Shown here: in pieces, positions 1 to 64,000 of the stretch
How positions within the stretch are numbered: the first letter of the stretch is position 1
Layout: each line of letters starts with the position of its first letter
Origin: an uncultured Dehalococcoidia bacterium
GTDB lineage: Bacteria; Chloroflexota; Dehalococcoidia; Lucifugimonadales; JADFKI01
NCBI GenBank assembly: GCA_964595285.1
Contig: CAZQPS010000016.1
Location: forward strand, 3,612 to 67,611
Direction of reading: 5' to 3'
Length of the DNA stretch: 64,000 nt
The notes under the pieces: generated by a model
What the model saw: only the letters and a program-made list of their open reading frames with translations
Told to the model about the DNA's origin: nothing
The model's database searches: none
Program-made: the position numbers and the translations under genes

Positions 1-1
1 G

Positions 2-286
2 TCTTTACAGTTTCTTGTTAAATTTATAGTTAGTAAGCGGCTTCAATTCAGAGCAGCGCTATCTATCGATGTTGAAGGTTATCAAGCCCGAAGATACAAT
101 TCTTTGAATAATTTAGCAAGGCGAGTGGCGCAGAGAGTTCTTAGTACTGGAAGTCCTATAACCTTGGAGCCAATGCCCGCAAACGAGCGCAGAATTGTAC
201 ACGTAACACTGGCAGAACATTCTGGTGTCACTACAGAAAGTATCGGGATTGGAGAAGAACGACAAGTGGTGATCCAGCCTAGTTAA
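2..286 (+). CDS. jag: Jag/KhpB-type RNA-binding protein, C-terminal fragment (R3H domain); 5' end lies outside the window
   Basis: Frame 2 is open from the window edge to TAA at 284-286. The translation ...SIDVEGYQARRYNSLNNLARRVAQRV...ANERRIVHVTLAEH... carries the R-x3-H (R3H) signature typical of the Jag C-terminus. Confidence 0.75.
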   Translation, partial: SLQFLVKFIVSKRLQFRAALSIDVEGYQARRYNSLNNLARRVAQRVLSTGSPITLEPMPANERRIVHVTLAEHSGVTTESIGIGEERQVVIQPS

Positions 287-388
287 TTTCAGATGGCAGA
301 TAGATTTTCGAGCATGTAGATTATTATCAGTAAGATAATTACTGTACAATTTATATATTAGAGCAATTGTAAGGTCCCCACTAGGGCG

Positions 389-1183
389 TTGGTTATAACT
401 ATGACGGAGTCAATGAGCGTGGTGGTGTCATATTCCAAAAACATTGCCACAGTGAAACTTAATCGTGGAAGCCATCACAATAGGATTAATGAAAATATGG
501 CTTTTGAATTGCAGGATGCGTTCGGCCACTTAGGACAAAATCCCTCTGTAAGAGTTGTGATATTGAGTGGCGTGGGTGAATATTTTTGCAAAGGAACCGA
601 CTTCCCCCCTATTTCTTCCCAGTTAAGCAATGTATCTTATGAATCCACTTTGGAAATGCTGAGAGTGTCTGACGTTGTAGCCTCTATTAGACAGCCTGTC
701 ATAGCCGTTATTAATGGGGATGCGATTGATCAAGGCATGGAATTGACACTGGCTTGTGATATTAGAATAGCATCTACGAGCGCTATGTTTGGCCTAACCC
801 AAATGAGTAAGGGGTATATTCCTTGGGATGGAGGTAGCCAGAGACTTCCAAGACTAATAGGCCAGGGAAGAGCTATGGAAATGATACTTAATTCTCGTAT
901 TATTGGTGTTGACGAGGCTCTTCACATGGGATTGATCACTTCGGAAGTTCCACCTGAAAAGCTTGAAAATATTGGCTTGCTGATGGCTTCAACAATTGCA
1001 TCCCATGGCCCAACAGCTACACAATATTTAAAGGAAGCTGTGTTGAAAGGTTCAGATCTAACTTTAAGGCAAGGATTGCGATTAGAGGCGGATCTGAGCT
1101 TTCTGCTACAAACTACTTCTGATAGATCCGAAGGAATTAAGTCCTTTTTGGAACGGAGGAAACCTGAATACAAAGGGGAATAA
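389..1183 (+). CDS. enoyl-CoA hydratase/isomerase (crotonase) family protein
   Basis: 264 aa. Crotonase-fold motifs VVILSGVGEYFCKGTDF, IAVINGDAIDQGMELTLACDIRIAS and GGSQRLPRLIG. The track start is TTG; ATGs at 401 and 413 are alternatives. Confidence 0.85.
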   Translation: MVITMTESMSVVVSYSKNIATVKLNRGSHHNRINENMAFELQDAFGHLGQNPSVRVVILSGVGEYFCKGTDFPPISSQLSNVSYESTLEMLRVSDVVASIRQPVIAVINGDAIDQGMELTLACDIRIASTSAMFGLTQMSKGYIPWDGGSQRLPRLIGQGRAMEMILNSRIIGVDEALHMGLITSEVPPEKLENIGLLMASTIASHGPTATQYLKEAVLKGSDLTLRQGLRLEADLSFLLQTTSDRSEGIKSFLERRKPEYKGE

Positions 1184-1193
1184 CTAGTTTGAA

Positions 1194-1910
1194 ATGAAAA
1201 CAGTTCTTTGTTCGAAGACCGGATCAGTATTTAGTATAGTTCTGAACAGGCCGGAGGTGATAAATGCTTTCAATGTTCAAATGCGAGATGAATTATATAT
1301 GAGTTTGGGTAGCGCCTGTGATGACCCTACTGTGAAAGTGATTGCGATAAGTGGGGCTGGCGAAAGAGGTTTTTGCGCTGGGGCTGATCTTGGGGAATTC
1401 GGAAGTGCACCATCTATAGCAACTGCAAGGGAGGTCAGATGGGAAAGAGATTTGTGGGGGATGTTCTTATCAGTGAAGAAACCCGTTATTGTAGCGTTGC
1501 ATGGGTATGTGATTGGATCAGGACTAGAGATCGCGTGTTTAGGTGATATTCGAATTGCTTCTAGAGACGCTGTTTTTAGTATGCCTGAAGCAGCTTTGGG
1601 ATTGTTGCCAGCCGCTGGAGGATCACAGACTCTTGCTAGAGTTGTAGGGCAATCTAGGGCTGTTGAGATATTGCAGATGGGGATCAAGATTGATGCGGAT
1701 AAGGCAAAAAATATTGGCTTGGTTCACGAAGTTATCCCCAGGAAGAATTTGCATGACAGGCTTCTTTCAGTGTCGAATTCACTGGCATCAATAAATCCAT
1801 CTTTGCTCGCTGCGGTCAAGCGATCTGTCAATGAAGGTATGGATTTATCACTTGAGGGTGGGATACGTCTGGAAAAGAGACTAGCTGCCAGCAGTATACA
1901 GGCATTATAA
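1194..1910 (+). CDS. enoyl-CoA hydratase/isomerase (crotonase) family protein
   Basis: 238 aa. Motifs GERGFCAGADL, IVALHGYVIGSGLEIACLGDIRIAS and AAGGSQTLARVVG. Lies 10 nt downstream of the previous crotonase gene. Confidence 0.88.
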   Translation: MKTVLCSKTGSVFSIVLNRPEVINAFNVQMRDELYMSLGSACDDPTVKVIAISGAGERGFCAGADLGEFGSAPSIATAREVRWERDLWGMFLSVKKPVIVALHGYVIGSGLEIACLGDIRIASRDAVFSMPEAALGLLPAAGGSQTLARVVGQSRAVEILQMGIKIDADKAKNIGLVHEVIPRKNLHDRLLSVSNSLASINPSLLAAVKRSVNEGMDLSLEGGIRLEKRLAASSIQAL

Positions 1911-1963
1911 ATCTGTTTGGAGATACATATGTTGAAACTATTAGAAACTAATGGTGCATTTAT

Positions 1964-2665
1964 ATGAATATTCCCAATATCTTGGTGGTGGAAGATGAGA
2001 TAAACATAGCTGATGCTCTGAGATATAATCTGGAACATGAAGGCTATAAGGCAATAATAGCTGGGGATGGGGAAGAGGGACTTAGGCTGGCTCGGGAGTC
2101 ATCTCCTGATTTAATTGTGTTGGATGTTATGTTGCCCAAATTAGATGGGTTTGAGGTGTGTCGAATATTGAGACGGGAAACGAATGTACCGATCCTAATG
2201 CTCACAGCAAGGGGCGAGGAAATAGATAGAGTCGTCGGTTTGGAAATTGGTGCCGACGATTATGTTACAAAGCCTTTTAGCACAAGAGAGTTGTTAGTCA
2301 GGATAAGAAACATGATTAGGAGATCCAGCACACCTAATGTTAACTCTAAAGTGAATCAGTTAGGGAATGCAATCGTATCAGGAGATCTTGAAATTGATAG
2401 GTCCAGCCATCTTGTTCGAAGAAAAGGCGAATTATTAGAATTCAGACCTCGTGAATTTGAGTTATTAGCTTTACTCGTGGAAAACAAGGGGAAAGCTTAT
2501 ACCAGAGATCAAATTCTTGAAAATCTTTGGGGCATTGACTACTACGGAGACATAAGAACTGTAGATGTCCACGTTCGATGGATCCGCGAGAAGATAGAGA
2601 ATGACCCTAGTCATCCTGTAAGGATTGTGACGATTAGGGGGATAGGTTATCGGTTTGACGGATGA
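1964..2665 (+). CDS. OmpR/PhoB-family response regulator (receiver + winged-helix DNA-binding domain)
   Basis: 233 aa. Receiver motifs ILVVEDE and DLIVLDVMLPKLDG. C-terminal winged helix LEFRPREFELLALL...RTVDVHVRWIREK...TIRGIGYRF. Confidence 0.92.
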   Translation: MNIPNILVVEDEINIADALRYNLEHEGYKAIIAGDGEEGLRLARESSPDLIVLDVMLPKLDGFEVCRILRRETNVPILMLTARGEEIDRVVGLEIGADDYVTKPFSTRELLVRIRNMIRRSSTPNVNSKVNQLGNAIVSGDLEIDRSSHLVRRKGELLEFRPREFELLALLVENKGKAYTRDQILENLWGIDYYGDIRTVDVHVRWIREKIENDPSHPVRIVTIRGIGYRFDG

Positions 2666-4449
2666 GAATAAGGCTTCCTCTACATTGGCGTATAGCATTG
2701 GCCTACACCGCACTGATATTTTTGACTATGGGAATTGTCAGTGCTTATTTGGTTGGGTTCATTGAAGACAGATTCTATAAAGGCATGGAAACTAGGCTGG
2801 AAGAAGAAGCTGGGCTAGTGGGTGAATCCATGATCTCATTCTTATATCCGACACCGGATCTGGAGAGCCTACACGAGGCGAGTATCCGTGCAAGCGTAAT
2901 TATTGGAGGAGATAAAGGCCAGAGCTCACGGATTACCATAATAGATAGTAATGGAAGAGTTTTGTCTGATTCTTCTATTGATCCATTGTCTCTCCCTAAT
3001 CAGTCGTACAATGAAGAATTTATAGATGCAATATCAACTGGATTGGGCCGTGATATGAGAGAAAGTTCCCATCACCCCGACAATGTTCTTTATACTGCGG
3101 TGCCGATCATATTGGATGACAAGGTTATAGGCGTCTCCAGAATAGGTCTGCCACTTCGGGAGCTTCGGTCAAGTATCAATAGAATACTTGGAACGATTGC
3201 TGTTTCTGCATTAATAGTAGCTTTTCTTTCGGTTGCCTTAGGCTATTATGTCTTTAGGCGAACCACTAGATCAGTACAAACTGTGGCTGAGGGTGCAATG
3301 CAGTTGGCAAGTGGAGATTTGGAATACAGAGTACAGGCATTGTCGTCTGATGAAACACAAGATTTAGCTGATGCATTTAATAAGATGGCTACCACTATAC
3401 GCAAAACAGTTAGAGACCTTTCCGGTGAAAGTGCTAAGTTGGGTGCAGTCTTGGATACTATGGCAGATGGCGTTGTGGTGCTGGATCACTCCGGGAGAGT
3501 AGAATTAATGAACCCTGCCGCGGAGTGGCTTTTAAATGTTGGGGTAAATGATTCGGTGGGCAGCCACTTTGTTGAGTTGGTGCGTGATCACGATATACAG
3601 GGTTTGCTAACAAAATCTTCGGAGGTTGGTTCTATCTGGCAAACAGAGTTTGAATTACTTCCAACCAGGAGATTTTTAAGTGCTATCGCTACTCCCTTAG
3701 GTGAGAAAGGCGAGAAAGGCACCCTGATTACATTGCATGATTTGACACGCCTCAGACAGATAGAAACAACAAGGCGAGAATTTGTTACTAATGTGTCTCA
3801 TGAACTCAAAAGCCCCTTGGCATCAGTGAAGGTCATGGTTGAAACATTGGAGAGTGGTGCTGTACCTGTTGAAGACACGGCACGAGATTTTCTTAACCGC
3901 ATAAACACTGAAGTGGATCGTATGCACGCCATGATTGATGAACTTTTGGAACTGTCGAAGTTGGAAAGCGGACAAATACCTCTCAATATAACCTTTGTAG
4001 ATGTTAAATCTCTCGTTGAAGAAATTGTTGCTGAGTATTCTCCTTTAGTTGAGAATAGAGGCTTAGTAATTGATAGCGATCTTCCCTTGTGCGAGTGTCA
4101 GGCCACTGGGGAAAGGGAAAAAATTAGGCAAGTTCTAATAAATTTAGTTGAGAACGCGTTAAGGAACACCGAGTCTGGTGGTATATATATATCTGTTTCT
4201 CCGGGTGTGGATCAGATAACAATAGCCGTAAGAGATACTGGATTAGGAATATCTAGAGAACATATCCCTCATGTGTTTGAACGATTTTACAAAGTAGATA
4301 GATCTCGAAGAGATGGAGGGAGTGGCTTGGGGCTTGCAATAGTAAAGCATATTGTACAGGCACATGGTGGAGAGGTAGATGTGCAGAGTTCTATAGGCGA
4401 AGGTAGCGTGTTTTCGTTTACTTTGCCGGTGAATATGAGATCGGAATAA
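2662..4449 (+). CDS. sensor histidine kinase (2 TM, HAMP, PAS, HisKA, HATPase_c), PhoR-like
   Basis: 595 aa. Overlaps the regulator stop by 4 nt (ATGA). H-box FVTNVSHELKSPL, N-box LINLVENALRNT, G-boxes RDTGLGI and GGSGLGLAIVK. One N-terminal TM and a second TM before a HAMP-like segment. Confidence 0.9.
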   Translation: MRIRLPLHWRIALAYTALIFLTMGIVSAYLVGFIEDRFYKGMETRLEEEAGLVGESMISFLYPTPDLESLHEASIRASVIIGGDKGQSSRITIIDSNGRVLSDSSIDPLSLPNQSYNEEFIDAISTGLGRDMRESSHHPDNVLYTAVPIILDDKVIGVSRIGLPLRELRSSINRILGTIAVSALIVAFLSVALGYYVFRRTTRSVQTVAEGAMQLASGDLEYRVQALSSDETQDLADAFNKMATTIRKTVRDLSGESAKLGAVLDTMADGVVVLDHSGRVELMNPAAEWLLNVGVNDSVGSHFVELVRDHDIQGLLTKSSEVGSIWQTEFELLPTRRFLSAIATPLGEKGEKGTLITLHDLTRLRQIETTRREFVTNVSHELKSPLASVKVMVETLESGAVPVEDTARDFLNRINTEVDRMHAMIDELLELSKLESGQIPLNITFVDVKSLVEEIVAEYSPLVENRGLVIDSDLPLCECQATGEREKIRQVLINLVENALRNTESGGIYISVSPGVDQITIAVRDTGLGISREHIPHVFERFYKVDRSRRDGGSGLGLAIVKHIVQAHGGEVDVQSSIGEGSVFSFTLPVNMRSE

Positions 4450-4795
4450 TAATTAACATATTTCCCTTTAAATTAGTCATCACATAATCTGTTTTTAGCA
4501 GGATAGGGGAATAGGCTGCAAGGGCGGGTACATGAATTATTATTGTCAGTGGTCACTCTATTGGTTTTGCGATAGAAGATATTTTGTCTATTCAAACAGT
4601 TTGCCTTGTAACTTGAATCAATGTGGGTAAATATGTAAACTCCCTAGTATTTTCTAGGTAAATGACTACTTTAGAGAACATAACGGCCTTGACCTAAGTT
4701 AACGCAGTAGTCACTATAGATATTGATTTTAGTCTCAGTCTCGCAGGATTTAGAAGAGAATTTGTGAGGAGTCACCAGAGTCAGGAAGAGAGGGA

Positions 4796-5470
4796 ATGAG
4801 CATGCCACGAGTAGATTTCGATAGGGACCTCAGAATGCTTCAAGATGATCTATTACTCATAGGAAGTATGGTTGAGAAAGCTATAGCTAGGTCTGTGGAA
4901 GCTTTGAAATCTCGGGATTTGCGCATTTCTAATGACGTTATTAATGAGGACGATATTATAGATGCGAAGAGAATTGAGATAGAAGAACGATGCATAGATT
5001 TGATCGCGACGCAACAACCTTTGGCTGGCGACCTCAGGGTGCTAATAACCGTTTTGCATCTGGTCGGAGAGCTAGAAAGGATGGGGGATTATGCCGAGGG
5101 CATTGCGAAAATTACGTTAATGATGGGAGAAGAACCGCCTCTTAAGCCGCTCATTGACATTCCAAGAATGGCTGAAAAATCTATGGATATGTTGCGTAGA
5201 AGCCTTGATGCATTTATAAATCGAGACGTTGTCTCGTCTATGGTGATAATGACTGATGATGATGAGATAGACAAACTTTATGAGCAAGTTTACAGAGAGT
5301 TGTTAACGTATATGATGGCCGACTCTGAGACTATTAGGCGTGCAACTCACTTGCTCTGGGTGGCGCATGATCTGGAACGAATTGCTGATCGAACTACTAA
5401 CATAGCTGAAAGGGTTATTTATTTGGTCACGGGTCGACAGGCGGAATCAACCGTATCTCAAAATCGGTAG
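4796..5470 (+). CDS. phoU: phosphate signalling complex protein PhoU
   Basis: 224 aa. Two PhoU repeats with the conserved E/D-x3-D metal motifs (ELERMGDYAEGIAK and DLERIADRTTNIAERV). Confidence 0.9.
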   Translation: MSMPRVDFDRDLRMLQDDLLLIGSMVEKAIARSVEALKSRDLRISNDVINEDDIIDAKRIEIEERCIDLIATQQPLAGDLRVLITVLHLVGELERMGDYAEGIAKITLMMGEEPPLKPLIDIPRMAEKSMDMLRRSLDAFINRDVVSSMVIMTDDDEIDKLYEQVYRELLTYMMADSETIRRATHLLWVAHDLERIADRTTNIAERVIYLVTGRQAESTVSQNR

Positions 5471-5709
5471 ACATGCTGAACGAAGCACCATCTATAATTA
5501 AGACCAGTCCTTGTGGAATCTGTAAGATATCGGATCAAGCCGTTGTTGAAAAAATAAAGGTCTGTTATACTAGGCCCGTCGTTCGTTAGATGTTGTACTA
5601 GTATGCCTAAAAGCCTGTATCAGCTTGTCCTCAGGCCGTGGGTAGAACTGCTCATCAGAATTAACGCTCGGCAGAAGAAATTGAAGGGATTAAGAAAGGA
5701 GGTGGGCCT

Positions 5710-6579
5710 TTGCATTGGATTGATTATGAAAGCCCTCATTCTATAAAAGACGCAGTGGATCTGCTTAATAGTTCTGGTGGTGCACGTCCTATAGCAGGCG
5801 GTACTGATGTTCTTGTTCAGCTCAGGGCTGGAGCTATGCCTGGAGTCAATCTGTTGGTTGACGTGAAAAATATACCTGAGATGAATGAACTTAAATATGA
5901 TGCTGGCAGTGGGCTTACCATTGGAGCCGCTGTTCCATGCTATAAGATTTATGGAGATGATGCGATTGCGAAAGCTTATCCTGGCCTGATCGATTCTGCT
6001 TCCTTAATAGGGGGCACACAGATACAGGGCAGAGCTTCGCTTGGTGGTAATTTGTGCAACGCGGCGCCCAGCGCTGATTCTGTTCCAGTCATGATAGCGC
6101 TAGGGGGAATAGCTCGAATTGCAGGTCCAAATGGTGATAGGGAAGTCCCACTTGAGGATTTTTGTGTCGGTGTACGACAAACGGTTATCCAGCAAGGCGA
6201 AATTCTAACAGCCATTCATTTCCCAGCACCAGTCTCAAATAGTGGTGCCAATTACATGAGATTCATACCTCGTAATGAAATGGATATAGCGGTTGCTGGT
6301 GTTGGCAGTTCCGTTGTACTGGAAAATGGCAATATTAAATCCGCTAAAGTTGCCTTATCCTCGGTAGCACCAATTCCGCTTTATGTGAAAGAAATAGGCG
6401 AAACACTTGCTGGAAAACCTGCGAATGAAGATTCACTAGAACAGGCGGGTTTACTTGCGAAGAACGCTGCAAAACCTATTACTGATATGAGGGGGACCGT
6501 TGAATACAGGAAGCACCTGTGTGACGTGTTAACACGTCGCTCACTTAAAATTTCGATCGATCGAGCTAAGGAGGCCTAA
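5710..6579 (+). CDS. xanthine dehydrogenase / CO-dehydrogenase family, FAD-binding medium subunit (CoxM-like)
   Basis: 289 aa. TTG start preceded by AAAGGAGGTG. Motifs AGGTDVLVQLR, ASLGGNLCNAAPSAD and MRGTVEYRKHL. Confidence 0.88.
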   Translation: MHWIDYESPHSIKDAVDLLNSSGGARPIAGGTDVLVQLRAGAMPGVNLLVDVKNIPEMNELKYDAGSGLTIGAAVPCYKIYGDDAIAKAYPGLIDSASLIGGTQIQGRASLGGNLCNAAPSADSVPVMIALGGIARIAGPNGDREVPLEDFCVGVRQTVIQQGEILTAIHFPAPVSNSGANYMRFIPRNEMDIAVAGVGSSVVLENGNIKSAKVALSSVAPIPLYVKEIGETLAGKPANEDSLEQAGLLAKNAAKPITDMRGTVEYRKHLCDVLTRRSLKISIDRAKEA

Positions 6580-6582
6580 TAA

Positions 6583-7062
6583 ATGCCCGGAAAAACACAA
6601 GTTCAAACTACCATTAACGGCGAATCCGTCGAGTTTCTGTGTGAGCCAAGGCAAAGTCTCTTGGAATGCTTACGAGATGTTATAGGTCTCACTGGTACTA
6701 AGGAAGGATGCAACGATGGAAATTGCGGTGCATGCACAGTGGAGATGGATGGCCGGATCGTGACCTCTTGTTTGGTTCTTGGAGTAGAGGCGGAAGGTAA
6801 AGAGATTACGACTATTGAAGGAATTGCAGATGGAAGTGAATTGCATCCAGTTCAGCAAGCATTTCTAGAAAACGCAGCTCTGCAGTGCGGCATTTGTACT
6901 CCAGGGTTTATTGTTTCATCAAAGTCTTTACTAGAAAATATCCCCAATCCCAGTGAGCATCAAATAAGGTTCTGGCTCGCCAACAATTTATGTCGGTGTA
7001 CAGGCTACGATAAGATAGTTCGTGCAGTGCAAGACGCTGCCGTAAAGATGCAGGAGGCCTAG
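6583..7062 (+). CDS. (2Fe-2S)-binding small subunit of a molybdenum hydroxylase (CoxS-like)
   Basis: 159 aa. Two [2Fe-2S] cysteine clusters: CNDGNCGACTV...C and QCGICTPG...CRCTGY. Confidence 0.92.
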   Translation: MPGKTQVQTTINGESVEFLCEPRQSLLECLRDVIGLTGTKEGCNDGNCGACTVEMDGRIVTSCLVLGVEAEGKEITTIEGIADGSELHPVQQAFLENAALQCGICTPGFIVSSKSLLENIPNPSEHQIRFWLANNLCRCTGYDKIVRAVQDAAVKMQEA

Positions 7063-7065
7063 AGA

Positions 7066-9336
7066 ATGACATCTACGCAATACGAAAGGAATGTAATACT
7101 TTCTAATGTTGACTATGATGTAGTCGGCACTCGACCGATTCGACCTGATGGTGTTGATAAAGTAAGAGGGAGGGCTTTGTACGCGGCTGACTTTGATGCG
7201 TCAGGTCTTCTCCATGGTAAGGTACTACGAAGTCCTCATGCTCACGCGAGGATTAAGTCTATTGATGTCAAAAAAGCTGAAGCCTTGCCCGGAGTTATGT
7301 CTATTGTAACTGGTAAAGATTTACCAGAGTCTGAGAAAGATAGTGATAGATATGCTCGTGAAAATATTTTGGCAGGTGAAAAAGTTGTTTATAAAGGGCA
7401 GGCTATAGCTGCAGTTGCTGCTAGCAACCCGCATGTTGCAGAAGAAGCCGTATCCTTGATAGAGGTCACGTATGAGGTCCTGCCCCCAATTATGACCGCA
7501 CCACAAGGGATGGAACCAAATGCAGCCATACTACATGAAGGCCTTACAACTGAGGAGCTTGGCGAGAAAACCGACAAAGTTAGTAACGTTGCCAATCACT
7601 TTCAGCATATTAAAGGCGATGTTGAAACAGGATTTTCGGAAGCTGACTGTATAGTTGAGCGGGAATACAACACTGTCACTGTACATCAAGGCTACCTCGA
7701 GCCTCATTCAGCTACCGCGTTTTGGAATAGTGATGGGAGACTCCATATCTGGTGTAGTACCCAAGGTGCCCATCCTGCGAGAGACGCGACAGCGAAAATT
7801 TTGGGCTTGCCAGTATCGCAAGTTCGGGTAACACCAATGGAAATTGGCGGGGGTTTCGGAGGGAAAATACCAATATATTTGGAGCCGATAGCTGCTTTAT
7901 TGTCTAAAAAGAGTGGTCATGCTGTTCAGATTTCTATGAGTCGTGCGGATGTTTTCGAGTCCACTGGACCGACAAGCGGTTCCAATATGACTATCAAAAT
8001 TGGTGCCAAAAGTGATGGAACTATTACAGCCATGCAAGCGAGGCTTGCCTTTGAGGCAGGCGGCTTTCCTGGATCGCCAGTGAACGCGGCGGCTATTTGC
8101 GTCTTTGCCGCCTATGATGTAGAAAATGCGCAGATTGATGGTTATGATGTAGTGGTGAACAAACCTAAATCTGCTCCATACAGGGCTCCAGGAGCTCCAA
8201 ATGCTGCTTTTGCATGTGAACAGGCCATGGACGAATTATCTCAGCAGTTGGGTATTGATCCTATAGACTTGAGACTTAAAAATTCTGCAAAGGAAGGGAC
8301 TCGTCGAGCAGATGGGCCGACCTTTCCGCGAATAGGTGCTGTAGAAGTTCTCGAAGCAATGAAAGATCACCCTCATTATAGTGCACCCCTTGGGGCCAAT
8401 GAAGGACGGGGAGTTGCTATTGGCTATTGGTTTAATATTGGATTTGAGTCAAGCGTGAGTATTTCAGTTAATGCGGATGGAACGGTGAGTCTGGTTGAAG
8501 GCTCTACAGACGTTGGTGGTTCTAGAGCGTCTATTGCTATGCAGGCTGCAGAGGCGCTGGGAATTCCCATGGAGGATGTGTATCCGTCGGTTGTGGATAC
8601 TGACTCCGTTGGATTTACAGCGGTCACTGGTGGGAGTCGGACAACGTATGCAACTGGATGGGCGGCCTATGAGGCAGCTCAAGATCTTAATGCACAGATG
8701 ATAGAGCGAGCTGCCAGTATATGGGATGTTGATGCAGATGGGATTGAATGTGTCTCTGGAGTTTTCCAGTCCAAGAGTGATCCTGAATTGAAGATGACGT
8801 TTAAGGAATTGGCAGCCCAACTAGCGGATACCGGTGGCCCTTTAATGGGTAGAGCGGCAATGAATGCAGGTGGCCTAGGGGCGAGTGGGGGGTCTTTTGC
8901 AGGTAACATCGTGGATGTCGAGATTGATCCAGACACTGGAAAGACAACAGTGAAGAGATTTACGGTTGTTCAGGATGCTGGTAAGGCGATACACCCTAGC
9001 TATGTAGAAGGACAAATGCAGGGAGGAAGCGTTCAGGGGATCGGTTGGGCACTTAACGAGGAATACTATATGAGAGATGATGGCTCTATGGCGAATACCT
9101 CATTGCTCGATTATAGAATGCCTACCAGTCTTGATATCCCTATGATCGATACTGTGATTGTGGAGGTTGCTAGTCCAAGCCATCCTTTTGGTGTAAGAGG
9201 GGTCGGTGAGGCAAATATAGTTCCTCCTACGGCTGCGATAGCAAATGCGATTCAGGGAGCAACAGGACTGAGGATGAATAATCTTCCAATGAATCCTGTG
9301 GCAATTATGGAAGCGAAATGGAAGCAAAACGGATAA
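7066..9336 (+). CDS. molybdopterin-binding large subunit, xanthine dehydrogenase/aldehyde oxidase family
   Basis: 756 aa. Motifs EIGGGFGGK, PKSAPYRAPGAPNAAFA and FGVRGVGEANIVP. The active-site loop is the generic YRAPG type, not the AYxCSFR loop of form-I CO dehydrogenase. Confidence 0.9.
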   Translation: MTSTQYERNVILSNVDYDVVGTRPIRPDGVDKVRGRALYAADFDASGLLHGKVLRSPHAHARIKSIDVKKAEALPGVMSIVTGKDLPESEKDSDRYARENILAGEKVVYKGQAIAAVAASNPHVAEEAVSLIEVTYEVLPPIMTAPQGMEPNAAILHEGLTTEELGEKTDKVSNVANHFQHIKGDVETGFSEADCIVEREYNTVTVHQGYLEPHSATAFWNSDGRLHIWCSTQGAHPARDATAKILGLPVSQVRVTPMEIGGGFGGKIPIYLEPIAALLSKKSGHAVQISMSRADVFESTGPTSGSNMTIKIGAKSDGTITAMQARLAFEAGGFPGSPVNAAAICVFAAYDVENAQIDGYDVVVNKPKSAPYRAPGAPNAAFACEQAMDELSQQLGIDPIDLRLKNSAKEGTRRADGPTFPRIGAVEVLEAMKDHPHYSAPLGANEGRGVAIGYWFNIGFESSVSISVNADGTVSLVEGSTDVGGSRASIAMQAAEALGIPMEDVYPSVVDTDSVGFTAVTGGSRTTYATGWAAYEAAQDLNAQMIERAASIWDVDADGIECVSGVFQSKSDPELKMTFKELAAQLADTGGPLMGRAAMNAGGLGASGGSFAGNIVDVEIDPDTGKTTVKRFTVVQDAGKAIHPSYVEGQMQGGSVQGIGWALNEEYYMRDDGSMANTSLLDYRMPTSLDIPMIDTVIVEVASPSHPFGVRGVGEANIVPPTAAIANAIQGATGLRMNNLPMNPVAIMEAKWKQNG

Positions 9337-9346
9337 GGTATTTCCG

Positions 9347-9392
9347 GACGAACAGGGTCAGATGCAATTGCACCTGACCCCGTTCGTCTTTC
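9347..9392 (+). terminator. hairpin after the Mo-hydroxylase large subunit (candidate intrinsic terminator)
   Basis: GACGAACAGGGTCAG / CTGACCCCGTTCGTC form a 15-bp stem with one mismatch and an 11-nt loop, followed by TTTCAAGTTT. It begins about 10 nt after the stop codon. Confidence 0.55.
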
Positions 9393-9411
9393 AAGTTTAA
9401 AGAAAAGTCTT

Positions 9412-9678
9412 ATGGCAACAGTTTTTATACCATCTCTAATGCAGAATCTTACTAACGGAGAGCACCTCGTAGAAGTTGACGGGACTAACGTTAGAAGAGT
9501 TATTGAGAACCTCGAAAAGGCATTTCCAGGTATTAAAGAAAGGTTAGTAGATGACGACCGGATTAAACCGAATATTTCGGTCGCCGTGGATGGTGAAGTA
9601 AGTCCTTTAGGAATGCTTGAGAAAGTTGCTGAAAATAGCGAGGTTCATTTTTTACCGGCAATAGGTGGTGGGTATTGA
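9412..9678 (+). CDS. MoaD/ThiS/CysO-like ubiquitin-fold sulfur-carrier protein with C-terminal ...AIGGGY
   Basis: 88 aa. The pattern IPSLMQNLTNGEHLVEVDG...FPGIKERLVDD...ISVAVDGE...EVHFLPAIGGGY parallels CysO/MoaD-type carriers, which normally end in GG. Confidence 0.75.
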   Translation: MATVFIPSLMQNLTNGEHLVEVDGTNVRRVIENLEKAFPGIKERLVDDDRIKPNISVAVDGEVSPLGMLEKVAENSEVHFLPAIGGGY

Positions 9679-9720
9679 GTAGTGTCGTTTAAAAAATGTT
9701 AACTAATAAGAGGGATTTTA

Positions 9721-9758
9721 AAAAAGGCCGACTGCTGTATGAAAGCATCGGCCTTTTT
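9721..9758. terminator. GC-cored hairpin flanked by an A-run and a T-run (bidirectional-looking intrinsic terminator)
   Basis: AAAAAGGCCGA(C)TGC - tgtatgaaa - GCATCGGCCTTTTT, about 43 nt after the sulfur-carrier gene stop. Confidence 0.7.
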
Positions 9759-9797
9759 AATTGGATTTAAAAAAGTTGATTGTAAAAGGTATGACAG

Positions 9798-10730
9798 GTG
9801 AATAATATGACTGCTAAAGATATAAAAGGGGTGATTGTTCCTATATTGACTCCCTTGAATGATGACGAATCAGTAGATACAGGGTCGCTCCGTCGTCTAG
9901 TTAATTATCTTATCGAAAATGGTGTCCATGGAATATGGGTCTCCGGAACAACTGGTGAGTTTGCTAATCTCACAGACAGAGCAAGGTTAGTTAGTACGGA
10001 AATTGTTGTAGATGAGGTGGCAGGTAGGGTGCCGGTTATCGGCAATGTTTCGGGTGGCAGTACGCAATTGTCGATAAATTTGGCTCTAGAAACGCGCGAA
10101 TTAGGACTTGATGGTATAGCGGTAACTCCGCCATATTACTATCCGAACGCGCAAGACGAGCTTCTAGATCATTATAGATATATTCAAAGTCGCGTGGGTA
10201 TGCCACTGTGGGTTTATAACATACCGCAAACAGTCAAAACTGCAGTGGCTCCTACAACTGTTGCGACACTGGCTAGTGAGGGTGCAGTCGTAGGAATCAA
10301 GGATAGCTCTGGTGCAGGAGAGCTTCTGGCAGAACTCAACGTCCTTTGTGAGCAAGGTGGTCTATCATTACTTAGATTTTTAGGAACCGCTTTTAGGATT
10401 ACGACTGCCGGGTCTGTGGGAGTGCATGGAGTGATACCTGGGGGAGCAAATTTAATTCCCAGAATAGCAAGTCAAGCGTGGGAAGCAGGCGTTGCTGGGG
10501 ACTCCAATATGATTAAAGACTGCAATGCCAAGATTATTGCCATGCAGAAATTACCCAAATTGGCACAGGGTGGAGGGCCTAACGCGGCAAGCTTTGCTGG
10601 TATGAAATCGGCTCTGAAAATACTAGGTGTTATTGATAATGACACAATGTCCCGACCATTGAGGGCTTTTTCTGAAGATGAGAAGAAAAATATTCCTCCG
10701 ATCTTGGAAGAACTAGGATTACTGAATTAG
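9798..10730 (+). CDS. dihydrodipicolinate synthase / N-acetylneuraminate lyase family (class I aldolase)
   Basis: 310 aa. Motifs GTTGEF, YYPNAQDELLDHY, WVYNIPQ and the Schiff-base lysine context GIKDSSG. GTG start in the track; ATG at 9807 is possible. Confidence 0.88.
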   Translation: MNNMTAKDIKGVIVPILTPLNDDESVDTGSLRRLVNYLIENGVHGIWVSGTTGEFANLTDRARLVSTEIVVDEVAGRVPVIGNVSGGSTQLSINLALETRELGLDGIAVTPPYYYPNAQDELLDHYRYIQSRVGMPLWVYNIPQTVKTAVAPTTVATLASEGAVVGIKDSSGAGELLAELNVLCEQGGLSLLRFLGTAFRITTAGSVGVHGVIPGGANLIPRIASQAWEAGVAGDSNMIKDCNAKIIAMQKLPKLAQGGGPNAASFAGMKSALKILGVIDNDTMSRPLRAFSEDEKKNIPPILEELGLLN

Positions 10731-10776
10731 TGGCTCTCAGATCTTCTTTTAGTTTATTTACTAACTCTCGATTATA

Positions 10777-11637
10777 ATGGTGGGGTCTTATATGGCGAAT
10801 CCTCTCAAACGCTGGCAAGTGCTCAGAGACGCCAGAATTGCCTATGTTGATTGGGGCGAAAACGGTCCTACCATTTTGCTATTGCATGGTGATATGCGGA
10901 CGGGGCGTAGTTGGGATGCGGTAGCAAGGTCGCTAAGAGCTATGTTTCATGTGATTTCTGTAGATGCTAGAGGCCATGGAGATAGTGAGTGGTCTGATCA
11001 TGGATACAGATTTGATGAGCGGGTCAAAGATCTTGCTGCGTTTTGTATAGCTCTGGGTTTGAAAAATATAGTTGGAGTAGGCCATTCGACAGGCGGAGTA
11101 GTTATGGCTCTATGTGCTGCGCAATACCCTACTATATTTAAAAGATTAGCACTGTTGGAACCAATGATCGTTGTAGACGAGAAGTTCCAGAGTGCAATGA
11201 TAAAGAGAAGTGAATTTTCTAGAACTACATGGAAGGACCGAGAGGAATTATTTATATTCCTTAAAAACCATGCCGGAGCCGGGTTTTGGCGAGAAGATGT
11301 TATTCAAGATGTTGTACAGCACGAATCATATTTCAGAAAAGATGGTTTGCTAGATATGAAATGGTCACCAAACAGTTTTAGAGAAACAGAGCGGGATGGA
11401 GATTATGTAGACTTGAAGCCCATCTTTCGTGATTTAAATATTCCTATATTGCTTGTACGAGGGAGTGCGGAGCAAAATACGTTTGAGAATTTGCACTACG
11501 TGCCTGAAGATATGCCTAATGTTTCTAGGTGTACGATAAGAAATACAGGCCATAATATGTACATGGAAAAGCCTGAGTCAGTGGCACAGCTCCTGATAAA
11601 ATTCAATGATAGTCAGTCCATTCCAACCTGCCTTTAG
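10777..11637 (+). CDS. alpha/beta-fold hydrolase
   Basis: 286 aa. Motifs LLLHGDMRTGRSW and VDARGHGDSEW, nucleophile elbow GVGHSTGG, C-terminal GHNMYMEKPE. ATG at 10792, preceded by GGTGGGG, may be the real start. Confidence 0.85.
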   Translation: MVGSYMANPLKRWQVLRDARIAYVDWGENGPTILLLHGDMRTGRSWDAVARSLRAMFHVISVDARGHGDSEWSDHGYRFDERVKDLAAFCIALGLKNIVGVGHSTGGVVMALCAAQYPTIFKRLALLEPMIVVDEKFQSAMIKRSEFSRTTWKDREELFIFLKNHAGAGFWREDVIQDVVQHESYFRKDGLLDMKWSPNSFRETERDGDYVDLKPIFRDLNIPILLVRGSAEQNTFENLHYVPEDMPNVSRCTIRNTGHNMYMEKPESVAQLLIKFNDSQSIPTCL

Positions 11638-11784
11638 CCTATCGTTCACTTGATTTTGTGTTGATAATGTATAACATATGGCCGAAGAACATTAAGACAT
11701 GATTGTGTGGTGTCCATTGTAGGCTGGGGAAATGAGCGTGCAATGAACGTGAAACTTTAAAAGTTTTAGACGAGGATTAGACAT

Positions 11785-13194
11785 ATGTCACGAGAAGAAA
11801 TAGATCTGATTGCTCACCTCATGAGAAGAGCTGGGTTTGGAGCTTCATGGGATGAACTGAAAGTGTTGGAAGAAAATGGATATGATGCGACTCTTGCAGC
11901 GCTTCTTGATTTTCCAACGGTGAACGTCAGAATGGATGAAAGTCTCGTTCGCCGTTATCACACCGACAGTTCGGCTATGATGGGGCCATCTGGTAGTCCC
12001 ATGAGCTGGCTTTACGGCATGGTATCTACTTCTGCTCCACTGCAAGAAAAAATGGCGCTATTTTGGCACGGCGTTTTCGCCACTGCGACTAGCAAAATGC
12101 AGATGGGGAAAACGGTATTTGATCAGATTAAGATGTTTAGGCAGTATGGAATGGGTGATTTCCCCACGCTTCTAACTAGGTTGTCTATGAATCCGGCAAT
12201 GGTTTATTGGCTCGATAATCATGATAATCATAAAGGGGCAATTAACGAAAATTTCGGAAGAGAACTATTAGAACTATTTTCCATGGGAGTCGGCAACTAT
12301 ACAGAACAAGATGTCAAAGAGAGTGCGAGGGCTTTCACGGGCTATACTCTTCAAGATTTAAACTATTTTGTAGTTCGGAATGAGAGGTGCTCGATCTGGC
12401 CATATGGACGGACTACATTGGGATTCTCATACGATGATGAAGATAACGACAAAGGCGAGAAAGAATTTCTTGGTCATTGTGGCAATCACAATGGTGAAGA
12501 TATAATCAAAATCATTTGTCAGCAACCTGCAACTGCAAGATTCATAGCGAGACATTTATATAATTTCTTTGTGGCAGATGAACCACTGGTACCCCAATGG
12601 CCCTATACACCTCCAAAAGATCCCAGGGCCATTGACTTACTGGTGGATGCCTACTACGAGAGTGATTACAATATTGGCCATATGGTTTCGATGTTATTTA
12701 GTTCCCAGTTCTTCAAATCCAGGGAATGTTGGAATTCAAAAGTTAAGAGCCCTGCGGAGCTTGCGGTTGGTGTATTAAGACTGACCAATGAGTTTTCTCA
12801 TCCGCGGAGAGAGATGTTTGATGTAAGCAGGCAGATTGCGTTTATGGGTCAGGATTTGATGAATCCACCCAGCGTAGAAGGCTGGCATGGTGGCCAAGAC
12901 TGGATTGAATCTGGAACATTGATGGAAAGAATAAATTTTGCATCTGAACATATCGGTAATCTGGATGCCCCAGGTGTAAAAACTATTATTGGCGCTATCA
13001 ATACCAATGACCCAGAGCAGTTGATAGATTCTTGCCTGGATCATCTCGGTGCCATATCTATCAATGAAGATACACGAGCCAGTATTTTGAGATTTGTCGA
13101 TAAATCCAATTCTGATAAAAGAGTTTTAGATGAAGAATTGTCATTGAATGTCCTCAGGATGATAGTTTCCAGTCAAGAATTCCAGAGAGTTTAA
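11785..13194 (+). CDS. DUF1800 domain-containing protein
   Basis: 469 aa. Family hallmarks: HLMRRAGFGASWDEL at the N-terminus and LFWHGVFAT...NPAMVYWLDNHDNHKGAINENFGRELLELFSMGVGNYTEQDVKESARAFTGY. No signal peptide seen. Confidence 0.85.
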   Translation: MSREEIDLIAHLMRRAGFGASWDELKVLEENGYDATLAALLDFPTVNVRMDESLVRRYHTDSSAMMGPSGSPMSWLYGMVSTSAPLQEKMALFWHGVFATATSKMQMGKTVFDQIKMFRQYGMGDFPTLLTRLSMNPAMVYWLDNHDNHKGAINENFGRELLELFSMGVGNYTEQDVKESARAFTGYTLQDLNYFVVRNERCSIWPYGRTTLGFSYDDEDNDKGEKEFLGHCGNHNGEDIIKIICQQPATARFIARHLYNFFVADEPLVPQWPYTPPKDPRAIDLLVDAYYESDYNIGHMVSMLFSSQFFKSRECWNSKVKSPAELAVGVLRLTNEFSHPRREMFDVSRQIAFMGQDLMNPPSVEGWHGGQDWIESGTLMERINFASEHIGNLDAPGVKTIIGAINTNDPEQLIDSCLDHLGAISINEDTRASILRFVDKSNSDKRVLDEELSLNVLRMIVSSQEFQRV

Positions 13195-13196
13195 TT

Positions 13197-14219
13197 ATGG
13201 TTTCTAAAATAGATAGCACGACTACTGGGCTGACCTACAGCCACACGGTTGGACTGGCGACAATGATAGGGAGAGGATTTTATTTCCCGGTAGATCTGGC
13301 TATCACATCTGAGGAAAACATGCTGGTCCTAAGTAGGTCGTTGGAAATATTTGCGTATGGAACAAGAGTGACCGTGTGTAATGCTGACAGTGAATTTTTT
13401 GGTACCTTCGGAAATCCTGGTACAGAAAACGGACAATTCATGTGGCCCAGTGGTATAGCTCTGGATAGTGAAGACAATGTCTATGTTGTTGATGATCATC
13501 TTCATAGGGTTGTTGTTTTTGGTCGGGATGGGGAACCCTTGAAGACATGGGGTATTAAGGGAAATGCCCAGGGAGAATTATATGGCCCTTGCTCCATTGC
13601 ATTTGACAGTAGCGACAATGCATATGTCAGCGATCACCTGAATCACAGGATTCAAAAATTTACCCGAGATGGAGAGTTCATCTTGGAATTTGGTCGCAAA
13701 GGTGATCTCCCTGGAGAATTGGATCTCCCTTGGGGTGTTTCTGCACAGCATGGAAGTATCTGGATTGCAGATTGGGGTAACGATAGGGTACAAGAATTTT
13801 CAGAAACTGGAGAATTCATTAAGAGTATCGGGACTTCGGGTAGGAGAGACGGCGAGATGATTCAACCGTCCTCTGTTGCGGTCGATACTGACGGTAATGT
13901 ATATGTATGCGACTGGGGCAATGAACGGTTGCAGATATTTGATGCTAATGGAAATTTCATAACAAAAGAACGGGGAAGAGCGACAGATTCCAAATGGGCT
14001 AAAGATTATCTGGAAAGCAACGTTGAAGAAGCGGAAGCTAGGAAAACAGCTCAATTAGAGCCTGATGTTTCATGGTTAGTTGATGATCCGCATGAAGAGT
14101 CTTCTTATGTAGAAAAGTACTTTTGGGGACCGACGGCTGTGTTGCTAGATAAATCCGGTCGTATATATGTAAATGAAAGTAACAGGCATAGGATTCAAAT
14201 ATTCAATCGTAACTTCTAG
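13197..14219 (+). CDS. NHL-repeat beta-propeller protein
   Basis: 340 aa. Starts 2 nt after the DUF1800 stop. About six repeats of the type G.F..P.GIA.DS..NVYV.D..N.RIQ.F. No signal peptide seen. Confidence 0.85.
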   Translation: MVSKIDSTTTGLTYSHTVGLATMIGRGFYFPVDLAITSEENMLVLSRSLEIFAYGTRVTVCNADSEFFGTFGNPGTENGQFMWPSGIALDSEDNVYVVDDHLHRVVVFGRDGEPLKTWGIKGNAQGELYGPCSIAFDSSDNAYVSDHLNHRIQKFTRDGEFILEFGRKGDLPGELDLPWGVSAQHGSIWIADWGNDRVQEFSETGEFIKSIGTSGRRDGEMIQPSSVAVDTDGNVYVCDWGNERLQIFDANGNFITKERGRATDSKWAKDYLESNVEEAEARKTAQLEPDVSWLVDDPHEESSYVEKYFWGPTAVLLDKSGRIYVNESNRHRIQIFNRNF

Positions 14220-14397
14220 CGAAATCGTTCGATGTCTCAATCCGATGCTAGACGCTCCTCCACCTGATACCCAGGATTGCTTCCAAGGGAAGTGGGTGGA
14301 ATTGAGGAAACTTAGGGATAGCCCACCCCTATCGCGTAAGAGCCCTATAAGCCTTAATAGTATTCTCTCTATTTATCCAATAGCCAAATAGCCCCCT

Positions 14398-15609
14398 TTA
14401 TCTTGTTGTGTAACCGCTCTGCGTGACACTTGCGAGTTTGTTTTCATCCCAGGGATGTGCTCGGGCTACGTCTTCATTGATATCAGATCCCCACCCGGGT
14501 GCACTGGGCACCGTCATGTATCCGTCTACAATTTCAGGCACGGAAGTTGTCAATTCATCTTTCCATGGGACATCGTCTATGTCTATTTCCATGATTCTAA
14601 CGTTCGTTAGAGATGCACAAAGGCTGGCGCTTACAAAACTGGATAAATGGCTGTAATAATTGTGAGGAGCTACATTGTGCTGGTAAACTTCGGCAAGGTC
14701 TCCGATCTTCTTGGATTGGCTAAACCCGTTCCACGGTACGTCAATCATGAACATATCAGCTGCATGGTTCTCAAAATATGGGATGTAATCTCGCATATAG
14801 TACAAGTTTTCACCGGTGCAAATTCTTGTAGTAGTTGAATCCTTGATCTGGCGTAGACTTTTGGGATCATACATATCTATTTCGAGCCACAACATGTCAA
14901 ATTGCTCAAGTATTTTAGCTATCCGAAGAGCAGCTTCAGTTTTAAAATGGAAGTTCAGATCAAGATTTATGTCTATGTCGTCACCAACTGCATCCCTAAA
15001 GGTTCCAATTAATCGTTCTATATGAGGGATTAGCCATTTGGGTGCGACTTGATCAGTAGAGCCGAGGCCACCACCAAAACCTCCACCAAATGTTGCGCTT
15101 TCTCCCGGTAGTATTACATTGGTTTTAAGAGCTGTAAATCCTCTACTTTTAACCTCCTTGCCCAATTGGCTTATAGACTCCCACGAATCTATGGGAGGCG
15201 TTCCAAGTAGCTCATGATGTCTTACTCGAGAAGATCCACAATGAGACCAATATACCCGAACTTTTTCACGTGTGGGCCCTCCAAAAAGCTCTGTCACAGA
15301 TATACCTAGTGCCTTTGCTTTAATATCTATAAATGCACAATCTAGCCCAGCAATAGCTTTTGCTGCTACGCCTCCAATACTTTGCAGGGTAGCTCGGTAC
15401 ATGTCACGAAAGCGCATTTCATATGCCCTTGGATCTTGGCCGATTAACAAGGGCTTTAGATCACGAATAGTTCCCTCTATACCGTGTGGAGATTTGCCAT
15501 CACTGCATTCCCCCCAACCGGTGATCCCTTCATCTGTTTCAACTTTGACAAACATCCAGGGTCTCCAACCAGCGTCGACTATGAATGTCTCAATATTAGT
15601 GATTTTCAT
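14398..15609 (-). CDS. enolase-superfamily enzyme (mandelate racemase / D-galactonate or mannonate dehydratase-like)
   Basis: The N-terminus MKITNIETFIVDAGWRPWMFVKVETDEGITGWGE is the typical capping-domain start. I moved the start to M17 of the track ORF (ATG preceded by GGGAG). The metal-ligand region LWLEIDMYD...TGEN is present. Confidence 0.88.
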   Translation of the reverse strand: MKITNIETFIVDAGWRPWMFVKVETDEGITGWGECSDGKSPHGIEGTIRDLKPLLIGQDPRAYEMRFRDMYRATLQSIGGVAAKAIAGLDCAFIDIKAKALGISVTELFGGPTREKVRVYWSHCGSSRVRHHELLGTPPIDSWESISQLGKEVKSRGFTALKTNVILPGESATFGGGFGGGLGSTDQVAPKWLIPHIERLIGTFRDAVGDDIDINLDLNFHFKTEAALRIAKILEQFDMLWLEIDMYDPKSLRQIKDSTTTRICTGENLYYMRDYIPYFENHAADMFMIDVPWNGFSQSKKIGDLAEVYQHNVAPHNYYSHLSSFVSASLCASLTNVRIMEIDIDDVPWKDELTTSVPEIVDGYMTVPSAPGWGSDINEDVARAHPWDENKLASVTQSGYTTR

Positions 15610-15752
15610 GGATTTTGCTCCCGAACTTATTGGTCTTGATGATATGGATGATAGCATAAAAAATTTCTTCTACAAGGTTGACCTTGACATGTAAGCTTTA
15701 CTGTTCATAGCATGGTTTTGTGACTTAGGGTTCATAGGACGAGGAGGGAAAC

Positions 15753-17177
15753 ATGAGTTTGGAAAAAGAGTTAGCTTTCAAACCTGCCTACGAGGTAAAG
15801 GAGCAGATCGTCAATAAAGAAATATCGCCTGTGGAATTAACGCAATTATTTTTTGACAGGATTGATGAATTAGACGGCCAGCTAAATTCGTATATTACTT
15901 TGGATTACGAAAATGCTATGCATAGTGCGAGGTCTGCGGAAGAGATTGTGATGAAGGGCGGACCTTTTGGGCCATTGCATGGGATACCGGTGTCGATAAA
16001 AGATATGGAGCTTACGAAGAATTTAAGAAGCACTGCTGGCTCGATACTTTTCAAGGATAGAGTTCCAACTGAAGATTCAGTGGTTTCTGAAAGAGTTAGA
16101 GCAGCTGGCGCAATAATTCTAGGAAAAACAAATACCCCAGAATTTGGGCATAAAGGGACCACGGAGAATTTGCTGGGGGATGCGTGTAGAAATCCTTGGA
16201 ATACATCCTATACAACTGGCGGTTCAAGTGGGGGAGCAGCAGCAGCCTTAATATCTGGCTTATGCTCGTTGGCGACCGGTACTGACGGAGGGGGATCTAT
16301 TAGAATACCAGCAAGCTATTGCGGAGTTTATGGAATAAAGCCAACGCAGGGCAGGGTGCCCAGATATATGGGAGCTGGTTCTTCAGTAATTGCGAATCAG
16401 TTGGCAATATCGGGTCCATTATCTCGTACGGTGAGAGACTCAGCATTGCTTTTGCAAGTTTTGTCAGGTCATGATGGAAGAGACCCTGCGTCGATTAGAG
16501 ATGTTCCACCAGATTTTGTATCTGCGCTCGATATGGATGTGTCTGGTTTAAGAATTGGATGGAGTGCCGATTTTGGCTTTGCCCCCGTTGATCCTGAAGT
16601 CGCAGAAGTGTGTTATGAAGCCGCTAAAGCTTTTGAGGAGATAGGTTGTACTGTAGCAGACAGCAATTTGAACCTTGAAAGTCCCGAGCGGTCTTTCAAG
16701 GTTCTATTTTCAACTAATACCTATGCTGCCATGTCCAGTGTGATTGAAAGTGATCGTGATAAATTCACAGATTATTTCCTTCATAATATGGATTTTGCTA
16801 GGGAATTAACAGGTGCCGATTACGCATTTGCCGTGGGGTATGTCGATTATTTGAGAGCTAAATTTGACCAATTATTTGAAAGTTTCGATTTATTGATATC
16901 TCCTACAATGGCTGTACCTCCCTTTCCAATAGGGGATTACCCCGAAAAAATCGCGGGGCAAAACGTCGATCCTTTTGCGGGAATAATACCATTTACTTAT
17001 CCAATCAATATGATTGGTAATCCGGCGGCTAGTGTTCCAGCGGGCTTTTCTCACACTGGGCTTCCCATAGGCTTACACTTAATCGGGCGTTACGGTGATG
17101 AAAGGTTGGTCTTGGCAGCGTCTGCAGCATTTGAAAGGCTACGCCCATGGGCACAGCTGATGCCTCCAGTGTCCTAA
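15753..17177 (+). CDS. amidase (amidase-signature family, GatA-like)
   Basis: 474 aa. AS signature GGSSGGAAAALISG...ATGTDGGGSIRIPAS and catalytic-Lys context GIPVSIKD. Confidence 0.92.
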   Translation: MSLEKELAFKPAYEVKEQIVNKEISPVELTQLFFDRIDELDGQLNSYITLDYENAMHSARSAEEIVMKGGPFGPLHGIPVSIKDMELTKNLRSTAGSILFKDRVPTEDSVVSERVRAAGAIILGKTNTPEFGHKGTTENLLGDACRNPWNTSYTTGGSSGGAAAALISGLCSLATGTDGGGSIRIPASYCGVYGIKPTQGRVPRYMGAGSSVIANQLAISGPLSRTVRDSALLLQVLSGHDGRDPASIRDVPPDFVSALDMDVSGLRIGWSADFGFAPVDPEVAEVCYEAAKAFEEIGCTVADSNLNLESPERSFKVLFSTNTYAAMSSVIESDRDKFTDYFLHNMDFARELTGADYAFAVGYVDYLRAKFDQLFESFDLLISPTMAVPPFPIGDYPEKIAGQNVDPFAGIIPFTYPINMIGNPAASVPAGFSHTGLPIGLHLIGRYGDERLVLAASAAFERLRPWAQLMPPVS

Positions 17178-17259
17178 ATCTATCGGTTGTGCTTGTCATT
17201 AGGAGATTGGGATGTGATAAAGTTATGCGGATAATAGTTGCTAGTAAATTAAGTAGTGA

Positions 17260-17628
17260 CTACTGAACATAAATGGTTGTTTCACTGCTTGGGTGAGTTA
17301 GGGAAATATGGGAGAAAGTTTCCCCGTCAGCCGCGCCGTGCCAATGCTTTTCACCAGCAGGAATTAATGCTGTGTCGCCCATTTCCATTTCCAATTCCTC
17401 TGATTCGTTAGCCACATAACCTTTACCAGAAAGAACGAAAAGGATTTGGTCACTGGTATGCGCGTGGAAGTGATTTTTAGCGCCGTTAAAAAAGGTGACA
17501 GTATTGAAGCTAAAATCTTTGCTTGCCCCTTTTCCAACAATAGTTTGTCCTTCGACTCTGTCACCATAGAAAATAGAGTCAGTAGTTCGATCCACGGGTG
17601 CATTTTGTCCCTGCTTAATTACTTTCAT
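17260..17628 (-). CDS. cupin-domain protein
   Basis: 122 aa. Cupin motifs HAHTSDQILFVLSGKGYV and GDTALIPAGEKHWHGA. Confidence 0.85.
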   Translation of the reverse strand: MKVIKQGQNAPVDRTTDSIFYGDRVEGQTIVGKGASKDFSFNTVTFFNGAKNHFHAHTSDQILFVLSGKGYVANESEELEMEMGDTALIPAGEKHWHGAADGETFSHISLTHPSSETTIYVQ

Positions 17629-17760
17629 GCTGTTCGTCTCCTCTTTCCCCAGAAAGCCGTAACTTGGCAGCTGTAGGAATACTTATAGTCTAATTGTATA
17701 TCAAGAAAATGTCCTAGACTTGCATGGATAGGTTCTAAATGACACAATGTAGGTCCAGAT

Positions 17761-18771
17761 ATGCCTAAACAAAGAAGGGATTATTTATCGATAATGAAAG
17801 CAGCAAGAATTTCGAGCCCAGGACAATTCGAAGTAGTTGAGACTGATATACCAGAAATATCAGAAGGACAATGCCTGATTAAATTAGAGACATGGTCCGC
17901 GTGTGGAAGTGATATCAGGCACAGTTTTGGACCTACGCTGCCTGAAGAAGAATATCCTATGAAAATGGGTGGTCCCTGCCATGAATGTGCAGGCACCATA
18001 GTGGAAAGTCGGTCAGCGAAATTCCTGGAAGGACAAAGAGTGATCGTCCTTCCAGGAAGCAGTGGGCAAGGTGGGTTAGTCGAATATATGGCGGGGGATG
18101 AAGACAGGATGGCGTTGTTACCTGAAGAAGGGGATATTAACGAGTTGGTAATGTGCCAACCTTCTGGAACGGTCCTGTACGCGTGTCAGCAAATGGGAAC
18201 CATTTTGGGGAAGGATGTAGTAGTGTTAGGACAAGGAAGTATTGGTCTTTCTTTTACTGCAATATGTGCGCGAGCGGGAGCTAGAAAGGTTATTGCTGTC
18301 GATTTACATGATTACAGATTAGAATACTCAAGAAGATTCGGGGCTACTCACACTGTTAATGCGAGTTCAGAGAATGTCGATGAGGCAGTTGCCGAAATCA
18401 CTGGGGGTAAAGGAACTGACATATCTGTCGAAGCTGCAGGATATCAAGAAACTCTGGAAACTTCGATGCGAATTGTTGGTGATTTTGGGAAAGTGATTTT
18501 ATTTGGTATTCAGGGAGGAGCCAGAGGAAGTAGAACACCTGTGGATACAAGTCTGTTTTTGCGACATTTACCTACTATCATTCCCACCCAAGGTGCTACA
18601 AGTGGAGATCCAATAGCCCATATCGATACTATGATCAGTCTTAGGGAAAGAGGATGGTGGAATCCTGGTGAGATGCTCACTCATACACTCCCCTTTGATG
18701 AAGTACAAAAAGCCTATGAAATGTACGATAATCGAGACGACAATATAGTAAAGATAGTTTTATCGTCCTAA
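17761..18771 (+). CDS. zinc-dependent alcohol dehydrogenase family (threonine/sorbitol dehydrogenase-like)
   Basis: 336 aa. CGSDIRH and GPCHECAG zinc-site regions, Rossmann motif VVLGQGSIGL. MKAARI at 17794 is an alternative start. Confidence 0.85.
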   Translation: MPKQRRDYLSIMKAARISSPGQFEVVETDIPEISEGQCLIKLETWSACGSDIRHSFGPTLPEEEYPMKMGGPCHECAGTIVESRSAKFLEGQRVIVLPGSSGQGGLVEYMAGDEDRMALLPEEGDINELVMCQPSGTVLYACQQMGTILGKDVVVLGQGSIGLSFTAICARAGARKVIAVDLHDYRLEYSRRFGATHTVNASSENVDEAVAEITGGKGTDISVEAAGYQETLETSMRIVGDFGKVILFGIQGGARGSRTPVDTSLFLRHLPTIIPTQGATSGDPIAHIDTMISLRERGWWNPGEMLTHTLPFDEVQKAYEMYDNRDDNIVKIVLSS

Positions 18772-18847
18772 GCCTGATGCCAGTTAAAGGCAGGTGATAA
18801 AAAAAGACCATGTCTGTGTCCTTGGCCTTGTGTGCTGGTCAGACTGA

Positions 18848-19552
18848 TTACTTTAGAGATCTGCGATATAAATCAATGGTGTTTTGGGTTATAGGGTAGT
18901 ATTTGCCAGGGGCAACATTTTCCTTTGAGATGAGTTCTTTGATGAATTCTTCAACTGCTTCATGTTCTTCTGCCCATTCCAATACGTCTGTTGCCAAGGC
19001 TTCGGGTACCACAATAACTCCGTCATTATCGCCTACGATGAGATCTCCGGGGCGTACTGCCACCCCACCACATTGTATAGTTACGTTAGCCTCATAAGGG
19101 TCTATCTCATCTGCGCCACCCATGGGAGTTCGGCCACCAGCGTATATTTTAAATCCATAATCTTTTACGATATCTAAGTCCCGTATTGCCGCATCAGTGA
19201 CCAGGCCGCCTGCCCTGGCCATTTTTAGTTGCAGAAGCTTGACGTCTCCTCCTATCGCAGCGTATTTTTTCCCCATTCCGTCAATCACTAACACATCCCC
19301 CGGTTTGCATGAGCCCATAGCCTCATATTCCGGTGACGCTTCTCCCTTATGTGTTTCTTTAATGATATCTGGCCTAGGAGGGATGAATCTTAGGGTTTTT
19401 GCTACGCCTACCATCATTTGGTTATCTGGTGTGAAACAGTGAACCCCTCTCGGAAAACAGTCGCCATAGCCGGAGGCACGCATGGCAGAATTTATCGTGG
19501 CTGTCGCAACCTTTTTGTATCGTTCTATAATGTCGTTGTTTATCTGTGCCAA
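18848..19552 (-). CDS. RraA-family protein / HMG-CHA-type class II aldolase-oxaloacetate decarboxylase-like
   Basis: 234 aa. Motifs GDVLVIDGMGKKYAAIGGDV..L.....GGLVTDAAIRDLD. The size fits the ~230-aa aldolase branch rather than the ~160-aa RraA. Confidence 0.75.
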   Translation of the reverse strand: MAQINNDIIERYKKVATATINSAMRASGYGDCFPRGVHCFTPDNQMMVGVAKTLRFIPPRPDIIKETHKGEASPEYEAMGSCKPGDVLVIDGMGKKYAAIGGDVKLLQLKMARAGGLVTDAAIRDLDIVKDYGFKIYAGGRTPMGGADEIDPYEANVTIQCGGVAVRPGDLIVGDNDGVIVVPEALATDVLEWAEEHEAVEEFIKELISKENVAPGKYYPITQNTIDLYRRSLK

Positions 19553-19597
19553 AACCTTCTCTCTTTCTTCGGGAGCTGATTAACAAGCTTTAAGGTG

Positions 19598-20209
19598 TCA
19601 TTTCAATAGGAATCTTACGAAGTGTTTTTCTAGCTCTGTTGCAAGAATTGTAGCTTCCTCTAGCTGGTCAGTATCACCTAGGCTTGCTACGAAAGCAACA
19701 CCTAGAAGTCTTCCAAATCGAAAATCAACTATGGTTACAGAGACAGTCTTATTATCGTCTTTATGTACTGCCTTTAGGCCTATAGACTCGTCAACAAATC
19801 CGCATGGATGCAATACTTCTATGGACATTAATTGTTGCCTGTCTCGAATTTCTTGCCCCACTTGAGCCTCAAATCCCTTGATGAACACGTCGTGCATCCA
19901 TGTGTGTACTGACTTCTGATTTTCGAAAAGATGCACTACAGTGGCTGCCATTAGGCAATCTCCTTTTTGAGGATCTGAAGGAGGTTGCGGCAAGTATTCG
20001 CGCATGTAGCCGTTAATGCGGCCGATTCGCCTGAAGTTTCCGGCGTCACTTCCAGGGAAGCCCTGGGTCGCTAGAGTCTCATTACTGAGTATACTTTCGT
20101 GACCTAAACGAAAGTTGTCAAAGAGAGGTGGTAAATCTGATTTATCCAAAACCATACATTGCATGTCGCTGACAACGACATTGCTGGTCGCGCGCTCAAG
20201 GTCTTTCAC
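19598..20209 (-). CDS. hypothetical protein (203 aa, soluble, no recognised motif)
   Basis: Long ORF co-directional with its neighbours and 49 nt downstream of the upstream gene. No antisense alternative of comparable length. Confidence 0.6.
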   Translation of the reverse strand: MKDLERATSNVVVSDMQCMVLDKSDLPPLFDNFRLGHESILSNETLATQGFPGSDAGNFRRIGRINGYMREYLPQPPSDPQKGDCLMAATVVHLFENQKSVHTWMHDVFIKGFEAQVGQEIRDRQQLMSIEVLHPCGFVDESIGLKAVHKDDNKTVSVTIVDFRFGRLLGVAFVASLGDTDQLEEATILATELEKHFVRFLLK

Positions 20210-20258
20210 TTTGAGCTATTTCTACGTTTATCAAACAATCTTCACGCCCTTTCCCTAT

Positions 20259-20918
20259 TCAATAAGTTCTGATCCACACTCCAGGTGACCCGGGAGCATG
20301 ATTCATGGCGTTTTGCCACTTTGTGTTGCGAGGGTCTATGGCTCTTTGACGCAGCCACTCGTCAGTTTTGGAAATTTCAGGATCAGTAAGTTCATATACT
20401 GTGGAGTATTTAGGTTGTCCTGGGGTTAGGCTAACGCCTTTATATCGACGTCCTCGTATACATCCGGGTACCTTCATATAGTTTGGTACGTACACGGAGT
20501 TATACCACTCGTTCCATTCTGCGTCTTCCTGCGGGCTAACTTCCATACGTCCTATCTGTAAAGCAGGAGCCATCTCACTAGATGCGACATCTTCAGAAAG
20601 ATCTAAAGGGAAAATCATTTCATACGAGTTCCTGATGATGGTTATTCCAGCGAGGACGTGCTGTGAGAGTTCAGATGGGAAATTCTTGAAGTGTTGGTAT
20701 TCTTTCGTTTGTAGGGCCCCTATATTGTCCAGTTCGTATACAGCAAGATGTTTTGGCCCACTCGATACAGCTTCATAACGTCCTGCACTCAGAAATCCGG
20801 GGCACGAAAGACGTTCTTCGATGTGTTCCTCGTTATACCATCGGTTATAGTCGTCTTCCATTTCAATTGGAACGTTGGCCCATACCATCAGTAAAGCCGT
20901 GCCTTTGAGTTGTTTCAT
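20259..20918 (-). CDS. hypothetical protein with two tandem ferredoxin-like (dimeric alpha/beta-barrel, EthD/DUF4286-like) halves
   Basis: 219 aa. Internal duplication: VWANVPIEMEDDYNRWYNEEHIEERLSCPGFLSAGRYEAV...LAVYEL versus GRMEVSPQEDAEWNEWYNSVYVPNYMKVPGCIRGRRYKGV...STVYEL. Confidence 0.6.
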   Translation of the reverse strand: MKQLKGTALLMVWANVPIEMEDDYNRWYNEEHIEERLSCPGFLSAGRYEAVSSGPKHLAVYELDNIGALQTKEYQHFKNFPSELSQHVLAGITIIRNSYEMIFPLDLSEDVASSEMAPALQIGRMEVSPQEDAEWNEWYNSVYVPNYMKVPGCIRGRRYKGVSLTPGQPKYSTVYELTDPEISKTDEWLRQRAIDPRNTKWQNAMNHAPGSPGVWIRTY

Positions 20919-20979
20919 CTTACCCTCATGCGATTTTTGGTATTCTGGTTATACACGTAATGTGTTGATTTTGCGAGTG

Positions 20980-22164
20980 CTATTCAGCTGGCATTTGTGC
21001 TTTGCTTCGACTTGTAAATGCAGGCATCACGCCTTCAGAGAACCATTTTAGTTGTTCAGTAATGATTTTTTGAGGTGTCCCCACCGGTTGGGCTACATTT
21101 ATTCGGTCAAGGCCGGGATAATGTGCTTCTAATTCTTGGATTTGTTCAATTATTAATTCTGGTGGGCCAGTTAAAAATCCGCCCCCATTCACGGCTCCCT
21201 CAATTCTTGGCAGGTCCGCGTTTGGAGCTTTTTGGGGGTCAGCCATTATTTCTATTTGCTCTTCACTAAGAGCTCTGACTAATCTCAAAGGGGCAAATAT
21301 TTTTAGATTCTCTTCAAAAAGATGAGCTGCTTCTTTGATGCCTTGTTCTCTTGAGTCGGCCAAATAGACGTGAATGCCAATACTTAGATTTTCTCCCAAT
21401 TCTAGTTGACGACCAGCACGCTCGTTGGCTTCCTTGTAGGCGATCATAATATTGTCCATTGCTCCACCGTCAGCAGAGCCTCCTCCAATTATGCCTTTAA
21501 TGCCATATTTTGCCATGAAATCTAAGGCTCTTCTTGACCCACTTTGGATAGGCTGCCAACATTCAACAGGATTAACTGGTCTAGGCACCAATGTTATTTC
21601 TTCAAGGTCATATCCTCTATAGGGGATATTAGGCGGTATATTGTAGAAATTTCCTTTGTGGGAAAATGATTCACTGTCAAAAGACTTGAATATGATTTCT
21701 ACTTGTTCTTCAAAGAGGCTTCTATTCGCTTCTTGATCAAATAACGGAGCCCCGAAGGACTCTACTTCTCGGCTGTGGTACCCACGCCCAACACCGAATT
21801 TAACTCTGCCTCCTGTGAGGTAGTCCACGGTAGCAAAGTCTTCTGCCAACCGGAGAGGATGCCACATTGGTACTACATTAAAACCGCATCCAAGGTGTAT
21901 ATTTTTTGTCTTGTGTGCCAGATGTAAGGCGGCCATTACGACATTCGGGATACATTCATATCCTTCAGGTTGAAAGTGGTGTTCTGCAACCCAGAAGGTG
22001 TCGTATCCTGAACTGTCCATGGTTTGGGCGATTGCTTCCATTTTGTCAAAAGCTGTAACGAGTTGGCTGTTAGAAAAACGCCGATCGTTAACAGGCACAC
22101 CACCATATCCGACGTTTTCCAAGTCTATGTGGCCTGCAAACAAGCTATCGAACTTAGTAATCAT
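20980..22164 (-). CDS. LLM-class (luciferase-like) flavin-dependent monooxygenase
   Basis: Motifs FWVAEHHFQPEGYE, NVVPMWHPLRLAEDFA and GVGRGYHSREVESFG. The track ORF starts at TTG 22185; an ATG 7 codons in (22164) is preceded by GGAGG. Confidence 0.9.
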   Translation of the reverse strand: MITKFDSLFAGHIDLENVGYGGVPVNDRRFSNSQLVTAFDKMEAIAQTMDSSGYDTFWVAEHHFQPEGYECIPNVVMAALHLAHKTKNIHLGCGFNVVPMWHPLRLAEDFATVDYLTGGRVKFGVGRGYHSREVESFGAPLFDQEANRSLFEEQVEIIFKSFDSESFSHKGNFYNIPPNIPYRGYDLEEITLVPRPVNPVECWQPIQSGSRRALDFMAKYGIKGIIGGGSADGGAMDNIMIAYKEANERAGRQLELGENLSIGIHVYLADSREQGIKEAAHLFEENLKIFAPLRLVRALSEEQIEIMADPQKAPNADLPRIEGAVNGGGFLTGPPELIIEQIQELEAHYPGLDRINVAQPVGTPQKIITEQLKWFSEGVMPAFTSRSKAQMPAE

Positions 22165-22309
22165 GATGAAGCCTCCATATTCCAAGGTCTAGTGTGCACG
22201 GGCTTAATTGTAAAAAGGTATGCGAGGAAGTCAAGCTGCCTCTTGTGGACTTTCACGGTGACAGAGGTTAATCATCACGTCAGAAATGTAGGATGAAAAT
22301 CAAAAGATT

Positions 22310-23434
22310 TTATTCTACGATAAAGTCTTTCAGCCTGTCTTCGTCGATTTCTAATCCTAATCCCGGTCTATCGGGTAAGGTAATGGTGCCCTGGATTGGC
22401 AGGATAGGTTGTTTATATAACAGAGCAGCCGGCTCAGCTGGCCCCGTGAATTCTTCAGAAAACTCATGGGGTCTCACCGCGTTCGTAATAGTACTGTATA
22501 GGTGCAGGCTAGCCGTTGAATTGGCGCCTGCACTAGGGCTGTGGGGCATTATAATCTTGTTGTTTGCAACCGCCATTTCATAAACGCGGCTCATCGCTGA
22601 CAAGCCTCCTACATTGAGAATGTCCGGTTGTAGGATGTCAGGGTTTGCCAGATCAAGGAGATCCCTGAACCGCCAAGGGGATATTTCTTGCTCTCCAGTA
22701 GATACCGCACAATCTAGGGCGTCTACTACTTGACGCAGTCCTCTAAGGTCGTATTGTGGTAAGGGTTCTTCAAAATGCGCTACACCCAAGGATTCGAGCT
22801 TTCGTCCTTGCTCAATTGCTGTAGGGACGGAATATCCATTGTTGGCATCAAAGCTAAGGGGAACATCATCGGGCAGCCATTCTCTGCATGTTTTGAAGAT
22901 GTTAAAATCTTTTTGAGGGTTGGCGTCTTGCCGATAATCACGCCAATCCATACGCACTTTAAAGGCTCTGAAGCCTTTTTCGTATCCTTCCTGTATTTCT
23001 TCTAACATCTCGGAGGGTTCTTTTCTCCATCCGTTGCCTCTACTCCAATATAAAGGGATTTTTATACGATGAGCCCCACCGAGGAGTGAGTAGAGTGGAA
23101 GCCCCGCAAACTTAGCTGTTATGTCCCAGCAGGCTATATCTATAGCTCCAACAATTTGAGAGGGGAATCTTGTTGCTTGCTGACTTGTGCCTAAGGACAA
23201 GATTTCGGTTATTTGTTTAGGTTGCAAGGGATTCATGCCGATTATAAGTGGCTTGATCAAGTCATCTAGATAGGCGCGGAATACACCTAGATTTCTTGAT
23301 CCTTCAGCTATACCTGTAATACCTTCGTCGGTGAAAACTCGCACTAATAGCTTCCCTGAACGCCCAACAAAAGTTTGGCTATTTGGTCCGCCCGGAGACT
23401 TTAGTTCGTTGACCTTTATGTCAGTAATTTTCAT
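22310..23434 (-). CDS. enolase-superfamily enzyme (mandelate racemase/muconate lactonizing family)
   Basis: 374 aa. MKITDIKV...VFTDEGITGIAEG, KVRMDW, FDANNGY, FEEP and TGEQE, with metal ligands in the expected order. Confidence 0.9.
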   Translation of the reverse strand: MKITDIKVNELKSPGGPNSQTFVGRSGKLLVRVFTDEGITGIAEGSRNLGVFRAYLDDLIKPLIIGMNPLQPKQITEILSLGTSQQATRFPSQIVGAIDIACWDITAKFAGLPLYSLLGGAHRIKIPLYWSRGNGWRKEPSEMLEEIQEGYEKGFRAFKVRMDWRDYRQDANPQKDFNIFKTCREWLPDDVPLSFDANNGYSVPTAIEQGRKLESLGVAHFEEPLPQYDLRGLRQVVDALDCAVSTGEQEISPWRFRDLLDLANPDILQPDILNVGGLSAMSRVYEMAVANNKIIMPHSPSAGANSTASLHLYSTITNAVRPHEFSEEFTGPAEPAALLYKQPILPIQGTITLPDRPGLGLEIDEDRLKDFIVE

Positions 23435-23467
23435 TGTCTATTCCTCAGTGCATAAGTGTTTTTGGGA

Positions 23468-24331
23468 TTAGTTTAAGTATTTGTTGATCATTTCGCCAAA
23501 ATCTTTGCGCCTAGTAACTTTTGCCATCAATTCGGGAGAAGCAACATTGTTTGCAAGTTCTGATGGTGGTATTCCTTCACGAAGTGCCTTCAAGGTATCA
23601 TAAATTCCTTGTATAGCTGCTGAGAATGGAAGATGTCCTTGCAGTGCTACCCTGACTCCATTCTGGGCTAGGAACTGTCGGTCGTTGAGATCATCAGTAA
23701 TACTGCCTAGCATTAGAGGAATGTTAATTGCTTCGCTGACCGTTGTGATTTCTTCACGCCGTGTTGCTCCAGCTAGAAATAGAGCATCTACACCAGCTTC
23801 TTCATATGCTTTTGCACGTTTGACTGTTTCTTCTATCCCGCTGATGGCTAGAGCGCTTGTTCTACCTGCGATCGTTAGGGTTGTATCTTGTCTTGCGTCT
23901 ACTGCCGCTTTCATTTTGCCCACGCCTTCTTCGAGCGTGATAAGTGCTGCCCCGTTGTCTGTTCCATAATTTATTGGCAATAATGTGTCTTCGATAGTTA
24001 AACAGGAAACTCCAGCTGTTTCCAGTTCTTCTACAGTCCTCCTAACATTAAGGGCATTGCCGTATCCATGGTCTGCGTCGACCATTAGTGGCAGATTTGC
24101 AGCGCGGCAAATACGTTGAATTTGTTGGGCGAATTCTGTCTGTGTAATGAGTATTAGATCCGGATCTCCCAGAATTGTCATAGATGCTATAGAACCGGCG
24201 AACATGCCTATTTCATAGCCGAGATTTTCTGCTATTCGTACTGAAATTGGATCATGCACAGAAGCTGGAGATATGCATATTTTTTGCGATAGTAGTTCTC
24301 TGAATTTTGTTCTACGCTGAGTAAGTTCCAC
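23468..24331 (-). CDS. isocitrate lyase / PEP mutase family protein (methylisocitrate lyase / oxaloacetate decarboxylase-like)
   Basis: 287 aa. Motifs PLMVDADHGYGNALNVRRTVEELETAGVSCLTIEDT and AGRTSAL. Confidence 0.85.
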   Translation of the reverse strand: MELTQRRTKFRELLSQKICISPASVHDPISVRIAENLGYEIGMFAGSIASMTILGDPDLILITQTEFAQQIQRICRAANLPLMVDADHGYGNALNVRRTVEELETAGVSCLTIEDTLLPINYGTDNGAALITLEEGVGKMKAAVDARQDTTLTIAGRTSALAISGIEETVKRAKAYEEAGVDALFLAGATRREEITTVSEAINIPLMLGSITDDLNDRQFLAQNGVRVALQGHLPFSAAIQGIYDTLKALREGIPPSELANNVASPELMAKVTRRKDFGEMINKYLN

Positions 24332-24339
24332 AATTTCTC

Positions 24340-25098
24340 CTAAAGTATTTCTTTGGGCATGAAAAATTCGTGATGACTTTCGTCACCGTATCCGGGTACG
24401 AATGTGGGTAATAGACCTTTGGATTTTAGTGCTGCCTGAACTATAGTCTTATTGAAAAGGCTTACGTCAGGGTCTTCCAAGAAATCATTAACTGGCATCC
24501 ATAGTGCTTCATCTAGTTCCTCTTCCTGCATCGTAATTTCAGTGGTTAAAGGAGACAGTCTTGTTACAAAATAAATATCAGATTTTCCGTATCGGTACTC
24601 GTGCCAGTGTCTGAAGCAAACCAGCGCTTCAAATTCCGTTTCTACACCTGTTTCTTCAAAAACCTCTCGTACTACGGCATCAGCCAAATGCTCTCCCGCA
24701 ATAAGGGCTCCTCCGGGGAGTTTATAGGCAGGGCTCCTAGAACGCCTATGCCTTTCTGAGACTACTAGTAATTCATCGCTTTCGGAAATGACAACTCCTC
24801 CGGCGCCTATGTAGTGGGAAGCGTATGGCGGAATAAATGCACCTTCCTCTATTCTCTTTGTTAGCATGAGGTAGTCCTCTGTAGCATGATGATAATTAAA
24901 TCCAAGTTTAATGGCTTCAGATACCAGTGCAGCCTTCTCAGTCGGTAGCTCTAGCCATGCAACTTTAAAACCTTGGGCGGACCATCCTTGCAGAGAATTT
25001 CCCAAATGTTTAGAAAAGTTCATTGGGTCCGAATCTAATGATTGAGGATTAATTATGATTCCGCCGAAAGGGTTAGTTGAGTATTGAATTTGTTCCAT
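24340..25098 (-). CDS. NUDIX hydrolase with an N-terminal accessory domain
   Basis: 252 aa. Perfect Nudix box GALIAGEHLADAVVREVFEETGV. The start overlaps the 3' end of the upstream LLM gene by 26 nt. Confidence 0.88.
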   Translation of the reverse strand: MEQIQYSTNPFGGIIINPQSLDSDPMNFSKHLGNSLQGWSAQGFKVAWLELPTEKAALVSEAIKLGFNYHHATEDYLMLTKRIEEGAFIPPYASHYIGAGGVVISESDELLVVSERHRRSRSPAYKLPGGALIAGEHLADAVVREVFEETGVETEFEALVCFRHWHEYRYGKSDIYFVTRLSPLTTEITMQEEELDEALWMPVNDFLEDPDVSLFNKTIVQAALKSKGLLPTFVPGYGDESHHEFFMPKEIL

Positions 25099-26245
25099 CT
25101 GACTCTCGTTCTGTAAAGTGAGGCATTACTTTGTCAGCAAAAATTTCTAATTGAGACATAAATTCTGATTTTGGCATACCCTCTGCCCAATGCAGGATTA
25201 TATTTTCAAGCCCAGGATATTTCTGTTCTAACTCTAACAGGAATTCTACGAATTGTTCTGGAGTGCCACAGATCCATGCTTTTTGATCAATTCCATCCTC
25301 TATTCTTGGGGTGCGAGCTGGAGCGCCTGGTGTCCCCCAGGGTCGCCCTTGTTCGTCTGCATATCTTACGAATCCGAAGGGTGCGAACCATTTGTAACGT
25401 TCATCATGGTATGGCCTGAGGCTTTCCCGTGCGGTTTCTGCGTTTTCCGCTAGGTAAAACCCCAGTTCTAAGGCTAAGCCTTCCCCGAGTGTCTGGTTAC
25501 GGTTGTATTTGGCACAGGCCTCTCTATATTTATCAAAAATTTGTTCGACTAGTAATTCCCCTGTCAAGCCAACTACGCCTTTAATTCCATTTTCTGCTAT
25601 AAAATCAATAGTACTGCCGCTGACTATCGGCTGCCACATTTCAACTGGAAGATGTTTTGGCCTGGGAACCAAGGTGACTTCATCAAGTTGATATCCTCGA
25701 TAGTCTACTTCTGGGGGAATTTGATATCGTTTGCCCTTGTGTGAGAAGGACTCTTGGTTAAAAGCCTTTAGGATAATTTCCATCTGCTCTTCGAATTGTT
25801 CCCTGTTAGCAACGTTGTCTATAACTGGGGAGCCGAAGGATTCGACCTCCCTTGAGTGGTAGCCTCTTCCGATACCAAATATGATGCGGCCGTTAGTGAG
25901 AATATCTGCCATAGAGTAATCTTCAGCGAGTCTGACTGGATGCCACATCGGAACTATGTTGAAGGCGCATCCAAACTTCAGTCTTTTAGTATGAGCCGCC
26001 ATATGCGTGCTCAGAAGGATGATATTAGGAATTGTTTCATATCCCTCATGCTGAAAGTGATGCTCAGCCATCCATAATGCGTAGAAGCCACGGTTGTCCA
26101 TAAAAGATGCCACTTCAGTGGCTGTTGAGAGGCTTTGCATTAATTGGTTATTCGAGTATCTGCGCTGATTGGCTGGAGTGCCCTCAGCTCCTACATTGTC
26201 AAGATCAATGTTTCCAACGTACAAGACTGAGAAATTTTTAATCAT
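25073..26245 (-). CDS. LLM-class (luciferase-like) flavin-dependent monooxygenase, paralogue of 20980-22164
   Basis: 390 aa. Motifs LWMAEHHFQHEGYE, NIVPMWHPVRLAEDYS and GIGRGYHSREVESFG. Collinear with the other LLM gene along the N-terminal ~210 aa that I compared by eye. Confidence 0.9.
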   Translation of the reverse strand: MIKNFSVLYVGNIDLDNVGAEGTPANQRRYSNNQLMQSLSTATEVASFMDNRGFYALWMAEHHFQHEGYETIPNIILLSTHMAAHTKRLKFGCAFNIVPMWHPVRLAEDYSMADILTNGRIIFGIGRGYHSREVESFGSPVIDNVANREQFEEQMEIILKAFNQESFSHKGKRYQIPPEVDYRGYQLDEVTLVPRPKHLPVEMWQPIVSGSTIDFIAENGIKGVVGLTGELLVEQIFDKYREACAKYNRNQTLGEGLALELGFYLAENAETARESLRPYHDERYKWFAPFGFVRYADEQGRPWGTPGAPARTPRIEDGIDQKAWICGTPEQFVEFLLELEQKYPGLENIILHWAEGMPKSEFMSQLEIFADKVMPHFTERESDGTNSILN

Positions 26246-26344
26246 ATTTAATTAAGCTCTCCATACTATGTCGCCGAGGAAGATTTGGGTGTATTTCTTT
26301 CACTTGTAATATCTTGTACACCAGTGCTAACAAATAATCAATCT

Positions 26345-27154
26345 TCAGAACCTATCTAGGCTTCTCCAGCTATTCAGCTGATTATGGTAAATAGGCGACT
26401 TATTAGTAATATTAGTTGAAATGGGATCATTTTCAGGCTCAGTAAGTTGCTTGCTATTTTCTGGGCTCTCATTGAAAGTAAGGCTTTTTTGCATCGATGG
26501 AAGTAGATATGCTTTTTCAGTACTAAGTAGACTTAATGATTGTGCGTAACCATATCTAGAAAGATCCATTTTTGTCTTCCCTAGTGTCCAGGTGAGATCT
26601 CTTTCAAGAGCTGTGCCTCCTGCTATAGCCTTCAGATAGGATTCTTCTCTCTCGTTTGACATCCAGGGAGCGAATGTTAGTAGAGACTCTAGGTCGGACT
26701 TAAAAATGGGTTCAACTTGATAGTCTGAGTAAAATTCTCGTTGCGAGAAACATTCTCCTAAAACCCACACATCACGGCCTAAGTCTAAATAATCGTGATC
26801 TGTATGGGAAAGGACATAGTTTTGCCATTTTATGGATCTCGGAGTCGATCCATAAAAAAACATTTCAGAAGTTCCAAAATTGCCCAACCCCCAGGCCTCT
26901 ACTTGACGGAGGATAGGAAGGTGCTTGATTGGAATGTTTTCTATTTTTTCCCAATTAACTGGCTGGTCTTTCGCATATAAATTCTCTTGTTTACGAAAGT
27001 TTTTTTGCCATCCATAGATAGTTCTTATGTGAAAAGATTTACGAGACATGCTTTGAACACGCTGTTGGATGTCTACGGTTGAACGGCCGTTCAGGAACAT
27101 CTGTAAGACTTCGGTCCACTCACCTTTGTTGAGAGGTAACTCTGGCTTCCTCAC
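26345..27154 (-). CDS. hypothetical protein with an N-terminal HTH-like segment
   Basis: 269 aa. GTG start preceded by AGGTGA. The N-terminus EWTEVLQMFLNGRSTVDIQQRVQ resembles a small helix-turn-helix. The rest is unrecognised. Possible distant paralogue of 39793-40722. Confidence 0.6.
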   Translation of the reverse strand: MRKPELPLNKGEWTEVLQMFLNGRSTVDIQQRVQSMSRKSFHIRTIYGWQKNFRKQENLYAKDQPVNWEKIENIPIKHLPILRQVEAWGLGNFGTSEMFFYGSTPRSIKWQNYVLSHTDHDYLDLGRDVWVLGECFSQREFYSDYQVEPIFKSDLESLLTFAPWMSNEREESYLKAIAGGTALERDLTWTLGKTKMDLSRYGYAQSLSLLSTEKAYLLPSMQKSLTFNESPENSKQLTEPENDPISTNITNKSPIYHNQLNSWRSLDRF

Positions 27155-27182
27155 AATATCACCTGCAAATTGCTTTGTTAAA

Positions 27183-27230
27183 GATACATTATGTATTATA
27201 TATGATACATAGTAGAATATAAAAGATACA
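27183..27230. repeat. three GATACA direct repeats at exact 21-bp phasing (candidate operator/promoter array)
   Basis: GATACA at 27183, 27204 and 27225 in an AT-rich spacer 29-76 nt upstream of the GTG start at 27154 (minus strand). The first copy sits in the palindrome ATACAT-T-ATGTAT. Confidence 0.6.
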
Positions 27231-27261
27231 AAAAGAGTTAAAAGTACCCGCTTGGGTGGAT

Positions 27262-27723
27262 CTAATCGGATTGTAGTTCTCTAGCCTTAAGAAAATCGCG
27301 ATAACTGCTTGAATGATTGCCTTGGAGAGAAGCGACTATACTTCGGTGTCGGTAGGCGCTCCATGAAGTCGGGTCTAGGGATATGGCCTTAGAGAGATCG
27401 CGATGGGCATCCTCTAGATGGCCGAGGTCTGTGTATGCGAGGCCGCGATTTATATAAGCATGGACGTAGTCGGGATCGAGTTCGAGGGCCTGAGTGATAT
27501 CAATTATAGCCTCTTCAGGATGGCCAGTACAGAGGTGTGCCATGCCGCGGTTATTATGTGCGAAGACGTGCTGCGGTTCGATTTCGAGAACTTTTGAGAA
27601 ATCGGTCTTGGCTTCCTCGTAAAGGCTTAAATTTGAATAAAGATTGCCCCGTCTAAATATAGCATCGAGGTTAGATGGATCCTTTTTTATGAGGTCTGAA
27701 AGATTTACTATCGACTCGGGCAT
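27262..27723 (-). CDS. tetratricopeptide (TPR) repeat protein
   Basis: 153 aa. About four 34-aa repeats with the pattern ...A...F.KALELDP....A..NRG.AY...G....A... Confidence 0.85.
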   Translation of the reverse strand: MPESIVNLSDLIKKDPSNLDAIFRRGNLYSNLSLYEEAKTDFSKVLEIEPQHVFAHNNRGMAHLCTGHPEEAIIDITQALELDPDYVHAYINRGLAYTDLGHLEDAHRDLSKAISLDPTSWSAYRHRSIVASLQGNHSSSYRDFLKARELQSD

Positions 27724-27888
27724 GATTTAAAGCCTTTGTGAGAAGTAAAATGTTATACCAAGTTTATAAGATTGGCACAATCTCTAGCAATGGAACGTAG
27801 ATAGTCAGTTTGAGGTTGATATAAGAGATCGGTAAATCTATAATCCGATCTCGGTATAGGACGAATAAACGTATGTTGGGAGGCATTT

Positions 27889-28869
27889 ATGCCGAATGCA
27901 AAGCGGGTAATCATAGATTGTGATCCTGGGATTGATGACACAGCGGCGCTTTTTATGGGATTAGGTAGTTCTGAGATTCAAATTGAGGCTTTAACTACGG
28001 TATTTGGTAATTCTTCCATTGAGAATTGCACTTTAAATGCACTTCGCATATTAGAGGCTGCAGATAGAGCAGATATACCTGTATATCGTGGTGTCGGAAA
28101 ACCACTTAATTATGATGAGCCATTCTATGCGCCTCATGTTCATGGAGATGATGGAATAGGAAATATAAACGCACCACTGCCAACCACAAAAATCCAGCCC
28201 AACCATGCGGTATTGGAGATAATGGATAGAGTCATGAAGGAACCGGGGGAGCTAAGCCTGATGGTTCTTGGACGGGCAACAAATGTTGCCTTAGCGATAA
28301 TGTTGGAGCCGAGGCTTGCTGAGTCAATGAAAGAGGTGATTGTTATGGGGGGCGCCTTGCGGCAACCTGGCAATGTATCTCCGGTGGCTACAGCGAATAT
28401 TTGGGGTGATCCGGAAGCTGCTGACTTGCTATACAGATCGGGTGCTAACATAGCTCAAATAGGATTAGATGTGTGCAGTCAGTGCGAAATATCTGCTGAG
28501 CAACAGCAACAAGTCTGGGACACCGATACGAAGGCTTCGAGATTTCTTGAAGGCATGACGAAGTATATCCAACAGGCATACCGAGAATCTAATCGGTTGG
28601 AAGAATCTGGTGGAGTGAATTACTCGGATGTGCCAGCAATGGCATATGCAATTGCTCCTGAGTTATTTGAATTGAGGGATTTCCATGTACGTGTCGAGAC
28701 AAAGGGATCTCTGACTAGGGGGCAGACGGTAGCTGATTTTCGTCCACGTACAACGACGAGAAATCCGGGCCTGACTCCAGAAGAATCTAATGTTCGTGTT
28801 GCTATGGGGGTAAACGCCCACGGATTGACTAACCTCTGGACTGAAAGAGTATGCTCTTTGGGTACATAG
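27889..28869 (+). CDS. nucleoside hydrolase (inosine/uridine-preferring family)
   Basis: 326 aa. N-terminal Ca-binding fingerprint IIDCDPGIDDTAAL, plus VLGRATNVALA and ANIWGDPEAA. Confidence 0.9.
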   Translation: MPNAKRVIIDCDPGIDDTAALFMGLGSSEIQIEALTTVFGNSSIENCTLNALRILEAADRADIPVYRGVGKPLNYDEPFYAPHVHGDDGIGNINAPLPTTKIQPNHAVLEIMDRVMKEPGELSLMVLGRATNVALAIMLEPRLAESMKEVIVMGGALRQPGNVSPVATANIWGDPEAADLLYRSGANIAQIGLDVCSQCEISAEQQQQVWDTDTKASRFLEGMTKYIQQAYRESNRLEESGGVNYSDVPAMAYAIAPELFELRDFHVRVETKGSLTRGQTVADFRPRTTTRNPGLTPEESNVRVAMGVNAHGLTNLWTERVCSLGT

Positions 28870-29004
28870 ATATTTAGCGTAAATAGCTGATTGCGTAGAG
28901 ATTTTCCCAGGTAATGGTAGGCTGCGATGCATGAGGCTTGTCGCCTTGTTTTTGTGTAGAATGTTTATGGCACGAAAAATGTCTCTAAGGGAGATCAAAT
29001 AATA

Positions 29005-29589
29005 GTGTTAAACTGGCTGGTCAAAATTCTTGTTGTTACCATGATGGTATTTGTTTCATGTAGTAGTGGTGATGATCCTCAACTAGTTGGCGTGAAAAAA
29101 CCAAGCTCTCCTGTATTGGAACAAACTCCAACCCCTTCTCCAGAAGACTATTTCACGGGGAGTTGGGCAACTGTTATTTCAGACATTGAATCTGGAGAGA
29201 CTGATGGTGTAATAGCCGTTGTCAGACAACTTAGGTTCACGACTCCGGATAGAATGTTGACTGAAATGTCTGATGCTGACAAGGCTAAGTTAGGTCTGGA
29301 AAATGTAACTTCACTAGTTGTTGTGCGTATAACAATTGAAAATAGCACGGACAAAGAGAAGAAATTTAATCCTTCCGACTTTGATAACATCCTGACTATC
29401 GAGGGTATTGATTATCGTCCGATACCGACGTTGTCAGGTAGGGAAGTAGTCATCTCTTCGGGTGAGAAATTAGGGTTTTCTATAGCGTTTCCTGTCGGTC
29501 ATTCGCTTGATGATTTCAACGAGTTGACGTTTAAACTAGATGAGCTAGAATTTTTGTATACTGATCTAATTCTTTCTCCACCGACCTAG
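29005..29589 (+). CDS. putative lipoprotein (DUF4352-like beta-sandwich)
   Basis: 194 aa. Hydrophobic leader ending in the lipobox-like FVSC-S. VVVRITIENSTDKEKKFNPSDFD...GIDYRP resembles DUF4352. Confidence 0.55.
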   Translation: MLNWLVKILVVTMMVFVSCSSGDDPQLVGVKKPSSPVLEQTPTPSPEDYFTGSWATVISDIESGETDGVIAVVRQLRFTTPDRMLTEMSDADKAKLGLENVTSLVVVRITIENSTDKEKKFNPSDFDNILTIEGIDYRPIPTLSGREVVISSGEKLGFSIAFPVGHSLDDFNELTFKLDELEFLYTDLILSPPT

Positions 29590-29631
29590 TGATCTTTCGA
29601 AAAGGGTGATTAACTGAATTTGCGGAAAAGC

Positions 29632-30840
29632 TTATAGTTTTACATCTAGTATGTTTGCAACTGTGTCAATATCTTTGTCACCTCGTCCGCTTAACCCGAC
29701 TAGTATAATTTTGTCATGTTCCAATGTTGGTGCGAGTTGAGAAACGTGGTAAATGGCATGTGCAGGCTCCAAGGCTGGTATTATTCCTTCTGTACTGCAT
29801 AGAAGTTGAAATCCTATCAGGGCTTCTTCATCTGACACGCTAACGTAACTGGCTCGGCTATTGTCTTTGAGCCAGCTATGTACGGGGCCTACTCCGGGAT
29901 AGTCAAGACCTGCAGATATGCTGTGAGTTTCCATAACTTGGCCATCTGAAGTTTGCAAAAGATAGGACATGCTTCCATGTAAAACGCCAATCTCGCCAGC
30001 AACCAATGTGGAGGAATGCTTACCAGTTGAAATTCCGTCGCCTCCTGCTTCGACACCTATTAATTTTACGCTGTCATCGGCGATAAATTCGTAGAACAAT
30101 CCCATTGCGTTACTACCTCCTCCCACACATGCCATTGCATAATCAGGAAGTCTGCCAATAGCTTCTTTAAGTTGTCGTTTTGCCTCTTCCCCAATTATTT
30201 TTTGAAAGTCTCTTACGATCATTGGATAGGGATGCGGTCCAACTACACTACCAATTAGATAGTGAGTAGTTTCAACATTAGTTACCCAGTCACGAATACA
30301 TTCGTTTATAGCATCTTTTAAAGTACGACTTCCGGAATCAACCGGTCTTACTTCCGCACCTAAAAGACGCATTCGAAATACGTTTAAGGCTTGTCTTTTT
30401 ATGTCCTCTTCGCCCATATAAACAATGCACTCTAGCCCTAGCATTGCACAAACCGTAGCTGTTGCAACACCATGTTGTCCCGCACCGGTTTCAGCTATGA
30501 TTCGGTTTTTGCCCATTCGTTTAGCCAGTAGCGCTTGCCCTAAAGCATTATTGATTTTATGTGCCCCTGTGTGAGCTAAGTCTTCTCTCTTAAGGAATAT
30601 TTGAGCCCCGCCCAACTCTTTTGTGAGGTTTTCGGCGTAGTAAAGGGATGTAGGCCTGCCAATATATTCCTTTCCAACCTTTGCGAGAATTGACTGGAAA
30701 TTAAGGTCGTGCTTAGCCTGTTCGTATTCATTTTCCAATTCTTCGATCGCACTCATTAGAGTTTCAGGCACAAAACGGCCGCCAAAATCGCCGAAGCGAC
30801 CCTTAGTATCTGGGAGTATATTTTTTGAATTCTTTGCCAT
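29632..30840 (-). CDS. trpB: tryptophan synthase beta subunit
   Basis: Motifs [25 protein letters not shown] (PLP lysine) and GGGSNAMG. Start placed at MAKNSKN (M8 of the track ORF). Confidence 0.93.
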
Positions 30841-31162
30841 TTTCCCCTCAGCAATTAGCACATAATTCTTTTGTTATTACTCAACAACTTTGCGCTGTTC
30901 CAATAATCTGTTTGTATCTGGCTCGTTGCATTGAGGAATTGGCACAGCTATAAGTTTGACCATAAGCTCTATATGTGATTTTAAACGAACGTTATGTTAA
31001 ATTCTATCATCCTCCTGCCGGTAATATGAAGGCAACCTAATTTGAATATTGCTGAATGGCAATCTCAATGACGGTTGAATGCAATGCCTTAGTCCCTCTA
31101 TAATCGCTTTGGTACTACCTATGGAATTTGGATGAATTACTTGTCATTGAAGGAGTCTTGAG

Positions 31163-31714
31163 ATGCTTGAGGGAACTATTAGTCGATTGCAGTTAGTGGA
31201 TCCTACCACGCACCCAGTTATTCCTGAATTTAGTGGTGCTCCTAGGGTGAATGACATGGCCAACGCAAGGGTTGGTATTATCGACGACAGCAAAGTAAAT
31301 GCCAAAGAATATCTACATGAATTAATTTCCTTGCTTAATGAACGATATGGTGTTTCGAATGTGGAATATCATGCGAAGCCTTCCGCATCAAGACCAGTTG
31401 ACCCAGATGTCATAAAAAAAATGGCCAAGGATTGCGATTATATAATCGCGGGAATTGGAGACTGAGGGTCCTGCAGCGCGTGCAGTGTGCACGATGGAAT
31501 ACATGCCGAGAACGCTGGTATCCCTTCCGTAACGATATGTACAGACTCCTTTGTACAAACTTCTAAAAGTATGGCTGCGATGTGGGGTTCCCCTGACTAT
31601 CCTGTAATCTTCACCCCTCATCCAATTGCGGGGCTAACTGCTGAGCAACTTAACGAAGATGCCAAGAACATCCTTGGGTCAGTTGTTGAAATCCTCACAG
31701 GTAGATCTGTGTAG
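31163..31714 (+). CDS. UGSC-motif selenoprotein candidate (in-frame TGA at 31463-31465 read as Sec), 183 aa
   Basis: Track ORFs 31163..31465 and 31487..31714 share a frame (offset 324 nt). The only stop between them is one TGA. Read-through gives ...DYIIAGIGD-U-GSCSACSVHDGIHAENAGIPSVTICTD.... The downstream ORF has no SD at usable spacing, and hairpins follow the TGA. AAGGAG lies upstream of ATG 31163. Confidence 0.7.
31466..31500 (+). promoter_or_regulatory. candidate bacterial SECIS hairpin(s) immediately 3' of the in-frame UGA
   Basis: Two mutually exclusive stems. The first is CUGCA-gcgcg-UGCAG (31471-31485). The second is CGUGCA-GUG-UGCACG (31479-31493), whose G/U-containing apical loop lies about 20 nt after the UGA. 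Confidence 0.45.
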
Positions 31715-31772
31715 ACCAAGAGCAACTAAATTTAGAAATGCTACTGACCCGGCTGGGTTTTGTGAGCCCTAT

Positions 31773-32516
31773 TTAAGATTGTAGGCTGTTAGACAGGAGT
31801 TTCGTAAGAAGCCAGAGTACAAATGAGGCTACGAGCGAAATGACAGCGATCAGTAATGTTGCCTCGAAGAAGAAGCCTTGCGGAAATATAGCTATTAAAT
31901 AGTCATGTCGCGGATCTAGTTGCCAAAAATCGTTACTAAAACTGACAATGTGAAATACAAGGAATAAACGATTAAAGCTGAACGCTACTAGTAGCCCGGT
32001 AAAGAGTATCGATATGAAAGTTATTAATGTGCCTATTCTCAGAAAATTAGTTAATTTTACCCGATATTTTAGGCCTCCAAAATAAAGTGCAACTCCGGCG
32101 AAACTCAGAATATATACGGCACTTATTTCGTTAACCAGATATAGTAGCCTTACGAGATGTTTAACGTCTTCCATGTGAATGATTTCTTTTTCGTTAAATA
32201 GACTTTCCTTTAATACGCCGTTGGTAAATGTCTTTATTACGAGGTCTTTTTCTTTGTTATTAAAATACTTTCTAATGCGTTCTCCGATTACTCTCAACTC
32301 ATCATTATGGATTCCCGTGTACTCTGCAATTTGATGTCTTTCAAACGCATAGTTGTAGAAAGTCGGGAAATTAATTACGAATCGCGCACTTGAACTGATC
32401 AACAACAGGGGTACAAATGCTACAAGGAGAAAGGAACTTACTCTCTTAACTGAAATCATTGCAATATCATACCATTCAACATAACGGTAGCCAATGATGC
32501 GGCGCATAAAGCGCAA
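31773..32516 (-). CDS. integral membrane protein, TIGR01906/DUF1461-like
   Basis: 247 aa in the track (TTG start). The real start is probably MISVKRV at 32459. Four or more TM segments, with motifs EKEIIHMEDVKHL and FPQGFF as I recall them for DUF1461. Confidence 0.65.
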   Translation of the reverse strand: MRFMRRIIGYRYVEWYDIAMISVKRVSSFLLVAFVPLLLISSSARFVINFPTFYNYAFERHQIAEYTGIHNDELRVIGERIRKYFNNKEKDLVIKTFTNGVLKESLFNEKEIIHMEDVKHLVRLLYLVNEISAVYILSFAGVALYFGGLKYRVKLTNFLRIGTLITFISILFTGLLVAFSFNRLFLVFHIVSFSNDFWQLDPRHDYLIAIFPQGFFFEATLLIAVISLVASFVLWLLTKLLSNSLQS

Positions 32517-32548
32517 TAGAGGAATACAAGACAGACGTTTAGCAGAAG

Positions 32549-32746
32549 ATGCTAGATTTCAGGGAGAGATGGGAGGCGAAGAAGAAGCTCAATAATCGTC
32601 GGGAACGCAAGTTTCCTATTATTCTTGCAATCCTAGTTACGTTGATTTGGTTTTACGAAAGTGGGCCCGAAAAGATAAAATATGTCAGTTATGAGTGGTA
32701 CGAGATACAACAATATGGGGCTGACGCACTGCACTATCCAGATTGA
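32549..32746 (+). CDS. small hypothetical membrane protein (65 aa)
   Basis: ATG-initiated ORF with a basic N-terminus and one TM (FPIILAILVTLIWF). No clear SD, so the call is weak. Confidence 0.3.
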   Translation: MLDFRERWEAKKKLNNRRERKFPIILAILVTLIWFYESGPEKIKYVSYEWYEIQQYGADALHYPD

Positions 32747-32899
32747 TTTGTCCTATAGGCATGAGGAATCTCTCTAGGAAGATTGGCAAGGTGTCGTGGA
32801 GAGTAGTAAGGGCAGAGAGAAGCCCTAGTGGTATTGCGAGTAAGTCCTCCGAACCCGATAATCGGATTATTTTTAGAGTGCAATTAATACAGGGGTTAA

Positions 32900-34558
32900 T
32901 TGATGATCGATGAAAGAGCTGATCTCTCATCACTAGAGAGTGAAATGTTTGACTTGGCCGTCGTTGGAGGAGGCATCATGGGGACGGGTATTGCCCGGGA
33001 CGCCTCTCTCCGAGGGTTACGTGTCTTACTTGTGGAGAAAGAGGACTTTGGTAGCGGGACAAGTTACCGGACTTCTCGTCTCATACACGGTGGCCTACGC
33101 TACCTGGCGCACTTGGACTTCAAGATAGTTAGAGATGACCTAAGAGAGAGAGGTCGTCTGTTGCGAAACGCCCCACATCTCGTAAGTCCATTGTCTTGCT
33201 TGATGCCGATTTATGGTCAGGGGTTACTGGATAGAATAATTCTCCGGGCTGGCCTAATGATATACGATTTATTGGCGTGGGGGAGTGGGTTGCCACGGCA
33301 TAAATGGCTGGGTTGCAACGAGATTCTTGATAGTGAGCCTGGTCTGGATCCCAAAGGACTTCGAGGTGGTTTTCTCTTCTACGATGCTCAGGCACCGCGA
33401 CCTGAACGCCTATGTCTCGAGAATGCCCTAGATGCAAGTGGTAATGGTGCCGCATTGGTGAACTACACTTCGGCTGTAGGGCTGATACGCGAAAAAGGAC
33501 GAGTTGTTGGGTTGGAGTTAGAGGATTTAGCGACGACAAAAAGACACCAGATTAGTGCTCGGCTAGTGGTAAATGCGGCTGGGCCATGGGCTGGTTTATT
33601 GCGTGATCTGGCTGGTGAAAAGCCTGCACCAATGGTTCGTACAACTCGTGGTGTCCACGTGATCGTTGATAAGTCTTCTAGTAATGGTATTGTCTTGACG
33701 GCCCGAACGGATGGACGGATATTCTTTGTTTTGCCATGGTTGGGCTATTCACTAATAGGTACGACCGATGTTGACGATTCGCGTGATCCTGACCACGTAC
33801 AGCCAGATACAGAAGACGTCACATATTTGATGGATGAGGTTAAGAGGTTTTTCCCGTCGTTGGGAAGTAATAACGTGTTGGGAGCCTATGCGGGCCTGAG
33901 GACGCTGTCTGACACCCATAGCGGCAAAGAATCGGACGTCTCTCGCCGTCCCAAAATCATTGATCATAGCGTGGACGGTGTCCCGGGCTTAATATCAATT
34001 GTGGGTGGGAAGCTCACAGCTTATCGTCAGATTTCCCAGGCAGCCACAGACTTAGTTTGCGGCCTTTTGGGTGTTCAGAGAAGGTGTCTTACCTTGGACC
34101 GTCCTTTACCAGGCTTCCTTGGGACAAATTTATCGTCATTACTGGACGAATTTAGGCAATTGGCTGAATCCTGTGGGATTTCAAAAGCTTCTGTTGAATA
34201 CCTGGTTCAATTATATGGTAGCCGTTATAGAGAAGTGCTTGCTATGGCTGATGAGAATCCTCGAGGCAGGACTGTTCTATGTCTCCACACGCCGGCAATT
34301 GTTGCCCAAGTATGGCATGCCGTTAATCATGAGTGGGCTCGGACTCCGGCCGACTTCCTCTTGCGGCGTACCTTGCTAGGCTTAACACCGCCATGCTTTG
34401 GCCTCGATGCTTTATCAATAGTGATAGATGAGATGGGACGGTGTCTTGGGTGGTCCGCGGAAGATAAGCGTAAACAGAAGAACACTTATCTGAATAACGT
34501 TAATCACGGGGGGTGGTTTCAGGTCAGAAACGGACCAAAAATATCAACTGATGATTGA
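32900..34558 (+). CDS. glpD: FAD-dependent glycerol-3-phosphate dehydrogenase
   Basis: 552 aa. Motif DLAVVGGGIMGTGIARDASLRGLRVLLVEKEDFGSGTSYRTSRLIHGGLRYL, plus a C-terminal GlpD alpha-helical domain. Confidence 0.88.
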   Translation: MMIDERADLSSLESEMFDLAVVGGGIMGTGIARDASLRGLRVLLVEKEDFGSGTSYRTSRLIHGGLRYLAHLDFKIVRDDLRERGRLLRNAPHLVSPLSCLMPIYGQGLLDRIILRAGLMIYDLLAWGSGLPRHKWLGCNEILDSEPGLDPKGLRGGFLFYDAQAPRPERLCLENALDASGNGAALVNYTSAVGLIREKGRVVGLELEDLATTKRHQISARLVVNAAGPWAGLLRDLAGEKPAPMVRTTRGVHVIVDKSSSNGIVLTARTDGRIFFVLPWLGYSLIGTTDVDDSRDPDHVQPDTEDVTYLMDEVKRFFPSLGSNNVLGAYAGLRTLSDTHSGKESDVSRRPKIIDHSVDGVPGLISIVGGKLTAYRQISQAATDLVCGLLGVQRRCLTLDRPLPGFLGTNLSSLLDEFRQLAESCGISKASVEYLVQLYGSRYREVLAMADENPRGRTVLCLHTPAIVAQVWHAVNHEWARTPADFLLRRTLLGLTPPCFGLDALSIVIDEMGRCLGWSAEDKRKQKNTYLNNVNHGGWFQVRNGPKISTDD

Positions 34559-34870
34559 TTGAGGATGTCTAAAATCGCTAATCTTATGTTGTATACATAG
34601 AGTTGGTTTTTAGTTTTGATATCAAATCAGGAATGGAATTAAAGTTCACAGGAAGGAACTTTGTAGAACAAATTTCACCATTTGCCATAGATGCAGGAAT
34701 AAAGATCGAGCTTAGCTACTAGTCACTCGTGTGTTTCTCTCAATGAACGTCATAGCTAGGCGCCTTCGTACTATCGAGAATCTTCGATAACGTTACTGAG
34801 ATGCTCAAGGTAAATAACTGAGAAAAATAGAATTCACTGGATATTTATCAGTGGAATATTGTAGTCCTAT

Positions 34871-35788
34871 CTAGTCCGGGAATATAGGCTGTGTCCATGC
34901 CATTTCACCAGATGACGATAAGACCGTAGCCCTAACATACCCTTCATTCCCAGTCGGACAGTACGAAGGCGTCAGCCCGTCGCATTGCTTTAAAAGTTTT
35001 CCGTCAAGACCACTGAAAGTTGTTTCATATACGAAATCGTTACTCTGGTTTATTTCGATTTCCAGTCCGATTTCTGACATCCGTAACTCAAGAAATTCCA
35101 CGCCGGTAGAGGCGTAGAAGTTACCTGCGGATAGAGAATCAATTATTGCTTCCTTAGTCAGTTCTTCGGCGCTTACAAATACCCATCCACGACCGGGGTT
35201 GCTCATTTCATAACTGAAGTCGTGGTAGTTATGTGAGTCGTCCGAGGCTACTCCAAAAATAGTCTTCCCAGAGGTTAGTACCTTATCCCATATGTCCGTC
35301 ACACTTGGTTTCCCTGCTCCACCAAGATTATTGGATAGGGGGTGGCCGTTGAATATTTCCAACAGACTGGCATTTTCTACCTGCTTTATTATGTTGTGAT
35401 CAAATGCCCAGACATAATTCGGATGGTTTATTGAGACTATACCACCGGCTTCTCGGATAGCGTCTACGTTAGCCTGTAAAGTGGAAAGAATATCTCCTGC
35501 ATCTATTGGCTCGACCAATCGAGAGATGCCTATACCATTTATGTGTACGGGTACTGTCCCTCCCAGGATTCTTGTAGTTACCTCTTCTCCCGGGATCATA
35601 ATTGGTCGAATAACATTTTCGTTGCTGGATCCGTACTCTAGGAGTGTCAGGTGGTTATGGTCGCTCAGTACCAAAAAATCATAGTTATGATCCTTATACC
35701 ACTGTGTGACAAATTCTGGATCAGCATCTCCGTCTGATTTGTTCGTGTGTGTGTGGATGTTTCCTTTGTACCACTTAAGCGCGCTCAT
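34871..35788 (-). CDS. PHP-domain (CehA/McbA-like) metallohydrolase
   Basis: 305 aa. Motifs KGNIHTHTNKSDGD, FLVLSDHN, INHPN and ASDDSHN, giving histidine/aspartate metal ligands in PHP order. Confidence 0.8.
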   Translation of the reverse strand: MSALKWYKGNIHTHTNKSDGDADPEFVTQWYKDHNYDFLVLSDHNHLTLLEYGSSNENVIRPIMIPGEEVTTRILGGTVPVHINGIGISRLVEPIDAGDILSTLQANVDAIREAGGIVSINHPNYVWAFDHNIIKQVENASLLEIFNGHPLSNNLGGAGKPSVTDIWDKVLTSGKTIFGVASDDSHNYHDFSYEMSNPGRGWVFVSAEELTKEAIIDSLSAGNFYASTGVEFLELRMSEIGLEIEINQSNDFVYETTFSGLDGKLLKQCDGLTPSYCPTGNEGYVRATVLSSSGEMAWTQPIFPD

Positions 35789-36141
35789 TATTTTAGAAAC
35801 CTCATATTTCGTATTGGTTACCCTCGTGGACAGTCCAGTTCCTAGACGTATTACAGTATTGATACGTTAATTGATTCCTTTCGTTGAGTAAATACCGCAA
35901 CTGGAAACCCGCGGAAAGACTAAGTCCATTGGAGATTATATTTAGGTATGATACTGAAGAGGAAAGCGAGCGTTGAACTGGCCGTCATTATGAGCGGCGT
36001 TTCACGGGCGGAATGAGCTAAGATATAGCGCTTAACTGGTGTGTAAAATAGTATACATCGGGAAATTCAAAGAGAAAATAAAGGCAGTCTCAACATGACA
36101 TGTAAGACGTTAACGCCTGTAACAGCGAAGCAAAATAATCT

Positions 36142-36183
36142 GTATAACAGTTGCAATAATCAACATTATTGCAACTGTTATAC
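36142..36183. repeat. perfect 19-bp-stem palindrome with a 4-nt centre (G-TATAACAGTTGCAATAAT-caac-ATTATTGCAACTGTTATA-C)
   Basis: Read directly from the sequence. It lies in the 485-bp divergent spacer between the PHP hydrolase gene and mazG, about 90 nt upstream of the mazG ATG. There is no U-run on the plus strand; a partial T-rich tract follows on the minus strand. Confidence 0.9.
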
Positions 36184-36273
36184 CATTCAACATAAGTGCC
36201 GTAGCACAACTTATAGAATTTCTAACTGTCCCTAAGCTTTGTTCTTGAGTCAAAGCAGATTGGAGTATGAGCT

Positions 36274-37065
36274 ATGCATCAATCAAATTTTCCTTCTACC
36301 TACGAAGGACTGATGGAGGTACTCGGGATATTGAGAGGTCCTGGAGGATGTCCTTGGGACAAAGAACAAACTCATGATTCCATGAAGAGTTCTCTTTTGG
36401 AAGAGTGTTACGAGCTTGTTGAAGCGATTGAAAAGCAAGATCTATCAGGCTTGATGGAAGAGGTGGGGGATGTCATATTAAATGCATTTTTTCACATTAA
36501 CATCGCGGAAGAGCAGATGGAGTTCAGACGAGAAGATATGTTTGGGTTCCTGATTTCCAAACTGGTGCGACGCCACCCTCATGTATTCTCAGATGTGGTG
36601 GTAGACGGTCCCGAACAAGTTCTAAAAAACTGGGACGAGTTAAAGAGTGCGGAGAGGGGTGGAAAAGGAGAGTCTATGTTGGAAAGTGTTCCAAAAGTCA
36701 TGCCAGCGTTGTCGTATGCGCAAACGATTCAGAGGCGAGCCGCGCGGGTTGGATTTGATTGGCCTGAATTTGATGGAGTATTAGACAAAATAACGGAAGA
36801 AATAAACGAATTAAGGAATGCTGACTCATTGGAAAAGAAACGTGAAGAGATGGGAGACTTATTATTTTCAATTGTTAATGCGTCTAGATGGTTGGATTTG
36901 GATGCGGAAGATAGTCTTCGTAGTTCTAACACAAAATTCTTTAAAAGATTTGCTTATATGGAAACGATTGCAAACGCACGTGGTGTCGCATTAAAAGAGA
37001 TTCCTCTGGGAGATAAAGAGATGTTGTGGTTAGAGGCCAAGGCGAACATAACAGATGAAAACTAA
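36274..37065 (+). CDS. mazG: nucleoside triphosphate pyrophosphohydrolase MazG
   Basis: 263 aa. Motif GCPWDKEQTHDSMKSSLLEECYELVEAIE and a second MazG repeat EEINELRNA...EEMGDLLFSIVN. Confidence 0.92.
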   Translation: MHQSNFPSTYEGLMEVLGILRGPGGCPWDKEQTHDSMKSSLLEECYELVEAIEKQDLSGLMEEVGDVILNAFFHINIAEEQMEFRREDMFGFLISKLVRRHPHVFSDVVVDGPEQVLKNWDELKSAERGGKGESMLESVPKVMPALSYAQTIQRRAARVGFDWPEFDGVLDKITEEINELRNADSLEKKREEMGDLLFSIVNASRWLDLDAEDSLRSSNTKFFKRFAYMETIANARGVALKEIPLGDKEMLWLEAKANITDEN

Positions 37066-37862
37066 TATTTTATTCGGTTGTCGGCAATACGACTCTCGAT
37101 GGTATCAATGACCGAGTCGACAAGCAGTGCTGCCGCAGGATTGACTAGCGTTTGGAAGATGCTTCGCTGAGGTCGCATAACCACTGGTCTTCTTGGCGCA
37201 TCCGCAATTTTTGCAGCTATATCGATAGAGTAGTCAAGATCCCCAATACCATCGACTAAGCCTAGTTGATGTGCCTTTGATGCCCAAAAAACTTCGCCTG
37301 TTGCTAATTCTTTGACTCGCTCTTTTTCCATTCCCCTGGCCTGCGAAACAATTTCTACGAAAGATTCATAAGATTCATCGATTAAAGATTGCATTTTTTC
37401 TTCTTCTTCGACAGAGCTATCTCGCCAGAAAGCCCCCATATCCTTGAATTTACCGCTTTTGTTCACACGAACTCCGATTCCAGTTCTTTGAAGGAGTTCT
37501 TGTAACGCAGGTCTAACTGATATTACACCGATTGAGCCTATGATCGAGCTAGGCGAAGCCACTATAGCCGTGCACGCACATGCGATGTAATATGCGCCTG
37601 AAGCTCCTAAGCCTCTTATTGAAGCTATCACAGGTTTGGATTCTGCAATTTTCAATATACTTCGGTACAGGTAATCTGACTCGGAAACTCCTCCACCCGG
37701 GGAATCTATGTCTAGAACTATCGCTCTAGTGGTAGTGTCTTTTTTGAGTTTTGAAAGAAGTTGTTCATATTGTGACGACTTTATCTGTCGGCCTATAGTG
37801 CCATAGAGTTCTACTACTGCGATTTTTTCACCGTACTGAGATAGAAGGTCCATTATAGACAT
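37062..37862 (-). CDS. sppA: signal peptide peptidase SppA, 36K type (S49 family)
   Basis: 266 aa. Motifs VLDIDSPGGGV, GLGASGAYYIACA and GEVFWASKAHQLGLVD. Its stop codon overlaps the mazG stop convergently by 4 nt. Confidence 0.88.
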   Translation of the reverse strand: MSIMDLLSQYGEKIAVVELYGTIGRQIKSSQYEQLLSKLKKDTTTRAIVLDIDSPGGGVSESDYLYRSILKIAESKPVIASIRGLGASGAYYIACACTAIVASPSSIIGSIGVISVRPALQELLQRTGIGVRVNKSGKFKDMGAFWRDSSVEEEEKMQSLIDESYESFVEIVSQARGMEKERVKELATGEVFWASKAHQLGLVDGIGDLDYSIDIAAKIADAPRRPVVMRPQRSIFQTLVNPAAALLVDSVIDTIESRIADNRIKY

Positions 37863-37888
37863 TTTGCTCCTTCAAAATATTTACGCAT

Positions 37889-38806
37889 TTAATATCCAAC
37901 CCCACATGCATTCAGAACTATTGAATAGAAGGAATGATCACCTGCTATGTAGAGGCGATTTCCATGAGGTCCTCCGAAGCAACAGTTGGCGGTTCGCTGT
38001 TCTGGTACAAGTATCTTTCCCAATAGTTCGGCTTCAGGACTATATACCTGTATTCCGTCCCAGGCACTTGTGAAAATATTTCCATTGTTATCGCATCTAA
38101 AACCATCAGCTTTGCCTGGTTTAACGATGGCAAATTCTCTTGGATTAACTAAATGCTTTCCGTCTATTACGTCATAGGCAACAATATTTCCAGGTTCTCC
38201 AGTATCTGCTACATACAAGATTTTTTCGTCGGGAGAAAAGGCGAGTCCGTTTGGCCTATCCATATCACTGCATGCTATTTCTATTTCCCCGCTGGATGGC
38301 TGGAATTGGAAAACGTAATTAGCTCCGAGTTCGCTATCTCCTTTATGACCTTCGCGATCACTAAGTATGCCATAGGGGGGGTCCGTGAACCATATGGATC
38401 CGTCGGATTTAACCACTAGATCATTGGGAGAATTTAGCTTTTTCCCCTTATAGTTATCTACGAGATTAGTTACAGTGCCATCTTCCTCTGTGCGACTTAT
38501 TCTTCGTCCACCATGCTCGCAGCTAACGAGGCGTCCCTCAAGATCTATGAAGTGGCCGTTGGTGTATCCACTTGGTTTTCGAAATATTGATACTCCTTCG
38601 GAATCGGACCACTTCATTATTCTATTATTAGGTATGTCACTAACCAGTGCGTAATCCCCTTGGGGAACATAGACTGGTCCCTCTGCCCATTCCATACCGT
38701 CAAAGTGTTTTTCCAGACTTACTCCGTCGACAAGCATTGCACTGAATCGTTCATCGTATATTTCAAAGCCTTCTTTGACTTCTTCTGGTTGTCTGTAAAG
38801 GGTCAT
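37889..38806 (-). CDS. SMP-30/gluconolactonase/LRE-family protein
   Basis: Motifs WAEGPVY, PNDLVVKSDGSIWFTDPPYG, RPNGLAFSPDEKILYVAD and ADGFRCDNNGNIF. Start placed at MTLYRQ (M15 of the track ORF), preceded by GGAGA. Confidence 0.88.
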   Translation of the reverse strand: MTLYRQPEEVKEGFEIYDERFSAMLVDGVSLEKHFDGMEWAEGPVYVPQGDYALVSDIPNNRIMKWSDSEGVSIFRKPSGYTNGHFIDLEGRLVSCEHGGRRISRTEEDGTVTNLVDNYKGKKLNSPNDLVVKSDGSIWFTDPPYGILSDREGHKGDSELGANYVFQFQPSSGEIEIACSDMDRPNGLAFSPDEKILYVADTGEPGNIVAYDVIDGKHLVNPREFAIVKPGKADGFRCDNNGNIFTSAWDGIQVYSPEAELLGKILVPEQRTANCCFGGPHGNRLYIAGDHSFYSIVLNACGVGY

Positions 38807-38956
38807 TTTAGTTAGTCTCCTATATCTCTTGCTCTGCCTGATTAACATAGGCGGTTAATGGTTTTGAGGAACTATAGTGAAGTCATTACAGGCATCACTT
38901 ATACATTTTGCAGTATATCCTATTTGATCAATCTTGGGCTTTTTATAGACAGCGTT

Positions 38957-39679
38957 TCACTCTTCCAGGTTTGCATAAATCCGATCGGCGGACTCAAGAA
39001 ACGCATCCATGTATTCTACCCATTGCTTTTCTTCTTCTATTTCTTTTTTTCGTTCTTCTGGTAAGCAATGGAAGCACTGTTCATAATGAAATGCATGGTA
39101 ATGCTTTTTACATTTGGAGCACAACATTTGCTCCTTCATGTCCCATAGGAAGGCACATTTTTTGCAGAACGTGGCTGTGCCTTTGCCGGATATGTAATGC
39201 TCATATTCTTGCTCGCGAATAGTCTCATACTCGAGTAGTGCTTTTTTATATAAGGGATCGAATACTTCTGAATGGGTGATTGTGAATGTCTCCATTGCAG
39301 GATATAAGACTTCTTCTCTCCATTTTTTGTGCAAATGATGGCTATCAGGAACGTTAACATCAATCATGATTGGAGTTTCAAATGTCCCTTTGCATCTAGG
39401 ACAACGCCATGGAGGTCTAGCAACCTTTCTTAGATTACCATCAGAAACCCGCCCCCTACAGTGGGGACAAGCACGTTTTTTTTGTGTTGGCCTATTGGGT
39501 ATTAATCCCCTTTCTAACATGAGAGGCCAGGCTATTGCCATTTTGCTGGGTGGGGGCGTCCTATTATGTGAGAAATGCTGAATTACTAATGGCCCCTCAG
39601 AAGATCCACACTGTTTGCACTCGTCCGCTAATCGTTCTTCTCTCATCTTTTTCCATTTCTTTGTACGCCAGGGTTTCAT
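38957..39679 (-). CDS. hypothetical cysteine-rich protein with multiple CxxC zinc-ribbon knuckles (HNH-like N-terminal segment?)
   Basis: 240 aa. CxxC pairs: CKQC, CPHC...CPRC, CKKC...CSKC and CFHC, plus an HYHAFH cluster. The N-terminus KKWKKMREERLADECKQCGSSEGPLVIQHFSHN loosely recalls the start of HNH nucleases. Confidence 0.6.
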   Translation of the reverse strand: MKPWRTKKWKKMREERLADECKQCGSSEGPLVIQHFSHNRTPPPSKMAIAWPLMLERGLIPNRPTQKKRACPHCRGRVSDGNLRKVARPPWRCPRCKGTFETPIMIDVNVPDSHHLHKKWREEVLYPAMETFTITHSEVFDPLYKKALLEYETIREQEYEHYISGKGTATFCKKCAFLWDMKEQMLCSKCKKHYHAFHYEQCFHCLPEERKKEIEEEKQWVEYMDAFLESADRIYANLEE

Positions 39680-39746
39680 AAAAAGCTCCTTTTTATAATG
39701 AATAGTTGCCTATGGATTTAGGCGTGCGTATACTATATGTAGGTAT

Positions 39747-39779
39747 ATTGTTAACTTACTAGTAGTTCATTGTTAACTT
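39747..39779. repeat. two perfect 11-bp direct repeats ATTGTTAACTT, 22-bp period (candidate operator)
   Basis: Copies at 39747-39757 and 39769-39779, each containing the GTTAAC palindrome. The second ends 2 nt before the AAGGA ribosome-binding site of the gene starting at 39793. TATACT and TATATT -10-like hexamers lie just upstream. Confidence 0.65.
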
Positions 39780-39792
39780 TAAGGAATCTAAT

Positions 39793-40722
39793 ATGGCAAA
39801 ATACGATCGTATGACAGATACCCAAAAAGAAGACGCCTATGCTTTTCGGCTAGAAGGGCAGAGCTATCGGGAAATTCAAGAGAGTTTGACTGAAAAACAC
39901 GGGTGGTCACCGAGTTATGTCGCTATTAGGAAAAATTTGAAAAAGATCCATTTTGGGGAAGAAGATGAGGAAATTAAGATTTGGGGTGCTGGATGGCCTG
40001 ATGATCCCCATGAGATTCATTACTTGCTGCAACTTATTGCCTTTCAAAGGGGATCTCATCATGATCGAGAGCTGCCAGAGTATATAGACCGCGACTGGTG
40101 GAAGATATTTGGTGAAATGGAAGCTCCCGATACGCCGGTAACAATCGAAGGTACATATGTGTACCCTGCCGTCTTCCGAGATATTGGACCTATGACTGTC
40201 CGTGAGGCTAGATGGGGGAAGCGACTGAGAATTACTCTTGGTCCCCTCGAGGATAATCTGGACCTTGCAAGGCATTGGTATTACATCAGGAAATATGCCC
40301 GCTCGGATAAGACATCGAAACTAACTGGTCGACCAATGTCGACAAAGGACTTAGATTATGATGTTATGAGCCAAAGATGGGTTAATCATAATAAATCTGA
40401 TGTTCGCAGGTTGTATAGCATTCGAGATTTTTGGGAAAAACTAGAAGAATTCAAAGTAAATGACAGTCTTGATGATGCAATACAAATCCTATTAAGCGTA
40501 AGGAATCTATGGGACGCACAGGATCCCGCATATAAAATACACTTCATATCGGCAGAGCGTTGGTTGGAACAAAACCTGGGAGAAGACTGGCGTGATGAGA
40601 TAACAAAATATAATGTTTTAGAACAGTGGGATCCAGTAATGGTGAGTTTTGGAGAATACGCTTTGCAGGAAGAGGACTGGCCCGATGTGGGGCATTTCCA
40701 AAATGGATCTAATAGTTATTAA
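39793..40722 (+). CDS. hypothetical protein with an N-terminal HTH-like segment
   Basis: 309 aa. ATG preceded by AAGGA. The N-terminus TQKEDAYAFRLEGQSYREIQESLTEKHGWSPSYVAIRKNLKK is HTH-like. The rest is Trp-rich and unrecognised. Weak by-eye similarity to 26345-27154. Confidence 0.65.
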   Translation: MAKYDRMTDTQKEDAYAFRLEGQSYREIQESLTEKHGWSPSYVAIRKNLKKIHFGEEDEEIKIWGAGWPDDPHEIHYLLQLIAFQRGSHHDRELPEYIDRDWWKIFGEMEAPDTPVTIEGTYVYPAVFRDIGPMTVREARWGKRLRITLGPLEDNLDLARHWYYIRKYARSDKTSKLTGRPMSTKDLDYDVMSQRWVNHNKSDVRRLYSIRDFWEKLEEFKVNDSLDDAIQILLSVRNLWDAQDPAYKIHFISAERWLEQNLGEDWRDEITKYNVLEQWDPVMVSFGEYALQEEDWPDVGHFQNGSNSY

Positions 40723-40789
40723 AGTGGCAAAACGGGGTATTATGTGTAGCCTAAAAAATAAAAAAGACGTTCCTAACTGGGAGGAGAAG

Positions 40790-41758
40790 ATGGCTGGGCA
40801 ATTTCCGGACGATTCCACTCTGTTAGAAATAGAAGAATATGCCAAAGAAATAGCTAATGCTGCTGGCCAGATTTTGCTGAGGCACTTTTTAAAGCATGAT
40901 GGGCTAGATGTATCGTACAAGGATGATAAAGAACGAGATCCTGTTACAAATGCTGATCACGAAGTTCAAGATTATTTAAGTTCTGCAATAAGAGATCGGT
41001 TTCCAAGTCATGCTGTTTTAGGCGAAGAAGATGAAAAAGATAATGAAGGAGACAAAGAGCTGGCACCTGATTATGTTTGGGTATTAGATCCTCTAGACGG
41101 AACCAAAAATTTTTTATCTGGACTACCTATTTTTGCCTCTTCAATTGCGGTCTTATTCAGAGGTGTACCTGTTGTGGCTGCAGTGTTCTTACCGTGGCCC
41201 GTGGGAAATTCAGGTATTGTAATGCATGCGAGAAGAGGTGGGGGGGCATATATTGATGAAACGAAATTATCGGTTCAAACTCTCGATTCTCCTAAGGCCA
41301 ACCGATTAACGACGTTACCAGGTGGTTTTATGAGATTATTCAACATTAACCGACATATGAGTGGTAGGGTAGGGGAGGTGAGGATGACTGGGAGTATCGT
41401 TTATGAGTTATCGTTGGTGGCGAAAGGCGTAACCCAGTATACTTTCACCACAGCTCCATTTTTGTGGGATGCAGCTGCTGGTGTGTTACTAGTAATGGAG
41501 TCAGGTGGGCAAGTATTGCGCGCTGAGAAATCTCGATTCGTGAAGCTCAGTTTTGTTCCTGGTAGATGGACAACGTTTGGCGGCTTTGTTGATAGATGGG
41601 AAAGTGGTAAAACCACCATGTCGGATCTCAGAAAATGGCGAGGATCTCTTCTTTTGGGACACCCCAACGTAGTAGATTATATCGCTACGAATATGAGTAT
41701 TAAATCTTTACGGCTACGTAAAATACAAAGGTGGGTTATTCGCAAGATGAAGAAGTAG
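40790..41758 (+). CDS. inositol monophosphatase family protein
   Basis: Motifs HAVLGEE, WVLDPLDGTKNF and WDAAAG. Start moved to MAGQFPDD (ATG 40790, preceded by GGGAGGAG). The track's longer ORF would overlap the preceding gene by 74 nt. Confidence 0.88.
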   Translation: MAGQFPDDSTLLEIEEYAKEIANAAGQILLRHFLKHDGLDVSYKDDKERDPVTNADHEVQDYLSSAIRDRFPSHAVLGEEDEKDNEGDKELAPDYVWVLDPLDGTKNFLSGLPIFASSIAVLFRGVPVVAAVFLPWPVGNSGIVMHARRGGGAYIDETKLSVQTLDSPKANRLTTLPGGFMRLFNINRHMSGRVGEVRMTGSIVYELSLVAKGVTQYTFTTAPFLWDAAAGVLLVMESGGQVLRAEKSRFVKLSFVPGRWTTFGGFVDRWESGKTTMSDLRKWRGSLLLGHPNVVDYIATNMSIKSLRLRKIQRWVIRKMKK

Positions 41759-41862
41759 CGAATACGCCAGTGAAAAATACTACCGCCATTTTAGGTAAAT
41801 AATAGTCTGGAAACGACGGCGACGTATGATATCTTCTAAGTAAGTTTATACGGAAGTTTAAG

Positions 41863-44823
41863 ATGCCACTTGATAGCATAATTGTACAAGGTGCCCGTGA
41901 GCACAATCTAAAAAACGTGGACGTGACCATTCCACGTAATAAGCTAGTTGTGATGACAGGTGTGTCGGGTTCAGGTAAAAGCTCCCTGGCATTTGATACC
42001 ATTTATGCGGAGGGGCAGCGGCGCTATGTCGAGTCTCTTTCATCTTATGCTCGTCAATTTCTAGGTAGGATGGATAAGCCTGACGTAGATTATATAGAGG
42101 GTTTGTCACCAGCCATATCTATTGACCAGAAAGGGGTGTCTCACAACCCTCGGTCCACTGTGGGTACCGTTACTGAGATATACGACTACTTACGCCTATT
42201 ATTTGCCCGAGTCGGACAGCCGTATTGCTATAAATGTGGTAATGCTGTCAAGCGACAGACGGTACAACAGATAGTTGATAGTGTTTTGGGCCTGCCAGAT
42301 GATTCTCGTATTCAGATTATGGCACCCATGGTGCGCCGAAGAAAAGGGGAACACAAAGAAATATTCTCTCAAGCTCAAAAAGCAGGATTTGTTCGTGTGC
42401 GTGTTAATGGTGATGTCCGTGAATTATCAGAGGAAATTACGCTAAACAAAAACAAATGGCATAGTATTGAAGTGGTTGTAGATAGGTTAATTGTTAGTAA
42501 TCAGACAGATCAGACCCGGTTGGCTGATTCAGTTGAAACTGCTTTACGTTTGGCGAATGGAGTGGTACTAATCAACATCCCTGACGTTGAAGACAGAATT
42601 TTTTCTGAGAATTTTGCTTGTGACATATGCAACATTAGTTTTGGCGAAATAGAGCCTAGGACTTTTAGTTTTAATAATCCGCACGGTGCATGCAGTACTT
42701 GTACTGGGCTAGGCAATAAATTAGAGGTCGACCCAGTACTGGTGGTTCCAGATGGCGCGATTAGCATAGCGGCCGGCGCCGTTCAACCTTGGGCACGTTC
42801 AGGAACTATGAGTCCCTGGTACAGCAGTCAGCTGCAATCTCTGGCATCTGCATTCGGATTTTCCATAGAAGTACCTGTGCAAGACATGGAGGAAGATCAC
42901 TTAAATTTAGTGATGTACGGAACGAAAGGTAAATCGGTTAGGCTTGAGCATCGTACAAGGAGAGGCAGGATTATTAAATGGGATACTTCTTTTGAAGGTG
43001 TTGTGAACAATCTTCAAAGAAGGCATCAGGAAACAGAGTCAGACTATGTTCGGTCTGAAATAGAACGCTACATGTCGTCACGCCCTTGTCAGGCGTGCGA
43101 AGGAGATAGACTTAGACCGGAAGCATTGGCCGTTCGAATTTGCGGTTCAAACATCATGGAGGTTACAGATAAGTCAATCTCCTCTGCCATTAGATGGATA
43201 GAGTCAATCGCAGGCACTGGAGGTAACGGCCTTGGAGTAGCACAACCAAAGAATATGGAGGGTAAACATAATTCAAAGGAGCTTAACAACTCTAACAAGG
43301 GTATTAATTACCCTGATACGTTAACAGAGAGAGAAATGACGATAGCGGATCAAATACTCAAGGAGATCGATGCTAGGCTTAAATTCTTGCTAAATATTGG
43401 TCTCGATTACTTGACCCTCTCGCGAATGGCGTCAACTTTAAGTGGTGGAGAGGCACAGAGGATTCGTCTGGCGACTCAAATTGGCTCTGGTTTGATGGGG
43501 GTGTTATATGTCTGTGATGAGCCTTCTATAGGATTACACCCGGCAGATGATTACAGATTGATTGGTACCTTACAGAGGTTGCGAGACTTAGGGAATACGG
43601 TTCTTATCGTGGAACATGATGAAGCGATTATGAGGTCGGCTGACTGGCTTGTTGATCTGGGCCCTGGAGCGGGCGAACATGGAGGTAATGTTGTTGCCTC
43701 GGGACCTGTGGATAAGGTCATCAAGAACCCTAAATCACTTACAGGTCAATATCTCAGCGGGAAAAAGAAAATAGATATTCCGAGTGTCAGGAGAAAAAAG
43801 AACAAAGGCCACATCAGTATACGAGGAGCGTCTCAGAATAATCTCAAGAATATTGATGTAGATATACCGTTGGGGCAATTGGTATGTATAACTGGAGTAT
43901 CCGGGTCAGGCAAAAGCACATTAATAAACGAGATTCTTTACAAGAAATTGGCTCAGCTTTTCTATAGGGCGAAAGACAGACCCGGGTCATTTGAAGCCAT
44001 TGATGGGGTAGATCAGATTGACAAAGTTGTAAATATTGATCAGTCACCCATAGGTAGAACTCCTAGGAGTAACCCTGCAACATACACTGATACATTCACC
44101 CCTATACGTGAATTATTTTCTTCTGTGCCGGATGCTCGGATGCGGGGCTATAAACCTGGTAGATTTTCATTTAACGTAAAGGGTGGAAGATGCGAAGCTT
44201 GCAGGGGTGATGGGCATATAAATATAGAGATGCAATTTCTGCCTGATGTAACAGTTCCCTGTGAGATATGTGATGGCAGTCGATATAATCGGGAAGCGTT
44301 AGAAATTAGATGGAAAGATAAGACCATTGCAGAAGTGCTGAGCATGACTGTTACGGAGGCACTACCAGTATTTGAAAACATTCCACGTGTAAAGAATCGG
44401 CTTCAAACCATGCAAGATGTGGGGCTTGGATACATACGCTTGGGTCAGCCGGCGACTCAGTTAAGCGGTGGCGAAGCTCAAAGAGTAAAATTGGCAAAGG
44501 AGCTTTCCAAACGTGCAACAGGCAAAACTTTGTATATACTTGATGAGCCGACAACAGGGTTGTCTTTCCAGGATTGCGATAATTTATTGAATGTTTTGCA
44601 CAGATTGGTGGATTCGGGGAATACAGTTGTTTTGATCGAGCATCACTTGGATTTAATCAAGAATGCTGACTGGTTGATAGATTTAGGCCCAGAGGCAGGT
44701 GACAAGGGAGGCGAAGTAATTGCTATTGGAACTCCTGAGGATGTCGCTGAAATGAAACACTCCTACACGGGTCAATATCTAGTTACCACACTTGGCATAA
44801 GTGAGGTCGGAGCGGCGGACTAA
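41863..44823 (+). CDS. uvrA: excinuclease ABC subunit A
   Basis: 986 aa. Two ABC modules ([14 protein letters not shown] and [13 protein letters not shown]), LSGGEAQR signatures twice, and zinc-finger cysteines (CDICN...[10 protein letters not shown]...CEICDG). Confidence 0.97.
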
Positions 44824-44865
44824 ACTACGGGTATTTTCAATTTCTCAATTGGAAATACAAAGCGA

Positions 44866-45981
44866 CTAAGATGTTAAAGTAGCAGGTAGGTCTTTCTGTG
44901 GCTCAGACATAATTAATTTACGAACAGGATAATTTATTTCTACGCCTTCCTCGTTTAGTCGTTCGTGAATTATTTTCACTAAATCGCTGGTAAGCGTGAA
45001 ACTGCCTAGTCGATCCACTGCTTGTATAAAAACCCAGAAGGTAATGTTGGAATCCCCAAATTCCTCAAATCCTACCCATGGTTCAACATTTTTTATTGCA
45101 TGAGGGGATTCTTTCACTAGTTTTGTTGACGCATCCATTACTATTTTTTCAACTTGTCTTAGATTGGAATCGTAACTAACCCCACAGTAGACCATCACGT
45201 TCATAGCAGGTGTAGGGCTATAGTAATTTGTCACTATACTCTCAGCCATTCGGGAATTAGGTATGATGACAAGATTATTAAACATAGTGCGGATTTTAGT
45301 GCTTCTCCATCCTACCTCAACCACATATCCAGAGGGACCACCAGACAATTCAATATAGTCTCCCATATTGAGTTCGCCTTCTGTGACTACGTAGGTTCCA
45401 GCAAAGAAATTTGCTAGAGTAGGTTGCACCGCTAAGGCAACTGCTATTCCTCCAATGCCCAAGCCAGCCCATATTGGACTAATGGGAATATTTAGTGCCG
45501 ACATTGCCATCAGTGTACCCAGGGAATATACGAATAGAGGTAATAGTCTTCGAAGAGGTGGTAATAGTCTGTCATCAACATGAGTGTCTGTCTTCTCAGC
45601 CATGTTGGTGATGTACCAAGTCAGCAGGGCGTCCAAAATATGATATGCCAAGTAAGAAATCTGTGATATCAGGGTAACGAGCCAGATTTTATTAATCCAT
45701 TCGCTAAAATTGTTCCCTAAATGAACTTGAACCCTATCTAATTCTGTAACAATTAAAATTGCTGAGAATAAACCAGTTAGCACTAAGAAAAGTGAGATAG
45801 GGCCTTTTAGGCAGATTAATATGTTGGCTGAAAGACTTGTTGGATTCGTATTCTGCCATTTTCTAGATATAGAAAGGGTTAGGAAGTTGAATATGCCAGC
45901 CAATAGGAAGAACACTATAACTATACTTGCTGCGGCTACAAATCCCCAGAGATCTGAGGTTGTAATGAAGGTGGGTAACAT
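44866..45981 (-). CDS. mechanosensitive ion channel (MscS family)
   Basis: 371 aa. N-terminal TM helices, then the MscS beta-domain GDYIELSGGPSGYVVEVGWRSTKIRTMFNNLVIIPNS. Confidence 0.88.
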   Translation of the reverse strand: MLPTFITTSDLWGFVAAASIVIVFFLLAGIFNFLTLSISRKWQNTNPTSLSANILICLKGPISLFLVLTGLFSAILIVTELDRVQVHLGNNFSEWINKIWLVTLISQISYLAYHILDALLTWYITNMAEKTDTHVDDRLLPPLRRLLPLFVYSLGTLMAMSALNIPISPIWAGLGIGGIAVALAVQPTLANFFAGTYVVTEGELNMGDYIELSGGPSGYVVEVGWRSTKIRTMFNNLVIIPNSRMAESIVTNYYSPTPAMNVMVYCGVSYDSNLRQVEKIVMDASTKLVKESPHAIKNVEPWVGFEEFGDSNITFWVFIQAVDRLGSFTLTSDLVKIIHERLNEEGVEINYPVRKLIMSEPQKDLPATLTS

Positions 45982-46174
45982 ATTCTATCTCCTTGAAAGG
46001 CGAATATGAAAAAATCTTAACAATATGGTTCTGAAAGGTATTGGTGTTTAATGGACCATCTTTCACTACTTGTGTACGATGTTTGATACTTATTGTCATG
46101 AATCTATTTCTTGACCACCTGGTGAATGCAAATTTATAATGTTGGAAACCCTGTAATTCGGGTTTTAAGGCGAA

Positions 46175-47230
46175 GTGATGACGAAAAACATGGACCTGTC
46201 GAAAATAGAAGAACTACGCAATGAGGCCTCAAATGAATTATCGGCTGTTTCGGCAGCCGATAATCTAGAACTTTGGAGGATTGAATACCTGGGGAGAAGA
46301 GGGCGGTTAACACAGATACTTAGAGGCCTGGGAGATATGCCTCCGGAGCACCGTCGCTCTTTGGGTGCTGAAGCCAATAGGTTAAAAATATTTTTGGAAG
46401 AATCTTTTGATCAAAAGCAATCTGAATTAGATAATTCTAAAAAGATTACAGGCCATGATCAAGGTGTGGATGTAAGCCTCCCTGGGTGGCCTGTCCCTAG
46501 TGGGACTCTCCATCCTACAACGCAAATATCCAGAGAAGTGTGCGAAGTGTTCCAGTCTATGGGATTTACTTCTGTAGAAGGTCCAGAGGTCGAGTTGGAT
46601 CATTATAATTTCGAAATGCTCAATATACCTATAGACCATCCAGCAAGAGATGCATTTAATAGCTTGTGGATAGATCGCACAGATGAACAGGGCGAAATGC
46701 CTTTGTTGTTGAGAACCCATACGTCTCCCATGCAAGCGAGATATATGGAAAATAATAAACCACCGATTCGTATAGTATCCCCGGGGAAGGCATATCGCTA
46801 TGAGTCTACTGATGCGACCCATGAGTGGCAATTTACTCAATTAGAAGGATTGGCAGTGGATAGAGGTGTAACTTTTTCTAATCTTAAAGGAACACTTTTC
46901 GAATTTGCCCGCCAGATTTTTGGTCAAGAACGTCAAGTGAGATTTAGATGTGACTACTTCCCCTTCGTCGAACCGGGTGTTGACATGTCTATAGATTGCT
47001 TTAAGTGTACTGGTTCGGGTTGTAGAATTTGTTCATATACCGGATGGATAGAAATTATGGGGGCCGGAATGGTTCATCCGAGAGTATTGGACGCTGTGGG
47101 ATTAGACACTCATATATATACTGGATTTGCCTTTGGGATGGGCTTGGAAAGAATTGCAATGCTTAAATACGGGATTGATGACATTCGCCTCTTTCATGGA
47201 AACGATCTTCGGTTCTTGAAACAATTTTAA
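46175..47230 (+). CDS. pheS: phenylalanine--tRNA ligase alpha subunit
   Basis: 351 aa. Class II motifs HPARD, LLRTHTSPMQ, GKAYRYESTDATH and GFAFGMGLERIAMLKYGIDDIR. GTG at 46175 is followed directly by ATG at 46178. Confidence 0.96.
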   Translation: MMTKNMDLSKIEELRNEASNELSAVSAADNLELWRIEYLGRRGRLTQILRGLGDMPPEHRRSLGAEANRLKIFLEESFDQKQSELDNSKKITGHDQGVDVSLPGWPVPSGTLHPTTQISREVCEVFQSMGFTSVEGPEVELDHYNFEMLNIPIDHPARDAFNSLWIDRTDEQGEMPLLLRTHTSPMQARYMENNKPPIRIVSPGKAYRYESTDATHEWQFTQLEGLAVDRGVTFSNLKGTLFEFARQIFGQERQVRFRCDYFPFVEPGVDMSIDCFKCTGSGCRICSYTGWIEIMGAGMVHPRVLDAVGLDTHIYTGFAFGMGLERIAMLKYGIDDIRLFHGNDLRFLKQF

Positions 47231-47315
47231 AGGCAAATGTCTTGTCCATCTGTGGTCTCAGTGGGTGTTGTAATTCCGAAAACCGAACTGAAACTTTTTA
47301 ACTGCGGGGGCTCTA

Positions 47316-49799
47316 ATGAAGGTTCCATTTTCTTGGCTAAAAAAATATGTTGAAATAGATCTTCCATCCTCTGAAATAGCACATCGATTAACTATGGCTG
47401 GGAACGAAGTTGGAGAGATAGAAGAGATAGGTGCTGGATGGGACAAAGATAAAGTCATCGTAGGCGAAATTGTAGGTATTGATCCTCATCCAGATGCTGA
47501 TAGGCTGAGATTGCCCACAGTTAATATCGGAGATGGAACGGAAATAAAGGTAGTTTGTGGTGCCCCAAATTTATTAGTTGGTCAAAAAATCGTATTTGCT
47601 AAAGAGGGATCTATTTTGTTCAATCCCAGAAATGGGAAAATGGAGAAACTTAAGCCTGCCAACATAAGAGGTGTAGAGTCTAGAGGAATGGTATGCTCTA
47701 CACTGGAACTGGGTCTTGGAGAAGATCATGACGGGATATTGGTGCTTGATTCTGAGGCGCCCGTTGGGTTGTCACTAACGGAATATATGGGCGATTCTAT
47801 TTTAGATATTGAGGTAACTCCAAATAGGCCTGATGCTTTGTCTGTACTTGGTATAGCCAGAGAAGTAGGAGCTCTCACCGCGAAATCTGTGAGGGAACCA
47901 GATATGTCCTATGTTGAAGATGGGCCAAATGTGTCCGAATTAGCATCCGTACATATAGAAAATCCGCAGTCGTGCTCTCGGTATACAGCTTCAATCATAC
48001 GAGACGTGAGGGTGGGGCCATCTCCAGTGTGGCTTAGAGATGCCTTGATAAAATCCGGATTAAGGCCTATAAACAATATAGTTGATATCACAAACTATGT
48101 CATGTTGGAATGGGGTCAGCCTCTGCATGCCTTCGACTTCAATAGAATTAAAAGTAATAAAATAATTGTCAGAGACGCGAACATAGGAGAGAGACTTAAA
48201 TCACTAGATGGTGTAGAACACGAATTAGCCCCCCCTATTCTTGTTATTGCAGATGTAGAAAAATCTATTGGCCTTGCTGGTGTAATGGGTGGAGCAAATA
48301 CAGAAATTGATTCGGATACGACTACTGTTTTCCTGGAATCGGCTAATTTCAGTGCCTCAAACACTCGAAAAACCCGATCTTCTTTAGGGATAGATAGTGA
48401 GGCGTCGTATAGGTTTGAACGTGGTATACGACCCGAGTTGGCAGAATTAGCACTTCGGAGGGCCACTCGACTCATATCACAATTAGCTGATGGCAAGCCG
48501 GCGCAGGCTATCATTGATATCTATCCTGGCAAGCAAGAGCCAATTAATGTTAGTGTCAGTAAAAGACGAATCAATCAGCTACTTGGAGTCCAGTACAGTG
48601 TGATGGAAATTGAGAGAGTATTGATCTCATTGGGTTTCAGGCGATTGCAGGAGCCTTCGGGATTACTTGATATGATGGATACATTCTCGGGAGTAACAGT
48701 CGGGGATCAAGATGATGTCATGTGGTTTGAGCCTCCATTTTGGCGGTCAGATATTAGAATAGAAGAAGATGTAATAGAAGAATTAGCGAGAATCATTGGA
48801 TATGACAGTATACCGACAGTCATGCTGTCCACATCAATACCTCATAGGCAGATTGATTATTATGCGTCGTTGCGGGAAAAGTGTAGAGATATCTTAGTAT
48901 CGTGTGGGATGCAAGAATCCATATCATATTCCCTAGTTAGCTCCACAACGCTAAAAAAATTGGGAACTATTGAATCTGATAAATCCCAACTTCGTATTTC
49001 GAATCCGTTGAGCTCTGAGCACGAATTTTTGCGAACAACTTTGAGAGCCAACATTTTAGACACCTTGAGTGCCAATAGGAAGGTAAATCAAAATGAAGGT
49101 ATTAGATTGTTTGAAATAGGCAAAGTATTTATGACGAAGCCCGAGACCAAAAGCTTAGATCTGCCAGAAGAAAAAGAAGTAATGATTGGACTGTTATCAG
49201 GGCCTCGCTTTCCTATGTCATGGACTGCTCCAACTGGCAATATGGGATTTTTTGACGCTAAAGGTGTAATAGAAAATCTGTCTAGGAAAACTGGCGTCGA
49301 TCTGCAATATGAAGTGACAGAAAACGAAGATATGTTTCAGTCTGGGAAAGTTGCTCGAATATTAAGTAATGACGTGCTGGTTGGTACAATCGGAGAGGTT
49401 TCCGAACCCATATTGCAGAAATTCGAAGTGGAAGGGTTTCCTATAGCGTTATTTGAAATTGATTTGAATGCTTTTTTAGATGTTTCCAAATCCTCCCCGA
49501 ATACTTACAAGAGTGCGAGTAGGTATCCGGAATCATATAGAGACCTAGGACTATTAGTGGACGCAGATGTGGCTTCTAGTCATGTGGAATATATTATAAG
49601 GAGACACAAAATGGTCGCAGATGTTTCTCTTTTTGATTTGTATTACGGCCAGGACGTGGAACCCGGCAAGAAGGTGGTCGCATATAGAATATCATTTCAG
49701 TCGAACGAAGCGACCCTCACTTCCACACAGGTCGATAAATATCAGGATAATATTCTCCGCGAACTCAGGAGAGAATTAGGTGCGGAGTTACGGGGATAA
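47316..49799 (+). CDS. pheT: phenylalanine--tRNA ligase beta subunit
   Basis: 827 aa. N-terminus MKVPFSWLKKYV, a tRNA-binding domain (HPDADRLRL..V), and the B3/4, B5 and FDX-ACB C-terminal domains. Confidence 0.96.
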   Translation: MKVPFSWLKKYVEIDLPSSEIAHRLTMAGNEVGEIEEIGAGWDKDKVIVGEIVGIDPHPDADRLRLPTVNIGDGTEIKVVCGAPNLLVGQKIVFAKEGSILFNPRNGKMEKLKPANIRGVESRGMVCSTLELGLGEDHDGILVLDSEAPVGLSLTEYMGDSILDIEVTPNRPDALSVLGIAREVGALTAKSVREPDMSYVEDGPNVSELASVHIENPQSCSRYTASIIRDVRVGPSPVWLRDALIKSGLRPINNIVDITNYVMLEWGQPLHAFDFNRIKSNKIIVRDANIGERLKSLDGVEHELAPPILVIADVEKSIGLAGVMGGANTEIDSDTTTVFLESANFSASNTRKTRSSLGIDSEASYRFERGIRPELAELALRRATRLISQLADGKPAQAIIDIYPGKQEPINVSVSKRRINQLLGVQYSVMEIERVLISLGFRRLQEPSGLLDMMDTFSGVTVGDQDDVMWFEPPFWRSDIRIEEDVIEELARIIGYDSIPTVMLSTSIPHRQIDYYASLREKCRDILVSCGMQESISYSLVSSTTLKKLGTIESDKSQLRISNPLSSEHEFLRTTLRANILDTLSANRKVNQNEGIRLFEIGKVFMTKPETKSLDLPEEKEVMIGLLSGPRFPMSWTAPTGNMGFFDAKGVIENLSRKTGVDLQYEVTENEDMFQSGKVARILSNDVLVGTIGEVSEPILQKFEVEGFPIALFEIDLNAFLDVSKSSPNTYKSASRYPESYRDLGLLVDADVASSHVEYIIRRHKMVADVSLFDLYYGQDVEPGKKVVAYRISFQSNEATLTSTQVDKYQDNILRELRRELGAELRG

Positions 49800-49801
49800 A
49801 T

Positions 49802-51118
49802 ATGCAACATGATGGGCATAGTCATAGACATTATGGTGAATCCATGCTTAGCGTGGAAGAGGCACTGGAAAGAATTTTAGATGCTTTTGAAGTCTTAGAA
49901 CCAGAAGAGGCTTATCTACTAGATGCCCTCGGACAGGTTTTGTCGGAGGATGTAGTAGCTACGCACAATATTCCTCCATTAGATAATTCGGCGATGGACG
50001 GGTATGCGGTCAGATGTGAAGATGTAGTGGGTGCTGGCCAAGACACTCCCGTGTTGTTGAGAGTGATAGGAACCGTTGCTGCAGGCCATTTACCCAATGT
50101 GGTCGTAACTGAAGGGACAGCGGTTAGGATAATGACTGGTGCTGCGATTCCTAGTGGTGCTAACGCTGTTGTTCCATTCGAAGATACAAATGAGATGGAA
50201 CAAAGGGATTCCGGTGATGATATCAATGAGATTGCCATTAGATATGAAGTTAGTGTAGGGGCGGATGTACGTCCTTTTGGTCAGGATATTCGTAAAAATG
50301 AAATAGTGCTTCGGAAAGGTAAAGTACTTAGGCCATACGAGATAGGGGTACTGGCATCACTTGGTCGTAAAAGTGTAAGTGTGATACGTCGGCCAGTAGT
50401 ATCAATATTGTCTACTGGAGATGAGCTTTTGGAACCAGGAGATAAGCAGCAAGGCGAAGGTAAGATTTTTGATAGTAATAGTTCAGGTATAGGGGCCGCA
50501 GTAGCGAAATTCGGTGGTATTCCTAAACTTCTGGGGATAGCCAAAGACGATATGGACTCGGTGAATGAAAAACTTGTTGATGGCCTTTCGGCTGATATGT
50601 TTGTGACATCGGCTGGAGTTTCAAAGGGTGATTATGATTTGGTGAAAGATGTATTGTCGGATCACGGAGAAATAGATTTTTGGTCGATTCGAATGAGACC
50701 TGCGAAACCTTTAGCCTTTGGGGTTCTTAGGTCCCAGGATGGTAGGACCGTACCTCATTTGGGATTGCCCGGTAATCCTGTCAGTGCTCAAGTTGCTTTT
50801 GAGCAGTTTGGAAGAGCCGCAATCTCAAAAATGATGGGTAAGACAGAGTTTAGGAAGCCTGTTGTCAATGCGATTCTTGATGACTCTATATACAACGAAG
50901 ATGGACGTAGAATGTATGCCAGAGTCGTTGTTTCTTCAAAGGATGGTAAGTATCATGCGAAACTAACTGGTGCGCAGGGATCTAACCTTCTCACTTCTAT
51001 GACTCTAGCTAATGGGTTAGCAATTTGTCCCGAGGGGGTGGCAATAAAACGATCAGGGGATTCCATTGAGGTGCAAATGCTTGATTGGTCGGAGGACTTT
51101 TTCCCTCCATCAACCTAG
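49802..51118 (+). CDS. moeA: molybdopterin molybdotransferase MoeA
   Basis: 438 aa. Motifs PPLDNSAMDGYAV, STGDEL and GLPGNPVSA. Starts 2 nt after the pheT stop. Confidence 0.9.
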   Translation: MQHDGHSHRHYGESMLSVEEALERILDAFEVLEPEEAYLLDALGQVLSEDVVATHNIPPLDNSAMDGYAVRCEDVVGAGQDTPVLLRVIGTVAAGHLPNVVVTEGTAVRIMTGAAIPSGANAVVPFEDTNEMEQRDSGDDINEIAIRYEVSVGADVRPFGQDIRKNEIVLRKGKVLRPYEIGVLASLGRKSVSVIRRPVVSILSTGDELLEPGDKQQGEGKIFDSNSSGIGAAVAKFGGIPKLLGIAKDDMDSVNEKLVDGLSADMFVTSAGVSKGDYDLVKDVLSDHGEIDFWSIRMRPAKPLAFGVLRSQDGRTVPHLGLPGNPVSAQVAFEQFGRAAISKMMGKTEFRKPVVNAILDDSIYNEDGRRMYARVVVSSKDGKYHAKLTGAQGSNLLTSMTLANGLAICPEGVAIKRSGDSIEVQMLDWSEDFFPPST

Positions 51119-51252
51119 TTGTAATTTGTGTTAATTTAGATGTGGAATGTAGTTGGGACTTTTGAAATCGGGTGTTGGTTAGTTGAGTATGTGGTAAGCT
51201 CTCAGTGTCGGTGTATATAAGCTAAGTGTAACTAGTTCGGAGGTAAGGGCCA

Positions 51253-51720
51253 ATGACGGATAGCCAGTCGCGGCGGGGAGAGGATACGTCAGAGATGCAA
51301 GATGAAGAATATTATCCAGAGTTTTTTGTATCTCGCGAACAAGCGGATATGGAAGGTAGATCCCTGCAGACAATGATTATCAATAGGATGAGTTACACAG
51401 ATCGCCAGAAATATGAAGATGCTGATCAGAATGTTGATGATTTAGTGACCCAAATTGTGGAAAGTAGTAGCCAGGACTCCGACTTCCTTTTGCCAGATAC
51501 GCCTTTGAAAGAGGCAGTTTTCCGAGTTATGTTGGCGAGTGGGAATGTACCTGTGACTGCAGAGCAGATTAGCGAATATCTATCTGAAAGGTGGGCGATG
51601 ACGCCATATCCAAGGGATGTTTCGCCAAAGGTTATTCAACGTCTGCTCGAAAATAGTGCTGCCTATTGTATCGCACAGATGCCTCAGGCCGAGCCTGATT
51701 CGGATGAGGAAGCCAGCTAA
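51253..51720 (+). CDS. hypothetical acidic protein (possible HARE-HTH-like core)
   Basis: 155 aa, strongly acidic at both ends. The central LKEAVFRVMLASGNVPVTAEQISEYLSERW resembles a winged-helix/HARE-HTH pattern (speculative). GGAGG lies upstream of the ATG. Confidence 0.55.
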   Translation: MTDSQSRRGEDTSEMQDEEYYPEFFVSREQADMEGRSLQTMIINRMSYTDRQKYEDADQNVDDLVTQIVESSSQDSDFLLPDTPLKEAVFRVMLASGNVPVTAEQISEYLSERWAMTPYPRDVSPKVIQRLLENSAAYCIAQMPQAEPDSDEEAS

Positions 51721-51759
51721 CGTGGGCTTGATGAACACTAGATTACCAAGACAAGGGCG

Positions 51760-51909
51760 CTAGTCTTCCGGTTCTTCTCTCTTGCGCCTTTTCTTGCCCG
51801 TAATTTGTACGCTTTCGGGCACAGAAATGGCATCTGAGCTTAAACCTTTTCCTAGTTTGACCTTTTTCGGTTTTTTGTTTTCCCTTTTAGGTGATTTGCC
51901 TTTGGCCAT
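51760..51909 (-). CDS. small lysine-rich basic protein (49 aa), below the ORF-track length cut-off
   Basis: My manual translation is MAKGKSPKRENKKPKKVKLGKGLSSDAISVPESVQITGKKRRKREEPED. The ATG is preceded by GGAG at about 7 nt. Convergent with the acidic protein gene. Confidence 0.4.
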   Translation of the reverse strand: MAKGKSPKRENKKPKKVKLGKGLSSDAISVPESVQITGKKRRKREEPED

Positions 51910-52088
51910 GACCTTGCTCCGCCTGGAATGGTAGTGCCTCGCTTGAAGTGTAGACTATAAGAAAAATTATGTAAAGGTTAATTTACATGGTCAGGGTAGC
52001 TGCCTCATGATACAATATGATATACCCCTTTTGTCGGGACAATCCGCCTCGGGGTGTTAATATTTAGTAGCTGGGAGAAATCCAGGAT

Positions 52089-52751
52089 ATGGATGTTCAA
52101 ACACTGAAGTTATCGAATAGAACTGTACTGGGGAAAAGGGTTAGGCAACTCAGAAAGAATGGAATCCTACCAGTGCATGTTTACGGCACAAATGAAGCAC
52201 CTCAATCACTTCAAGGTGATATTCGCGTCTTGAATCGTCTGATACCTCAAATAGGTACCAACATCCCTGTATCTGTTGAGGTAGAGGGCAGCGATAGTAT
52301 ATGTTTTGTGCGAGAGGTTCAACGACATCCCGTAACTGAAGATCTATTGCACGTGGATTTCATCAGGGTGGATGTTTCCCAAGTCACGCAAGCAGAAGTA
52401 CCAGTTTTGCTTGTCGGAGAGGCTCCGGCTACAAGGCAGGGAGGGACACTACTCCTGCAATTACAAACTATATTAGTAGAAGCCTTACCTATGAATATCC
52501 CCGCCTCTATAGAAGTAGATGTTGAAAGCCTTGACGATTTTGAGAAGGCTATTTATGTTCGTGACGTTGCTGTGGGTAATGACGTGACGGTTATAAGCGA
52601 TATAGAGGATATGATTGCCAGAGTTAGTCCTCCTAGAGTTGAAGTTGAAGAAACGCCTCTGGATGAGGAGGGTCTTGAAGGTGATGAAGAAGGCATGGCA
52701 GAGGACGGTGTGGAAGGTGAATCAGGGGATGAAACTCAGTCTGGAGAATAA
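52089..52751 (+). CDS. rplY: 50S ribosomal protein L25 / general stress protein Ctc form
   Basis: 220 aa. Motifs GKRVRQLRKNGILPVHVYG and QRHPVTEDLLHVDF, with an acidic C-terminal tail. Confidence 0.9.
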   Translation: MDVQTLKLSNRTVLGKRVRQLRKNGILPVHVYGTNEAPQSLQGDIRVLNRLIPQIGTNIPVSVEVEGSDSICFVREVQRHPVTEDLLHVDFIRVDVSQVTQAEVPVLLVGEAPATRQGGTLLLQLQTILVEALPMNIPASIEVDVESLDDFEKAIYVRDVAVGNDVTVISDIEDMIARVSPPRVEVEETPLDEEGLEGDEEGMAEDGVEGESGDETQSGE

Positions 52752-52795
52752 TGGTCTGGCTGGGATTTGAGATTATTCTCGTTTTGAGACTCTGT

Positions 52796-53893
52796 TTAGG
52801 CTACTCTGTATTTTTTAAGGAATTCCTTGTTTGGTGTGAATCCAAATCCGGGTCTTTCAGGTGGGCTGGTATGTCCGTTTGAAAGGTCGAGGGTCTCTTC
52901 ATAGATATTGCCCCACATTGGATCAAAGGCCTGTGCATAGTATTCCAAGATGAGCCCATTTGGAATTGCAGATACTAGATGCACATGAATTTCCTGTTTG
53001 CCGTGGGGAGCAATAGGCAAATCTTGTGATTGTGCCAGTGAAGCCACTTTCATAAATTCCGTTACTCCGCCCATTATCAATGCATCTGGTTGTATGATGG
53101 CAGCACATCTGTTATTTATCAAATCTCTGAATCCGTATCGAGTATATTCATTCTCTCCTGTAGCAACTGGTATGGATGTAGCAGTTGATATTAAACGATG
53201 GCCTTCATAATCGTCCGGGTTGACTGGTTCCTCAAACCAGTAGACGTCGTATTGTTCCACCTTTCTGGCAATGTTTATTGCATCATAAAAAGTATATGCG
53301 CAATTGGCATCCATGAGTAGTTTTATGTCCGGCCATATGGTTTCTCTTACAACTCGTATCCTCTCAACGTCTTCGTTTATGGGTACTCCGCCAATTTTCA
53401 TTTTTACTGCTTTGGCGCCGGTATCTAGAGCGCTCTCCATTTCCTTGGATAATTCATTTAATCCTTTTCCTTCTTCGTAATAGCCTCCAGCAATGTAAAC
53501 TGGAATCTTATTGGTGAATCCACCAAGTAATTTGTAAACTGGTTGACCTGATGCTTTACCTTTGATGTCCCATAGAGCGATATCAATTCCACTGATAACC
53601 CTGGTTGAAATCCCGCGTCGTCCCACTAGTTTGGGTTGCCACATTTCGTTCCAGATCTTTTCGTTCAGAAAAGGATCTTGGCCTATAACGAAGCCTTTCA
53701 TGAAGTCCAGAATGCCTGGCTTTGCGGTATCTCCTTCGTTATCCCCCCCAATGTAGCCGTATCCTGTAATACCTTCATCAGTTTCAATCTGCACGACACT
53801 TAAGGCAACTGTAGGATAAGTGTACCTTCCGTTCCGTATGGGCCTAGGGCGGGGCCACCTGTAAATTTCAAGACTTACGTCTGTTATCTTCAT
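52796..53893 (-). CDS. enolase-superfamily enzyme (mandelate racemase/muconate lactonizing family)
   Basis: MKITDVSLEIY...IETDEGITGYG, KMKIGG, MDANCAY, FEEP and TGENE. Start placed at M8 of the track ORF, preceded by GGAGAG. Confidence 0.9.
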   Translation of the reverse strand: MKITDVSLEIYRWPRPRPIRNGRYTYPTVALSVVQIETDEGITGYGYIGGDNEGDTAKPGILDFMKGFVIGQDPFLNEKIWNEMWQPKLVGRRGISTRVISGIDIALWDIKGKASGQPVYKLLGGFTNKIPVYIAGGYYEEGKGLNELSKEMESALDTGAKAVKMKIGGVPINEDVERIRVVRETIWPDIKLLMDANCAYTFYDAINIARKVEQYDVYWFEEPVNPDDYEGHRLISTATSIPVATGENEYTRYGFRDLINNRCAAIIQPDALIMGGVTEFMKVASLAQSQDLPIAPHGKQEIHVHLVSAIPNGLILEYYAQAFDPMWGNIYEETLDLSNGHTSPPERPGFGFTPNKEFLKKYRVA

Positions 53894-54127
53894 CTTGTGA
53901 TTCTCTCCAAGCAATACTAAGCTAGCCAGAAAATGTTAATTTACCCATAGATAATATCTCCAGCATTCTAGCACAGCGTATGATATAAATTGTAAAAACA
54001 TGAGCCTAGTATGCGGTATAAGAAAATAACATCCCTATGGTAGATTAGGGGTGCATATAGGTCGTAAGGTATCTTTAGAACATAATCGCTTGAGGTCCGT
54101 GGGTTTCTATTGTGCTGGGAGAATGTT

Positions 54128-55528
54128 ATGAGAAGTCGGATTCCGTTTTCACTGATATTAATAATCGCTTTAATTATAACCTTAGCGGGATGGACATTTT
54201 TTGGTAAGAATATTAGCGCTGCACCTCCCGTTGTGAGCCTAACTCTGCCAACTACTCAGGTTGCAGAAGGTCGTTTCCCGTTTACTTTTCAGGGCACGAT
54301 TCTGGATGGTGATGGGAATGCTGTTTCTAATAGTGCCCATGAGTTAACTCTCGCAATTTATGACGGTCAAGATGCACGGACCCCTTTGTGGTCAGAGAAG
54401 CAAACGGTATTCACTTATGAAGGTCTCTTCACGATTATTTTGGGAGAAGACACGGAAATATCGCCAAATATATTTTCCGATAATGCGCAGACGTGGCTAG
54501 GAATAAGAGTAGATCATAATTCAGAATTGCAGCCTCGTGTTCGCATGACATACTCTCCATATGCTTTTCATGCTGTCACGGCAGATAATATTAGAAATGC
54601 TCTTCCAACTGCGGCTCAGATTGCTACTTTGAGGTGGTATGAAGTGAGTGATATTGGGTTCAAGGTATCGGTTGGGGATGAGCCGAGTGCCATAGCGTTT
54701 GATGGAGAGTATTTATGGGTAGCCAATCGTGGTGACGAAGAAGAATCGGACGATGACGCTTTGACAAAAATTAATCCGTCAACTGGATATACAGCTGGAA
54801 GTGTAAAGGTGGGTACAAACCCAGTTGCGATCGTGTTTGACGGGAAGAGTTTATGGGTAGCGAATCAAGATAGTGACAATATAACCAAGTTTGACATAAA
54901 TAAGACAAACAAAAAGACTTTGTCTGCAAATGGTGAGAGACCAGTGGCTTTGTCTTTTGATGGCAAATATGTTTGGGTACTCGTTGAAGGATCAGATTCT
55001 GTAGTTCGATACAACGTATCTACTGAAAAGGCCGTTGATGAAGATGGAAATTCGTCTAATGGGATAACTGGTATTTCTGTGGGAGATAGGCCAACTGCTA
55101 TTGCTTTTGATGGAACCATGATGTGGGTTTTGCATTCTGGTAATAATAATATAACTAGAATAAATAGCTCGACTGCAACGGTAGTTGACACGTTATCTAA
55201 AGGAGATGGTCAATCCGATATAGTGTTTGATGGTCAGAATATGTGGGTTACTGATGAAGGGGATGATTCTGTTATAAAAATTAGAGCATCCGATGGAATG
55301 ACTTTGGGGCGGTATGATTCCAAAGGTGATAGACCAGAAGCATTAGCATTTGACGGCAGGGCTATATGGATAGCGAATAAACGTGACGATGAAGTTACTA
55401 AGTTAAAATCGTCCTATGGGGAATTAATAGGGACTTTTGCCGTAGGCGGTTCTCCAGTTGCAATGGCATTTGATGGTACGGATGTGTGGGTAGTGGCTAA
55501 AGATGACGACCAAATCATTAAGAAGTAG
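54128..55528 (+). CDS. secreted/anchored protein: N-terminal ~170-aa module plus a 7-bladed beta-propeller
   Basis: Signal/anchor MRSRIPFSLILIIALIITLAG (start at M7 of the track ORF, preceded by GGGAG). Seven repeats of P.AIAFDG..(L/M)WVAN...D.(I/V)(T/I)K(I/F). Confidence 0.8.
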   Translation: MRSRIPFSLILIIALIITLAGWTFFGKNISAAPPVVSLTLPTTQVAEGRFPFTFQGTILDGDGNAVSNSAHELTLAIYDGQDARTPLWSEKQTVFTYEGLFTIILGEDTEISPNIFSDNAQTWLGIRVDHNSELQPRVRMTYSPYAFHAVTADNIRNALPTAAQIATLRWYEVSDIGFKVSVGDEPSAIAFDGEYLWVANRGDEEESDDDALTKINPSTGYTAGSVKVGTNPVAIVFDGKSLWVANQDSDNITKFDINKTNKKTLSANGERPVALSFDGKYVWVLVEGSDSVVRYNVSTEKAVDEDGNSSNGITGISVGDRPTAIAFDGTMMWVLHSGNNNITRINSSTATVVDTLSKGDGQSDIVFDGQNMWVTDEGDDSVIKIRASDGMTLGRYDSKGDRPEALAFDGRAIWIANKRDDEVTKLKSSYGELIGTFAVGGSPVAMAFDGTDVWVVAKDDDQIIKK

Positions 55529-55546
55529 ATAGATATGGATCATTAG

Positions 55547-56383
55547 ATGAGAGTGCCTTACAGAACAAGATGGATAGTTGGCTTTTTAAGTTTGGCCTTG
55601 ATCGTAGTGGTAGTGTTTAGCGCGAATTTTGCCAGTGCTGAGAATTCGCGTATGTTCCTTAGATGGACAGCCTTTTCAGCAGGTATTGTAGATTCAAAAA
55701 ATGATGATAACCAGATTAACGCAAGCCTCGGTATAACCACAACAGGCAAATTCTCATCTGATAAATACAAAATTGAATTGGGATATTATAACGGTAGTAA
55801 TATGGTCGCCAATGCTTACGCAAAGGAAGTATCCGAACTATCCTTAACTCCCATATCAATGGCGCACTTATCAATTGTCGCTACGGCATCGACCTCTAAT
55901 AAGTTACAAATTGAAACGGAACAACCAGAGGTCATATCCACAACCGTAGTTAATGATGAAACTGTTCAGAGTTCAAATCAGCTAGTGGAAGACGATGAAG
56001 ACATTACATCTTCTAATGATATTACGAGTCTACTTTCTCCTACGATTGAGAATGTAGGTGCAGACAAGGCTAGTATTATTGTCTCAATCACAGCTACGCC
56101 TCTTCCTTTTACCAGTAAGTCGGGCTCTGGAGATGAAAAGGATGAAATAAGATCAGGCCCCGCAGAGAGTGAAATTGTATCAACCGATTTAAATAGAAGT
56201 GCAAAAGCAACTCCTTTTGTGTTGGTTATTACACCCACACCTTCTGAGGACATATCGAAAGAGATCCAATCATCCGGATCATGTAATGCCTTTTTTGCAG
56301 GTAAGCAAGAATCATCCGATTTAGGGTATTTATTGTTTATTGTGGCGCCTGCATTATTATGGAAATATAAATCTCGCAGGTAA
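55547..56383 (+). CDS. secreted Ser/Thr/acidic-rich protein with a C-terminal hydrophobic helix plus basic tail
   Basis: 278 aa. Signal peptide ...VVFSANFASA-EN, a low-complexity middle, and the C-terminus LGYLLFIVAPALLWKYKSRR. Confidence 0.7.
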   Translation: MRVPYRTRWIVGFLSLALIVVVVFSANFASAENSRMFLRWTAFSAGIVDSKNDDNQINASLGITTTGKFSSDKYKIELGYYNGSNMVANAYAKEVSELSLTPISMAHLSIVATASTSNKLQIETEQPEVISTTVVNDETVQSSNQLVEDDEDITSSNDITSLLSPTIENVGADKASIIVSITATPLPFTSKSGSGDEKDEIRSGPAESEIVSTDLNRSAKATPFVLVITPTPSEDISKEIQSSGSCNAFFAGKQESSDLGYLLFIVAPALLWKYKSRR

Positions 56384-56511
56384 AATTACAAATATAAAAA
56401 CGTATTGGTACCATGAAATCAGCTACGAATATTCACGAATTGTTGTAACATGCGTTTTCAGAATCCGATAAGACAGTTGAGAGAATATCCTCAAGATGTT
56501 TAGGGTGTAAG

Positions 56512-58518
56512 ATGGCTAATTATTTGTATTCTCAGTGGAACATGTCGCGGCGGACACCAAACATTAAGCACGACACGCTTATACATAGGCTTTCAGATGA
56601 TGTTCTCACATCGAAAAGTTTGAAGGGTTCTCTCCAGAGTTTGTTGCAGTCTGGAATAGAGGACGAGGATGGACGCACTATTTCCGGATTACAAGATTTG
56701 ATAGAAGCGCTTCAGAGATTTCGCCAAGATCAACTAGAGACATATAACCCTAATTTCGTCAAAGAAGATTTAGTATATAGACTGCAAGATATCGTAAAAA
56801 GTGAGCGGCTTGGTATGGAAACACGTCTCGTTGATGCTAGAGAAGATGCAAAGAAGGGTGACTTTCAAGATGCAATGGATCTTCTAGAACATCTCGTGAA
56901 AGATAATGTATCAAGACTCGATGACCTGCCTGAAGGAGTGGGTGATAAAATAAGGAATCTCCGCCAATATGATTTCATTGATCATATGGCGAGGCAGAAA
57001 TTTTTGGAACTATTAAGATCTCTTCAAGATTCGGCGGCAGGACATTTAATAGAGTCCATAAGTGGCGAAATCGGTAGTTTGACAGAGAACGAAATTAGTG
57101 ATTTCGGAAATATGCTTGCCTCTTTGAACAGCCTGCTCAATGATAAGGCAAGTGGCAAAGATTTGAAATTTCAAGAATTTATTGATATTCATGGGCAATA
57201 TTTTAAAGATGTTAAGGCAGGCGACCTTGAGGAGCTGATAAGCAGATTAGCGGGGCATATGGCTGTAATGCATTCGCTAATGTCGAGTGTTGATGTTGAG
57301 AAGAGAAAAGATATTGAAGATGCTCTGCGAGCTTCATTTCCTCCGCCTATTATCAAAGACTTGGAACTTTTGACCTCTACAATGTATGAACATTTCAATA
57401 TGGATAAGCTAGTAAGGGAATACAACTTTCTAGGTGATAATGATGTAACGCTAGATCATGCAATGACGTTACTCTCAGAATTGCAAAAAATTGATGAATT
57501 GGAAGCCAATATAAATCAGGCTATAAAAGACGTCAATTTACATGATCTGGATTTAGATTCCATTGGAAATTATTTAGGGCAGGAATATCGATCAAGTGCT
57601 GAGTTTCTGCAAGATACGATGTCAGAGTTTGAAGATGAGGGATATTATAAGCGGTCGGGGAAGAGATTTGAATTTACCCAAAGTGGGATTCGGAAACTCG
57701 GACAGAGAGCACTGAGAGAAATACTGACTGAATTAAAAAGAGACCGGAATGGATATATTAAGTCTAATTTTTCTGGAGAAGGCTGGGAGTACAATGGACG
57801 AAGTAAACCCTATGAATATGAAGAGGCATTAGACATAGATCTTCATCGCACGCTATTCAATACGTTAACAAGATCGGGTATTAAAATACCCTTAGAAGTT
57901 AAGGCAGAGGATTTTGAAAGCAAAGAAAGAGAAGATTTAACTCAAACGGCTACAGTGCTTCTTTTGGATCAGAGCAGATCAATGGGTATGTTTGGCAGCT
58001 TTGAAGCGGCCAAGAAAGTTGCACTGGCCCTTAATTATCTTATTATTAGCCAGTATCCGAGGGATCGATTTTACGTGGTTGGCTTTTCTGACTATGCCTC
58101 GCAAGTCAAGTCCAGTGATTTAGGAGACTTGAGATGGAACGCCTGGGTTTCAGGAACTAATATGCAACATGGTCTTTCCGTGTCTCGCACATTATTGTCT
58201 AGGCAAAAAGTGTCTAATAAGCAGATAATCATGATTACGGATGGTGAACCTACCGCACACATTGAAGACGGTAAAGCCGTGTTTAGCTATCCACCGGATT
58301 GGGTAACGATAGATGAAACACTTAGAGAGGTTAAGAGATGTACGAAAGAGGGAATTACAATAAATACCTTCATGCTTGAGGCGAATTATTATTTATCTGA
58401 CTTCATAAATAGAATCACCAAAGTTAACAAAGGCCGTGCATTTTTCACTGACGCTCACGAGATGGGCCGTTATATTATGAAGGATTATTTTAGAAATATA
58501 CAAAGAGTTATATCATGA
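56512..58518 (+). CDS. VWA (von Willebrand factor A) domain protein with a long helical N-terminal region (COG4867-like)
   Basis: 668 aa. MIDAS motif LLLDQSRSMG and MITDGEPTA. The N-terminus Y.YSQW......D.L...LSDD......L..SL..LLQSG......T.SGLQDL matches my recollection of the COG4867 family. Confidence 0.85.
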   Translation: MANYLYSQWNMSRRTPNIKHDTLIHRLSDDVLTSKSLKGSLQSLLQSGIEDEDGRTISGLQDLIEALQRFRQDQLETYNPNFVKEDLVYRLQDIVKSERLGMETRLVDAREDAKKGDFQDAMDLLEHLVKDNVSRLDDLPEGVGDKIRNLRQYDFIDHMARQKFLELLRSLQDSAAGHLIESISGEIGSLTENEISDFGNMLASLNSLLNDKASGKDLKFQEFIDIHGQYFKDVKAGDLEELISRLAGHMAVMHSLMSSVDVEKRKDIEDALRASFPPPIIKDLELLTSTMYEHFNMDKLVREYNFLGDNDVTLDHAMTLLSELQKIDELEANINQAIKDVNLHDLDLDSIGNYLGQEYRSSAEFLQDTMSEFEDEGYYKRSGKRFEFTQSGIRKLGQRALREILTELKRDRNGYIKSNFSGEGWEYNGRSKPYEYEEALDIDLHRTLFNTLTRSGIKIPLEVKAEDFESKEREDLTQTATVLLLDQSRSMGMFGSFEAAKKVALALNYLIISQYPRDRFYVVGFSDYASQVKSSDLGDLRWNAWVSGTNMQHGLSVSRTLLSRQKVSNKQIIMITDGEPTAHIEDGKAVFSYPPDWVTIDETLREVKRCTKEGITINTFMLEANYYLSDFINRITKVNKGRAFFTDAHEMGRYIMKDYFRNIQRVIS

Positions 58519-58607
58519 TTACTCAGGATGCCTTTACGGTACAGGACTGTTCGTATAATTCTCGGATGAAGTTAGTTCTATTAGGACTTTGCAAGAGGTA
58601 TTAATTC

Positions 58608-59072
58608 ATGGTGAATAAGTGGTGGTTAATTGGCGGGGGCGTATTTTTATTTTTCTTAGTCATTGCAAGTATTGTAATGTCAATTCTTGAGGAAGCCGAC
58701 CAAATGTCTGAGGGTACTGCAGAATGGACTGTTCAGAGATTTATCTCAGCAAGTCTTGATGATAATTTTGATTTGGCGTACAGCTTTTTGTCAGGTGATG
58801 TGCAAAGCAATTGCTCAGTAGAGGATTTTGCAGACAATCTAAGGTCAGATTTATCCGACAGAGAATACAGAATTGTTCTGGATAGTGTAGTTCCAGTTGG
58901 GACTTCTACGTTGGTTAAGGTTACAATTACAGAATTTGAATCTGATGGATTCCTCGGATCTTCGGAGTGGTCCCACTCCGAAAAATTTACTCTACATGAA
59001 CTAGGCGGCACATGGCTGCTCACCAAATATCAGTGGCCCTATGATGGTTGTGGTGAGGTTGACGTTTCTTAA
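58608..59072 (+). CDS. membrane-anchored hypothetical protein (single N-terminal TM plus a small globular domain)
   Basis: 154 aa. TM WWLIGGGVFLFFLVIASIVMSIL. The following ~110 aa have an NTF2/DUF4878-like feel (weak). Confidence 0.6.
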   Translation: MVNKWWLIGGGVFLFFLVIASIVMSILEEADQMSEGTAEWTVQRFISASLDDNFDLAYSFLSGDVQSNCSVEDFADNLRSDLSDREYRIVLDSVVPVGTSTLVKVTITEFESDGFLGSSEWSHSEKFTLHELGGTWLLTKYQWPYDGCGEVDVS

Positions 59073-59101
59073 TAATCGCAGGCAACAAAGGGACATTTAG
59101 T

Positions 59102-60916
59102 ATGACCGGACTGACTATAATTTTGGAGATATTGTTCGCCCTAGGCTTGCTTGTTCTTGTATTGACGTTGTGGCGCCGCTACAGATCTTCCCCAAGTGAT
59201 GCTAGAGGAATGGGAACCGTCAAAAGATTGTATTTTTATGGCGTTTGTTTCGTTTCGCTTTTCATGGTAATTAACGGGGCTATATTGCTCGTCCAAGTTT
59301 TGGCAGAGTCTTTCTCAGGAACCACAATGTTTGCAAAATCAAGTGGGATCGTTGCAGGGGGGATTGCATTAGTTGTGGTAGGTTTTCCTTTGTGGGTATT
59401 TCATTGGCGAATGATTCAGGTACGTGCCTTAAATGTCCCAGCAGAAAGTCAGACACTTATTAGGAAATTTTATATCTATTTACTACTAGGTGTTTCTTTG
59501 TCAATGGCTGCTAATTCAATAGTTGGCCTGCTACGTTGGATATTGGGTGTAGAGGCATTTAGTGGATATGATTTAGGTGGATTTATAGCCTGGCTTGCTA
59601 TTTGGTTAATGCATTGGCGTCTTGAGTTAAGGGAGGGTCAAACAACGCGAGAGAATGCTCTAATTAGACAGTTCTATATATATTCCGTGTGTTTGATTTC
59701 TTTGGCTGCATTGTGTTTTGGCCTCGGGAGGATGATTTATTTTCTGCTTTTGGACGGATATCAAATTGCCTCTTCGTCAGTAGTTTTTCTGAATGAAAGT
59801 GGTGGAGCCTGGCGCCCTTCTGTGAGAGATGCACTTGTGTCCTTTGTGGTAGGTGGGACGATTTGGTTGAAGCACTGGGGAATTACCCCCAAAGAGTGGA
59901 CAGGGTTGGGTAATCTGACAACCGAGTCGTTGATTTTGAAAGTGTATTTGCACATATGCGTAGTAGTGGGCGGGGTAGTTCTTACGTTTACTGCTCTAGG
60001 TATAACGTTGACTGGTATATTTCAGTGGCTGCTGAGTGCTACTGGCGAACGGTTATTGACGCATTTTGAATTTATTCCAGGTACGATCGCACTATTTTCC
60101 GTCGGGACAGGATTGTGGATTTACCATACTTGGTTGTTACACGAAGCGCAGTCTTACACTGAGGATAGAATTGATCCTGCTGGACGACCATATTTGTATT
60201 TGGTAATGACCATTGGCGTCGTTTTGTTGGCGGTAGGAATGTTTTTCTTAGTAGGCACAATTTTAGATTTGCTTATAAATTTTGCCACTGATGTAACCAA
60301 CAAGGATGAAAGTCTTGAAAGACTAAGTACTAGTCTGAGTCTTCTAGTGATAGGTTCCATTACTTGGTTGTATCACTGGAAAATCTCTCAAAATGTGATT
60401 TCCGTAGAAGGCTTGCAAGAAACCTCTGCTTTGGCTAGAAGAGCCCACGTGATGTTTGTTATTGGTGTGGGCGTGATCTCGTCTCTAGTTAGTGCAAGTA
60501 TAATATTATTCATTGTCTTGAAGGATATTTTGGATTCTGATGTTACGCTATCTACGATAAACGATATAGGTATGCCCTTATCCTTGATATTGGCCCTGAG
60601 CATCATCTTGCCGTATTACTATTCGATTTATAGAAGAGAGAAAGTATTAGTTTCGCCAGTCTCTCGGCAACACAACTTTGCGAGGAAAGAGGTTTCCATT
60701 ATCATTGGTGCTGAACATGTTGGTTTGGTAGAGATGATCGAAGAACTTTTAGGCTATTCAATTGTCGTGATTCCCTGGATTGATGATGAATCTTTTGTAC
60801 CTGATATGACTCGTAATGAATGTCGAGAAATTGCCATTCGTGTAGCTGAAACTCCGGGAAGACGAGTCACGTTGATAGCAAGTCATAATGGTCTGGATAT
60901 GTATTCACACACATGA
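59102..60916 (+). CDS. polytopic membrane protein built from ~6 repeated TM-hairpin units with a W-x-x-H-W motif, plus a ~90-aa soluble C-terminal domain
   Basis: 604 aa with about 13 predicted TM helices. Recurrent pairs: (R/K)xFYxY... helix then ...G..LW(V/L/I)xHW(R/K/G). Motif instances: WVFHWR, WLMHWR, WLKHWG, WIYHTW, WLYHWK. Confidence 0.75.
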   Translation: MTGLTIILEILFALGLLVLVLTLWRRYRSSPSDARGMGTVKRLYFYGVCFVSLFMVINGAILLVQVLAESFSGTTMFAKSSGIVAGGIALVVVGFPLWVFHWRMIQVRALNVPAESQTLIRKFYIYLLLGVSLSMAANSIVGLLRWILGVEAFSGYDLGGFIAWLAIWLMHWRLELREGQTTRENALIRQFYIYSVCLISLAALCFGLGRMIYFLLLDGYQIASSSVVFLNESGGAWRPSVRDALVSFVVGGTIWLKHWGITPKEWTGLGNLTTESLILKVYLHICVVVGGVVLTFTALGITLTGIFQWLLSATGERLLTHFEFIPGTIALFSVGTGLWIYHTWLLHEAQSYTEDRIDPAGRPYLYLVMTIGVVLLAVGMFFLVGTILDLLINFATDVTNKDESLERLSTSLSLLVIGSITWLYHWKISQNVISVEGLQETSALARRAHVMFVIGVGVISSLVSASIILFIVLKDILDSDVTLSTINDIGMPLSLILALSIILPYYYSIYRREKVLVSPVSRQHNFARKEVSIIIGAEHVGLVEMIEELLGYSIVVIPWIDDESFVPDMTRNECREIAIRVAETPGRRVTLIASHNGLDMYSHT

Positions 60917-60918
60917 TT

Positions 60919-62028
60919 TTACGAGAATCTATCAGGTGTAAATTGATCAACGGACATATCGGTTTTGCCTAGGGTTATCAAATCTGCGATGGCCTTCCCA
61001 ATACCTGGTCCAAGTAGGATTCCTTTCCTGCCGGCTCCAGTAGCCAAATACACGTTTTCCCACCCTGGTGCATTACCAATTATAGGCAGTCCATCAACTG
61101 TTATAGGACGTAGACATGCGGTGTGTTTCACAATTTCTGCATCTTTGAGAGAAGGCATTAGTTTGAATGCACTTCCGAGCAGTTTGTCTTTTGCTGACGT
61201 GGTAGGTTCCTTGTTGAAACCTTCCTCCGTTTCAGTTGCGCCAACCCAGACCAAGCCGTTTGCTCTATGGTATAGTGTTGCTCCCGTTCCTGAAAAATCG
61301 TGTGCTAAGGGCGTCTGAGGCTTTATTCGTACTATCTCCCCTTTTACTGGTCGAATAGGAATACTTATATTTAGCCAACCTTCGGCTTCAACGGACCATG
61401 GCCCCGTGGCTATTATTAGAGCTCCGCAGTATACGGGTTCCCCATTTATGATAACTCCGATAGTCTTGTCGCCGTTTAAGATTACTTCCGTTGCTTCGCC
61501 AATTAACAAAGATGCACCCATATGCTCAGATGCTTTGAATAATGCTGTTGTAAATTCGAATCCACTTAGACATGAATTCCCCTTGGAAATAAGCCCCTTA
61601 ATGGCTTGAGGATTTAAATTGGGTTCTAGTTTAAGGAGTTCTGATGATTCCAACCATTGAGCAGAAAAACCTTCAACAGCGTCAAAGATGTCCTTAGTGA
61701 TACTCATATCTGAGATATCAGATTCCTGAAAGGCTACGTCTATCATATCTACAGGTGCAGGATGAAATTCTACTCCGGATTCTTCTTGTAACTCAGAGCT
61801 GAAGGCTTTGTGGATTCTGAAGGATTCCTTCGCCAATGCGCTTATTGGACCTGGTATGCCAACGCCTTGCATAGGATTGAGCCCGCCGGCATTGTAACCT
61901 GATGCTTGACTGGCTATGCCCTCGCGCTCTACCAGGGTAACATTGACTTTGTTTTTGGAGAGGAAATAGGCTGCAGCACAACCTGCAGCGCCACCGCCAA
62001 TTATTAATACATCAGTAATATTGGTCAT
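60919..62028 (-). CDS. FAD-dependent oxidoreductase (DAO family; glycine/D-amino-acid/sarcosine oxidase-like)
   Basis: 369 aa. Dinucleotide-binding motif DVLIIGGGAAGCAAAYFLSK..V.V.LVERE and a C-terminal GAGRKGILLGPG. Confidence 0.85.
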   Translation of the reverse strand: MTNITDVLIIGGGAAGCAAAYFLSKNKVNVTLVEREGIASQASGYNAGGLNPMQGVGIPGPISALAKESFRIHKAFSSELQEESGVEFHPAPVDMIDVAFQESDISDMSITKDIFDAVEGFSAQWLESSELLKLEPNLNPQAIKGLISKGNSCLSGFEFTTALFKASEHMGASLLIGEATEVILNGDKTIGVIINGEPVYCGALIIATGPWSVEAEGWLNISIPIRPVKGEIVRIKPQTPLAHDFSGTGATLYHRANGLVWVGATETEEGFNKEPTTSAKDKLLGSAFKLMPSLKDAEIVKHTACLRPITVDGLPIIGNAPGWENVYLATGAGRKGILLGPGIGKAIADLITLGKTDMSVDQFTPDRFS

Positions 62029-62069
62029 TTATACACAGCCTTCTCTTTTAATATAAAGTACATAAAGAA

Positions 62070-63392
62070 TTATTCATTTATTGTCCGTTTTTCTATATTG
62101 GGGTTCTTGATAGATGATACACATATCAAGGCCATAACATATGAAATTGCCCCAAACAAAAATATGCTTGAGTAGCTTTTAGTGACGGTATACAACAATG
62201 TTCCGAATGTAGGGCCTAGCCCTAGTGCAGAGATTTGGAATACTCCCATTAGGCCAGTTATGGAACCGAAAGATCCTTTTCCAAAATAATGTGCCATCAT
62301 CATGCTACCCATTATATTTAATCCTCCAGATACCGTTCCATAGACTATCACCGTAATGAACCCAAATTGATCTATTGGCATAATTAAGAACATTAGTAGA
62401 GTCGTGCAAGAAAGGGTGAGAACACCTATTGTTAACGGCTTGGGCGATAGTTTATCAGAGATGAATCCATATATAGGGTTTCCGAATGAACCCAGGAAGG
62501 AGCTAATACTCAAGGCCAATGTAGCTGTTGCCAGTGGTACGCCAGAACTTTTTAGAAGTGGAACCACTTGAAAATTAATTGTTCCGGAAGTAAGAACCGA
62601 TAGAGATTCTGCGATTATTATGAGCCAAAAGGCAGGAGTGAGGATTGCTTCTCCAGTCGACCAGTTGAGATTTTCATTCAGGGCATGTCGGGTTTTGACT
62701 TCGGATTTCTTAGTGTGTGACTTAGGAGAGAATTGAGCTTTGTCTGGCAATACTTCGTTGTCTGCCATGGGCAAACCTAGGTCAGATGGACGCCTACGCA
62801 TTATCAAAAGCATAGGTAAAATCATTATCAAGGAGAGTAATGCTTGTACTTGATACGCGTTTCTCCAACTTCGCGACAACGATATCAAAGCAAATATTTG
62901 TATGTGTATTGACGCTCCGAAAGGTCTCGCCATAGTGGCTATGCCAAGGGCTAGGTTTCTTCGCCTTTGAAAGAAATTGACTGCAGCCGTTCTAGGTACA
63001 ACACCGACAAGGACGGGTTGGGAAATAGTTCTGCCGATTATGATAGCCATGCAAAATTGCCAAGCTGCATTAGAGTTGGCAATATAAAAAAAAGAAAGTC
63101 CTACAATAAATGCGGCTAGAGGCATCATCCCACGGGGGCCATAGCGGTCTGCTAGTCTCCCAATGAACGGAGTAGTTATTCCTGAAGACCAAGTGCCAAT
63201 ACTCACCCCTAACGCAACAGTATTACGGCTCCATTGAGTGTCTTCAAAAATAAAATTTTGCACTCCACCAATAAGCAATTGCGCATTTCCCGTTGCGCAA
63301 TACGTGCTCATTGCGCCAACTGCTAGAATGGCCCATCCGTAATAGAAAGGCATTCTAGGATGCCAATTTAGGAACTTTCTAATATACGCCAA
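62070..63392 (-). CDS. MFS transporter
   Basis: 440 aa with about 12 TM helices. MFS motif A: GRLADRYGPRG. Confidence 0.88.
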   Translation of the reverse strand: MAYIRKFLNWHPRMPFYYGWAILAVGAMSTYCATGNAQLLIGGVQNFIFEDTQWSRNTVALGVSIGTWSSGITTPFIGRLADRYGPRGMMPLAAFIVGLSFFYIANSNAAWQFCMAIIIGRTISQPVLVGVVPRTAAVNFFQRRRNLALGIATMARPFGASIHIQIFALISLSRSWRNAYQVQALLSLIMILPMLLIMRRRPSDLGLPMADNEVLPDKAQFSPKSHTKKSEVKTRHALNENLNWSTGEAILTPAFWLIIIAESLSVLTSGTINFQVVPLLKSSGVPLATATLALSISSFLGSFGNPIYGFISDKLSPKPLTIGVLTLSCTTLLMFLIMPIDQFGFITVIVYGTVSGGLNIMGSMMMAHYFGKGSFGSITGLMGVFQISALGLGPTFGTLLYTVTKSYSSIFLFGAISYVMALICVSSIKNPNIEKRTINE

Positions 63393-63435
63393 GCTTTGTA
63401 CAAATCCTCAGATATGCTTTTAATCTTATTTCGGA

Positions 63436-64000
63436 TTAGAGATCAAATGACATGAGTTCGTCCGAGAAGAGTATTTCTCCATCATAATGATCTCGCACAT
63501 CTCCGATACCTTTTTCCATAGGTCCATGTTGGGAGAGGTGAGGTCCTACATGGACTAATACTAATTTCTTAACACCTGCAGCCTGTGCCATTTTTGCTGC
63601 TCCTGTTGTTCCACATTGACCAAGAGCTTCTCCGTCAAGATCCATTACTTCTTGGTCGTCCCAACACATGCAAAGCATGGCGTCTGCGTCCTTGGCCAGT
63701 TCAGTCACAGAATCACAGGGTTGGGTGTCACCAGTAAATACAACGCTGCCATCAGGAGTTTCTATTCTGTAGGCGAGAGAATCCAAAAATGGTCCGACAT
63801 GTTCGGCGGGTGCGGCAGTGACTTCCCAGTCGGGACCCGAAAAGATTTTCCCTGGTGTAATGTCTTTTGCCAGTACATGTGGAGCTGGCCTTGGTAGTGT
63901 ACCTCCGCGATTAACATGTATACGTTGACTTAAAGGATGGCCCACGCGTGCTTTCCAATCATGGGCAAATATACCCTCATCTTTGTCCAGGATACCCTTG
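63436..64000 (-). CDS. MBL-fold metallo-hydrolase, C-terminal part (5' end beyond the window edge)
   Basis: The frame stays open from 63945 to the window end (KGILDKDEGIFAHDWKARVGHPL...). The C-terminal half has FTGDT and LVLVHVGPH, typical of metallo-beta-lactamase-fold enzymes. Confidence 0.75.
   Translation of the reverse strand, partial: KGILDKDEGIFAHDWKARVGHPLSQRIHVNRGGTLPRPAPHVLAKDITPGKIFSGPDWEVTAAPAEHVGPFLDSLAYRIETPDGSVVFTGDTQPCDSVTELAKDADAMLCMCWDDQEVMDLDGEALGQCGTTGAAKMAQAAGVKKLVLVHVGPHLSQHGPMEKGIGDVRDHYDGEILFSDELMSFDL

What the first reader, a model, noticed from the sequence alone, without database searches (positions are those of the whole stretch)
31163..31714. In-frame UGA fuses two ORFs into a 183-aa U-G-S-C selenoprotein candidate
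ORFs 31163..31465 and 31487..31714 are in the same reading frame (offset 324 = 108 codons). The only interruption is a single TGA at 31463-31465. The seven codons in between read GSCSACS, so the continuous product is ...KDCDYIIAGIGD-U-GSCSACSVHDGIHAENAGIPSVTICTDSF....

The downstream piece would have to start at GTG with no Shine-Dalgarno at useful spacing, whereas the upstream ATG has AAGGAG. U-x-x-C is a classic redox-pair geometry. I also recall a PGAP/NCBIfam entry named 'UGSC family (seleno)protein' of about 190 aa, which would fit. That recollection needs checking.

Standard gene callers would emit two fragments or miss the protein.
Basis: partly seen in the sequence, partly recalled or inferred. 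Interest (0 to 1): 0.78.

Follow-up and report, generated by a model that had tools for sequence, protein, structure and literature searches.

The report
UGSC-family selenoprotein gene, split by callers
This is one gene for a 183-residue selenocysteine-containing protein of the already-described "UGSC" family, whose in-frame UGA makes gene callers cut it in two; it is a correct but ordinary find in a family whose function is still unknown.

Summary
Window 31163-31714 (+) is a single 183-codon gene with an in-frame TGA at 31463-31465.

- **Family:** with U replaced by C it scores above the curated cut-offs of NCBIfam NF041046 "UGSC family (seleno)protein" (149.9 vs 125) and Pfam PF24696 (189.9 vs 25). 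The matches span both halves.
- **Conservation:** all 23 Chloroflexota/Dehalococcoidia orthologues keep TGA at this codon. 56 homologues from Actinomycetota and other phyla have TGC or TGT there.
- **Translation past the UGA:** the downstream part evolves as coding sequence in the same frame.
- **SECIS:** the 11 codons after the UGA are frozen at synonymous sites (p = 2.6e-5). Cys-form genes show no such freeze (p = 0.33). The frozen stretch forms a hairpin that meets the published bacterial SECIS criteria. Its loop G-U lies at the same distance from UGA as in E. coli fdhF.
- **Not shown:** no selA, selB, selD or tRNA-Sec lies in the 64 kb, so the machinery is untested.

The family has been known since 2007-2008 and its function remains unknown.

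Three additions:
- The fold is flavodoxin/Rossmann-like, not thioredoxin-like.
- There is weak but systematic similarity to the PrdB/GrdB selenoproteins.
- A large unannotated partner family accompanies all 57 Cys-form loci but is absent from this window and from the Sec-form Chloroflexota loci.

The parts
31075..31104 (+). Promoter-like site (TTGAAT, 18-nt spacer, TATAAT; 10 of 12 matches) upstream of the gene
   Evidence: This is a consensus match only. Three such sites were found in the region against 2.5 expected, so it is not significant on its own.
31150..31155 (+). Shine-Dalgarno AAGGAG, 7 nt upstream of the ATG
   Evidence: Read directly from the sequence.
31163..31714 (+). Complete UGSC-family selenoprotein gene: 183 codons plus TAG stop, with Sec at codon 101
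   Evidence: The UGSC HMM hits the two stop-to-stop segments, 31151-31462 and 31466-31711, as HMM positions 3-96 and 98-177. Codon-position divergence downstream of the UGA is 0.18/0.13/0.51, matching 0.175/0.087/0.455 upstream.
31463..31465 (+). In-frame TGA, the predicted selenocysteine codon (U101)
   Evidence: TGA in 24 of 24 Chloroflexota orthologues, counting the window gene. TGC/TGT in 56 Cys-form homologues at the aligned position.
31463..31483 (+). Redox motif U101-G-S-C104-S-A-C107
   Evidence: U/C101, S103, C104, S105 and A106 are invariant or nearly so across the 70-sequence family alignment. C107 is specific to the Sec-form clade; the Actinomycetota Cys-form has S or A there.
31466..31498 (+). 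Codons 102-112, frozen at synonymous sites. Codons 106-110 (GCG TGC AGT GTG CAC) are nucleotide-invariant in 24 distinct genes.
   Evidence: codon entropy 0.37 here against 1.14 elsewhere, Mann-Whitney p = 2.6e-5. Control in Cys-form genes: 0.88 against 0.93, p = 0.33.
31477..31496 (+). Bacterial SECIS-type hairpin. It spans nt 15-34 counted from the U of UGA, with a 6-bp upper stem (CGUGCA/UGCACG) and a further 2 bp below a bulged A. An 11-nt spacer separates it from the UGA.
   Evidence: 97.2% of cells pair across 18 distinct sequences. Sliding the 3' partners by -1 or +1 drops pairing to 2.8% and 12.5%. Energy is -7.6 to -7.8 kcal/mol. The one-sided changes C15-to-U and C33-to-U keep wobble pairs.
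31485..31487 (+). Apical loop G23-U24-G25 of the hairpin. Its last base is the first base of the GTG (31487-31489) that gene callers use as the start of the 75-aa fragment.
   Evidence: One search aligns G23-U24 with the loop G-U of E. coli fdhF at the same distance from UGA. One search verified the fdhF sequence used.
29632..30861 (-). Upstream divergent neighbour: tryptophan synthase beta (trpB). Conserved synteny, not a functional partner.
   Evidence: TIGR00263 628.8 bits against a cut-off of 392. Present in 18 of 24 Sec-form loci.
31773..32516 (-). Downstream convergent neighbour: a Lit-family (lipoprotein intramolecular transacylase) protein. Conserved synteny.
   Evidence: PF07314 113.4 bits. 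Present in 15 of 24 Sec-form loci.

Best explanation
Window 31163-31714 is one monocistronic gene for a 183-residue selenoprotein of the UGSC family, in a marine Dehalococcoidia-type Chloroflexota genome.

**Recoding.** Translation starts at ATG 31163, which has a good Shine-Dalgarno. At UGA 31463 the ribosome inserts selenocysteine instead of terminating. An mRNA hairpin inside the coding sequence directs this. It starts 11 nt after the UGA and carries G-U in its apical loop, as in E. coli fdhF. It would recruit SelB-GTP-Sec-tRNA(Sec). The hairpin, its conservation and the in-frame translation downstream are shown. SelB binding and actual Sec insertion are inferred.

**Protein.** The protein has a five-stranded flavodoxin/Rossmann-like alpha/beta fold. 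Sec101 sits at the junction of strand 3 and helix 3, in the motif G-D-U-G-S-C-S-A-C.

**Chemistry (inferred).** Sec101 is the nucleophile of a redox cycle. It is resolved by Cys104 as a selenenylsulfide, and Cys107 may act as a relay. The motif and position match the U-x-x-C selenoproteins PrdB and GrdB of the D-proline and glycine reductases, to which UGSC proteins show weak but systematic sequence similarity.

**Still unknown.** The physiological substrate is not known. Most other lineages encode a conserved 340-370-aa partner protein next to the UGSC gene. This lineage has none nearby.
For: **Gene structure and family**
- Structure as described.
- NF041046 149.9 bits against a cut-off of 125, and PF24696 189.9 bits over residues 11-179.
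- RefSeq uses the name 'UGSC family (seleno)protein' for homologues.

**Sec/Cys pairing**
- 23 of 23 Chloroflexota orthologues at 56-70% identity have TGA. 56 homologues have TGC/TGT at the same aligned position.

**Downstream part is translated**
- The C-terminal half is 71% identical to the orthologues on average, against 60% for the N-terminal half.
- Substitutions downstream show the same 1/2/3 codon-position pattern as upstream.

**Nucleotide-level constraint specific to UGA genes**
- Codon entropy is 0.37 in codons 102-112 against 1.14 elsewhere, p = 2.6e-5.
- Cys-form genes show no such effect, p = 0.33.

**Hairpin**
- It meets the four published bSECIS criteria from the PMC13188914 Fig. 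2 legend. The loop is 3 nt, the stem is 6+2 bp, G-U opens the loop, the loop lies 19 nt from UGA, and energy is -7.6 to -7.8 kcal/mol.
- 97.2% of cells pair.
- It shares the core UGCA-G(G)U-N-UGCAC with fdhF, with G23-U24 in register. The fdhF sequence was verified in 5419 of 5426 E. coli genomes.
- An independent Sec-form paralogue in a Streptosporangiaceae MAG carries the same hairpin.

**No genome-wide UGA reassignment**
- 8 of the window's 53 long ORFs end in TGA, and coding density is 88% under the standard code.

**Fold and remote similarity**
- AlphaFold model of the 58%-identical P0001: pLDDT 87.6, pTM 0.81, strand-helix order b1-a1-...-b5-a5.
- Foldseek returns only flavodoxin-like or Rossmann-like matches.
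- 54 of 70 family members hit TIGR04483 PrdB at E <= 0.01, best 3.7e-5.
- In P0070 the PrdB alignment is ungapped across the Cys site.
- The window protein aligns residues 87-160 to GrdB model positions 333-400.
- GrdB and PrdB are listed as UxxC selenoproteins.
Against: - No tRNA-Sec, selA, selB or selD lies in the 64-kb window or in the 12-kb loci of 23 relatives. The decoding machinery is therefore not shown for this organism.
- No Rfam family matches the hairpin.
- The hairpin is short and only marginally stable. The 68-nt and 121-nt regions do not fold better than shuffles, with z-scores of -0.34 and -0.67.
- GC-rich Cys-form genes can form comparable hairpins at the same place, so hairpin presence alone does not discriminate.
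- The stem is almost invariant, so there is essentially no covariation support.
- The PrdB/GrdB similarity is far below family cut-offs, about 14-21 bits against 300-602. I could not view it residue by residue.
- The redox mechanism and any substrate are inferred. No experimental work on this family was found.
Confidence: 0.9

Rival explanations
1. There are two separate genes, or one split gene. Translation stops at TGA 31463 to give a 100-aa protein, and a second 75-aa protein starts at GTG 31487. This is how public gene callers annotate it.
For: Gene calls on near-identical contigs list 100-aa and 75-aa products. About 70 database homologues are exactly 100 aa long.
Against: - The seven codons between TGA and GTG (GSCSACS) are invariant in all orthologues and hold the family's defining motif.
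- No Shine-Dalgarno precedes the GTG.
- The GTG lies inside the conserved hairpin.
- Cys-form homologues are single chains of 176-190 aa spanning both halves.
- The family HMM runs continuously from position 96 to 98 across the junction.
Confidence: 0.02
2. The gene is a pseudogene, or the TGA is a sequencing error: a nonsense mutation in a former Cys codon (TGC/TGT to TGA).
For: TGA is one substitution away from TGC or TGT. Cys-form homologues exist.
Against: - The same TGA occurs in 23 other species-level genomes and in independent metagenome assemblies at 99.7-99.8% nucleotide identity.
- The region downstream stays under purifying selection, with third-position-dominated substitutions.
- Synonymous sites next to the TGA are frozen. 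A decaying gene would not show this.
Confidence: 0.01
3. The UGA is read through, but with an amino acid other than Sec. Candidates are Cys or Trp by near-cognate decoding, or Cys-tRNA(Sec) when selenium is scarce. Alternatively, readthrough is partial and the 100-aa truncation is also a real product.
For: The Sec machinery was not found in the window. Open-ocean selenium is scarce. A sister lineage (P0001, P0002) has replaced the codon with CGA, so position 101 can change.
Against: The fdhF-like hairpin has G-U at the canonical distance and is under strong nucleotide-level selection only in UGA-bearing genes. That is the signature of SelB-dependent decoding. UGA serves as an ordinary stop elsewhere in the window. 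The family is a recognised selenoprotein family.
Confidence: 0.05

Closest known systems
UGSC family (seleno)protein: NCBIfam NF041046, Pfam PF24696, the 'UGSC-containing protein' of Zhang & Gladyshev
   Same: The window protein scores above both curated cut-offs. It has the same length (about 180-190 aa), the same G-D-[U/C]-G-S-C motif at the same position, and the same Sec/Cys dichotomy. Like the family as published, it is marine, and its function is unknown.
   Different: Nothing essential differs. This Chloroflexota clade adds a third cysteine (U-G-S-C-S-A-C) and lacks the neighbouring partner gene found beside all 57 Cys-form loci examined. The 2008 paper suggested a thioredoxin-like fold. 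The model here is flavodoxin/Rossmann-like.
PrdB and GrdB, the selenoprotein B subunits of D-proline and glycine/sarcosine/betaine reductases (TIGR04483, TIGR01917, Pfam PF07355)
   Same: Both have a U-x-x-C motif. Weak but systematic sequence similarity is centred on that motif: 54 of 70 UGSC members hit PrdB at E <= 0.01. The window protein aligns residues 87-160 to GrdB model positions 333-400. Thioredoxin-system genes occasionally lie next to UGSC genes. From my own knowledge, grd operons show the same association.
   Different: Scores are far below the family cut-offs, 14-21 bits against 300-602. UGSC is shorter and lacks the N-terminal regions of PrdB and GrdB. No pyruvoyl proprotein (PrdA or GrdE) or GrdA is encoded nearby. 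The host looks like an aerobic marine heterotroph (inference), not a Stickland fermenter.
E. coli fdhF SECIS element
   Same: It is a hairpin inside the coding sequence, starting 11 nt after the UGA. It shares the core UGCA-G(G)U-N-UGCAC, and the loop G23-U24 is in the same register.
   Different: The loop is 3 nt (GUG) rather than 4 (GGUC). The bulge is an A on the 3' side rather than the 5' bulged U17. There is no long lower stem, and stability is lower: about -7.7 kcal/mol for the 20-nt hairpin against -14.9 for the 45-nt fdhF element.

Membership tests
UGSC family (seleno)protein (NF041046 / PF24696) | Whole-protein score at or above the curated cut-offs | tested here: met
   NF041046 149.9 bits against 125. 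PF24696 189.9 bits against 25, covering residues 11-179. Tested with U replaced by C.
UGSC family (seleno)protein (NF041046 / PF24696) | [U/C]-G-S-C motif at the conserved position after G-x-G-D | tested here: met
   The window reads GIGD-U-GSC. The motif aligns with GDCGSC of 56 Cys-form homologues.
UGSC family (seleno)protein (NF041046 / PF24696) | Single chain of about 175-190 residues spanning both halves | tested here: met
   183 residues. Full-length homologues are 176-206 aa. The HMM runs continuously across the junction.
Bacterial selenoprotein gene (SelB/SECIS-dependent UGA recoding) | In-frame UGA aligned with Cys in homologues and conserved in orthologues | tested here: met
   TGA in 23 of 23 orthologues, TGC/TGT in 56 homologues.
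Bacterial selenoprotein gene (SelB/SECIS-dependent UGA recoding) | bSECIS hairpin meeting the consensus in the PMC13188914 Fig. 2 legend: 3-9-nt loop, 4-16-bp stem, G in the first two loop positions, 16-37 nt from UGA, MFE <= -7.5 kcal/mol | tested here: met
   3-nt loop GUG, 6(+2)-bp stem, 19 nt from UGA, -7.6 to -7.8 kcal/mol (marginal). Supported by the synonymous-site freeze specific to UGA genes. Caveat: Cys-form genes also form hairpins there, so the criteria alone do not discriminate.
Bacterial selenoprotein gene (SelB/SECIS-dependent UGA recoding) | Genome encodes selA, selB, selD and tRNA-Sec (selC) | not testable with these tools
   None are present in the 64-kb window or in the flanks of 23 orthologous loci.
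Bacterial selenoprotein gene (SelB/SECIS-dependent UGA recoding) | Selenium physically present in the protein | not testable with these tools
   This needs 75Se labelling or mass spectrometry.
PrdB/GrdB selenoprotein B family (TIGR04483, TIGR01917, TIGR01918, PF07355) | Score at or above the curated cut-off | tested here: not met
   TIGR01917 17.7 bits against 602. TIGR01918 13.6 against 65. PrdB at most about 21 against 300. PF07355 was not reported. The protein is a remote relative at most, not a member.
PrdB/GrdB selenoprotein B family (TIGR04483, TIGR01917, TIGR01918, PF07355) | Encoded with a pyruvoyl proprotein subunit (PrdA or GrdE) | tested here: not met
   The neighbours are trpB, Lit, a nucleoside hydrolase, a DAO-family oxidoreductase and MazG. 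No such gene was seen in the 64 kb.
Thioredoxin-fold oxidoreductases (suggested for UGSC in PMC2398784) | Thioredoxin fold | tested here: not met
   The model (pLDDT 87.6) alternates strands and helices, b1-a1-b2-a2-b3-a3-b4-a4-b5-a5. The top 50 Foldseek PDB matches are lumazine synthase, the NagZ C-terminal domain, flavodoxin-like, TIR and GTPase domains. None is a thioredoxin. The model is of the 58%-identical P0001, not the window protein itself.

The most novel reading that the evidence does not exclude
UGSC proteins may be the Sec- or Cys-bearing catalytic subunit of an unrecognised two-component reductase distantly related to the proline and glycine reductases.

- **Partner:** the second component would be the 340-370-aa 'partner X' family. 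It has at least 7,938 database clusters, no Pfam or NCBIfam model and no structural neighbour in the PDB.
- **Co-occurrence:** partner X is encoded next to UGSC in all 57 Cys-form loci, in haloarchaea, in Roseovarius and in Arthrobacter. In a few cases trxA or trxB lies alongside.
- **This lineage:** the marine Chloroflexota Sec-form clade in the window would be a derived version. It either works without that partner or with one encoded elsewhere. Swapping Cys for Sec and adding Cys107 may compensate for the missing partner.
Probability: 0.25. Interest if true: 0.6.

Novelty: already known. Interest (0 to 1): 0.25.

Why it matters
For the window itself, this is an annotation correction: two "hypothetical" fragments are one selenoprotein.

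The same error affects this whole Chloroflexota clade in public databases. About 70 clusters are stored as 100-aa truncations, including NCBI MAG entries named "hypothetical protein".

More broadly, UGSC is one of the most abundant selenoprotein families in ocean metagenomes: 255 Sec forms against 21 Cys forms in GOS (PMC2398784). Its function is still unknown.

Three side results give concrete handles for working out what it does:
- a flavodoxin-like rather than thioredoxin-like fold;
- systematic similarity to the PrdB/GrdB Sec site;
- an obligate-looking, unannotated partner family in Cys-form lineages.

None of this makes the window's gene itself surprising.

Tried and rejected
- **Rfam:** gathering thresholds on the whole window and E-value mode on 31400-31600 gave no SECIS or other relevant family.
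- **ARAGORN:** no tRNA-Sec in the window or in 23 orthologous loci.
- **Pfam/NCBIfam on 20 window ORFs:** no selA, selB or selD. The 469-aa plus 340-aa ORF pair at 11785-14219 looked like a possible selA/selD pair by size, but it is not one.
- **Other selenoprotein genes in the window:** an in-frame-TGA scan found none that was credible.
- **Thermodynamic test of the region:** not better than shuffles. My own bSECIS-criteria scan also fired on Cys-form genes, so I do not use hairpin presence as independent evidence.
- **Covariation:** essentially none, because the stem is invariant.
- **Functional inference from neighbours in Chloroflexota:** trpB and Lit are conserved synteny only.
- **Thioredoxin-system linkage:** present in Arthrobacter, Roseovarius and L079 but absent from the other 56 Cys-form loci. 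I treat it as suggestive only.
- **PDB sequence search with the family profile:** no significant hit.
- **Partner X:** no Pfam or NCBIfam relative even at E <= 1. No PDB structural neighbour. No UGSC fusion among the retrieved hits. The 'Unknown_1' alignment of the 2008 paper is held only as an image, so I could not check whether it is partner X.
- **Literature on Sec use in SAR202/Chloroflexota:** nothing useful.
Full report
**1. The observation**

- An ATG at 31163 is preceded by AAGGAG (31150-31155, 7-nt spacer) and opens a 100-codon ORF ending at TGA 31463-31465.
- The same frame continues for 82 more codons to TAG 31712-31714.
- The "second ORF" that mechanical ORF lists report starts at GTG 31487, seven codons (GSCSACS) after the TGA, with no Shine-Dalgarno.
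- Reading through gives 183 residues: ...KDCDYIIAGIGD-U-GSCSACSVHDGIHAENAGIPSVTICTDSF...

**2. Family membership**

I replaced U with C and scanned the protein.
- It scores 149.9 bits against NCBIfam NF041046 "UGSC family (seleno)protein", an equivalog model with a cut-off of 125.
- It scores 189.9 bits against Pfam PF24696 "UGSC" over residues 11-179 of a 172-position model, so across both halves.
- RefSeq already uses this product name for homologues in Prauserella, Arthrobacter, Roseovarius and several haloarchaea.
- The window holds only this one copy.

**3. Homologues: Sec against Cys**

A search of 5.8 billion proteins returned 79 close hits. About 70 are exactly 100 aa long, so they end where this gene's TGA is. 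A handful are full-length at 181-206 aa.

A scan of one genome per species returned 80 loci. Reading the DNA:
- All 23 Chloroflexota/Dehalococcoidia loci (56-70% identity) have TGA at the aligned codon, followed in frame by GSCSAC[S/C]VHDG.
- 56 loci from Actinomycetota, Gemmatimonadota and Dormiibacterota have TGC (54) or TGT (2), in the motif GDCGSCSAS.
- One Streptosporangiaceae MAG (L078) carries both a Cys-form gene and a second, TGA-containing paralogue.

This is the classic Sec/Cys pair signature.

**4. The downstream part is translated in frame**

- Among 24 distinct Sec-form genes, the C-terminal half is more conserved than the N-terminal half: 71% against 60% mean identity to the window protein.
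- Pairwise nucleotide divergence at codon positions 1/2/3 is 0.18/0.13/0.51 downstream of the hairpin and 0.175/0.087/0.455 upstream.
- Both regions therefore evolve as protein-coding sequence in the same frame.
- UGA is not a general sense codon here. 8 of 53 long ORFs in the window end in TGA, and coding density is 88% under the standard code.

**5. The recoding signal**

- *Frozen codons.* At conserved, degenerate codons, the codon entropy across the 24 genes is 0.37 for codons 102-112 and 1.14 elsewhere (Mann-Whitney p = 2.6e-5). Codons 106-110 (GCG TGC AGT GTG CAC) are nucleotide-invariant.
- *Control.* The same test on 56 Cys-form genes shows no effect: 0.88 against 0.93, p = 0.33. The constraint acts on the RNA and is specific to UGA-bearing genes.
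- *The hairpin.* Counting from the U of UGA, the frozen stretch pairs C17-A22 with U26-G31 around the loop G23-U24-G25. G16-C/U33 and C15-G34 extend the stem past a bulged A32. It begins 11 nt after the UGA.
- *Pairing.* Across 18 distinct sequences 97.2% of cells pair. Sliding the 3' partners by one column drops this to 2.8% or 12.5%. The few changes are one-sided and keep wobble pairs.
- *Published criteria.* The hairpin satisfies the bSECIS consensus in the PMC13188914 Fig. 2 legend. The loop is 3 nt, the stem has at least 4 bp, G then U open the loop, and the loop lies 19 nt from UGA. The energy of -7.6 to -7.8 kcal/mol meets the threshold of -7.5.
- *Comparison with fdhF.* I verified my recalled E. 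coli fdhF SECIS sequence at 100% identity in fdhF of 5419 of 5426 genomes. Aligned with it, the UGSC element shares the core UGCA-G(G)U-N-UGCAC, with the loop G23-U24 in the same register. From my own knowledge of the fdhF literature, G23 and U24 are the SelB contacts and 11 nt is the required spacing.
- *Independent occurrence.* The actinobacterial Sec-form paralogue has the same hairpin with loop GUU.

Caveats:
- The hairpin is short.
- The wider region folds no better than shuffles.
- No Rfam model matches.
- GC-rich Cys-form genes form comparable hairpins at the same place. The argument therefore rests on the selective synonymous freeze and the fdhF-like core, not on hairpin presence.

**6. 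What could not be shown**

No tRNA-Sec, selA, selB or selD lies in the window or in the flanks of the orthologues. No other selenoprotein gene is in the window. With 64 kb of a genome likely to be over 3 Mb, this says nothing either way.

**7. Source and context**

- Identical 100-aa fragments lie on open-ocean metagenome contigs, including BATS (ENA and Logan). These contigs are 99.7-99.8% identical to window 21163-41464. There the gene is called as 100-aa and 75-aa pieces, both hitting PF24696.
- The orthologues come from Dehalococcoidia/Chloroflexota MAGs.
- The neighbourhood includes luciferase-like monooxygenases, enolase-superfamily enzymes and a PEP mutase. That looks like a SAR202-type marine heterotroph, which is my inference.
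- The gene is monocistronic. It sits between a divergent trpB (TIGR00263, 628.8 bits) and a convergent Lit-family gene.
- This arrangement is conserved in 15-18 of 24 Sec-form loci. It is plain synteny and carries no functional hint.

**8. What the protein is like**

- *Fold.* An AlphaFold model of the closest full-length relative is confident: P0001, 58% identity, 69-sequence alignment, pLDDT 87.6, pTM 0.81. It shows five strand-helix units in order, b1-a1-...-b5-a5. The Sec position lies at the end of strand 3 and the start of helix 3.
- *Structural matches.* Foldseek against the PDB finds only generic flavodoxin-like or Rossmann-like domains, with TM-scores of 0.49 or less, and no thioredoxins. 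The "likely Trx-like fold" proposed in 2008 is not supported.
- *Conserved residues.* Family-invariant residues include C91, D92, G97, G99, D100, [U/C]101, S103, C104, S105, A106, D111, G112, C126, H153 and P154. By position in the model's secondary structure, 101, 104, 126 and 153 lie at the C-terminal ends of strands 3, 4 and 5. That is the usual active-site edge of such folds.
- *Clade-specific cysteine.* The Sec-form clade adds C107, giving U-x-x-C-x-x-C.

**9. Relation to PrdB and GrdB**

- The window protein weakly matches the GrdB model TIGR01917: residues 87-160 against model positions 333-400, E = 1.3e-3.
- 54 of 70 family members match the PrdB model TIGR04483 at E <= 0.01, best 3.7e-5.
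- In P0070 the match is ungapped across the Cys site, residues 80-128 against model positions 131-179.
- PrdB and GrdB are UxxC selenoproteins.
- I read this as probable remote homology of the Sec-bearing domain, not membership. Scores are an order of magnitude or more below the cut-offs, and no PrdA/GrdE-type partner is nearby.
- It motivates the proposed chemistry: Sec101 as the nucleophile, resolved by Cys104.

**10. A conserved partner, absent here**

- In every one of the 57 Cys-form loci, a protein of about 350 aa is encoded within 6 kb, mostly directly downstream on the same strand.
- The same family flanks UGSC in Arthrobacter (trxB-trxA-X-UGSC), Roseovarius (X-UGSC-trxB) and Halalkalicoccus (X-UGSC-X), with HMM scores of 215-273 bits.
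- The actinobacterial Sec-form paralogue is followed by two tandem copies.
- The family is very large: at least 7,938 clusters, which saturated the search. It has no Pfam or NCBIfam model, and every named hit is called "hypothetical protein".
- Its confident model (pLDDT 86.8, pTM 0.87) has no PDB neighbour; the best TM-score is 0.27.
- It is absent from the whole window and from all 23 Sec-form Chloroflexota loci, even at E <= 10.
- Thioredoxin-system genes are nearby only sporadically.

**11. Novelty and verdict**

The UGSC-containing protein has been in the literature since 2007 as a selenoprotein of unknown function. It was reported as one of the most abundant marine selenoprotein families in 2008, and recent reviews list it with its NCBIfam model.

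The window's gene is a straightforward member.

As a discovery it is ordinary. Its practical value is as an annotation fix for a whole clade. The side observations on fold, PrdB/GrdB similarity and partner X are leads for a family that still lacks a function.

Noticed in passing
L024-L080 (for example L028:6498-7556, L040:6464-7642); L086:3954-4994; L087:3795-4907; L088:3837-4862 and 5538-6536: A protein of about 340-370 aa ('partner X') is encoded next to UGSC in all 57 Cys-form loci and in Arthrobacter, Roseovarius and Halalkalicoccus. Conserved motifs are DGLP..P, ANAxMAGC, NGP, ENEExSPW and EHA. It has at least 7,938 database clusters, no Pfam or NCBIfam model, and a confident AlphaFold model with no PDB structural neighbour. 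It is absent from the window and from all Sec-form Chloroflexota loci.
   Followed up: yes
L085:356-934 (P0001); also P0002: A sister lineage has CGA AGC (Arg-Ser) where the others have TGA GGG (Sec-Gly), yet keeps the SECIS core nucleotides GCG TGC AGT GTG CAC GAC GG intact. This looks like a recent loss of Sec by a single T-to-C change. Whether an Arg protein is functional is unknown.
   Followed up: partly
L078:6274 (Cys-form) and L078:9389 (Sec-form), with partner X at 6249-7658, 9638-10765 and 10813-11886: One Streptosporangiaceae MAG carries a Cys-form and a Sec-form UGSC gene 3 kb apart. Each is followed by partner-X genes. The Sec-form has the same hairpin (loop GUU) and the CSACS-x-HD motif of the Chloroflexota clade, although it is only 35-40% identical to it.
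   Followed up: partly
L086:2648-3957; L087:5626-6606; L079:4216-5546: trxB and/or trxA lie next to the UGSC and partner-X genes in three unrelated organisms. From memory, grd operons show a similar association. The genes are absent from the other 56 Cys-form loci.
   Followed up: yes
window 31487-31489: The GTG that gene callers use as the start of the 75-aa fragment overlaps the hairpin. Its first base is the last loop base (G25) and its other two bases open the 3' arm. It is therefore conserved for RNA reasons, which helps explain why callers consistently pick it.
   Followed up: yes
window 5710-9336: Three consecutive + strand ORFs of 289, 159 and 756 aa. The largest matches the large, molybdenum-binding subunits of xanthine dehydrogenase, 4-hydroxybenzoyl-CoA reductase and aerobic CO dehydrogenase, all below their equivalog cut-offs. 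It also matches selenium-dependent xanthine dehydrogenase models weakly. Some members of this enzyme class use a labile selenium cofactor, which would also need SelD.
   Followed up: no
window 21163-26245 (= L081:1-5083): A cluster of luciferase-like monooxygenases (two copies), an enolase-superfamily (MR_MLE) enzyme, a PEP-mutase-family protein and a NUDIX hydrolase. This gene content resembles that described for SAR202-type marine Chloroflexota, which is my inference from memory.
   Followed up: no
window 1-64000: GC skew is positive in nearly every 4-kb bin, and cumulative skew rises steadily across the whole window. The window therefore seems to lie within one replichore, with no origin or terminus.
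   Followed up: no
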